Source: a virus (Duplodnaviria; Caudoviricetes). From it: DNA of 41,095 nt. Of this stretch, positions 1 through 41,095 are shown piece by piece; position 1 is the stretch's first letter, and the number at the start of each line of letters is the position of its first letter. Location of the stretch: IMG/VR virus record IMGVR_UViG_3300048630_000450, positions 1-41,095 of that record, one strand, 5' to 3'. Position numbers and translations under genes: made by a program. Under the pieces are notes generated by a model. That model worked only from the letters and a program-made list of their open reading frames with translations, did no database searches and was not told where the DNA came from.

Positions 1-2
1 AA

Positions 3-110
3 TTGTTGCAGCATTTAATTCGAGTAGATATTATTAAGAAACGTCAATCATTGGTAGACGACGTTCGTCGACCTATTCCAGTTTATGATCCAACAGTTTC
101 GGTAGTCTGA
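3..110 (+). CDS. 3' end of an upstream gene (partial, hypothetical)
   Basis: Frame is open from the window edge (LLQHLIRVDIIKKRQ...VSVV) to TGA 108-110, which overlaps the next ATG (TGATG coupling). Confidence 0.6.
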   Translation: MLQHLIRVDIIKKRQSLVDDVRRPIPVYDPTVSVV

Positions 111-3100
111 TGCGTGCAATCCATGTGGCCGATTATTATGACGACAGGGTTTACTTCCTCGTCGATAAAGAAGAGGATCATGACGGTGTCATTATTCGAC
201 CGGGTCAAGAACCTTTCTTCATGGATCTTTTCTCTTACATGATGAAAGTTTCCGGAGACAAGGGTTGGAAAGAAATCACCAACACTAAATTCCATGACTT
301 CTTATGGTACGGACGAGACGGAGCACTCGAAAAGCGTTGGCATAGGGTGTTTCGGGAGCACAGCATTGAGCCACGCAAGGAACTCCTACTAAGTGTTTCT
401 GTTGTTACGAATTTTCCCGAACATCAGAAGCGCAAGAAGGCCAGCGAGAAGCGCAGCAACCGGGCTTCGGAATTCAAGAGCCTTCTGGCGGCGGGTCTCC
501 ACGAGAAGGCACTCGGCCGGGGAATCGGCAGGGCTGGGCGGCGCCTTGCCCGGGGAGGCAAGTTCGACCCCACTCCCATTGACGCTGACTTGGACATGAT
601 CGTTCAGGAAGGCACTCCCTGGGAACGTCCAGCACTTCCGGGTGTGCCCGATTCGCCTCGACGAATGGCGCGTCGCGCTCGGCAACAGGGTCTTCAAAGC
701 CGCAGAGACGATAGCGGTAGTGGCGTTGAGCGTGGATGGAAAACGCGTGACGGAAAAGGTTGGAGAGAATTCCATAAGGATCCAGATCGCTATGTCGATA
801 TCAGTCCCAAAGAAGCACGGCGGATATTGGAAGCCGAACACAGGGCGGTCGAGAAGGCGTACAGCGGTGGGGAGCCGATCCGTACCCGTGGCGAGTTGCA
901 GGCAGCCCTCGTAAAAGCCCATCCCGGATTCGAGCCCGGAGAGGGATCAGATTTCGACGCCATGGGGTGGGCCTCTCTTGGGACCGGTCCCCTCGTCACA
1001 CTCGAACAAAACAGAAACACCGAATTGGCTCCGATAGAAAGAGAAGTCGGTTATGCGCTCTTAGAACACTTGCGTCTCAACCCGAACCTTCAGGATGCAA
1101 ACCTGCAAGTCCACAGTTTTAGATCCCGAGACGAACATGACCTTACACAGGTCAGCATGGACGCAGACGGATGGGCAATGTACACGCCTGGAACACTATT
1201 CGACTTTGATCAGAACGGCGAACTGATCATCAAAGAAGACGAAAAACCAACAATCGAAATCGCCTACAAGGGAGATACCCCTCTGGCCGAAAACGACCAC
1301 AGGCGAAACCATCCGGATAGAAAGTCCCCTCTGGCTTCCCACATGAAAACCGGAAAACACTACTGGGACGCCACCCTGGACAGTCCCTTCAGCCCACGAG
1401 CAGACCCAAAACAATCCGCTAGCGGCGGCATGGACATGATGGCCAGACGCGTCTACATGAGTTTTATGGCCGAACTAGACGATCCACACATGGTGGATAG
1501 CGACCAGGGATGGGAACTCGACCCAACAGACAACTGGTACACCCCACATTCCATTGAAGGCGTTCAAGACCCCCGGCTGGGAGGACATGTAGGCAGACCC
1601 GTAGCAACCCGACGCAGCAGAAAAGTCAGAAAACAGCACGAAGAAGCAACGCGACACGCCTCAGCCAACGTCGCACACCACGAATTCTCTCACGCAGACC
1701 ACTACATGGCAATGCGTAAAGATCTCATTGCGGCCATCAAGAAACACGTTGGCGAAGGCGGAACCACCATGGAGGGCCTGGAGCAATTCGTCAGGGAGCA
1801 ACTGGTCTCCAACATGACCGACAGGCAGAAGAGGCGCGCCCTGGAAGCCGTTGTGTCGGAGCGCCTGGCCAACATATTTCCGAAGTATGTGGCACACGTC
1901 AATGCCATCAAAAGAGTGTCCCTCACAGGCATCGCTAAACCTGAATTCTTCTTGACCGATCCCAGCCCCGACCCCGCCGACCTACAGGGGATGCGAGACC
2001 GCAGTCGAGAATCTCTGGAAGGTCTTGTTGAACATTTCAAGCAACCGATCATGGGAGCAGATGGCGAACCAATTCTCATTACGGACGACATCGCCGATTT
2101 CCTCAACAGCCATCCGGTATTCACCAGTTCGAGCCTGGAAGGTCTTTCCGATCTTGATCCGGAAGACCTCTACCCGATGATCGATCGTGATGCTCGTCCG
2201 GGCGAGCCAGTGAGCGCCGGAGAGCCGCTAACACGCCAACACTTACTCAACGTATTCGGTTCTGAACATGCCTATATGGACAACCACGGCGACCCATGGG
2301 CCGGACTAGATACCGACGCGATGCCGCAAAGAACTCCGCTGTGGGCACTCATAATGTTCCACGGGTCACCCGGCAAGCGTGGACAATTCGGCGGCAGTTT
2401 TGTCCAACCCCTGTCCGGACGATCCCTGGTAACCGTTTCGCAACATCAACTACAGGGCGCCTCGCCCGCCGGCATAGGTACATTAAACAACTTCACTTAT
2501 ATGCCAGATGCGTTTGAAATAATGCTCGAGCACGGAACACCCGAAATAAATATGTTCGGCGTGATCGGTGACGACGCCGAAATGGAGAGGGCGGCAATCA
2601 TTCCTGCACTCAGCCCTGAGGGCGTTCGTGTTCTCGTCGATGCCATGGCTCGGACGACAGGTCAAATCCCCCGCTCGTGGTTCACGCCGGCCTCGACAAT
2701 CGACATGCGGGATGCAGGAAAGGCTCTGGCGGACATTCCACCCGATACAACACCCGAGTTAGGCAAGGGGCGTAACGTGCTGCCCTACTTGGATGAGGAT
2801 CTACCAGCAGAAGAAGTGGGCGAGGCACTACAGGAACTCCTAGAACACTGGATGAAAAAAGTCATAAACACGGCAAGAAGTGCAACCCCTGGTGGCAATC
2901 AGAGAGAAATCAGACTCGACTACGTTGCTCAGTGGCTAGAAGTCGTTGGCAGATCGGCATTCCATTTCGACGATCTGAACGAAGCAGAGATTGATGGGAT
3001 AATGGATCTGCTAGACGACATCGGTATTGAATCGACCCTGTCCGGGGGGCGCACGGTGAGTTGGGCTCCCTATATGGGATGGGTTGACCAAAGACCACAA

Positions 3101-3436
3101 ATCGCTCCCGGGATGATGCCACTAATCAATGGAATGAGTGCTCGCCATCATGAGTTCTTTGCGGAACTCGGTGCAGCGCTTTCTTCGGGACTCACCATTA
3201 GGCCTCCCGTAGACTCCGTGCAACATACTGCATTGAAGAAAGTAACTGCGTGGCTAAGGCGCAACCAGCCATTCACCGCAAAGGTTAATATAGATACAAG
3301 CGGAAGAGCGTTCACTGACATTAGTAGAATTCACCTACCTCGTGACGACTACCTCCGCAGGGAAGAGTTGCTCCGACAGAGCCTTGAGATGGAACGACTG
3401 GCACGAAATACGACGAAGCAGGAACCACATGGCTGA
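110..3436 (+). CDS. Polyvalent protein 1 (1108 aa) with zincin metallopeptidase motifs
   Basis: Long ORF with HHEFSH (HExxH, ~1676-1693) and a distal HHEFFAE (~3146-3166). Carries the shared KALGR..DADLDMIVQEGTPWERPALP motif and one GLQSRR linker. Confidence 0.8.
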   Translation: MRAIHVADYYDDRVYFLVDKEEDHDGVIIRPGQEPFFMDLFSYMMKVSGDKGWKEITNTKFHDFLWYGRDGALEKRWHRVFREHSIEPRKELLLSVSVVTNFPEHQKRKKASEKRSNRASEFKSLLAAGLHEKALGRGIGRAGRRLARGGKFDPTPIDADLDMIVQEGTPWERPALPGVPDSPRRMARRARQQGLQSRRDDSGSGVERGWKTRDGKGWREFHKDPDRYVDISPKEARRILEAEHRAVEKAYSGGEPIRTRGELQAALVKAHPGFEPGEGSDFDAMGWASLGTGPLVTLEQNRNTELAPIEREVGYALLEHLRLNPNLQDANLQVHSFRSRDEHDLTQVSMDADGWAMYTPGTLFDFDQNGELIIKEDEKPTIEIAYKGDTPLAENDHRRNHPDRKSPLASHMKTGKHYWDATLDSPFSPRADPKQSASGGMDMMARRVYMSFMAELDDPHMVDSDQGWELDPTDNWYTPHSIEGVQDPRLGGHVGRPVATRRSRKVRKQHEEATRHASANVAHHEFSHADHYMAMRKDLIAAIKKHVGEGGTTMEGLEQFVREQLVSNMTDRQKRRALEAVVSERLANIFPKYVAHVNAIKRVSLTGIAKPEFFLTDPSPDPADLQGMRDRSRESLEGLVEHFKQPIMGADGEPILITDDIADFLNSHPVFTSSSLEGLSDLDPEDLYPMIDRDARPGEPVSAGEPLTRQHLLNVFGSEHAYMDNHGDPWAGLDTDAMPQRTPLWALIMFHGSPGKRGQFGGSFVQPLSGRSLVTVSQHQLQGASPAGIGTLNNFTYMPDAFEIMLEHGTPEINMFGVIGDDAEMERAAIIPALSPEGVRVLVDAMARTTGQIPRSWFTPASTIDMRDAGKALADIPPDTTPELGKGRNVLPYLDEDLPAEEVGEALQELLEHWMKKVINTARSATPGGNQREIRLDYVAQWLEVVGRSAFHFDDLNEAEIDGIMDLLDDIGIESTLSGGRTVSWAPYMGWVDQRPQIAPGMMPLINGMSARHHEFFAELGAALSSGLTIRPPVDSVQHTALKKVTAWLRRNQPFTAKVNIDTSGRAFTDISRIHLPRDDYLRREELLRQSLEMERLARNTTKQEPHG

Positions 3437-3728
3437 CGAACGGTGGCTCGCCAGGCGAAAGGAATTGTTTGGCGATGACATCATTGAGCAGAGCGATGAG
3501 GAAAGCGTTGATGAATTCATTGGACGCATACGGGAACTGGAGACAGGTAGTGACCCCCATCACGAGAAACGACGCACCCTCATAGAAGAGGCTACATTCG
3601 CTGTGGGCAATCCGACACTTAAACTTGACTTTAGAGATTCACAAGATGCTGCCCTATGGAATATGCGTCATTCACTCGGACTTACCCCAATGATTCGCAG
3701 ATTAATAAGCGGGCGTAATGGAAACTGA
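3429..3728 (+). CDS. Small acidic hypothetical protein (99 aa), possible partner or immunity protein
   Basis: ATG 3429 overlaps the end of the upstream ORF; the stop overlaps the next gene. Confidence 0.65.
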   Translation: MADERWLARRKELFGDDIIEQSDEESVDEFIGRIRELETGSDPHHEKRRTLIEEATFAVGNPTLKLDFRDSQDAALWNMRHSLGLTPMIRRLISGRNGN

Positions 3729-4380
3729 TAACGATTATCAGATCAAGGGACCGCAGGATATTCTGCTGGACCTCCCACAGGAACGTCTCACATCCATTAC
3801 CCGTGGCCGTGGGCCTCGTCGTGGAAACCTGGAACGGCTCCTTCGTTACTGGCGGCCGATCATGAGAAAGGGCGGCGGGTTCACACGTTGCCGAGTCATC
3901 CTTGCCAATCACCCCGAGTTGTATCCGCTGGAAAGAATCTGCGCGTGGCTTCATCACGAGACCACCGGCAAATGGCCCAACGAAGGATGTCATCACCCGG
4001 GTATGAAGAACTGTAAGGGGAAACTTCGGAAGTTGGGATGGACGGACGAGGAGTGGGGAAAGCGGATGCGTAAACGCTTCAAGAAGCGCGTCAAAAAAGG
4101 AAAGAAGGATGCCTTCGGCGACGAATTTGTTTATGAAGAAGATTTCTTCTTCGGGGATTTCCTAGAGGTCAAAGATTCGCTGGGTGGTAGGAACTATAAT
4201 CCAGTAGTAACCGATGCTGATTTTAAGCATGCTTCGGGCGTGCTTCGCGACTTCGTAGACATGGAATCCGACTTCGTTTCTTATCTCAGAGAATATGAGA
4301 ATTGGGAATTAGAGGGAGAAGATGAAGTTGGCGGTTTGGTGAGTGTGAATTTCTCTCCTGGCGATTGCGGATGTGAGTAA
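3718..4380 (+). CDS. Phage head-module-associated hypothetical protein (220 aa)
   Basis: GNLERLLRYW...FTRC...CAWLHHETTGKWP resembles a Cys/His motif I recall from actinophage head-region proteins. Translationally coupled on both sides. Confidence 0.7.
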   Translation: METDNDYQIKGPQDILLDLPQERLTSITRGRGPRRGNLERLLRYWRPIMRKGGGFTRCRVILANHPELYPLERICAWLHHETTGKWPNEGCHHPGMKNCKGKLRKLGWTDEEWGKRMRKRFKKRVKKGKKDAFGDEFVYEEDFFFGDFLEVKDSLGGRNYNPVVTDADFKHASGVLRDFVDMESDFVSYLREYENWELEGEDEVGGLVSVNFSPGDCGCE

Positions 4381-6356
4381 TGGAACTTAGTTACACCTAC
4401 ACGAAGGACGCATCTTGCTGCCCTGGTGAAGACGTAACCATCACCGTAAAACGAGTTATTGTTGCCGACCTCTCCAAGCCACGGCCCTCCGGATTCATCT
4501 GTGGTCATCGTGCCGACATCGAGTCGGTCATCAATTACAAAGCGTTGTCGAAGCGGAACGGAAACACTCGCCAATACAGCGTGAAGCGAGTTGGCCTGGT
4601 CGGCGCTCGCAGTCGGCTTGGACAATCCGTGCAGGCTGTTGGCTCCATGCTCACGCCCGGCAACATCAGCCGAGTCCGCAGTCCGGTGAGATCCAGACTT
4701 TATTCAGCACTAACTCCCGGCATGGGAGGTTTGCCAGGCCGTGGCATTCGTGGACGGGAGCGGTCCTACCGCTGCCCAGAGGGCTACCAGTTCGGGGGAC
4801 GTTTTACCGACTCCCAACTTTCTACCTGTGGCCAGCAATTGTTTGACTTCCCCAGCATTCTTGGTGAAACCATCGCAGCCATCCGCCGCTCTCAGAGGGG
4901 GGTGGGGTCACAGGCGGTCAAGCCAGCAGCGTTGGGCCGTGGACGCGACATCGCGGATCAACGCGAGAGGCGTGATCCAAACAGGACCATTCCCCGAGTC
5001 GGCCCTGCCAACAGGCAACTCCAGAGACAAAAAGTTCAACAATTGATTCCCCAGATGGGTAAACCAGATATTCAAGCCCACCGCATGATTCGTCGAGACG
5101 GATTCGATCTGGAACCAGTTGTCACGCCAGCGGTACTGAGAACCATTCCCGACAGCAGGGACATGGAGGGTGCGACTTACCTGATGAACATTGCGCCAGA
5201 AGGAATTGGCGGAGAGGAACTTGGTCTACTGTCGAATACTGGTGTTACCAATCTGACCTATGTGCGGGATGACGGCACAAGCGTGTCGATAGCCAAGGTG
5301 AGAGAACTCACTGTCGGTGAACGAAGGAAACTCGGCCGCACGGTCAACGCCGCAATGAAGCGGGAGGCTGGAGACGACGAACTGTCTCGGCTCCAGTATG
5401 TTTCTGAGGAAACGGGTGATGGTATTCAGGTGACTGAAGGTGGCGCTGCTCGGGCACCTCGGCCAAGCGCCGCAGGGGTAACGGAACGCGCTCCAAGAGA
5501 AATACCAGACGCACCAGAGGCGCCCGAAGCACCAGAATCAGACAAGATCACCAGCGTTGACGAAGCGTTGGCCCATATCGCGCAGGGTGGCAACCTGTCA
5601 GATATTGCTCCTTCTATTCTCGAAGAGGTTTTGCGAGAGAAGAATGCTTTGGAGGTAACAAAGAAACTGGTTACAACTCCACAAAAACGGCAATACATTA
5701 TTAGGAATTCAAAAAATAACTTCGAACATCTCCACGCTTCTTTTGCTTCCGAAGTACAACATCACCTGGGTCTTACTTCTCCAGATGTTGCGTTTGTCGG
5801 CAAAGGAGATAAGCGCCGCTACCTGCTACAGGATGCAGCCTCGACATTAGATGGTGCAACGGTGGATAGACGAAAAACGGTTAATAACGCATCCCCGCGA
5901 GAGATGACGGCTATGTTGATCGCAGATATTCTAACTGGAATCAACAAGAGGCTACCAACATCCCTTTCGACAGTTAGCAGCAAAGATAAAACGCGATTGG
6001 TTGCAGCAAACAATCCCTCAGATTTAGTTCCGTTAGATAAACTTGAGATCAGGAAGGCTGCGCAACAGCGGATAGAAGAGATGCGCTCCCTGCTGCCGGA
6101 AGGTATTTACGGCAAGTATTTCGACTCCCTTCAAGCAGAGCAGCAGAAACTCGTCCAGACACAGATGACCAGATTGATTCAACGTGCAGAAACATTTGAC
6201 GCTAGTGCATTCCGTCAGAGCCTCAGTAGAAATGGTGAACTGTCTCCCGCCGAAAAGGCTCACCTTGCAATCATCGAAACCATTTTTGACACCCGGCTTG
6301 GCATCCTAAGGAACAGCCTTAAGCGCATCATCACTATGGTCGGAGGAGGACAGTGA
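4380..6356 (+). CDS. 658-aa protein with RCPxGxxxGGRFTD..CG motif and a degenerate C-terminal HipA/PI3K-like kinase fold
   Basis: TAATG coupling. FASEVQHHLGLTSPDV...MLIADILTGINKRLPTSL lines up by eye with HipA-like ExLAxxLxxxLGLxxP...DxLxxNxDRhxxN, but the catalytic residues are replaced. Confidence 0.65.
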   Translation: MELSYTYTKDASCCPGEDVTITVKRVIVADLSKPRPSGFICGHRADIESVINYKALSKRNGNTRQYSVKRVGLVGARSRLGQSVQAVGSMLTPGNISRVRSPVRSRLYSALTPGMGGLPGRGIRGRERSYRCPEGYQFGGRFTDSQLSTCGQQLFDFPSILGETIAAIRRSQRGVGSQAVKPAALGRGRDIADQRERRDPNRTIPRVGPANRQLQRQKVQQLIPQMGKPDIQAHRMIRRDGFDLEPVVTPAVLRTIPDSRDMEGATYLMNIAPEGIGGEELGLLSNTGVTNLTYVRDDGTSVSIAKVRELTVGERRKLGRTVNAAMKREAGDDELSRLQYVSEETGDGIQVTEGGAARAPRPSAAGVTERAPREIPDAPEAPEAPESDKITSVDEALAHIAQGGNLSDIAPSILEEVLREKNALEVTKKLVTTPQKRQYIIRNSKNNFEHLHASFASEVQHHLGLTSPDVAFVGKGDKRRYLLQDAASTLDGATVDRRKTVNNASPREMTAMLIADILTGINKRLPTSLSTVSSKDKTRLVAANNPSDLVPLDKLEIRKAAQQRIEEMRSLLPEGIYGKYFDSLQAEQQKLVQTQMTRLIQRAETFDASAFRQSLSRNGELSPAEKAHLAIIETIFDTRLGILRNSLKRIITMVGGGQ

Positions 6357-8593
6357 AATACTACGCAGTAGTCACTGACACCATCCGTGATGAGCCATTC
6401 GGTCTTGTTGTCAGAAACGGTTCGGGTTCCGTTTGTTACGGATTCCACGCTGCAGGGTCTGAATGGGCCGACCTGTACAACGCCGGTGAAATCAAAACTC
6501 TCGAAGAGGGATTGCCGTCTGAGGTGGAACTGGGACATTTCGGACCCCTACACTTCGATGTCGAAGACATGCTGGAAAAATCTCCCGAAACAATCCCCAC
6601 GCCCGAAATACTGACTCTCATTGAATCTGAGTGGCTACCCAACAACTCCACTGGGGTTGGACTTGCCCATGTCCCGTTAGTGGATGTTTCTAAGAAATCA
6701 CGTCAACTTGCCCTCGACTACAAAGCACACGCCTTTTTGATTGATTCACGTCATTCTAGTTTGCTTCTAAAGGCTCGTCTATCTGGGAACAGCCTTGTCC
6801 CGGATGATTCCCATACCCGCAGGACGGCAAAGGAACTGCTCCAGACCAAGATTTTTATTCTGACCCAGCCCTATCGTCACGATGATGCGATCTCCGAAGA
6901 GGAGATGCGAACCAAAGCGTTGGGTCGCCAGATTGGCCGTGGGGCTCGTCGTGCCCGACGCATCGGAAGGGCGGCTGGTCGCAGTGCGGCTGGATTTGAT
7001 CCCAATGCCAGAGACGCCGATCTCGACATGCTCGTTCAGGAGGGCACCGTCTATGAGCGTCCAGCGTTACCGGGAAAGCCGGATCTTCCCGGCGCTCCCC
7101 GAACCGCTCGCCGTACCCCTGCTGATCGTGACCGTTCGGCCAGGAGAATGCGACAGGGGCAGGGTCTCAGTTCCAGCCGATCCGATGCCTACTACCAGCC
7201 AGACGATGACCCAGAGTACGAAAAAGAGTACGAACGCCAGTGGGACCGTTTCCGTAGTGCAATGCAAGACTGGACGTTGGACGAGTTGACTGATGAACTT
7301 CCACAGGATGGTTGGAGCAAACTACAAGATTTCCAAGCCACCCTTGATGAAGATGAACTGGAGGCACAACTCGATAAGCCGATCAAAGATCTTCCCGAGG
7401 CATGGCAGAAAGCCATTAGGGACCTCTCTGAGGCTGCCTTCAATGGCGATCCTGACGCACTTATGGAGATGGACGGGTTGCGTCGTGGTCCCGGACCTCC
7501 TGATCCGTATGACGTACAGCAAGAACGACGGATGGAAGGTTTGGCCTCCCGGCGTGAAGGCCTGCGCTCCTTCCGTGAATTTGACCGCAGAGTACGCGAG
7601 TTCTCACCTAAAGAGCGTGAACGTGCCAGCCGAGAGGTTAGCGAGGAGTGGGAAAGAATAGTCCAAGCACTCATGTCCGATGATCCGACGATGCCCGAGC
7701 GGTGGCGTGGTCTGTCCAGGCAAGAGGCAATTGAAGAAGTCCGGCGCCTCGGGATGAATGATCGAGCAATGGGCTACAACGACCTATTTGGTCTCAGAGA
7801 AATCGTCGCAAAAAAACATAGATCGTCTTATGGCCTGCGCTCCCAGCGAGATCCCGGTATGAACATCAACATGGATTGGGACATTCGTGATCCTGATGAC
7901 CGGAGGGACTGGCACGAATCAGAGATGGGTCCAGGTCGGGATGCGGTCGGCAAGATACAGACCGACAACGTCAACGTGGAGATTGTTTCCGAAGCAGATG
8001 TCATGGGCGAGGGTGAAGGCTTCATGGTGTCCGGCTATTACCGCGACATTGATGGGACTTTCGGCAATCAGGCTGAATGGTTTTATGACCTAGAGGTATT
8101 CGATACACCCGAAGAAGCAGCCGCATGGGTTGACTCTCTTGACAGGTCCATAGACGACGATGTCGGTTATGACGATTGGAATCCGCCCGAGCGCGGCCTG
8201 GCCTCCGTGCGCGGTTTCTCGAGTGCGGCCGAGATGGGCGATGCGGTGCAGCAAGCCAGACGGGGACCCGATCGGCGTGACCGGAGCACTCCCGATCCCA
8301 TGTGGCAGGGACCAGACGGAGACCCCTACAGCAGGGAACAGCAGGAAGAAGTTTGGCAAGACCAAGTAAATGAGATCATGGATGCGCAAGGTCTGTCGGA
8401 AGAAGACGCAATTGAAGAACTTGCCGTCAACCCCCCCCAAGGCTTCCGTTCAGAGCGTGGAGGCCTGGCCTCCTTCCGCGAATTTGACCGCGCAGTACGC
8501 GAGAACGCACCTTATGACTCACCAGAGAGTCGTCGTCACAGACGAGAGACTAGCGAGGAGTGGAAAAGGCTAGTCGAATTCATCATGGACTAG
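6353..8593 (+). CDS. Polyvalent protein 2, N-terminal part (746 aa)
   Basis: GGAGGA RBS with GTG start. Has the shared KALGR..DADLDMLVQEGTVYERPALP motif and seven G[LF]xSxR linkers. Ends at a TAG that is in frame with the next ORF. Confidence 0.8.
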   Translation: MKYYAVVTDTIRDEPFGLVVRNGSGSVCYGFHAAGSEWADLYNAGEIKTLEEGLPSEVELGHFGPLHFDVEDMLEKSPETIPTPEILTLIESEWLPNNSTGVGLAHVPLVDVSKKSRQLALDYKAHAFLIDSRHSSLLLKARLSGNSLVPDDSHTRRTAKELLQTKIFILTQPYRHDDAISEEEMRTKALGRQIGRGARRARRIGRAAGRSAAGFDPNARDADLDMLVQEGTVYERPALPGKPDLPGAPRTARRTPADRDRSARRMRQGQGLSSSRSDAYYQPDDDPEYEKEYERQWDRFRSAMQDWTLDELTDELPQDGWSKLQDFQATLDEDELEAQLDKPIKDLPEAWQKAIRDLSEAAFNGDPDALMEMDGLRRGPGPPDPYDVQQERRMEGLASRREGLRSFREFDRRVREFSPKERERASREVSEEWERIVQALMSDDPTMPERWRGLSRQEAIEEVRRLGMNDRAMGYNDLFGLREIVAKKHRSSYGLRSQRDPGMNINMDWDIRDPDDRRDWHESEMGPGRDAVGKIQTDNVNVEIVSEADVMGEGEGFMVSGYYRDIDGTFGNQAEWFYDLEVFDTPEEAAAWVDSLDRSIDDDVGYDDWNPPERGLASVRGFSSAAEMGDAVQQARRGPDRRDRSTPDPMWQGPDGDPYSREQQEEVWQDQVNEIMDAQGLSEEDAIEELAVNPPQGFRSERGGLASFREFDRAVRENAPYDSPESRRHRRETSEEWKRLVEFIMD

Positions 8594-8790
8594 CACCAGC
8601 AGCGGGCTGACCTCATGGCGCGACTCTACCCGGAGCAAAGCCCTGAAGATCACGCCCCATCGCAAAGAGTCCTGTCCAGGGAAGAGGCAATTGAAGAACT
8701 TCGAAGACGTGCCATGATCTCCCGGATCCTCCCCGGTGGCGGCGGCATAGCAGAACTTAGAAAAAGGACCTCAGAAAAATATAGATCGGA
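7559..8790 (+). repeat. Diverged duplicated module (copy 1 ~7559-7825, copy 2 ~8462-8790)
   Basis: GLxSFREFDRxVRE..SEEWxRxV..LSRxEAIEExRR..KxRS occurs twice, with DNA-level similarity (e.g. tccttccgYgaatttgaccgc; ctgtccaggSaagaggcaattgaagaa). Confidence 0.85.
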
Positions 8791-11700
8791 CATGACGGCC
8801 CGCGCCCAGGCTGCAAGGGGCGGTAAGCCCCCTGCGCGCCAGTACCACGTTGCCGTACTGACTTCCGATGAAATTCTGGCACTCGAAAATGTCGTAGATG
8901 AGATTCGGGAACGGTGGGAGCGTGCACGCGCAACCGATGCGGGCAAGGACCTCGGTGGCGGTCATGTCATTATCCAGGAACTTGAAGACTCAACCTATGG
9001 AGCACTTGACGCGATACGGAAGCCGTTCTCGTTGCAGCCGGGCACCCGTACCGGAAAGGACCGCTACTACCAAAGCGGCAGGATGCAATTTGGCAACAGG
9101 AAGAGGGTCGACGACACCATTGACTTCTTGCAAGCGCTTAATGCCAGTCAAGACGAACCCTGGGACGATCTGTCTGACCTGATCGGCGTTTTGGAAGGCG
9201 TCCGCGACGGCGATAAGGGCAAATATGAATCACCAAACCTGTGGATTCGCGGCGGCCTGTCCTCCCGGCGGGACGACGACCTTCGTGAGATGACTCCCGA
9301 GGAAGAAGCAGAACTCGACCGTACAGGCAGAGTCGCGGGAGGCAGAGTCCAGCGGAGAATCCCTGGAGAAGAAGAACGTCGCAGACAGTACCGATACGGC
9401 TTTGGTTCTCGGCGCGATGGCGACCCAAGGGATCCAGATGACTGGAGAGAAATCGAAGAAGAACTCAGCAGGTTGAGGACACACCCTGGCGCTCCATCTG
9501 AGGAGAATCCGGGAGGGACACCAGAGTATTGGCGTCAGCCTTTGCCGGGTCGTGAGAACGACCCTGGTGGCCCTCAAACTCTTGGCGAGGAGAACATCGG
9601 ATTTCGTCGAGACAGCCTCAAAGGACCCAGCAGGTCGAGGACACAAGAGTATTGGAATCAGCCTTTGCCGGGTCGTGAGAATGACCCTGGTGGCCCTCAA
9701 ACTCTTGGCGAGGAGAACATCGGATTTCGTCGAGACGGCCTCCACTCCTCACGCGGCTCAAACGACCCATACGACCCACGCAATGATCCGCCTCCCATGG
9801 TTCGCCCGATGCGATCGGACGGAACTCCCGGGCCGGCCGAAGTCGATCCCGACTGGCTTGAACGCCACCCCGAAGGCGTCCAAGGCTGGCTAGATAAACA
9901 CGACCCAGACGACGGACCAGAGTCCCGGTACGCACAAGATCCCGACAACTGGCGTGAAACCCAAGCGGAAATCCGCGACATGATGGATCAGCGGATCGAA
10001 GAGTCACTCAACCGAATGACAAACGAGATGCGTGCGGAAGAGTTCACGAGGGGCACCGAACTCGAAGATGCGGCCAGACAAGCCCTGGATGACATCGAGT
10101 GGGGTCGCGAAGCGGGATTCCACTCGTATATCGATCGGCATGCGGCCTTCACTGAATTCGGCGACGCCGTCCTTGCCGACCTCGATCCGGTCATGCGGGA
10201 TCAGAAACTCAATGAAGCCATCTTCAATGACCGCATGACGCCAATGACCTTCGACGCGGTTGCCGATAAATACGACATGGATCGTGTCGAAATTCGGCGT
10301 CGTGAGCAGGAACACATGGACTTGCTGTCTGGTCAGGAAAGGTACGCCGCCCAACCGGATCTGAACCGGCGCATCTTTGAGGATCGCGTGGGCTTCCGTA
10401 TGACCATTGAAGAAGTCGCTGCGAAATATGACATAGATCGGGCCGAAGTTCGGATGCGTGAGATCACTCACGCCCATGGTCGTTCAAGTCAAGAAAAGTT
10501 TCATACTCAACCAAACCTGAATCGGCGTATCGCTGAGTCTCGCATGCGTGGAATGTCTCTGGACGAAGTGGCTGAACGATTCAACATGGATCCGGAAGAG
10601 GTCCGGTTCCGTGAAGTCACTTATCTGGGCACATCACCAGAAATGCTCCAATATGCCGAAGACGCCGAGCGCGACCCGGGCGGCACTGGTGGATTCCGTT
10701 CGGTGCGGACACCAGAGCGGGCAGGGGAAACCCTCACGCAAAGACTAGAGAGACTCGATCGGCAGCGAACGGAGGGAGGGGGCGAAGCGAGAGAAGCGTT
10801 GGAAGCGCCAGTAGTAGACCAAGCCAAAGCCACTGCTCTCAATCGCCAAATCGACACGGTGCGCGATCAGAAGATCAAGCCTCTCTTTAAGCGAATCGCT
10901 GCGGCTCAAGAGGCAGGCGACGACAAGGCCATTCACAATCTTCGGAAGCAGGTTCGACCCCACCAGGAAGAAGAAGCAGAACTTCGTGAACAACTCGGCG
11001 AGGCAATGGGCAAGGGCCGTGTCAGCAAGTTTGGCTACCGTTCTAGTCGGACAACGGATGACTGGGATGCGGACTGGCAGGAAGCCCGCGAAGAGGCCGA
11101 AACTGAGATCACGGAACTTGCCGAGAAGATAGGGATAGAACGCGGCAAGAAGAAGCCCAACAAAAAGAAGATCAACGAACTCGCCCAGCAGCAGTTGGCT
11201 GTTATCGAAAAGGCCCGCGAACGCGGTCTACGGGCACCTACCGATGGGGCACCGTGGTCGGATCCTGACAGGAGTGCAGCGCGAAGAATAGCCAGTCAGC
11301 GCTTCTGGAGTCAGGGTGGAGAGATAACCGATACGGAACGACGCTCCATCGATCGTGGCGGATTGCAGTCACAACGTGAACCGTCTCGCGCCCGCACGCG
11401 TGCTGCGACAACGCAACGTGCTGCCCGTCCACTCGGTTTGGCCTCCAGACGCGGTGACGACGCCGACCAAAAAATGATGACTCTTCCAACCCTCTACCGT
11501 GAGGACAGTCCACGGCAAGCCGGCACGGCCGACGGAGAGATTTGGGATTCGCTCACTGATGACGCTGGGGTAATGCCCCCGGCGCATGCTAAAGCCATTG
11601 AGGACGCAGCCGACCAACTCGAAATAGAACTGATGTCTGGCCGGCCAAACATCTCTCCCAGGGCTAATAGTTTCGAAAGTGGTCTCGCTGGCGGAAATGC

Positions 11701-13792
11701 AAACCAACATATAACTTACGAAGAGTTGTTCGAAGTTGCCGTTAGAAAAGAGATGATCAGATCCGGGCATATTGGCAAGGATGATCCAACCCCGCCGGTA
11801 ACCGAGTGGAGATTAGAGCAGATAGGTAGGGGCGAGAACACGGGTGTGCGGACCTTCGAACAGGCCTTCCAAGTCCAGTTGCTTGAAACCACCGGCACTG
11901 TTGGTCAGCGCATCACTACCAAGAGGAAACTGTTGGATTCTCTGCAGGTTCTTCAACAGATGCGCAGAAGTGGAAACTATGAGGCATTAGAACATCTCCA
12001 CCCCGATGCCCGCAGACGGCTTCTGGATATCGCGCGATCCAAGGACCAGACCTTCCCCGAAAAAGTCAAGGGTGTTTCAAAAACTGGTGGCAAAAAGTCA
12101 ACGATTTGGGGTGCCATCGCCGGCCACGACAGCATGGACGAGTACAAGAAGCACGTCAAACGCCGGAGTAGGAAATTCGGGCAAAAGTTGCCCGAGGGTG
12201 AAGAGAAGCCACCGATACGGGAGCGAATCGGAACAGCCATTCTGTCTCCCGGCGTGCCTGCTGCTTATATACGCAGGCAACAGTTGGCCGCCCAGCGGCG
12301 TGCAGCCCAAGCCGGAGGTGCCGGTACGGGGGGCGTTGGACCGGTGAAGCAGACCGTCACGCCTTGGAAGAAGAAACTAAGCCCGCTCGAACAACTGGAA
12401 CTCAAGAGAGCCAAGAAGAAGGCGAAGAAACTCGGCAGGCTTAATCGCGATCAGCGGCTGGGCAGGATTCGCGAGAACCGGACCAGTGGAACCCGTGACG
12501 TTGACAAGCCGCTCGGTGGTGCCGCCGCCACAACATACTTCGCCGGCACCCCCGACGACCTGCAGCAATGGGAGAAAGTCGAAGGCGCTCTAGTCGTTGA
12601 CAGCACCTTCATCGATCGACTGGCACGCCTCACCAGAGTCAGGCGCGGGACAGCAACTGGGAAGGACGCAGCGAAGAAACGGGTGAAAGGCAAGGAGGGG
12701 AGGGCGCGCCAAGACATTATTGACGCTTCCTGGTTCCACGCCGGACATAGTGGTCTCCCGGAAATGGTTGGTCCCGAAGAAATCCAAGACGTGGTATTCG
12801 AACCCGATCCGGACTATCCGGGAAGGTTCAAACTTCGTGAGGGATTCAAGCCCATATTGCGTGGCCTGGGTAGGGAAAAGGACGGCGATAAGAGGGAAGG
12901 CGATGTCTACTGGGAGCAGTGGGTGCGTCTCATTTCACGCTTCGTTGGCGGCGATATCGGCGGAGGGGCCGAGGTGCATGGTGCTGGGGAAAATAACGCA
13001 GAGCCGCCCGTCCGTGTACGTCTACCCAATGGTGAGTTATCGAAAGACCCAGTGTCGAAGGGATTCATGTTCGGCGGCTACGGGTCAGGAACCCTGTCAT
13101 TTATTACGCCTGAAACCAGACTCGTTGGATGGGGCAAACTTGCCGAGATCAACGACGAAGCCGAATCGATCGTCGGGGTTCTTAGTGGAGCAGGGCTTAT
13201 CGACACCGAGGCCCCCACTTCAATCAAGCACGATGGAGACAACTTTTCTGCTGCAGTTCGGGCAGCCCTTGACGCAGCAGAAAAGACTGGAGATGGACGC
13301 CTGCAGGTCAAAGGTCGAGCCGACCACCGGGAACCTCGAGACCCCAACAACCCATCAAAGATTTTGCCCACCGGTTCCGGTTTCGGTATCGGCGGTTCGA
13401 CAGGCTCAACAAAGCCCATGGCAGCCAGTTGGAGGGATACGGAATTCGGATCGATAGTCGATCAGGTTCTAGATTTGCATGATTCCGGAGACCTTGATCC
13501 GACACAGTTGGAAGCGGCTTGGGACTTCTTAGGGAAACTGCCAGCATCGGTTCAAAGGTCAGGCTCCAGGGAAGACCATTTCCTTTTCGATACTCTGCCG
13601 TTCTACGGATACGATGCAGTTCAGCGGCATGGCGGCGTGATCAGCCTTTCTAACCGAGCCTCGGTGATGGTGCTAGACCATCCGGTTACGGGTGAAGAAG
13701 TCACTGAGATAATTGAGACGTTGGCCAAAGAGGGGAAACTGGATCAGGCTCGCCTCAGAGAACTAATTCCAGCGTATGGAGATTTCCACTAA
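8615..13792 (+). CDS. Polyvalent protein 2, C-terminal part (1725 aa): triple sigma-4-like HTH and C-terminal ART-like domain
   Basis: Same frame as 6353-8593 with only TAG 8591-8593 in between. Seven G[LFY]xSxR linkers. Three HTH repeats at 10208-10630. GLPEMV..ILRG..G.G..GYDAV..SNRASVMV at ~12731-13680. Confidence 0.8.
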   Translation: MARLYPEQSPEDHAPSQRVLSREEAIEELRRRAMISRILPGGGGIAELRKRTSEKYRSDMTARAQAARGGKPPARQYHVAVLTSDEILALENVVDEIRERWERARATDAGKDLGGGHVIIQELEDSTYGALDAIRKPFSLQPGTRTGKDRYYQSGRMQFGNRKRVDDTIDFLQALNASQDEPWDDLSDLIGVLEGVRDGDKGKYESPNLWIRGGLSSRRDDDLREMTPEEEAELDRTGRVAGGRVQRRIPGEEERRRQYRYGFGSRRDGDPRDPDDWREIEEELSRLRTHPGAPSEENPGGTPEYWRQPLPGRENDPGGPQTLGEENIGFRRDSLKGPSRSRTQEYWNQPLPGRENDPGGPQTLGEENIGFRRDGLHSSRGSNDPYDPRNDPPPMVRPMRSDGTPGPAEVDPDWLERHPEGVQGWLDKHDPDDGPESRYAQDPDNWRETQAEIRDMMDQRIEESLNRMTNEMRAEEFTRGTELEDAARQALDDIEWGREAGFHSYIDRHAAFTEFGDAVLADLDPVMRDQKLNEAIFNDRMTPMTFDAVADKYDMDRVEIRRREQEHMDLLSGQERYAAQPDLNRRIFEDRVGFRMTIEEVAAKYDIDRAEVRMREITHAHGRSSQEKFHTQPNLNRRIAESRMRGMSLDEVAERFNMDPEEVRFREVTYLGTSPEMLQYAEDAERDPGGTGGFRSVRTPERAGETLTQRLERLDRQRTEGGGEAREALEAPVVDQAKATALNRQIDTVRDQKIKPLFKRIAAAQEAGDDKAIHNLRKQVRPHQEEEAELREQLGEAMGKGRVSKFGYRSSRTTDDWDADWQEAREEAETEITELAEKIGIERGKKKPNKKKINELAQQQLAVIEKARERGLRAPTDGAPWSDPDRSAARRIASQRFWSQGGEITDTERRSIDRGGLQSQREPSRARTRAATTQRAARPLGLASRRGDDADQKMMTLPTLYREDSPRQAGTADGEIWDSLTDDAGVMPPAHAKAIEDAADQLEIELMSGRPNISPRANSFESGLAGGNANQHITYEELFEVAVRKEMIRSGHIGKDDPTPPVTEWRLEQIGRGENTGVRTFEQAFQVQLLETTGTVGQRITTKRKLLDSLQVLQQMRRSGNYEALEHLHPDARRRLLDIARSKDQTFPEKVKGVSKTGGKKSTIWGAIAGHDSMDEYKKHVKRRSRKFGQKLPEGEEKPPIRERIGTAILSPGVPAAYIRRQQLAAQRRAAQAGGAGTGGVGPVKQTVTPWKKKLSPLEQLELKRAKKKAKKLGRLNRDQRLGRIRENRTSGTRDVDKPLGGAAATTYFAGTPDDLQQWEKVEGALVVDSTFIDRLARLTRVRRGTATGKDAAKKRVKGKEGRARQDIIDASWFHAGHSGLPEMVGPEEIQDVVFEPDPDYPGRFKLREGFKPILRGLGREKDGDKREGDVYWEQWVRLISRFVGGDIGGGAEVHGAGENNAEPPVRVRLPNGELSKDPVSKGFMFGGYGSGTLSFITPETRLVGWGKLAEINDEAESIVGVLSGAGLIDTEAPTSIKHDGDNFSAAVRAALDAAEKTGDGRLQVKGRADHREPRDPNNPSKILPTGSGFGIGGSTGSTKPMAASWRDTEFGSIVDQVLDLHDSGDLDPTQLEAAWDFLGKLPASVQRSGSREDHFLFDTLPFYGYDAVQRHGGVISLSNRASVMVLDHPVTGEEVTEIIETLAKEGKLDQARLRELIPAYGDFH
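9523..9742 (+). repeat. Intragenic direct repeat, 2 x 97 nt, period 123 nt
   Basis: 9523-9619 vs 9646-9742 with 4 mismatches; encodes EYWxQPLPGRENDPGGPQTLGEENIGFRRD twice. Confidence 0.95.
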
Positions 13793-14100
13793 TGGGATAC
13801 AAACTAGGTAGTTCCCCTGAAGAGAGAGAAGCGCACGCCGCTCGTATGGGCGAACTCGCCGAAACCCATCAGGAACTGTCACTTCTGGTCGACTACCCAC
13901 CCTTCTCCATCAATCCGAAAGAACAAAACAACTTCGTTGAAGACTTCACCCTCGGCATCGACGAAGACGAAGACGACCCATTCGCTGAAGTGATGCAAAA
14001 GTGGGCCGAAGAGATCGAAGAGGCTCGCATGTATCAGAAGCGATACCCGGACGATTCAGAGGCTGCTACACAGGCTGCTGCCAAAATCCAAGGCGACTAG
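13792..14100 (+). CDS. Small acidic hypothetical protein (102 aa), possible partner or immunity protein
   Basis: TAATG coupling to the ART-like C-terminus of the upstream giant ORF. Confidence 0.75.
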   Translation: MGYKLGSSPEEREAHAARMGELAETHQELSLLVDYPPFSINPKEQNNFVEDFTLGIDEDEDDPFAEVMQKWAEEIEEARMYQKRYPDDSEAATQAAAKIQGD

Positions 14101-14105
14101 TCGCG

Positions 14106-17100
14106 ATGGCGACGAGTACCGATCTGGTGGCATCTAGGGCAGCCGCCCTACGCCTCGCCCAGCAAATGGGCTGCTCTGGCGCGCACCAACACCCCGACGG
14201 GAAGTGGATGCCGTGCGCAACCATGGAGGAATACGAGGAACTTGTCAAAAAAGACAAGAAAAACACCGTTCGGGTTGTTGAACAGCGTCGCCGATACCGC
14301 AATTCCAAGGGAAAAAACAAACGAGACTGGGAACCTCTCGCTGAACGGGGCGTAACTTCCATCGACACGATCGCAGGTGGCGGTCTTATCGGCGGTTCAG
14401 TCAAGGCTGCACCTTGGGCTCCGGACGAGGAAGACCCGGATGTGTTCACAACTCCCCGGTTGGCTCGTCGGCGAGCCCGTCAGTTGGGATGCATCGGTGT
14501 TTCTAGGCGTGTGTCCCGCAGCGGGAACATTGTTTGGACGCCATGCAGCAACATGACGGATTATGCAAAGCGCACTGGATCAACGGCGTTCGGTCGTAAT
14601 TTCCAGCGTCGTCGGGCACGGCGCACGTTGGAGCGCGCAGTTGCCCGTGAAGTCCGCCGGCAGTTGCGTCGGAAAAAGTCGTTGATGGAGACGCTGTATG
14701 AGGGGAAGGCTCTCGGCAGGAAACTCAACCGTGCTCGTGTCGCCGCAACAACCCCCTTCAATCGAGATGCACGGGACGCCGACATGGACATGCTGGTTCA
14801 GGAGGGAACCGTATGGGAGCGCCCGGCTACTCCACGAGTCCCGGATCTGCCACGAGTCCCAGGTCTGCGTTCCCGACGAAGCACTGGCCGACGGCATACA
14901 GAACGACGGATTGCGCCACGAATCGATCCTGCGCAGATTCCGAAGAATGTTCCTGGAGACGAGAATTTCTGGGATAACCATCGTCTCATGGAACGCTTGA
15001 CTGAACTAGCGGGTTATGCGCAGATGCAGAAGTTGCGTCGTGCAAATCCGGATGAGAAATTGTATCGGTTGGCCAGGCAGGTCGAACCCCTACTGGGAAT
15101 TGATCCCGTTACGGGCAGCAGGGTGGGCGAGCGCGGCGTCCCTGATGGGGACTTCGAAGTCCGCCCCATCCACCGCTATGACGGCGCAAGGCGTTTCCGT
15201 TGGGGTAACAATTCTGAAATTCCTACCGAAATGGAACATTTGCCGAACGAGGTTCTTGATCGGATTTCGAGAGATGCTTTGGCGGAATTTGATCGTCGTC
15301 AAGAAACCGAACGGCTGCGTCTCCTGGAGCGTGGCGAAGAATTCGAGCCCGAATGGTACGTCCGAGGCCTTGCTTCTCGCCGATCCGAGGGTCTTACTGC
15401 AGGTCCTGTAGGTCCAACGGAACAGGAGCGAAGTGGCCGGCGGCGTGCGGAACGAGGGGCGGATCGGGCACAGCGACGACGCGATATAAGAGATCGGCAT
15501 GAGTTCGAAATGGACATGGCGGACCCGCGTGTCAATCCTCGGGTGACTGAGACAGAGATCGACGAGATGGCCGAGTATTACGAGTTCGCCGAGGCGACCG
15601 GCGGATTCCAATCGGTACGAGGCTTCAAACTCACTCCCGAAGAAGACCGCGATCTGTCGGATACGGAGAAGGCCGCGAAATACCGTAAAGCAACCTTGGA
15701 TGCTGTTGGTGAAGAGCATCGCGGCAAGCCTGTACAGCGAGTTCATTGGGTTTATGGCGCACCGGGATCAGGGAAAACTGCAAGAACCAGCCTGGGACAC
15801 CTTCTAGTTCCGGACGCGAGTGAAGCCGCTCATACCAATCCGGACGATTACAAGAGATTTCATAAACGATGGAACTTCGGCGAGGGCTCTGGAGAGTCGC
15901 ACCAGTTCTCCAGAAGAGAGTCGGAACGGACCTTGAGCGAAGCCCTAGATAAGGGTATGGACGTTGTTGTTCAGGGAACCGGCAAGGACGGGCGTCTGAT
16001 GAACACCGCGCTTTTCCCGGATAGTGATTACAGAAAGGGTCGAAGAGGCGACACGGCTTCAGTAATGCACTATCTTCACGTTCCCGACGATGAACGTTCC
16101 CGCAGAATCGCTGATCGTCGCACCAACCAGAGGCGCAGGTATGGGGCCGAACCCGAAGATGCCATGAATGTTCTTGATCAGGTCGTGAAGTATATCGAAG
16201 AAGGTCGTGTAGATGAAGCCCATATATACGACAACAGTGGATCCATAGACGAAACACCCCCTCTGGTGGCTACTTTCAAGGATGGGAACCTTGTTATATA
16301 CGATGAAGACAAGTTCAATGAAATCTTCGATCCTAAAGACCCCGACGGACGACCGACAGTATTCCGAGGGAGGGTCGCCGACCGACCGCAGGTGACTGCT
16401 TATTCTAAAAGTGACGATCCCCGTAGGGGCAAAACGTATGCCGAGAGGCTCAGGGAAGAAGGCGAGAATCCTGGGGGCTTCAGGAAATGGGACGAAGCGC
16501 GACGAGAGAAAGCCATTCGAGAGCGCAAACAACTTGAAGTCGGAAGAGCATCTGGTGATACGGCTTCCTATCGAGGAATGCACACCGCCCCCACCAAGAG
16601 CGAGGAGGGTGGCGACACTCTCGACAACCTGACGAACATGCTCCCCCTTCGGGAAGGGGAAAGCAACAGGATCAGGGTTCGCGTCTACGGCTCGAGCGGT
16701 AGCGACCCCGAATACAGAAGAGCAAACGACGAAATGGAGGCAGTGTTTGACGCTGTCACAGGTAAACCCGATGAGATGATCACGGTCTACAGGGCGCTCC
16801 CCTCCAGCAGGGACGCCTCTGAGAACGACCAAATAAATCCCGGCGACTGGGTTTCACCCTCCCCGACGTATGCCGCGATTCACGGTGAAGGGCCGCTGCG
16901 TGGGGAATACGACATCGTTGAGGCGCGGGTCCGGGCCGGTGACCTGGTTTCCGAAGGCAACTCCCTGTACGAGTTCGGCTGGGACCCGGAGCCAGACCCG
17001 GTACGTCTTTCCTACTACACCGCCCTAGATGGTTTAACGGAAGAGGAGGCTGAGGCTGTTGTTGATCTCCTAGGACGGGGTTTCCGCTCTCGCAGGGACC

Positions 17101-20100
17101 TCGACGTTCTCAACTCAAAGGACTCCCAGAGCATAGAGAGGCGCGGCGGGAAGACCACTTCGAAGACCCTGAAAAAGGGCAACGACGACTACGACAGAAT
17201 GGTGAAGGTTGGGTATGTCTTTGAACCGATCACCGGCGCCAGAGGACATTCGGGAGGCGTATTTCCTCCAGACCGGGTATTGGGTTCGATCAGGGGATGG
17301 GCTCTCGAACAGGGTCTCCGAGGAGCGGGCCTGGAACCGCATCCTCGCACCCCCCTCGACGGCACAGTCTTGCCTCCCTTCATGCCGGAAGAAGTTGTCG
17401 AAAAGGTTATTGAGAAAATTTACAGGAATCACTATGACCAGATTGGAGACCAACACAAGATAAAGCGAGAGGGATTTGACAGTTTCGTAAAGGAACTCGA
17501 AGCCCGCCAGTTGCAAAGAACTGTGGAGGCAGGAGAGGACACCATCGATTGGGATGCCATGGTCCCGTTGAAGCCTGACGACATCGTCCTGATCAACGAT
17601 GAACACTGGGAAGCCATTACTGAGGTACTAAAAGATTATGGCATAACCCCTGATCTCGATTACATGCAGGAATATGGCCAACGCAACAACAATCCTTCTG
17701 CTGTTAAGGCCGGCGGCAAAGATGACGCCCATCATGGCACTCTGAGGTGGCTGCGCGGACACCTCGTAGGTCCTCCGGGCGGTGTTTTCCGTGACGAGAG
17801 AGATGCTGACAATAAGCCCATACGAACAGTGATCGACACCAAGATCATCGATGAAGACATGAAACGCATTGCAGACGGCGAGCCAGGCTGGCTCGGAGCC
17901 GTCCCGCCGTCCAGTCAGACTAAAGGGGCACGCCTGAACGACTACACCAAATCGGGATACGAACGAAACAGGGACGACCCCCGAGGACCACGGATGCTTT
18001 ACTCCTTCGGCCAAGGAGATGTGGACGGCGTGGAGCACTGGGCTGGTCGGGTTCTACAAACAGATCAACAGAAGAAACTGAATGCGATTCTGGAAGACCT
18101 GGTTGTCCTGGCTGAGATGTTTGATGAAGCCGGCATGAGCAGCCCTGCAACTCAGGACCTCCTCGACAGGATCACAGGTGAAACGAAAAAGGCACTCAAT
18201 CAGTCGCACGAAGGCCCTCTCTCTGAAGAGCGGATAAAGCAAATCGACGACGCCGTGGCCGAGGCGCTGGCGGCCACCTACCAGGACGATGACAGCGGCG
18301 GTGGCGGCGGTAGCGGCGGCCTCGCGAGTCGGCGAGATGACGACGGTGAAAGCCTCCAAGATGCTTATCGCCGCCACCTGAAAGCCAAAGGAATTCAGAC
18401 CGACGGTGAGCGGGCATTCGAAGAACAGTACGGGTACGAACTGCGCTCCGGCGACGGTGATTGTTATTCCGCCGCGTATCGCGCTGCTACAGAACTTGTA
18501 GAAAAGGGCGTGGACGCAGACGGCGATCCTGTAACCAATGTCCGGGTTGTTGTCGGCTCACCAGTATTCCCAAAGGTGGGGGAGCGATCCGGGCACGCCT
18601 GGGTTGAGTACGACGCAGTCAAACCTCCTCCTCCGTTGATGAGTTCAGCCGATCGGGACCATGCCAAAGAGCAAATCCTTGCGTTGGTCGAAGACATGGA
18701 TCTGCCGCCTGGACGGAAACAGGAAACAATCGACTCCTTCCTGGATGCAATCGATAGGGCAAACGAAGCCAACGCTGCAGCGCCAGTGCGTGACGTAACC
18801 ATGGTTCGCGATTACGCCAGTGTTAGAGACGGCGACGATATTTTGGAGTTCGACGACATGGATCGCGGACGACTTGAGGCGTTGAAACCCGACATGGCCC
18901 GGGACGTGTACTACAGGGCGGGCGAAATGGAAGAGGTGGATATCGCCGGACGCTTCTCTCCTGCCGAGTACGAGGAAACGCAGGTGGGCTTGTTCGGTAG
19001 CGACTTTTACGATGGCGACGCCACGTTCCTTACACGGGAGCAGGTCGACCAGCATCTGGAAGACATGGGGATCGATGGGGGGCTTGAGTCCAAGAGAACC
19101 GACGACGCAGATGCAGAGGATGCGCGACTCCACGATGAAGCGATAGAGCAGTTGCGTGAGATATTCGTCGAAGCGGGAAGTGAGCAGGGATGGCAGACCC
19201 TGGATGACCTTGCTTACGAGATGCGCCGTTCACCTCGTGGAATGATGATGGGAGGGCGCAGCAGGCCAATCAATCCCGAGAACCTGGAAGCCATACGAGA
19301 ACTCGTCGAGGAACGAGACCCCGAATTCATGGGAGACCTCGTTGAAAGCCAGCGGATTAGAGAAACTAACGAGGGATACAGGCGGCTAACAGAATCTGGT
19401 CTTGATTCTGGCGTGGGAGTTCATGACCGGGAAACCACAACCAGTGTTCGCGGCTTGTTCGATGGACATGTCAAAGACGGTGATCCCATCATCTTGTACC
19501 ACGGCGGCCCTGTTGATCTGACCGGGGACGTTGATTATGAAGTCAGCCGTAACGACTCGGGCCAGTGGGGACCGGGTATCTACACGACTGCCAGTGCGTT
19601 CCCGGCAATCAAAGGATGGGCTAATCCTTGGCAACGCAATGCCGAGGGCGGATACGACACCGTCGATCCCGGATATTTGCATACAACAAGGTGGAAGGGC
19701 GAAAACCCGCCTCGGATATTGGACGTTATGGATCCAATCCCAGACGATGTCCTCGATGAAGTTGTGCTCCCCACCATCGACATACTGGGGAAAGAGGTCG
19801 CAGATGCCATGACCGCCAGAGCAACCAAGCCTCGGGTTCGCTCTGACGGGAGTTTTACAGGCGGAGGCTGGAAACCGGAGTATGCCTGGGTTGCGGAAGA
19901 ACTGGACGAACTTCGTGAAGATATCGAGCGCAAGCGCGATGGTCTTTCTGGTGGCAGGGATGCTTTGACTGGCAGCGAGACTCTGTTGCAACTGCAAACA
20001 TTCCTGCAAACAAATGAAGTAGGAAGAGAGCATGGGGGAGAAGGATGGAATGACGATGGATTCATTCCTTCAGACCGGGTAAAAGCCATTCGCGACCAGA

Positions 20101-23006
20101 TGAATGCTGCCATCAAAGATCTTGGCTATGACGTAATCAAGTCACACGAGGTGGGCATCCGGGAGATGACTCGTACCGACTACATGTTCTTGGATCCGGA
20201 CATGGTTGAGTTCGTAGATGTTGCAACAACTCATAGTTTGGGCGGTTTCGGCAATGCATCCATAGGTGAGATGGCCGCAACTGTTCGGAAACGCGCCACA
20301 GCCAGAAGGGAAGCAGACGGGGGAGGTCTTGCGAGTAGACGAGCGGACGAAGAAGAATTCATCCCCGGTCGTGACCGGATGGAGGGGGAGATGAACGCGG
20401 ACCCAGACGGTCTGCTCTCCAGGCGAAACGCAGGCCGTCTTCGTCCAAAGGAAGAGTTGGCTGCCTTGCGGGAGGGCCGCTACCATCCCCAGATTGGGTT
20501 TCCGGATCCGGTCACACCACCCGAATCTCGACAGCCCCTTTGGGACGTGCGAGGGAAACTGGCTGCGTCACACCTTACAGACGTAGATCTTATGGAACTC
20601 GAAACATATCATTCCCTACTCGGCAAATATCTAGAACGCAGGCAGACCGTAAGTGACACCTATCAGCGTCTTTGGAAGGAAAACGACATAGAGGTATCCG
20701 GATATCCCACTTGGGTAACCGACCGGCTCTACCATCGACCACTAGACACTCCTACCAAGACGACACTCCCGGTAAGGTATGCGCGACCCGGGACAGTAGA
20801 CCCCGACCCCGACAGCCGCATCGCCCATGCCGAGAAGATGCAAGCAGCCCTCGTAGATGAATTCTTTGCTCGACATCTCGGTGAGGATTGGCGAGATACC
20901 AATCCGGATACGCGACTAATGTCAGACGGTACCAGGGGGAAGTTTGGCAAGACTGCAATCACATTCGCCAGCACAGGCCTGAATTATTCGGAAACACTAG
21001 AGTTATTCGAACAAGCCGAATTGCTTGCCACTCACCACGATACTTTCAAGAAACACTGGCAGAAGAATTTTGACGCTATGAAAGAATACGCTAAAACCTC
21101 TATCGCTGTACGGCAAGTTGGAAGAGCCCACGCCCGCAGCGCGGCTGATGCTGGGGAAGAAGCAGAGTTTGATCTTGGCGTTACCCTCTACATGCCAGGG
21201 AATGACAATTTCCGTGGGGCTGTTTCGACTGACCACATAGCAATGGTTAACATGCTCGAAGATATGTTGTTAGTCTCCGGCCACGGGCCACTGTCCGAAA
21301 GTCAAGTGGAGTTACTTGGAAACGCCTCGGAGATAGTACTCCTTGAGCATCAAAAATACACTGAGACCAATACTCTCACTATGGACAGAGTCGGAGATAA
21401 GACCGTCCCGTATGAGTCGCTCGATACACTCCACGAAGAGTGGCATAAATACGATGAGGATGCGGTAGTAGTTACCGTCCCTATGCAGATGAGACGGAAG
21501 GTGAAACGTGCAGGGATTGCACATATCGCTAATCATCTCACTCCAGAAGAAAACGATGCAATCGATGCGGCTTTTGGTACAGCCGGAGCAGGAGATTCTG
21601 ACGCCTTCGCTGCAGGCAATGTTTCCTTTTTGCTTCAAGCCATACACGACACATGGGCACATCAATCCGCCGGTTACGCATCGAAATCCCTAATACTCCA
21701 ACAGGTGATGGCTAGGAACCTGGGATGGGACGACCAGAAAATCGCCGATGACCTGTTCCATGGCGTTGACACCTCGGGCGTCTTCGGCCACAAGGACATG
21801 GACGTGCTGGCACCGTCAATGGCCAGGGGTGGCATAACCTACTCTGAAATTAAAGAGCGGGCAGCGGCAGTTATTGAAAGCCTTGGCGATTCGATGTTAA
21901 CGAATGTGGATGACCGCTCTGGCCGGATCCATATACGTCGAGACTCAGCAACAGGGAATTGGATAGCGCAGGATACAACCACCGGGGAAACCTGGGAGGC
22001 GCCGGACCTCGAGCAAATCGAGAGGATCACGGGCCTCACCCCGGCGGTCGAGGATGTTGCCAGGGACGAAGGGATCAGTCTGGAAGAAGCACAAGAGATC
22101 GTCAACAACGCCGCTGGGCCACTCCGCCCGACCGTGAAATCGTTTACGCTCGGTCTTACTTTCCGCGAATCAGCGGAGCCCTTTGAACAACTCGATCGCC
22201 GAATCGGGTTGGTGTTAGACGACCTCGACGCAGACAGTGTCGCGGAAGAGGTGCGACTCGGAAGGGAATTGGTGGGACTTCGACGTGGGTCGGGGGCTTC
22301 GCTCACACCCGCCGAGCGACGCCGCCGTCGGGCTGAGAAACCTGAGGACCCGGAGGACCCAGGCCCATCCGCTCCAGGCTGGCATTCGGCGGTGACTATG
22401 CCTCCTCACCCGGATGACGTAAAAAACCCCAGAGAGATTCTGTGGACCCTGAAGGATCTGCTGCCATACACGGAAGACAGATTGAAGCCAGGGGCTACCA
22501 TGGCAGAAGCCAGGCGAATAAAAAAGGCATATGAGCGAGTCAGAGCCCACAGGGCCGCACGCGACAATGCACGCCACATGGTTACAGCCCTCGTTTACGA
22601 ACATTACGTTGGAGATGCGTTTAAGGCTGCGCTCGCTGCGGAACAACGAACCACCGCAGCACGGTTAAAGGAAATGGGAGTAGAAACAATACCCCTGTAC
22701 CGGGGATTTATTCTCGGGAAAGATGACGCAGACTCTCTATTGAGTGCGTTGGGGGACACGGGGGCACTTTACGACGATTACATGATGCCATTGACTGCAT
22801 GGTCGACTTCAAAAGAGACCGCTAAAACGTTCGGCACTCTTCACCAGGGTGCAAACGAACCCGACCTAACGGGATTTGTTGTCAGGTCTGATGTTTCTGT
22901 CGATGATATAGTCGGTTTATCAACCCACGGCTTCGGCTGTATATCGGAAGGAGAATGTGTTGTCGGACACGGAGAAAGACACCTCACAATCGAAGCAGTC
23001 TACTAA
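14106..23006 (+). CDS. Polyvalent protein 3 (~2966 aa): DUF3721-like x2, zeta-toxin-like P-loop kinase, three ART-like domains, transglutaminase/papain-like Cys protease
   Basis: ATG 14106 lies just after the upstream stop. Motifs: GCSGAHQH..WMPC and GC..WTPC; YGAPGSGKT..NPDDYK..QGTG..YDNS; YRALP..INPGDWV..EFGW; GDCY..HAWVE; LYHGG..GPGIYTT..GYDVI..FLDP; LYRG..AWSTS..EGECVV. Confidence 0.85.
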   Translation: MATSTDLVASRAAALRLAQQMGCSGAHQHPDGKWMPCATMEEYEELVKKDKKNTVRVVEQRRRYRNSKGKNKRDWEPLAERGVTSIDTIAGGGLIGGSVKAAPWAPDEEDPDVFTTPRLARRRARQLGCIGVSRRVSRSGNIVWTPCSNMTDYAKRTGSTAFGRNFQRRRARRTLERAVAREVRRQLRRKKSLMETLYEGKALGRKLNRARVAATTPFNRDARDADMDMLVQEGTVWERPATPRVPDLPRVPGLRSRRSTGRRHTERRIAPRIDPAQIPKNVPGDENFWDNHRLMERLTELAGYAQMQKLRRANPDEKLYRLARQVEPLLGIDPVTGSRVGERGVPDGDFEVRPIHRYDGARRFRWGNNSEIPTEMEHLPNEVLDRISRDALAEFDRRQETERLRLLERGEEFEPEWYVRGLASRRSEGLTAGPVGPTEQERSGRRRAERGADRAQRRRDIRDRHEFEMDMADPRVNPRVTETEIDEMAEYYEFAEATGGFQSVRGFKLTPEEDRDLSDTEKAAKYRKATLDAVGEEHRGKPVQRVHWVYGAPGSGKTARTSLGHLLVPDASEAAHTNPDDYKRFHKRWNFGEGSGESHQFSRRESERTLSEALDKGMDVVVQGTGKDGRLMNTALFPDSDYRKGRRGDTASVMHYLHVPDDERSRRIADRRTNQRRRYGAEPEDAMNVLDQVVKYIEEGRVDEAHIYDNSGSIDETPPLVATFKDGNLVIYDEDKFNEIFDPKDPDGRPTVFRGRVADRPQVTAYSKSDDPRRGKTYAERLREEGENPGGFRKWDEARREKAIRERKQLEVGRASGDTASYRGMHTAPTKSEEGGDTLDNLTNMLPLREGESNRIRVRVYGSSGSDPEYRRANDEMEAVFDAVTGKPDEMITVYRALPSSRDASENDQINPGDWVSPSPTYAAIHGEGPLRGEYDIVEARVRAGDLVSEGNSLYEFGWDPEPDPVRLSYYTALDGLTEEEAEAVVDLLGRGFRSRRDLDVLNSKDSQSIERRGGKTTSKTLKKGNDDYDRMVKVGYVFEPITGARGHSGGVFPPDRVLGSIRGWALEQGLRGAGLEPHPRTPLDGTVLPPFMPEEVVEKVIEKIYRNHYDQIGDQHKIKREGFDSFVKELEARQLQRTVEAGEDTIDWDAMVPLKPDDIVLINDEHWEAITEVLKDYGITPDLDYMQEYGQRNNNPSAVKAGGKDDAHHGTLRWLRGHLVGPPGGVFRDERDADNKPIRTVIDTKIIDEDMKRIADGEPGWLGAVPPSSQTKGARLNDYTKSGYERNRDDPRGPRMLYSFGQGDVDGVEHWAGRVLQTDQQKKLNAILEDLVVLAEMFDEAGMSSPATQDLLDRITGETKKALNQSHEGPLSEERIKQIDDAVAEALAATYQDDDSGGGGGSGGLASRRDDDGESLQDAYRRHLKAKGIQTDGERAFEEQYGYELRSGDGDCYSAAYRAATELVEKGVDADGDPVTNVRVVVGSPVFPKVGERSGHAWVEYDAVKPPPPLMSSADRDHAKEQILALVEDMDLPPGRKQETIDSFLDAIDRANEANAAAPVRDVTMVRDYASVRDGDDILEFDDMDRGRLEALKPDMARDVYYRAGEMEEVDIAGRFSPAEYEETQVGLFGSDFYDGDATFLTREQVDQHLEDMGIDGGLESKRTDDADAEDARLHDEAIEQLREIFVEAGSEQGWQTLDDLAYEMRRSPRGMMMGGRSRPINPENLEAIRELVEERDPEFMGDLVESQRIRETNEGYRRLTESGLDSGVGVHDRETTTSVRGLFDGHVKDGDPIILYHGGPVDLTGDVDYEVSRNDSGQWGPGIYTTASAFPAIKGWANPWQRNAEGGYDTVDPGYLHTTRWKGENPPRILDVMDPIPDDVLDEVVLPTIDILGKEVADAMTARATKPRVRSDGSFTGGGWKPEYAWVAEELDELREDIERKRDGLSGGRDALTGSETLLQLQTFLQTNEVGREHGGEGWNDDGFIPSDRVKAIRDQMNAAIKDLGYDVIKSHEVGIREMTRTDYMFLDPDMVEFVDVATTHSLGGFGNASIGEMAATVRKRATARREADGGGLASRRADEEEFIPGRDRMEGEMNADPDGLLSRRNAGRLRPKEELAALREGRYHPQIGFPDPVTPPESRQPLWDVRGKLAASHLTDVDLMELETYHSLLGKYLERRQTVSDTYQRLWKENDIEVSGYPTWVTDRLYHRPLDTPTKTTLPVRYARPGTVDPDPDSRIAHAEKMQAALVDEFFARHLGEDWRDTNPDTRLMSDGTRGKFGKTAITFASTGLNYSETLELFEQAELLATHHDTFKKHWQKNFDAMKEYAKTSIAVRQVGRAHARSAADAGEEAEFDLGVTLYMPGNDNFRGAVSTDHIAMVNMLEDMLLVSGHGPLSESQVELLGNASEIVLLEHQKYTETNTLTMDRVGDKTVPYESLDTLHEEWHKYDEDAVVVTVPMQMRRKVKRAGIAHIANHLTPEENDAIDAAFGTAGAGDSDAFAAGNVSFLLQAIHDTWAHQSAGYASKSLILQQVMARNLGWDDQKIADDLFHGVDTSGVFGHKDMDVLAPSMARGGITYSEIKERAAAVIESLGDSMLTNVDDRSGRIHIRRDSATGNWIAQDTTTGETWEAPDLEQIERITGLTPAVEDVARDEGISLEEAQEIVNNAAGPLRPTVKSFTLGLTFRESAEPFEQLDRRIGLVLDDLDADSVAEEVRLGRELVGLRRGSGASLTPAERRRRRAEKPEDPEDPGPSAPGWHSAVTMPPHPDDVKNPREILWTLKDLLPYTEDRLKPGATMAEARRIKKAYERVRAHRAARDNARHMVTALVYEHYVGDAFKAALAAEQRTTAARLKEMGVETIPLYRGFILGKDDADSLLSALGDTGALYDDYMMPLTAWSTSKETAKTFGTLHQGANEPDLTGFVVRSDVSVDDIVGLSTHGFGCISEGECVVGHGERHLTIEAVY

Positions 23007-23133
23007 GAAGTCATGGGAGCGTCGCGGCAAGAAGATTATGCTTAACATGGATGCAGATCCTCGCAATCGGGACTGGATAAGAAACCAAACAGACGACTCT
23101 TACGAAGCGTTAGGTTTACCAAAAAATGGCTAA
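22957..23133 (+). CDS. Small hypothetical protein (~58 aa) overlapping the giant ORF end
   Basis: AAGGAG upstream of GTG/TTG. Reads ..SDTEKDTSQ..MLNMDADPRNRDWIRNQ..KNG*. Below the ORF track length cutoff. Confidence 0.45.
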   Translation: MLSDTEKDTSQSKQSTKKSWERRGKKIMLNMDADPRNRDWIRNQTDDSYEALGLPKNG

Positions 23134-23290
23134 ACGTAGCAAGAAGCCACCAGACTTCATCGAAGAAGTCGAAGCGTATATCAAACAGGCCAAACGGTAC
23201 ACAGACAAGATCGAGAAAGCCAGGAAAGCCAAACCCCGCTTTCCAGAGACACTCAAAGAAATCGGTTCGCGATACCCCAAATCGCAGTAG
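23126..23290 (+). CDS. Small basic hypothetical protein (54 aa)
   Basis: MAKRSKKPPDFIEEVEAYIKQAKRY...; ATG overlaps the previous small ORF. Confidence 0.45.
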   Translation: MAKRSKKPPDFIEEVEAYIKQAKRYTDKIEKARKAKPRFPETLKEIGSRYPKSQ

Positions 23291-23398
23291 TTGCACTGCT
23301 AGCAGAAGAAGCCTAGTAATCTATTTACTAATGGGACAGGTGCTTACCTAGACCCTGCACAGGCAACTATCCAAACTTTTACTCACAGAGGTGAGCAT

Positions 23399-24733
23399 AT
23401 GTCACAGGACACTTCCCGTTTGGGCGAACTGCAGACCGCACTTCGTACCAAGATGGACTCTAACCAGACTATTGCTGACTCCTTCAAGGTGGAAGACGAT
23501 GTTCTAATTGTCGATCAGGAGCGCAAGAGCGCTTTCGACAAGAACATGGTCGACATCAAGGAGTTGCAGAGTCTTATCAAGGGCATTCAGGACCTTGATG
23601 AAATCAATGAGTGGGGCGCAACCCCCGCTCCGCCCGAGGTCGAAGTCGAATCGGTTTCTGGTGCTGCTGCTGCAGGCGCTGCTTTTGCAAGTGCCCAGCC
23701 TCAGTTCAAGACTCTCGGTGAAGCCTTCTGCGATTCGGAGGAGTTCAAGTCCCTCCAGAATGGTCGCAACGGCGCCAACATGCCGAACGCTTGGGTTTAT
23801 GAGGGTTCGCTGACCACGAAGAGTGCCTACAACGTCAAGGATGTCTACTCGGGTCTCCCGACCGGCACCCCTGGCGCATTCGGCACCATTCAGCGTGATC
23901 CGATCGTCATTCCGCCACAGCGGACGAAGCGAGTTCGGGAACTTTTCCCGACACGGACCACCAACGCGGCCATCGTGGAGTACTTCCGCATGACCGGGTT
24001 CACCAACGCTGCTGCAGCAGTCGGGGAGCGCTCAGGTTCGCCTGAGGTCTTCACGGCCAAGCCACAGTCGGCATTCACGTTCGTTGGCGAGCAGGCTCCC
24101 GTGCGGACCCTCGCTCACTGGGAGGCTGCTCACCGCAACGTCCTGGCCGACGAGCCGCAGTTGAGGTCAATCATCGACAACGAGTTGATGTACGGCCTGA
24201 GGCTGCAGGAAGACGCTCAGATCCTTAACGGTTCTGGCTCAGGTGAAAACCTGACAGGCGTTCTCCAGACCACAGGTATCCAGACCTACGCATGGTCGGC
24301 CGGTGCAACACTTCCGGTCAAGGACACCAAGGCTGACGCCATTCGGCGCGCTGCTACCTTGTCGTTCCTCGCATACTACGAGCCCACGGGCGTCGTGATG
24401 CATCCGAACGACTGGGAAGACATTGAGTTGACCAAGGATTCGAACGGCCAGTACTTGGTCGCCATTTCCGTGGCACTCGGTGGCGAGGCTCGCGTGTGGC
24501 GGATCCCGATCGTTGAGACTCCGGCTATTGCTGAGGGCACCGCTTTGGTGGGCGCTTTCGGTACTGGCGCGCAGTTGTACGACCGCGAGCAGGCCAACAT
24601 CCGCGTTTCGGAGCAGCACAGTGACTTCTTCGTGCGCAACGCAATCGTGATCCTGGCCGAGCAGCGTCTCGCGCTGGCAGTGAAGCGCCCTGAGGCCTTC
24701 ACCAAGATCACCTTCGATGCGGCTCCTTCCTAG
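23399..24733 (+). CDS. Major capsid protein, HK97 fold
   Basis: GAGGTG RBS; coiled-coil delta-like N-terminus; VRTLAHW..VLADEPQLRSIIDNELMYGL..EDAQILNGSG; VMHPNDW; KDSNGQYL; FVRNAIVILAEQRLALAVKRPEAF. Confidence 0.95.
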   Translation: MSQDTSRLGELQTALRTKMDSNQTIADSFKVEDDVLIVDQERKSAFDKNMVDIKELQSLIKGIQDLDEINEWGATPAPPEVEVESVSGAAAAGAAFASAQPQFKTLGEAFCDSEEFKSLQNGRNGANMPNAWVYEGSLTTKSAYNVKDVYSGLPTGTPGAFGTIQRDPIVIPPQRTKRVRELFPTRTTNAAIVEYFRMTGFTNAAAAVGERSGSPEVFTAKPQSAFTFVGEQAPVRTLAHWEAAHRNVLADEPQLRSIIDNELMYGLRLQEDAQILNGSGSGENLTGVLQTTGIQTYAWSAGATLPVKDTKADAIRRAATLSFLAYYEPTGVVMHPNDWEDIELTKDSNGQYLVAISVALGGEARVWRIPIVETPAIAEGTALVGAFGTGAQLYDREQANIRVSEQHSDFFVRNAIVILAEQRLALAVKRPEAFTKITFDAAPS

Positions 24734-24777
24734 GCCGTAACGGATAACGGGGGCGACTAACGCCTCCAACTGACTAG

Positions 24778-24827
24778 AGGCCTCCGGCCCCCGCCACCAG
24801 GGTGGGCAAGCCGGGGGCCTTTAGTTT
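24778..24827 (+). terminator. Rho-independent terminator after the capsid gene
   Basis: AGGCCTCCGGC...GCCGGGGGCCT stem followed by TTAGTTT. Confidence 0.7.
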
Positions 24828-24859
24828 GTCCAAAATAACTTTGAAAGCAGTAACGCGCA

Positions 24860-24997
24860 ATGCCATATTCAGGACCGGATGATGAGTTCTACTGGCGCGA
24901 AGAGGCGTTTGGGGAACACCCCATTCTCAGCCCCTGGGGTGATCCCCATCATCCTTCAGAAACAGTAGTTATTCAGATTGACCCCAATAGCGACTAA
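24860..24997 (+). CDS. Possible small hypothetical protein (45 aa)
   Basis: MPYSGPDDEFYWREEAFGEHPILSPW... fills the intergenic gap; no clear RBS. Confidence 0.3.
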   Translation: MPYSGPDDEFYWREEAFGEHPILSPWGDPHHPSETVVIQIDPNSD

Positions 24998-25006
24998 TAT
25001 GTAGTT

Positions 25007-25192
25007 GTGCCTAAGAACTCATCCGACAGCGAAATCTGGGAAGAGTGGGAACGTCTGGCCACCGGATTCAAAGGCTCAGTCGAAGAACTCGAGGAGTTAA
25101 TGGACGAAGAACTCACCGACAAAAGGCCATGGCGTCACAAGCAACCCAAGAGTAAGGATAGTGATGTCAGATTCCGACCACACGAAGATTAA
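25007..25192 (+). CDS. Hypothetical protein (61 aa)
   Basis: ORF overlapping the start of the nuclease gene. Confidence 0.5.
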   Translation: MPKNSSDSEIWEEWERLATGFKGSVEELEELMDEELTDKRPWRHKQPKSKDSDVRFRPHED

Positions 25193-25550
25193 ACGCTTTT
25201 GCTACAACGCAAAGGTGGTTAGGGTTGTAGATGGAGACACTATCGACTTGATGGTTGATCTGGGGTTTTCTATTCATCACAAGGTTCGCGTGCGTCTCTA
25301 TGGGATCAACACGCCAGAAAGCCGGACCAGAGATCTCGAAGAGAAGGCTCTGGGCCTTAAGGCAAAAGACTATGTAGTGGATTGGTTGGACGGACATCCG
25401 ACAATCGTGCTCCAAACCAGCAAAGACAAGGCCGGCAAGTATGGGCGCATTCTCGCCACCATTTGGTCAGACGGCGAGATGACTGCCTGCCTCAACAAAG
25501 ATCTCCTCGACAGTGGAAATGCCGTGGAGTATTTCGGCGGGAAACGTTAG
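25164..25550 (+). CDS. Thermonuclease (SNase family)
   Basis: RVVDGDT, RVRLYGINTPE and GKYGRILA motifs; AAGGA RBS. Confidence 0.9.
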   Translation: MSDSDHTKIKRFCYNAKVVRVVDGDTIDLMVDLGFSIHHKVRVRLYGINTPESRTRDLEEKALGLKAKDYVVDWLDGHPTIVLQTSKDKAGKYGRILATIWSDGEMTACLNKDLLDSGNAVEYFGGKR

Positions 25551-25559
25551 GAGCGTACA

Positions 25560-26420
25560 GTGAGCGTTTTGGTTCATGAGACATTCAAGGACGGCTGGCA
25601 GGATTCCTGGAAAGGGGACATCAAAAACGCCTATGTGAGTGGCGACGCCCTGCGACTGATGTTCCGAGAGGGCAATCATTACGGCTGTGCTCTGTACAAG
25701 GAGGTGCCACCATCTCGCCATGTGAAGGTTTCCTACATGGTGCGGGCGTTGAGCAATTGGAATTCTCACAGCACTGGCAAAACGCTCGGGTTTTGTGATC
25801 TGCGATACAAGGACGAGAGGGGCCGGTCCTACGGGCACGGTAACCGGCAACCCAATCCTGATGGATTCTCATTCCGCACATGGTTCGGCAAAACCAAAGA
25901 CGGATTCATGCCCATCGGCATGTACTTCTATCATCTGGGCCAGGTCCCACGGTGGGGTGATTCTGTCAAGGTCGGACAACTCAAGATTGGCGGCAATGCC
26001 GTTCTCTTTGAGTGCGAAGCCGACTTCGATGAGGGTTTCATCCGTGCTCGGGTGGATGGCGGCGACTGGGTTCGCCACAACCTTGTTGTTACTGACAAGA
26101 CCGCTGTCACATGGGCCTGGTTGGATGCCTACTACGGAGGGCCAGCCGTGGCCCCCGAGAACATGGCGTGGGACATCTCCGACTACAAGTTGGAAAACCT
26201 CGGCGTCGACATCGCTGATCCGGGTATCGACTGGGATGCGATCGCCAGGATGATCGCCGAGAAGGAAGAGGCCGCCAAGGAAACCGCAGAGTCTGAAGCA
26301 GTCGAGCCACTCGATCCTACGCCAGAGGAAGCGAACCCGAAGGTCTTCGTGGATGCCGGATACGTTATAGGCATAGCCCAGCAACTCAGGGAATTGGCAG
26401 ATCAGATCGAATCTCTTTAG
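25560..26420 (+). CDS. Polysaccharide lyase family 14-like beta-jelly-roll protein
   Basis: TGKTLGF..GFSFRTWF..MYFYHLGQ..WGD..YYGG resembles PL14 GGKLPG..GFSxRxMW..YxYH..FFGG; AGGAG RBS. Confidence 0.55.
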   Translation: MSVLVHETFKDGWQDSWKGDIKNAYVSGDALRLMFREGNHYGCALYKEVPPSRHVKVSYMVRALSNWNSHSTGKTLGFCDLRYKDERGRSYGHGNRQPNPDGFSFRTWFGKTKDGFMPIGMYFYHLGQVPRWGDSVKVGQLKIGGNAVLFECEADFDEGFIRARVDGGDWVRHNLVVTDKTAVTWAWLDAYYGGPAVAPENMAWDISDYKLENLGVDIADPGIDWDAIARMIAEKEEAAKETAESEAVEPLDPTPEEANPKVFVDAGYVIGIAQQLRELADQIESL

Positions 26421-26422
26421 CC

Positions 26423-28345
26423 CTACCGAACAGGGCATGCACCAGTGTTGCAATCATCAAAGACAACAGAATCAGAGCCCACAGCCACCAACGGAACTGA
26501 CAGATCGACACTCGCAACTGACTTCTCATACTCTTTTTCTGTAATTTCTTCGTATGGAGGCAGAGGGAAATTATGATCGGTGTGTAACAAGAATGACACA
26601 CTCTTGATCGAATTCTTGTAGTTCTTCTGCAGCCACTCCTGGATTTCCGACAGTTCATCCATCTGGTAATAAACCGTCACCGACACAGCGTTGTCCGCCC
26701 ACTCGGTTTGCATGCGCTTGATCCACTCCAGTTGATCTATCGCCGACATCTCGCTGGCCAAAACAGCGTTTTCTGGAGACTGGCAAGGGAATTCGACAAC
26801 CTGACTGGTGCGATCCTTCTGCCCATCTAAACCAACATCCCACTGGACCTTGTAGCCACGGTTACGACACGCCTCCACCAGCGGATCCGTTGAACGGAAC
26901 CTGACCCGACGGATGTAGTAGCGGGCGTATGCCGGGTGTACGCCTGGTGTAACCCCTGGCAGTAGAGACAGCGTCCCTGAGGGTTGAACTGTGGTCAGGC
27001 GAACCGACTTGGGCAAGTTGTGCTGCTCCGAGTAATCCTCGTCTAGCCCGGACAGGTATTCATAAGCCAGTGGCAGCCAGGACAACTGTTTGTCAGACGC
27101 CTGCAACACTCCCGTTACAGACTGGCCCAGCCTTGAGTTCTTGGCAACGATCTTGGTTGTTTTCTCGTAAGGATACTCAAGCCGTGTGACCTGCTTCTGT
27201 GCCAGATAAAGCAAGCGGGAAATCTCCCGCATCTGCTTCAGCGACTCAATATTTGGGAGAAAAATCGTCGCCAGATTGCAACTCTCCCCATCCCCGAGCG
27301 CAATCTCGGCGCAGGGGTTAAACCCTTCAATGCTGTTATCTGTCTTTGCCTCTCCGAGCCTTCCAACCCTGCGAGCCAACTTACGATTAACCAATCCATA
27401 CGGTTCTCCATTGCCGTTATACCCCTTCCACAACTCCGGCAGGATCTCGTCGTAGGTGTCGGCATAAACGCTGTTGTTGCTGTTTGATCGCCAGGCGGGG
27501 ACAGTTCCCGTCGCCCAGTTCTTGGCTCGGAGGAACAGAACGTCATCAGGGTCACCGATGGCGATCTCAGCGGAGCGTCGTGCCGAACCGGACACCACCA
27601 CCCGTCCAATTATGTTACATATATCTAGAACATCTACGGATCGTAACTTTTTGCCCTCTCGACCCTGCACAACTGAGCAAATGTCAGCAATTCCATCAAT
27701 CAGAGCACCAGGTCCCGAGGCGGTACCACCAAACGTCTTGAGTTCAGCCCCCGACTCCCGAATCAAGATCGTTGAGTAGGTGAAGGACTTGCCCGTGTCG
27801 AAGAATGACTTGAGGGTGGAGTGGAGTAGGCGACTCCATCCCTGGCGCGAGTCGGGCACGATGATATCGGCATCGTTGGTGCGCTCATGCGTGATGGCAA
27901 CGCCAAGTTTCACCTTAGGGAGTTCGTGGATCTTGGCCCGCTCTACGGAAAAGCCCACGCCTCCACCGAGCATCAGCATGTCGAAGATGAACTCGAAGTC
28001 CTCGACCGTCTCGACATTGACGAAGTAGCAATTGTTGAGGCTCGCGCCGCCCATGTTCTGAACGAGGGGTGTACCCAACTGCCACAGCCCACGGCCAGCA
28101 AACGAGCAGCGAAGGTGGAACATGTGGTCGAAGAGGCGTTCAATCTCGGCCTGCGTGTACGGAACGCCGATCTCAATGGCGCCGTTGATTACCCGCTGGA
28201 TCGTCTCCGGCCACAGTTCGGTACGGTCGTCCCCGTTCTTGCGACTGTAGGTCCTGAGGAAGACGATCTCGCCCAACCCTCCAAACCCCCAGGGCACCGC
28301 TTGTGTCTTATAGGTGTCGACGAAGGAGTCTGCGATGTGGGGCAT
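26423..28345 (-). CDS. nrdJ: Class II (B12-dependent) ribonucleotide reductase, monomeric RTPR type
   Basis: RTYSR, GRGLW, NNCYF, RRSAEI, NPCAEI and TTVQPSGT motifs, with C-terminal CxxxxC (CNTGACPVR). ATG 28345 preferred as start. Confidence 0.93.
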   Translation of the reverse strand: MPHIADSFVDTYKTQAVPWGFGGLGEIVFLRTYSRKNGDDRTELWPETIQRVINGAIEIGVPYTQAEIERLFDHMFHLRCSFAGRGLWQLGTPLVQNMGGASLNNCYFVNVETVEDFEFIFDMLMLGGGVGFSVERAKIHELPKVKLGVAITHERTNDADIIVPDSRQGWSRLLHSTLKSFFDTGKSFTYSTILIRESGAELKTFGGTASGPGALIDGIADICSVVQGREGKKLRSVDVLDICNIIGRVVVSGSARRSAEIAIGDPDDVLFLRAKNWATGTVPAWRSNSNNSVYADTYDEILPELWKGYNGNGEPYGLVNRKLARRVGRLGEAKTDNSIEGFNPCAEIALGDGESCNLATIFLPNIESLKQMREISRLLYLAQKQVTRLEYPYEKTTKIVAKNSRLGQSVTGVLQASDKQLSWLPLAYEYLSGLDEDYSEQHNLPKSVRLTTVQPSGTLSLLPGVTPGVHPAYARYYIRRVRFRSTDPLVEACRNRGYKVQWDVGLDGQKDRTSQVVEFPCQSPENAVLASEMSAIDQLEWIKRMQTEWADNAVSVTVYYQMDELSEIQEWLQKNYKNSIKSVSFLLHTDHNFPLPPYEEITEKEYEKSVASVDLSVPLVAVGSDSVVFDDCNTGACPVR

Positions 28346-28432
28346 TGACCTGCGATTTTCGATTCGGTAGGTGAGTAGGGCGGGGATGAACAACCCCTAC
28401 CGATTGTAGACCACAGGGAAATACTGAAACTG

Positions 28433-28768
28433 TCAAACCAAGCCGAGTTTTTTGGCTTCCTCAAAGGGGATTGACGACCCGGCCTTATGCCTGAGAATTT
28501 TGGTCATACGGCCTGGGGTGATCTGCCTGTCCTCCCAAACGTCCTCTTCCAGATAGATCATCTGGACCTGCCTCATCCTGTCGGGAGTGTCGTGCCAGCC
28601 GACAAGAGAGTCGGGAGATTCCAGGGTGCCGGGACAGTCGCCGGTCGGATGACCGCAGATTGGACACGGTTCGCGGGTGGCATGAACGATGTAGCCGTCG
28701 GGAAAACCTACTCCCGTCAGAGAGGAGCGCGCCTGAAACCCGCCGTCAGGTGTAGGAGTAATGTTCAC
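28433..28768 (-). CDS. Hypothetical Zn-finger-like protein
   Basis: CPICGHPTGDC motif; AGGTG RBS. Confidence 0.65.
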   Translation of the reverse strand: MNITPTPDGGFQARSSLTGVGFPDGYIVHATREPCPICGHPTGDCPGTLESPDSLVGWHDTPDRMRQVQMIYLEEDVWEDRQITPGRMTKILRHKAGSSIPFEEAKKLGLV

Positions 28769-28796
28769 CTAACGATTGTAGTTCACTTTGCCTCGG

Positions 28797-29027
28797 TTAT
28801 ACCTCGCCACCCGTATAAGGCTCTGAATGCTTCCCCTCTTTACCAATACCCATCCATGCCGGATGTCCGGTTCCACCGTTCAAATAGTTAAGTCTGGCTG
28901 CTGCTTCTTCCGGAGTTGCCCATACGCTCTCACTGTAGAACTGGTTGTAAGGCGTTCCGTCATGGCTGTATTTAGTTAAATGATAGCCGACCTCGTAACC
29001 GTTCCCGAGTTTAATGTAAACGTACAT
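28797..29027 (-). CDS. Hypothetical phage protein (76 aa)
   Basis: GAAGGTGG RBS; YEVGY..ESV..EEAAARLNYLNGG motif. Confidence 0.7.
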   Translation of the reverse strand: MYVYIKLGNGYEVGYHLTKYSHDGTPYNQFYSESVWATPEEAAARLNYLNGGTGHPAWMGIGKEGKHSEPYTGGEV

Positions 29028-29053
29028 TTTCCCACCTTCTCATTCGCACTCGG

Positions 29054-30079
29054 TTACACCAGTGACAAAAGGGCCTGCTGAACGCTTTGCTTGTTCTTTG
29101 AAACCCACGAAGTGTAATTCATCGATGACGCCGCCTTGGCATCAGCCTCGCCCTCTCGAACATGGTCGAAGTATTCAGCGAAAGCGTTGTAGGTAGACCA
29201 TCCGTTGTACCCGTAGCCGGCAGCATTCTTGGCGGAGGTGTACAAGCCACGCATGGTCATCTGAACTTCGTCGCGATGGTCGCGTTGCCGATCGGTGAAG
29301 GAACTCGAATCCGGGAACACCGTATTGAACACGGTGTCGAATCGTCGGGAGCCAGCCGGAACGGAAATTCCCAACAACTTCTCGGCCATCTGCTGGAAGC
29401 CTCGAGCCCACTCCACTGAAATGTTGAGTATGTCTCGTGCGGCTTCTACGGCCTTGTCGGCATTCCGGGTGTGCTTGGCTCGGAAGATGCTCTTGGCCTG
29501 CCGCATGCCAAAGACGACCGTGTTCTTGCAGACCGCCCGAATGGGGGTATTGGCGAATGTGATCGGAGTACGTCCATCGTGACCGTTCTGAACGAGCAGA
29601 TAGCGATCGATCTTGTCGTTGATTCCATTGGGATCGATCACTAGCGAACCCAGGTCGAGACAGGCAAAGAACTCCCGACCACCACGGAGAACCCCTACGG
29701 TGTCGACAACTGCGTCGCCCTTGGAAGCCCCCACGATGTCCAAGGCCCGCAGTAGGCAGTCCTTGTTCTGTTCGACAACGAAGCGGGTGCCTACCGTGGC
29801 AAGCCCATCGAATGATCCGTCCGGATTCACCCGGATTGTGGCCCGACTGTTGCTGATAACGACTGGCTCGCCATCCAAATTGTAGAGAATCTGACCGTCG
29901 CCGTCGACTGCGGCTACGTCGGCAAGCACCACATCGAAGTCGGCCTGCGCAGCAGTAAGCATCGCTTCGGCAGTCTGGAGTCCACGCATGGGAGTTCCTA
30001 GCCGATGCCATGGAATCTCACGATCAGCATAAGCCATGCGGACTACACCATTATCGTTGACTTCGAGTTCGTGACTCAT
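29054..30079 (-). CDS. DUF932 family phage/plasmid protein
   Basis: PWHRLG, GVLRGGR, YLLVQNGHDG, TPIRAVCKNT, KHT and WSTYNAFAEYFDH motifs. Confidence 0.9.
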   Translation of the reverse strand: MSHELEVNDNGVVRMAYADREIPWHRLGTPMRGLQTAEAMLTAAQADFDVVLADVAAVDGDGQILYNLDGEPVVISNSRATIRVNPDGSFDGLATVGTRFVVEQNKDCLLRALDIVGASKGDAVVDTVGVLRGGREFFACLDLGSLVIDPNGINDKIDRYLLVQNGHDGRTPITFANTPIRAVCKNTVVFGMRQAKSIFRAKHTRNADKAVEAARDILNISVEWARGFQQMAEKLLGISVPAGSRRFDTVFNTVFPDSSSFTDRQRDHRDEVQMTMRGLYTSAKNAAGYGYNGWSTYNAFAEYFDHVREGEADAKAASSMNYTSWVSKNKQSVQQALLSLV

Positions 30080-30082
30080 TTG

Positions 30083-30334
30083 TTATCCAGCCCCCTGTTC
30101 GGCCAATAATGCTTCTTTTGTCGTCGTTCCTGCGGCGGGGATCTCGATAGATTTGAAAGTTCTGACGTTCTCGGGTACACCCGTAGCCTCGTCCTGCGCA
30201 GTCCATACGGACTCCACGCTCGCAGTCCAACCCGGCAGGTGTTCCGTGAAGGCTGCACCAAGATTGTCGATTGCCTCGACTGCCGCTTCCTCGGAATCTG
30301 AGTCAAAAATCACGCTTAGTTCAAATGTCGTCAT
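30083..30334 (-). CDS. Hypothetical protein (83 aa)
   Basis: ORF fits the operon spacing. Confidence 0.6.
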   Translation of the reverse strand: MTTFELSVIFDSDSEEAAVEAIDNLGAAFTEHLPGWTASVESVWTAQDEATGVPENVRTFKSIEIPAAGTTTKEALLAEQGAG

Positions 30335-30365
30335 AACTATATTCTAGATGAAACAAACCAGGTTG

Positions 30366-31328
30366 TCAACCCGAGTTCCAAACGGTGTCCAGCCCCCCGA
30401 TCAGGCCTCCGTCCCGGAGGAAGTCGACAGCATACGACAGCCGGAAGTGATACTTCCCTAGCGTGCCCTGCGGGTAGCGCTCTTCCAGCAGTCTGACCGT
30501 CTGCTCAAAAGGCCAGCCCTCATATTGGGCAGTAAAGAGGTCATACCCCACCGGGAGAGGATTGGGTGGCGCTTGTAAGGTGGGCAGGGTCGTAGTGGTC
30601 ACAGGCGCGAAGGTCGTGGTTGTCGGGGTTATGATGGCCTGCGTTGTAGTGGTCACAGGCGGAACCGGGCTGGGTGTCGCTTCAACTATGGCCTGTGTCG
30701 TAGTTGGCGGGGTCGGACCCGAGGTGGTTTCCGCCCCTTGATTGGACCCCGCCGGAACTGTAGTAGTAGTGGTTGTCGGAAGGTTCGAGACCCACACGCC
30801 GGCGTCGTTGATCTCCATAACCGGAATCGAGTATCCGTAGTTGCCCATGCAGAGCGACTGCCAGACGGTGAAAGTCGGGGTCATCGGATTCGCTACGGCC
30901 CAGTAGGGATCGTCAACCCGGCGAATGGTCATGTTGGCGTCCAGAATCCACTCGGGGACTAGACCCGCACTGAAGTTCAGCGCTTCGATCTCCGGGTAGT
31001 CCCCGTTGAGCCAGTCGTCAAGGGACAGGATCTGACCGTCGGTCAAGCCACGCGCCCACTGATCCCAAGCAGGGATAGTCCCATCCTCTTGGACGTTGGT
31101 GCCCTTGCCGGTGGTGTGTTCGGCTTCCCAATAACGAAACACCACGCCGGAGGGGATCGTCCCGTCGGCTTCCATCGTGGTGATGTGGGCTGCCCACTCG
31201 TCGTAGGTCATATGGATGAATCCGTACTCGGTGGAGCAAGGCGAGTAGATCACGTCATGCGTGGCACTGGCCGGAACGGCAGCCAACACAGCGCCAAAGA
31301 TGGCTGCGGCAAACAATGCTTTCATCAT
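30366..31328 (-). CDS. Secreted protein with signal peptide and Thr/Pro-rich linker
   Basis: MKALFAAAIFGAVLAAVPASA signal peptide, repeated PTTTT tracts, GAGGT RBS. Confidence 0.8.
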   Translation of the reverse strand: MMKALFAAAIFGAVLAAVPASATHDVIYSPCSTEYGFIHMTYDEWAAHITTMEADGTIPSGVVFRYWEAEHTTGKGTNVQEDGTIPAWDQWARGLTDGQILSLDDWLNGDYPEIEALNFSAGLVPEWILDANMTIRRVDDPYWAVANPMTPTFTVWQSLCMGNYGYSIPVMEINDAGVWVSNLPTTTTTTVPAGSNQGAETTSGPTPPTTTQAIVEATPSPVPPVTTTTQAIITPTTTTFAPVTTTTLPTLQAPPNPLPVGYDLFTAQYEGWPFEQTVRLLEERYPQGTLGKYHFRLSYAVDFLRDGGLIGGLDTVWNSG

Positions 31329-31353
31329 GATTCAGACCTCTTCATATAGAAAG

Positions 31354-31603
31354 TCTAGGGCGACAACCATCTGGGAGTCGCTATTGGCATGGCCCTAGAG
31401 AAAGACCCGGCGGTAGTGAAATGGGTATCGAACCACACCTGGCCGGGTAGGAAAAGCCTGACGATGCACGTTATGGGAGTCGTTGCTGGGGTGGTCAGGT
31501 GAGAAAGGCCCGGCGCGACGAGGGTGGGTATCGAGTCATCGGTGGCCGGGTAAGAAACAAGGGGGCGACACTCGGATGGGTATCGGAGAGTCACTAGCCC
31601 CCT
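31354..31603 (-). ncRNA. TIGR-like dual-spacer stem-loop guide RNA array, 5 units
   Basis: Each unit (minus strand) is stem-CCA-N9-CGA(TA/CT)CCCA-N9/10-CG-stem', with a period of ~51-52 nt. Stems vary in sequence between units but stay complementary; linkers are U-rich. Confidence 0.88.
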
Positions 31604-31802
31604 AGGAAGCCTCTCGTTCTCGAACGAAGCCAATTTGACGAATATCCTCCTTGACGCAAGACAGGATTCGCCACACCGGATCACCGACAATCTCAGCGGC
31701 GCGCCGCGCCTCGTCGGTAGGTTCCGGCAAGGCGAGAATCACCTCAATGATCTGATCAATGTCGGCTTGGTGCGCCTCGGAGAGTTCGCTGTAGCGACTC
31801 AT
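31602..31802 (-). CDS. Small hypothetical protein (66 aa) between the Tas-like gene and the array
   Basis: MSRYSELSEAHQADIDQIIEV...; TGATG coupling to the upstream gene; its TAG overlaps the first array stem. Confidence 0.65.
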   Translation of the reverse strand: MSRYSELSEAHQADIDQIIEVILALPEPTDEARRAAEIVGDPVWRILSCVKEDIRQIGFVREREAS

Positions 31803-32749
31803 CAGGCAGCCTCTGCTATCGCCGCCACTCCCAAATCGGAGCGAGCAGCCACCCACAAATCCCTCAACATCGTCTTCATGACCTTGCGAACGGCCATGTT
31901 GTGACGGTGGATCGGGCGACAGGGCTGACCCTTGCACTTCTCGCAAGGCTGCCCCTCGCGAAGATCGTAATGGGCTCGCGCATCGTCGTAGGTGTTCTTG
32001 TACGGGGAGCGAGGCTTCACAACGCCGTTCTTGTCAGGTCCGCCGGCCAACTTGAGGCACGGCTGGGCCAGATTCCAAATCAGGGATTTGGTGAACTTTG
32101 AGCCGGCAGCCAAAGCCTCTTGCTGCGACTCGCCCTTGTAATGCTTGCGAGACGCATCGCCCAGGCCACAGTACGACCAGAGTTGCGAAACCATGCGCTC
32201 GAAAAACAACTCGCCGTCAGGCTGGACGGTCGCGACGAGGAACTTTTTGTCCTCTTTCCCGCCTTCCGTGTAGTCGGGGTTTTCCTCCCAATGCATTGGA
32301 AAGGCGATCACGGGATGACCGATCTCGCCAAGAACGCGAGCAACGGTCGGCGGGCCAACGCCGGAAATGGCAAGCCACTCCGTCATGGCTGGCCCGGAGC
32401 AGACACCCAACATGGCGTCGGTAGTCATGCGCTCTGCTGCTTTTTCGGAAGCGCAAAGCAGGCCGTAAACCGACATGGATTTCAGGGACTTGCGGATGCG
32501 CTTGCGCTCATCGTCGTCCGTGAAATCTGCGTCGATGAGAGAAACGACCTCCGTATCGGTCACGGTATAGTCGGCCCCTATAAGCGCATCCAAATAGATT
32601 GGATGGGTCTTGCCCAAGGGCTCTTCGAGGTCGAGGCACACGTCCGCATAGATGCGGTTTTCGTGTCGAATCCGAGTGTCCTTGAGGTCCGTGAGGTTTC
32701 GGGCGTAAAGCCGGAGATCGCGGAAATCTGCTTGCAGTTGCTCATACAT
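31802..32749 (-). CDS. TasA-like Nop-domain (IS110-related) RNA-binding protein with no nuclease domain
   Basis: RIRHENR helix, ISGVGPPTVARVLGEIG, SQLWSYCGL, HRHNMAVRKVMKTMLRDLW. No RuvC/DEDD or HNH region is visible. Adjacent to the dual-spacer array. Confidence 0.8.
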   Translation of the reverse strand: MYEQLQADFRDLRLYARNLTDLKDTRIRHENRIYADVCLDLEEPLGKTHPIYLDALIGADYTVTDTEVVSLIDADFTDDDERKRIRKSLKSMSVYGLLCASEKAAERMTTDAMLGVCSGPAMTEWLAISGVGPPTVARVLGEIGHPVIAFPMHWEENPDYTEGGKEDKKFLVATVQPDGELFFERMVSQLWSYCGLGDASRKHYKGESQQEALAAGSKFTKSLIWNLAQPCLKLAGGPDKNGVVKPRSPYKNTYDDARAHYDLREGQPCEKCKGQPCRPIHRHNMAVRKVMKTMLRDLWVAARSDLGVAAIAEAA

Positions 32750-32822
32750 ATTTATGACCCTTTCGGGATAGGTATCGGTTATATACGGGTATTTCTTCTT
32801 GGGCCGAAGCCCGAGATCTAGG

Positions 32823-33380
32823 CTACTTGTCGGTGATCGTCACCTTTAGTGCAGCCTCTTCAAAGGTGTCGCTGTGGAGTTCATCCAGTACCGCCAAGGG
32901 CTCCGAGTAGGAGCGGCGGAGCGTGAGATGGCCGTCGATGGCTCGATCGATCTCGTCGATCTTGTTCAGGAAGTCTGCTCGGGTCATGTGCTTGAAGAAC
33001 ACGAGGCGACCGTTGATGTGGTGGCGTTGATCCATCACGATGGGATTGAAGAAGTGGGCGTATGGACCCTTGATGGTCGTGCCGTCATCGATGCGGACGA
33101 CCTTCTTGTCCTTCTCGTCAGCCGCCTTCTGCTCCAGCACCGCGTTCTTGCTACGGCCTCCAGAGTTTCGAGCATTCCATCGGAACATGGGAGACAGCCA
33201 CGCGATCAACACGTCAACGCCAACATTGTCGGTGATGAGCGCTCGAAACTCTGCGACAAGCGCATCGTAGATGTCTTCCCGATCGGCACCTTCGCGCATC
33301 AGGCGATTGGCGACGGAAGAAGCGGAGGAAACTTCTGAAGCGATGAGAACTTCTGAAGCGGTGAGGGATTCGGTAATCAT
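32823..33380 (-). CDS. Hypothetical protein (185 aa), first gene of the Tas-like operon
   Basis: Co-oriented, directly downstream of the promoter; GAAGG RBS-like sequence. Confidence 0.75.
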   Translation of the reverse strand: MITESLTASEVLIASEVSSASSVANRLMREGADREDIYDALVAEFRALITDNVGVDVLIAWLSPMFRWNARNSGGRSKNAVLEQKAADEKDKKVVRIDDGTTIKGPYAHFFNPIVMDQRHHINGRLVFFKHMTRADFLNKIDEIDRAIDGHLTLRRSYSEPLAVLDELHSDTFEEAALKVTITDK

Positions 33381-33418
33381 GCGACGGTCAACCTTCTGAT
33401 AGATGTGCTGGACGAATC

Positions 33419-33447
33419 ACACTACAGGCGGCTTCGCCGACTGTCAA
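33419..33447 (-). promoter_or_regulatory. Sigma70/SigA-type promoter driving the Tas-like operon
   Basis: TTGACA-N17-TAGTGT on the minus strand, about 40 nt upstream of ATG 33380. Confidence 0.7.
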
Positions 33448-33572
33448 CCTTTTTATTCGTCCCTCGGGTTCCCTCCGGCTGGAACTGCCGCGTGACCAGG
33501 GGTTATAGGACTGTAAAAAGTTTGTCAGTAGTTGCCCTTGCGGCCCCCGATCATCTCAAGTACGCTGGAGAC

Positions 33573-33845
33573 ATGCCTTCCAAGAACGACGCACGCCTAG
33601 CCATTCTCCAGCACATCACTGCGTGGTATATGGAGTTTACAGATACCTTCGAACTGGAGGACTCCGACGTGGACGCCCTCATCGAAGAGGCCGGCGAACA
33701 AGCCGCGCTGATGATGGACTCAATGACCATGGAAGTCCAAGAAGTCCACAACGACACCATTACCGTCTCCCTGCAACTGCTCGACATCGTCCCGTTCCTG
33801 GAAGAAAAATTGTCCGAGACCTATGTCGAGGACGTAGAACTGTAA
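33573..33845 (+). CDS. Acidic hypothetical protein (90 aa)
   Basis: GGAG RBS before ATG 33573. Confidence 0.7.
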   Translation: MPSKNDARLAILQHITAWYMEFTDTFELEDSDVDALIEEAGEQAALMMDSMTMEVQEVHNDTITVSLQLLDIVPFLEEKLSETYVEDVEL

Positions 33846-33853
33846 ACTGTTGT

Positions 33854-34780
33854 ATGACCGTCAACCTGCGATTCCGTGTACTCGCTGGCGTCCTCCTGTC
33901 CATTCTGTGGATCGGAGCCAATCTCGCCTGCGCCGGCTCTACCGGGAGAGCAGAAAACGCGTCCACCTTCTCCGAAGCCTTTCGAGTTATGCCCGCCACG
34001 ATCCCCAAACCCGCCCCGCTCGAAGTTCTGTCCCCGCCGGTTACAACTTTCCCCTCCGCGAAACCGGCGGGGGCAACCACTATTCCAGCCATAGCGCCCA
34101 CGATACCCACCAGGATTCCGCCGGATATAAACCGCATACAAACGACCGGTACGGTGTCCCCACCGAAATACGCCAACTCCATGACCGGCCAGCAGTACCG
34201 GTATTTTGAACGAAGTCTGGAAGTAACTGCCCTTCAAATGGAACTTGGAATGCGATCCGTTGACGGCGTCTACGGACCACAGACACGCAAGGCCCACATC
34301 GATGCAATCGGTGGTCCGACTGCTGCCATCTACCGCTTCTACCCGGAAATCGGACAAACACCGACCCCCTGTTCTCCCGCCCAGGAGCCAGAAAAAACCT
34401 GCCTGCCGGGTGACGGGCATTACGAACTCCCGACGCTCGAACAACTCATCCACCAATACTTCAAGCCGAAACATCACGAACTAGCCCACAAAATCGCATT
34501 CTGTGAGTCCAGCGCAAAACCACACGACACCGGATCGGCCGAAGTGTCCAGCGCCCTAGCCATCGGCTGGTTTCAACACTTGGCAAAGTATTGGGTCCAA
34601 CGATCCGAACAGGCGGGCTGGAAAGACTACGACCCCTTCAATGGACGGGCCAATGTCGCTGTCGCCGCGTGGTTGTTCTACGACAGCGGCATCCACCATT
34701 GGAATCCTTCGCGGTCGTGCTGGGGCGCTGCCAACCAGCCGCCACCCACGACATCATCCATGCCGCCCGCAGAGGCGTAG
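33854..34780 (+). CDS. Secreted lytic transglycosylase (SLT-like) with peptidoglycan-binding domain
   Basis: Hydrophobic N-terminus, P/T linker, ALQ..VDGVYGPQT (PG_binding_1-like), and IAFCESS..GWFQ..DPFNGRANV..AAWL..HW. Confidence 0.8.
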   Translation: MTVNLRFRVLAGVLLSILWIGANLACAGSTGRAENASTFSEAFRVMPATIPKPAPLEVLSPPVTTFPSAKPAGATTIPAIAPTIPTRIPPDINRIQTTGTVSPPKYANSMTGQQYRYFERSLEVTALQMELGMRSVDGVYGPQTRKAHIDAIGGPTAAIYRFYPEIGQTPTPCSPAQEPEKTCLPGDGHYELPTLEQLIHQYFKPKHHELAHKIAFCESSAKPHDTGSAEVSSALAIGWFQHLAKYWVQRSEQAGWKDYDPFNGRANVAVAAWLFYDSGIHHWNPSRSCWGAANQPPPTTSSMPPAEA

Positions 34781-34784
34781 CAAA

Positions 34785-34814
34785 GAGAAAACCCCCCGTG
34801 AGGGGGGCCTTCTC
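34785..34814 (-). terminator. Hairpin terminator between the convergent SLT and ssb genes
   Basis: CCCCCC-GTGA-GGGGGG stem, followed by TTTTCTCTTT on the minus strand. Confidence 0.65.
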
Positions 34815-34865
34815 AAGACACTGCAACTCCAAGGAGTTGACTGGTTCGCCGTACCTACAAGAGTA

Positions 34866-35306
34866 CTAGAACGGATCCTTCTCGAGTGCAGGCTCCGACT
34901 GCTTGGCGCGAGGCGACGCTGCGGCTGTCTGCCCTTCGCCCCCCTGCCCCCGCCGCTTGCGAGTTAAATCCTCGATGCTCCGAGTGAGAACGCCGACGTG
35001 GTCAGCAATCAACTCGATCTTGGAACGCTTGGTCCCATCGTCTGCTTCCCATGAGCGCTGTTCGAGACGGCCCTGAACGATGACGCCCACGCCCTTCTCC
35101 AACACGCTCGCAGAGTCCTCGGCAAGGTAGCGCCAGCACGTCACGTCGAAGAAAGAGGTCTTCTCTTGCTTCTCGTCATTCTTGTCACGGTAGTAGTGGT
35201 TCGATGCGACGCCGAACTTCAGCAGCGCTGCCCCACCATCGGTGTACGTCAACTTGGGATCTGCGGTCAGATTCCCAATGATTATTGCGGGTGAAAAAGC
35301 AACCAT
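34866..35306 (-). CDS. ssb: Single-stranded DNA-binding protein
   Basis: IGNLTADP, FFDVTCWR, KGVGVIVQGRLEQRSWE motifs and acidic DPF tail. Confidence 0.93.
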   Translation of the reverse strand: MVAFSPAIIIGNLTADPKLTYTDGGAALLKFGVASNHYYRDKNDEKQEKTSFFDVTCWRYLAEDSASVLEKGVGVIVQGRLEQRSWEADDGTKRSKIELIADHVGVLTRSIEDLTRKRRGQGGEGQTAAASPRAKQSEPALEKDPF

Positions 35307-35414
35307 GTACTCATCTCTCTTCTGTTGTGGGGGCACGCCCCCGTCGAAGTCACCAAGGTAGCACGAGCCGGCGTCCCCGTCGGGCATAATGTAGGGAGAC
35401 CCCCTGGAGACCCC

Positions 35415-35882
35415 ATGTCAGAACTCGACGATTCCATCGACGAACCCACGGATCTTGAGGATCCCGAACCCACTCGGGAAGACCTCGTCAACTTCATCTC
35501 AGAGTTCATGACCACGTCCATGAACGTCAACCAGGTCTACCGGTCCAACCTCGTGGAAACGATCGTCGGCCGGGTAACGCACGAGTTCGGCGAGGAGGGC
35601 TTGTGCGACCTCATGCTCAAGATCGACGAATCCGCAAATTGGATTAGCGACATCGTGCTTGACGGGCCGGACCTAGACGAAATGATGTTCAAACGTCACG
35701 GTTCGTTCGACGCCGACCTGGTGACCAAGGCCCGGGCGACCGAAGGGCTCATCGAATTGAACAGGAAAATTTGGCGACTCCGCAAGAAATACTCCCGGAT
35801 CATCGTGGACGAGATCTTCACCAATGAAAACGAGACACCAGCACCCCAGCCGGCAGAATCAGATCCTGACGGAATCTATTGA
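35415..35882 (+). CDS. Acidic hypothetical protein (155 aa)
   Basis: GGAG RBS before ATG 35415. Confidence 0.7.
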   Translation: MSELDDSIDEPTDLEDPEPTREDLVNFISEFMTTSMNVNQVYRSNLVETIVGRVTHEFGEEGLCDLMLKIDESANWISDIVLDGPDLDEMMFKRHGSFDADLVTKARATEGLIELNRKIWRLRKKYSRIIVDEIFTNENETPAPQPAESDPDGIY

Positions 35883-36139
35883 AAATCGCCGGAATGAAAA
35901 GCCGGTTCTGGGAGAAGATGGTGTACTACTCCCCTCCCTTTAGTGGCAGCGAGGTTGAGGCCAGGCGCAACGTCGCCAGTCACACCTGGCGAACCGTTCA
36001 CCTCCATCAGCGGTATTCGGAAGCATCCGAGAACTGGGACCCGGTCGACGAATGTCACGAGTGTGGCGTTCTGAGCAAATCAGAACGGTCCCGCTATGCC
36101 TGCGGAGAAGCACCGCCGGCAGAAAAGTTCACTGAATAG
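35879..36139 (+). CDS. Hypothetical protein with H..CxxC..C motif
   Basis: Overlaps the upstream stop; exact start uncertain. Confidence 0.5.
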   Translation: MKIAGMKSRFWEKMVYYSPPFSGSEVEARRNVASHTWRTVHLHQRYSEASENWDPVDECHECGVLSKSERSRYACGEAPPAEKFTE

Positions 36140-36779
36140 ACGCCGGCGGCTCGAACTCCTGAACGCTGATCCCGTTAGAGAACAGGTGCCCAACGACCTG
36201 CTCCTGTTCCTCCTCATCCATGCGCTCGCAATTTTCCCGCAAACCCGACATCACCATGTTGAGAATGGGAGCGTCTTTAAACACCGTGCCGATCCCCTGG
36301 GAAAAAGCAGCCTGATCACCCCACACCACATGCTTCCCCAACAGAGTGTTGTACGGCGTGGACATCAGCATGACTTCAGGCTCGCCGTAACGATTCGTTG
36401 AAACATGACTCGACGTGATGCATTCAGAAACCTTTGCGTCATTCGCCACGAACGCTTCCGTCAACTCCTTGCCCTTGAGTTCCCAGGGCGCTTTCGACAT
36501 GAACCCCTCGGCAATAAACGTGATTGAATCAACCCAATAAACTGATCTCAGCACATCACATACCATCCCCACTTTGGGAATTCGCTTAACCACCGGCTGC
36601 TTCATGTCGGAACGACCAAAGACCATCAGCACCGACAGTTGGTCGCCTCTCCACCCCATGAACATGAAAGGAAGATCCTCGCCAATCCCGAATTCCTCAA
36701 CGGCGTTCTGTTTCGCCAGTTGAGTGCTGGTTATGGCTAACGCCAATTTTGCATACACATCGGGGTAAGAGTCCTCCAC
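36129..36779 (-). CDS. Hypothetical protein (216 aa)
   Basis: Long ORF with protein-like composition. Confidence 0.75.
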   Translation of the reverse strand: MEDSYPDVYAKLALAITSTQLAKQNAVEEFGIGEDLPFMFMGWRGDQLSVLMVFGRSDMKQPVVKRIPKVGMVCDVLRSVYWVDSITFIAEGFMSKAPWELKGKELTEAFVANDAKVSECITSSHVSTNRYGEPEVMLMSTPYNTLLGKHVVWGDQAAFSQGIGTVFKDAPILNMVMSGLRENCERMDEEEQEQVVGHLFSNGISVQEFEPPASIQ

Positions 36780-36838
36780 GGATTCCCAGATTAGTGCAAG
36801 TAACCCTCAGCGGAGAGCAGCCCGACTAACATAGAGAC

Positions 36839-37285
36839 ATGGCACAAAAAAAACCAGCCGCAAAAAAGGCGGCCACAAAAAAGCCTTCCGCCAAGCGCGC
36901 CCGAAATAAAGACGGAACGTACAAAGGCGACGACAAGTCAACCCCAGACGTAAACGAAGCCTACGAGTCTCCGAAGCCGGGCACGAAAGCGACCACCAAG
37001 CCTCGCAACCCTGCAGCCAAGCAGCGAGAAGCCAGCAAAAAGCCTGCAGCCAAAAAGGCGGTAGCGAAAAAGCCGGCAGCCAAAAAGCACACCTACGCTC
37101 CGAAGGTGAAAAAACCAGCCGGCCCGGTCAAAGAAATGCTAGACGCCACACAACCCGCAACGTTTTCTGGCAAGCCAACAGTTGAGCCATACAAGCCAAC
37201 GGTTGAAGAGATGTGGCGGTCAACCCCCACAGCAACCAAGAAGTCACGAGTGAAAAAAATGTGGAGTTGGCTCGTCGGAGAATAA
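36839..37285 (+). CDS. Histone H1-like Lys/Ala/Pro-rich protein
   Basis: Repeated KKPAAKK, plus the phage motif RARNKDGTYKGDDKSTPDVNEAY. Confidence 0.8.
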   Translation: MAQKKPAAKKAATKKPSAKRARNKDGTYKGDDKSTPDVNEAYESPKPGTKATTKPRNPAAKQREASKKPAAKKAVAKKPAAKKHTYAPKVKKPAGPVKEMLDATQPATFSGKPTVEPYKPTVEEMWRSTPTATKKSRVKKMWSWLVGE

Positions 37286-37461
37286 TGGGTCGCGAAAGCC
37301 TTAAAGACATCATCGCCCGAGCAGCACAAATACTCGGCGTCGAAGCCAACACGCTCACCGAAACCGAAGCACGCGAAGCCCTACGCGACAACGTCATGCG
37401 CACCGAAAACAGGCGCATGCACAAAGCCCGGAACGACATAACAAAAAAACGGACTTCTTAA
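37285..37461 (+). CDS. Hypothetical protein (58 aa)
   Basis: TAATG coupling and GGAG RBS. Confidence 0.6.
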   Translation: MGRESLKDIIARAAQILGVEANTLTETEAREALRDNVMRTENRRMHKARNDITKKRTS

Positions 37462-37527
37462 CCTATACTAGACGCAACCCTCCAGTTTAAATAAACGGGC
37501 ACCCCTCCAGCCGTCAAGGAAAAACCC

Positions 37528-37830
37528 ATGGCCACCACTGCCTCCCTACTAGAAACATACCTCGTCGACCTCACCCACGCCACCGAAGAAGAAGGCGACG
37601 ACCACACCACCCAAACCACCACCATCATCGCCACCTGCATAGAAATCCTCCTCATCTCCGACGACTACGTCGAATACGCATTCCCAATCGACGGCGACGA
37701 ACTCACCAAAATGACCGGCACCCGCTCCCAAAAACTCCTTCAACGAAAACTCCGAATCCACACGCTCCTATGGCTAGGCATCTGCATCATCACCGCCATA
37801 TGGGCACTCACCATAGGACTCTCACTATGA
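37528..37830 (+). CDS. Hypothetical protein with C-terminal TM helix
   Basis: AAGGA RBS; hydrophobic C-terminus. Confidence 0.6.
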   Translation: MATTASLLETYLVDLTHATEEEGDDHTTQTTTIIATCIEILLISDDYVEYAFPIDGDELTKMTGTRSQKLLQRKLRIHTLLWLGICIITAIWALTIGLSL

Positions 37831-37870
37831 ACGCAACCACCACAAACCCACCACAAAGCAACCAAAAAAC

Positions 37871-38023
37871 ATGACAATAATCCCACTCAAAAACCTCTTC
37901 TTCGGCGCCATCTTCGCCATCAGCGCCACCATCACCGGCGGACAAATAGGCGAATGGTGGGCCATAGCCCTCCTACTCCCAGCCGGAGCCATCCTCGGAT
38001 GGAAAATAGGAGACCACATATGA
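37871..38023 (+). CDS. Small two-TM membrane protein (50 aa)
   Basis: MTIIPLKNLFFGAIFAISATITGGQIGEWWAIALLLPAGAILGWKIGDHI; below the ORF track cutoff. Confidence 0.55.
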   Translation: MTIIPLKNLFFGAIFAISATITGGQIGEWWAIALLLPAGAILGWKIGDHI

Positions 38024-38325
38024 GATTAAACAAACCAGAAAACGGTGAAACGAATTCACCACTCATGCGCCGCCAGGGCAGCAGGGTCGTGCCCGAAAGC
38101 CCCGGAAGCGAGATTCCAGCCCGAACCACAACCCCCCCCTCCAATTCTTCTCCTCCCCACGCTCCCCATGCCGCCTCCTTCGAAGCCAACATCGAAGCCA
38201 TCGTTCAAGCCATCGCTCAAGCCAACGCCACTAGGCCTGCCCCTCTCACATCCCCTCAGCCCAACACACAGCCATCCTCAGGCCCTTCACACACAAACAC
38301 CACTCACACACCCACACATACACAC

Positions 38326-38724
38326 ATGAAGCGCCTGACCTATCTGTGGAAGTATGGCGTTGCCTTTGTTCGTGGCGACAATCCTCCCATTCGTCCTGCC
38401 CATCTGAACATGCCGTCGCTTCCCTTCAAGGCGTGCCGTTGGTTGTGGCGCAAGGTCGGCCTGATGGGTCTATGCGTATGCGTATGCGTGATGGGTATGA
38501 GTGCGCTGTTGGGTGTCAGCGTTGCGCTCGCTGACAACTACTCGTGTGTTGGTGGTGAGCACACAGTGTGGGCTACCGGCGACTCGGTGTGGGGCGTGGT
38601 GAGCAGGCAGTGCAGTGGTGACAGGCAGCACGCCTACGATGACGTGGTCACATTGAACTCACACGTCGAGGCGTGGGCGTTGGTGCAAGGCGAGGTCATA
38701 GTCCTACCCCACAGTGGGGGATAG
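38326..38724 (+). CDS. Membrane-anchored LysM-like protein
   Basis: TM segment, then HTVWATGDSVWGV..VVTLN..LVQGEVIVLP. The start could be further upstream (38020). Confidence 0.65.
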   Translation: MKRLTYLWKYGVAFVRGDNPPIRPAHLNMPSLPFKACRWLWRKVGLMGLCVCVCVMGMSALLGVSVALADNYSCVGGEHTVWATGDSVWGVVSRQCSGDRQHAYDDVVTLNSHVEAWALVQGEVIVLPHSGG

Positions 38725-38741
38725 GGGTAGGGGGTAGGGAC

Positions 38742-38933
38742 CTAGAGGTCCATGTCCTCCACGGGTAACCACTTACCTAGAGGGCAGGCCATTGAGGGGA
38801 TCCGTACCTTGATCGGCATGATGCACTTGCACACCCGGCACTGCTTGGCCCACCGCCTGAACTCCTCGCACTCAAGGCAGATGGCGTACCTCTCGGCTGG
38901 CCTCACCCGTCGTACCTCACTAGCCTGACCCAC
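38742..38933 (-). CDS. Cys-rich small protein (DUF6171-like)
   Basis: RYAICLEC..QCRVCKC..K..CPLGKW. Confidence 0.7.
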   Translation of the reverse strand: MGQASEVRRVRPAERYAICLECEEFRRWAKQCRVCKCIMPIKVRIPSMACPLGKWLPVEDMDL

Positions 38934-39193
38934 TGCTTGATCGCAGGCCCCAGCACAGGGTCACCCTCAGCGTTGACGACGTACTGCTTGAGTGCCACCA
39001 CCAGGTCAGTGGTCAACTGGTACCGCTCGTCGTACTCGGCCTTCATGTCCTTGACCTCTGCCTGCAAGAGCATGATGGTTTCGGCGGCGTCACGGGTGGC
39101 ATGGTGTACCTCCTGTGCACCCTGCTCCTGTGCCGTGTGCGCTAGGTGGTATAGGCGTGAGAGTGTGTCCTCGACAACATCATCTTCGAGCAT
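38903..39193 (-). CDS. Coiled-coil hypothetical protein
   Basis: AGGAG RBS. Confidence 0.65.
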   Translation of the reverse strand: MLEDDVVEDTLSRLYHLAHTAQEQGAQEVHHATRDAAETIMLLQAEVKDMKAEYDERYQLTTDLVVALKQYVVNAEGDPVLGPAIKQWVRLVRYDG

Positions 39194-39202
39194 CGCTCTC
39201 TC

Positions 39203-39721
39203 CTAGTACTCTCCCCCTACTGGTGTGAGGTGTATAGGAGAGACTAGTCGAGTGGTCTCGCTGTCATAGGAGGAGGGCTCGCCCTTGTCCCACGCCTCAT
39301 CCATGTCGATCCACCCCAGCACATCCACCTCCCTGAACTCAGGGGGTATGGCACAGGCAACGAACAACACTAGCCCCATGCCCACCTGGTGCTTGCGTAC
39401 AGCAGCGCTCTTGGATGTACGCACCCGACGCACCTCGATGTTGCGCCCCACGTCAGGCATGTCCCTGAACTTGTGATGCTCAGTCGCATGCCATATGTGC
39501 GCATGCCAGTAGCGGTTGGTGACCTTGGCCACAGCCAGTTCACATACGGCTGCTGCTACCTGAGCGGTGCGGTCATCCTCCATCCGCCCGGCGTCATACC
39601 ACGAGGCGTCTTGCTTACCCCAGTTGGCCGTGTATCGGCGTGCCCCTACTAGGGAGGCATGCTCGTACTCCCATGTCTCAAGGCTGACTAGCAACCCCTG
39701 CCCCTTTCTGGTGTCTAGCAA
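39203..39721 (-). CDS. Hypothetical protein, possible PD-(D/E)xK-like fold
   Basis: CELAVAK..PDVGRNIEVR pattern; two alternative TTG starts. Confidence 0.6.
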   Translation of the reverse strand: MLDTRKGQGLLVSLETWEYEHASLVGARRYTANWGKQDASWYDAGRMEDDRTAQVAAAVCELAVAKVTNRYWHAHIWHATEHHKFRDMPDVGRNIEVRRVRTSKSAAVRKHQVGMGLVLFVACAIPPEFREVDVLGWIDMDEAWDKGEPSSYDSETTRLVSPIHLTPVGGEY

Positions 39722-39732
39722 CCCCTGCCCCT
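39688..39732. repeat. 18-nt perfect direct repeat, period 27 nt
   Basis: ctagcaacccctgcccct at 39688-39705 and 39715-39732. Confidence 0.9.
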
Positions 39733-40288
39733 ATCCGCTCAGACGCACGTCGCACTTGGTGCAGAACTCAGCCCACGGGTAGGACTGTCGATACTCCATG
39801 GGGTGTGAGCAGTCGAGGATGTCAGTGACCTTGAGATTCATGGTGTCTCTGATGAGGGCAGACAGGGATACGTCGGCCCTCTCGGCAGCACGCTTCCACC
39901 GTTCCCTGTCGCTCTCGGTGGTCCGTATGAGGATCTGCTTGTCAGCAGGCCCATCGTCGTCACTCACCCTGGTGGACACCGTGAGGTCCATGTCCTCAGC
40001 CAGGTCGTGCATGGCAGCCTCGATGTTGTCCTGCCCGGGGGCAAACGTCGCCTCCCCCCCTACTGCCTCAACAGCCTCATCGATTGCAGGCCCCACGGGT
40101 ATACCAGGTACCTCATCTGGCTCGTTCCAGTTAGCGGCATCAGGATGCAGTTTGTTCGCCGGCGATCGCACGGGTGGTGCTGTCGCGAACGGCATAGGGG
40201 GTAGGGGTACCGAAAAGGAAACCTCTATCGAATCGTCGCCCGTCACCGTCGGATCACCACCCGGGATACTCATGGGTTCAGTCGCCAT
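39731..40288 (-). CDS. Ribbon-helix-helix-like DNA-binding protein with C-terminal Zn motif
   Basis: KQILIRTTESDRERWKRAAERADVSLSALIR; CSH..CTKC. Confidence 0.65.
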   Translation of the reverse strand: MATEPMSIPGGDPTVTGDDSIEVSFSVPLPPMPFATAPPVRSPANKLHPDAANWNEPDEVPGIPVGPAIDEAVEAVGGEATFAPGQDNIEAAMHDLAEDMDLTVSTRVSDDDGPADKQILIRTTESDRERWKRAAERADVSLSALIRDTMNLKVTDILDCSHPMEYRQSYPWAEFCTKCDVRLSG

Positions 40289-40928
40289 CATCTACCTCAT
40301 CTTCCACTATCTCCGCATCAACGATCTCTGTTGTTCTCAGCAGGTCCTGAGATGCCATTTTTCCCAATGCGCCTTCAATCTCTGTCGGTGAGACGACGCC
40401 CGATTTCACCATGAGGGCCAGCAGTTGCTTGGCCTCCTGCTCGGGTGAATGAGCGGTGGCGCTAGGGAGAGCCTGCGCCCCTGCCATAGCGAGCCGGATC
40501 GAGTCGGTGGCGGCGTCAAGCCCAACCGACACATTCACCTGTTTCTGCTGGACTTCCATACCGAGCAGTCTAGACCGACGATCCATTACGGAGAGAACCT
40601 GCTGGATTGCCTTCATATCCGGCTCCACGGAGACCTCCGTACCGTCATCCAGCGTGAGACGCCGATGTTGGGTCATCGGCCAAATCGCCGCCTGCAAAGC
40701 GTCTAAACGCTCCAACTCCATACGAAGCACCTCCGGGTACGCCAAAAGTGCCTCAGAATTCAACTTTTCGAGTTGGCGGTTCACGGATCGGCCCACGACA
40801 GCAACACTGACACCGAATCTACGGGCGATCTCCTGACTGGCTATGCCGGCCTGCTTCATCTTGAAGATGCGAACATCACGTTCGGCTAAAAACTCACGGG
40901 TGAGTGTGGCCTTAGTTGCTTCTGCCAT
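40278..40928 (-). CDS. HTH protein, terminase small subunit-like
   Basis: N-terminal HTH (SQEIARRFGVS), then ELERLDAL..W and AIQQVLSVMDRRSRLLG. Confidence 0.65.
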   Translation of the reverse strand: MAEATKATLTREFLAERDVRIFKMKQAGIASQEIARRFGVSVAVVGRSVNRQLEKLNSEALLAYPEVLRMELERLDALQAAIWPMTQHRRLTLDDGTEVSVEPDMKAIQQVLSVMDRRSRLLGMEVQQKQVNVSVGLDAATDSIRLAMAGAQALPSATAHSPEQEAKQLLALMVKSGVVSPTEIEGALGKMASQDLLRTTEIVDAEIVEDEVDDGD

Positions 40929-41095
40929 TAGTGCGTCATCCAGTCAATCACTTCGAATGGAAACTTAATTCCACGTTTCATGGTAGCCGGCCAATGTCTT
41001 TCGTCACGGGCACCTCTGAAATGGGCTATGCGATATACATATTCTCCCACATGGGTCGGATCGGGCGTCATCGAGATTCCGAACTCGGGCCATCG
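40928..41095 (-). CDS. C-terminus of a probable RecA-family (AAA_25-like) helicase, partial
   Basis: RWPEFGISMTPD..HFRGARDERHWP..RG..PF; runs off the window edge; TAATG coupling to the next gene. Confidence 0.5.
   Translation of the reverse strand, partial: RWPEFGISMTPDPTHVGEYVYRIAHFRGARDERHWPATMKRGIKFPFEVIDWMTH

What the first reader, a model, noticed from the sequence alone, without database searches (positions are those of the whole stretch)
31354..33447. Phage TIGR-TasA-like RNA-guided system: nuclease-less Nop protein plus a 5-unit dual-spacer hairpin array with variant CCA/CG boxes
SEEN: five units at 31560-31603, 31508-31551, 31456-31500, 31405-31448 and 31354-31399. On the minus strand each reads stem-CCA-spacerA-CGA(TA/CT)CCCA-spacerB-CG-stem' (the first unit has CTA instead of CCA). 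Spacer pairs A/B: gtgactctc/tccgagtgt; ccgatgact/ccctcgtcg; ccccagcaa/taacgtgcat; ggtgtggtt/tttcactac; tgccaatag/gatggttgt. Nine of the ten are exactly 9 nt and all differ. The closing stems vary between units but keep pairing (tctaggg/ccctaga, acccgg/ccgggt, cctga/tcagg, cccgg/ccggg, aggggg/ccccct), which is covariation evidence for RNA structure. About 200 nt upstream on the same strand is a Nop/IS110-like gene under a TTGACA-17-TAGTGT promoter. KNOWN: TIGR-Tas systems (Faure et al., Science 2025) pair Nop-domain Tas proteins with arrays processed to ~36-nt guides with two 9-nt spacers flanked by CCA and UG boxes; TasA lacks a nuclease. INFERRED: this is a stem-loop TIGR-TasA locus in which all ten box-D positions read CG rather than UG. 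It is probably a programmable DNA binder or repressor aimed at host or competitor-phage DNA.
Basis: partly seen in the sequence, partly recalled or inferred. Interest (0 to 1): 0.95.

Follow-up and report, generated by a model that had tools for sequence, protein, structure and literature searches.

The report
Phage guide RNAs nested inside genes
A large phage carries a known kind of RNA-guided DNA-binding system (TIGR-TasA), but besides its ordinary guide array it has more guide-shaped hairpins written in frame inside two unrelated protein genes, which likely serve as both protein code and guides, and one conserved guide possibly aims at a bacterial DNA-repair gene that often lies beside DNA methyltransferase genes.

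Summary
In detail: five stem-loop units and a nuclease-free Tas protein (profile and fold match TasH/TasR). It is a stem-loop TIGR-TasA locus. The 'variant' CG box D is not new: it is a standard TIGRFinder motif and fills 317 of 326 positions in relatives.

In relatives, 34 of 34 such units are sense and in one frame, they are rare where tas is not nearby, and synonymous recoding destroys them. One has spacers A and B swapped. The papers read report intragenic guides only inside tas.

Targets stay unproven. Kin phages show no excess of matches. With a 1-bp spacer overlap, the conserved last guide reads DGC[F/Y]WH and hits vsr genes, one exactly; a rival 18-bp reading hits phage rIIB. This scan noted nested guides and the overlap before on other DNA. 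No expression data.

The parts
33419..33447 (-). Promoter-like site (TTGACA, 17 nt, TAGTGT) ahead of the 185-aa ORF; predicted to drive the tas operon
   Evidence: Sequence; similar hexamers in 5 of 5 relatives printed; not listed by the scanner; activity untested
32823..33380 (-). 185-aa ORF of unknown family, directly upstream of tas in close relatives
   Evidence: 9 homologs; same place in L001-L005, L054-L060, L062; no Pfam or PHROG hit
31802..32749 (-). TasA: coiled coil plus Nop domain, no N-terminal nuclease, short C-terminal tail without Tyr or His, Cys-rich insertion
   Evidence: Profile hits TasH 21kl (E 1.3e-12) and TasR 9mty (E 6.4e-10); model pLDDT 84; Foldseek ranks 1-10 all TasH/TasR; tail
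31602..31799 (-). 65-aa ORF between tas and the array; its stop codon overlaps the first stem
   Evidence: conserved in 5 of 5 relatives printed
31560..31603 (-). Unit U1 (first box C reads CTA)
31509..31550 (-). Unit U2
31457..31499 (-). Unit U3 (10-nt spacer B; same spacers in L001 and L061)
31405..31448 (-). Unit U4
31354..31399 (-). Unit U5, last unit of the array, present in 13 of 13 close loci checked in three variants; candidate vsr-matching guide
30366..31328 (-). Gene H: 320-aa protein with signal-peptide-like start, two conserved regions and a Pro/Thr-rich linker; unknown family
   Evidence: 148 homologs; 23 loci; alignment; model unstructured at residues 192-256 (low-confidence model)
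30706..30753 (-). Intragenic unit H1 (8-bp stem); near-identical in L031, kept in non-coding DNA in L002/L059/L135, spacers swapped in L005
30654..30697 (-). Intragenic unit H2
30600..30643 (-). Intragenic unit H3
30545..30590 (-). Intragenic unit H4; H1-H4 repeat every 54 nt (18 codons) and cover residues 192-262
33854..34780 (+). Gene S: 308-aa protein with Pro/Thr linker, SLT-like by language-model features
   Evidence: Atlas clusters with SLT/SLT_3 at score 0.91-0.93 (a lead only); no Pfam hit; 32 loci
34082..34127 (+). Intragenic unit S1 in gene S; boxes intact, stem has a mismatch here and is intact in L056 and L005

Best explanation
This is a stem-loop TIGR-TasA locus of a large phage with a likely actinobacterial host, whose guide-shaped units lie both in an intergenic array and in frame inside the linkers of two neighbouring genes, and whose nuclease-free TasA dimer is predicted to load each hairpin RNA and block transcription at the matching DNA site. 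Shown here: the protein family, the 9-10 units, their stem covariation, their fixed frame, and their link to tas-bearing lineages. Inferred from published homologs: dimer, one guide per dimer, spacer A on one strand and spacer B on the other, repression by roadblock, intergenic units cut out near a CUU at the stem base. Inferred here: the nested units work as guides (about 0.65). In their one frame the boxes fall on xCC and xCG codons (Ser/Pro/Thr/Ala), so a guide can double as a Pro/Thr-rich linker. Also inferred: in this clade the two spacers probably share one base pair, giving a 17-bp site (about 0.55), and the conserved last guide may silence host vsr-containing methyltransferase operons (about 0.35). 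That could cut off genes downstream of vsr while leaving an upstream methyltransferase on.
For: Protein; the profile aligns from residue 80 of TasH and 121 of TasR onward, so their nuclease domains have no counterpart. Array association: 46 of 54 tas loci hold at least one unit with a stem of 6 bp or more (includes near-copies and fragments). CUU within 0-1 nt of the stem base in 5 of 5 intergenic units, as in Xu et al.. Nested units: 34 of 34 sense and in one frame, 0 antisense. Gene H carries units in 3 of 8 tas-linked ORFs against 1 of 21 others; gene S in 10 of 12 against 3 of 28. Synonymous recoding of the window's gene H gives at least one unit in 0.47% and four in 0 of 3000 trials. No unit in 385 kb of four long tas-less kin records. 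H1 survives in non-coding DNA where gene H was replaced. L005 has H1's spacers in swapped order, 15 of 18 identical to L031, 0.001 expected in 1953 pairs; Faure et al. showed swapped spacers keep function. In 4 of 6 intragenic pairs differing at one spacer base, the change alters the host protein but is silent in the 17-bp reading. Overlap: last bases of A and B complementary in 24 of 57 (null 15.4, p 0.0065) and 44 of 141 (null 31.7, p 0.007); G+C peaks at spacer positions 3 and 6 in both halves in 26 of 30 loci; 12 of 18 substitutions between orthologous guides of the close clade are at positions 3/6/9 (p 0.004). vsr: 17 sites in 14 of 121 Acidimicrobiia-class genomes against 7 for the reversed control; 12 of 12 loci fetched read FVDGCFWH or YVDGCFWH; Pfam Vsr in 3 of 3 tested; a C5 methyltransferase beside it in the 6 loci tested; L354 matches the L005 guide at all 17 bases; the window's Tyr variant is natural, 6 of 150 homologs. 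Host phylum: WhiB in tas-bearing relatives; 86 of 88 phage records with tas homologs are actinobacterial phages.
Against: No expression, binding or processing data. The intragenic array does not fold unit by unit on its own (z -1.24), and none of its 4 units has the CUU motif. The tas-less records are mostly fragments (4-76% complete, one 100%), many ORFs are near-copies, and 4 unit-bearing ORFs have no tas on their contig. Only 42% and 31% of units show the complementary overlap base; the distant set shows no 3/6/9 bias (2 of 12; pooled 14 of 30, p 0.09); Faure et al. state that spacers are unlikely to overlap. The window's own U5 has 4-5 mismatches (1-3 non-wobble) to the 12 vsr sites fetched, and no Tyr-type site was among the 17. 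Three other guides gave 1, 0 and 1 of 121 genomes. The same guide read as 18 bp also hits a conserved gene, rIIB, exactly, so at least one of the two matches is a coincidence. Vsr is widespread (9718 representatives), the hit loci are 63-71% G+C against 56% for the phage, the host class is my guess, and one close tas locus is binned in a Phycisphaerae genome.
Confidence: 0.72

Rival explanations
1. The nested hairpins are Tas-binding elements on the mRNAs of genes H and S: TasA binds them to control translation or decay of these messages, or is titrated by them, and they do not act as DNA guides.
For: Always on the sense strand (34 of 34); no CUU after the intragenic stems; no target found for H1.
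Against: A binding site would not need conserved spacers, yet H1 spacers are kept across lineages, in non-coding DNA and through an A/B swap; some substitutions change the host protein while sparing the 17-bp reading.
Confidence: 0.13
2. The nested units are passengers: an array recombined into tolerant linkers and is decaying, without present function.
For: S1 has a broken stem in the window, some units carry CCG or CCC box C, and unit-bearing genes do not form one clade.
Against: Stems differ between units and lineages yet still pair; boxes sit on silent codon positions and are kept; H1 kept after loss of its host ORF.
Confidence: 0.1
3. Target rival: U5 uses the published 18-bp abutting geometry and aims at the rIIB gene (DGCFLA motif) of competing phages.
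For: The frame and motif were predicted from guide variants before the scan; 8 of 23 exact IMG/VR hits fall in one conserved protein in that frame, named rIIB for the 3 tested; one site is 18 of 18 to the L001 guide; 18 bp is the published rule.
Against: The window's variant would read DGCLLA, seen in 0 of 113 rIIB-like sites; those phages are 32-43% G+C, show no WhiB-like motif and share few genes with this group; no other guide is enriched in them.
Confidence: 0.12
4. The protein is an IS110-like transposase remnant and the units are bridge-RNA-like.
For: PHROG 4285 is labelled transposase; IS110 recombinases appear at Foldseek ranks 11-15.
Against: No N-terminal DEDD/RuvC domain; Tas chains rank above IS110 by three or more orders of E-value at the top; multi-unit arrays in 46 of 54 loci; same gene neighbourhood in close relatives.
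Confidence: 0.02

Closest known systems
Stem-loop TIGR-TasA (PlTasA, BlTasA, MbTasA; Faure et al. 2025 PMC12045711; Xu et al. 10.64898/2026.09.09.750476; Guan et al. 10.64898/2026.08.11.744272)
   Same: Nop-only Tas; stem, box C, 9-nt spacer, box D, 4-nt gap, box C, 9-nt spacer, box D, stem; CG box D among the standard motifs; CUU at the stem base; phage-borne; several sub-arrays.
   Different: Units lie in frame in two non-tas genes; signs of a 1-bp spacer overlap; a natural A/B swap; a candidate natural target.
Intragenic tigRNAs inside tas (BlTasA wedge loop; Xu et al. preprint)
   Same: Units in frame in disordered protein segments without breaking the ORF.
   Different: There the host gene is tas itself. 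Here the hosts are unrelated, apparently secreted proteins, one on the opposite strand, whose homologs mostly lack the units.
TasH and TasR, dual-repeat TIGR (PDB 21kl, 9w04, 9mty)
   Same: Coiled coil plus Nop core (TM-score by query 0.42-0.51); CCA box C.
   Different: They carry a nuclease and use edge repeats, UG box D in TasR and, per Xu et al., a Tyr/His processing loop; none of these is seen here.
IS110 bridge recombinases and box C/D snoRNP Nop5
   Same: Nop-type RNA-binding fold (weaker Foldseek matches).
   Different: No recombinase or methyltransferase-recruiting domain; multi-unit guide array.

Membership tests
TIGR-Tas | Tas-type coiled coil plus Nop domain | tested here: met
TIGR-Tas | [quoted passage not shown] | tested here: met
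   46 of 54 related loci
Stem-loop TIGR | Variable palindromic stems in place of edge repeats | tested here: met
Stem-loop TIGR | [quoted passage not shown] | tested here: met
   Methods text; all 9 strict units
Stem-loop TIGR | CUU at the stem base | tested here: inconclusive
   5 of 5 intergenic units, 0 of 4 intragenic units
Stem-loop TIGR | No C-terminal Tyr/His processing loop | tested here: met
   16-residue tail without Tyr or His after the last conserved motif; no structural superposition on TasH was made
TasA | No N-terminal HNH or RuvC domain | tested here: met
   Profile starts at TasH residue 80 and TasR residue 121; model starts with a long helix
TIGR-Tas | Array expressed, processed to unit RNAs and bound by Tas | not testable with these tools
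   Needs RNP pull-down and small-RNA sequencing
TIGR-Tas | 18-bp target, spacers abutting on opposite strands (0-2 bp gap) | tested here: inconclusive
   No excess of 18-20-bp matches in kin phages; statistics lean to a 1-bp overlap
TasA | RNA-guided DNA binding and repression | not testable with these tools
   Shown for MbTasA and PlTasA in preprints; not for this protein
IS110 | N-terminal DEDD recombinase domain | tested here: not met

The most novel reading that the evidence does not exclude
These actinophages hide working TIGR guides as dual-coding sequence in the linkers of unrelated secreted-protein genes, read 17-bp sites in register with the target's codons so that silent drift is tolerated, and use a conserved guide to place a TasA roadblock in host vsr genes within methyltransferase operons: an RNA-guided anti-defence system with an identifiable natural host target.
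Probability: 0.25. Interest if true: 0.88.

Novelty: new variant of a known kind. Interest (0 to 1): 0.62.

Why it matters
The system type is published, but its papers leave natural targets and spacer origin open. Guides nested in other genes mean that intergenic searches undercount TIGR repertoires and that guide supply may be tied to the host genes' expression. The natural A/B swap and the re-pairing of half-units (11 pairs sharing one spacer, one of them an indel artefact, against well under 1 expected) are direct clues to how arrays diversify without an integrase. A 17-bp geometry and a vsr target would make the target question testable with one binding assay, and a cultured Gordonia phage has the same CG stem-loop units.

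Tried and rejected
CG box D as a novelty: rejected. Self or kin-phage targets with 18-20-bp sites: 5 hits with up to 2 mismatches against 6 and 7 for wrong orientations in 1.4 Mb; with 17-bp sites 9 against 14-17. H1-family 18-bp motif: 9 unrelated IMG/VR hits and 1 of 401 genomes. U5-family 18-bp motif: 0 of 401 genomes. U3 18-bp motif: 13 hits, 1 in the guessed frame. 17-bp motifs for U2, U3, H1: 1, 0, 1 of 121 genomes. U1, U4, H2-H4 and S1 were not searched in host genomes. rIIB kept only as a rival. No Vsr in 5 kin records. The genes downstream of vsr could not be named as restriction enzymes (PADLOC). Spacer A/B similarity at offsets -5 to +5: nothing clear. No RNA holder listed. Rfam: one hit far below its gathering score. 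Pfam has no family for TasA, the 185-aa ORF, the 65-aa ORF, gene H or gene S. Gene H: no usable atlas hit, only low-complexity matches in 301 genomes, low-confidence model, so no fold search. One origin of the nested arrays: trees of the folded parts need 3 (gene H) and at least 4 (gene S) changes, so linkers and domains appear to recombine (the window's gene S sits on a long branch). One search used a structure one column off and was redone. Mycobacterium phage Bethlehem: no unit with a 6-bp stem in 6.8 kb around its tas homolog.
Full report
OBSERVATION. A scan of both strands of the 41-kb window for box C, 9-10 nt, box D, 4-5 nt, CCA, 9-10 nt, box D with a closing stem gives 9 units with perfect stems of 5 bp or more; 60 order-2 Markov sequences give 0.15 on average. 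A tenth, with a stem mismatch, is on the plus strand at 34089. Across the ten, the six stem pairs hold in 93.3% of cells with 20 two-sided changes, above all 500 shuffles and far above slid registers (lenient, as the structure came from these sequences). The promoter-like site precedes a 185-aa ORF rather than tas, and a conserved 65-aa ORF fills the gap before the array.

PROTEIN. The 315-aa ORF has no Pfam hit and a PHROG label 'transposase'. A profile of 29 of its 32 homologs matches TasH (E 1.3e-12) and TasR (E 6.4e-10) among solved chains, aligning only beyond their N-terminal nuclease domains. The model (pLDDT 84) ranks ten TasH/TasR chains first, IS110 recombinases next and Nop5 after. 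It is a TasA. Of 54 related tas loci, 46 hold such units; box D is CG in 317 of 326 positions of 163 distinct units. CUU lies at the base of all five intergenic stems, as described by Xu et al..

CONTEXT. The window is a virus record with a major head protein, ribonucleotide reductase and single-strand binding protein; the sequencing-run search returned marine metagenome runs. Tas-bearing relatives encode WhiB; 86 of 88 phage records with tas homologs are actinobacterial phages; 8 of 12 genome contigs are actinobacterial by title, while the closest one is binned in a Phycisphaerae genome. An actinobacterial host is likely. Acidimicrobiia is my guess.

NESTED UNITS. H1-H4 repeat every 54 nt inside gene H, covering residues 192-262, which matches the unstructured stretch 192-256 of a low-confidence model. 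Gene H is a real, widespread gene (148 homologs). I extracted 29 distinct gene H and 40 distinct gene S ORFs. Gene H has units in 3 of 8 tas-linked ORFs and 1 of 21 others. The five tas-linked misses are one truncated ORF and four with a replaced N-terminal domain, three of which keep H1 just downstream in non-coding DNA. Gene S has units in 10 of 12 tas-linked ORFs (misses: the window's damaged unit and a truncated ORF) and 3 of 28 others. All 34 units are sense and in the same frame, with box C on an xCC codon and box D on an xCG codon. Synonymous recoding with codon usage from unit-less homologs gives one or more units in 0.47% of 3000 trials for the window and never four. Four long tas-less kin records (385 kb) hold none. 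Caveats: near-copies inflate these counts, most records are fragments, the intragenic block does not fold unit by unit (z -1.24), and it lacks CUU. Trees of the folded parts scatter the unit-bearing genes, consistent with domain shuffling around a retained linker.

GUIDE-LIKE EVOLUTION. H1's spacers are identical in L002's non-coding copy, 17 of 18 identical in L031, and present in swapped order in L005 (14 of 18 to the window, 15 of 18 to L031; 0.013 and 0.001 expected in 1953 pairs). A swap rewrites the linker peptide but, per Faure et al., keeps guide function. Eleven pairs share one spacer with a different partner, one of them an indel artefact, pointing to recombination between half-units.

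TARGETS. Abutting or gapped 18-20-bp sites show no excess in 1.4 Mb of kin DNA. The last unit U5 is in 13 of 13 close loci in three variants. Read as 18 bp, the variants suggested DGC[F/L]LA, and 8 of 23 exact IMG/VR hits fell in rIIB in that frame, one exactly. But the window's variant, DGCLLA, occurs in 0 of 113 rIIB-like sites (120 of about 470 stretches returned), and those phages look unrelated. Earlier notes of this scan suggested a 1-bp overlap, which I tested: the last bases of A and B are complementary in 24 of 57 and 44 of 141 units (p about 0.007 each), G+C peaks at positions 3 and 6 of both halves (26 of 30 loci), and 12 of 18 close-clade substitutions are at positions 3/6/9. The distant set does not repeat the last result (2 of 12). 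With the overlap, all three U5 variants read DGC[F/Y]W followed by two bases of a His codon. I recalled this as a Vsr motif and then tested it: 17 sites in 14 of 121 genomes of the class of G049 against 7 control; all 12 fetched loci are Vsr-like (Pfam for 3 of 3); a C5 methyltransferase was confirmed next to 6, upstream on the same strand in five of these and converging in L354. L354 equals the L005 guide at all 17 bases, but the window's own guide has 4-5 mismatches to these sites. DGCYWH occurs in 6 of 150 Vsr homologs. Three other guides gave chance-level counts and kin phages show no 17-bp excess. Since one guide yields two conserved-gene matches, one at least is chance. I put vsr near 0.35, rIIB near 0.12 and neither near 0.5.

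MECHANISM. Most likely, one transcript from the upstream promoter runs through the 185-aa gene, tas, the 65-aa gene, the array and gene H. Hairpin units are released and loaded on TasA dimers, which bind without cutting and block transcription, as shown for MbTasA and structurally for PlTasA. Nested units would come from the gene H and gene S messages or from internal promoters. All of this is inferred; none is shown for this locus.

LITERATURE SEEN. Faure et al. (PMC12045711): parts 1-2 of 12, the Discussion and passages. Xu et al. (10.64898/2026.09.09.750476): parts 1-4 and 6 of 7 and passages; it describes intragenic guides only within tas. Guan et al. (10.64898/2026.08.11.744272): parts 1-2 of 6. 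Two genome-language-model preprints: passages only. Searches for 'tigRNA + intragenic', 'TIGR array + overlap + coding sequence', 'TasA + natural targets + phage' and 'TIGR + spacer + Vsr' turned up no report of guides in non-tas genes or of a vsr target. Supplements and the TIGRSafari tables were not seen and may already list this locus.

VERDICT. This scan has noted nested guides and the overlap on other genomes; those notes are not independent support.

Noticed in passing
tas loci L006-L030, L063, L136-L146, L148: Spacer G+C is 0.74 and 0.72 at positions 3 and 6 against 0.37-0.59 elsewhere in 276 distinct spacers, in both halves; fits codon register under a 1-bp overlap, but position 9 is low and A/A is the commonest last-base pair.
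   Followed up: partly
L128:16030-16120, L129:14330-14630, L124:2044-2250: Further stand-alone arrays 12-15 kb from tas in two relatives, and one in a 31-kb fragment without tas; they look non-coding.
   Followed up: partly
L148 (Gordonia phage Morrissey), 2634-3770: Five CG stem-loop units around and inside the ORF annotated as gene 42, a tas homolog: a cultured test system.
   Followed up: partly
window 31895-31950 (-): TasA carries a Cys-rich insertion before its last helix in all 8 close homologs aligned, and a longer one in some distant ones; possibly a zinc site.
   Followed up: no
L002:9380-9580: Gene H replaced by a version with another N-terminal domain and a plain linker; two units and a remnant of the old C-terminus remain downstream in non-coding DNA.
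   Followed up: yes
L061:885, near-match in L056/L115: A relative's guide nearly matches (2 mismatches, 17-bp reading) a nuclease gene of kin phages like window 25164-25550; within chance counts.
   Followed up: no
window 8615-13792 and 14106-23006: Very long ORFs of 1725 and 2966 aa; the second has DUF3721 and a weak zeta-toxin-like match.
   Followed up: no
window 29054-30079, 26423-28393, 23399-24733: DUF932 protein, ribonucleotide reductase and major head protein.
   Followed up: no
window 40278-40928 (-): PHROG 645 labelled RNase E, though Pfam sees only weak helix-turn-helix matches; worth a look since the processing nuclease of stem-loop guides is unknown.
   Followed up: no
phage collection: 83 Mycobacterium phage records have tas homologs annotated as transposase or hypothetical; no unit was found near the one checked, Bethlehem.
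   Followed up: partly
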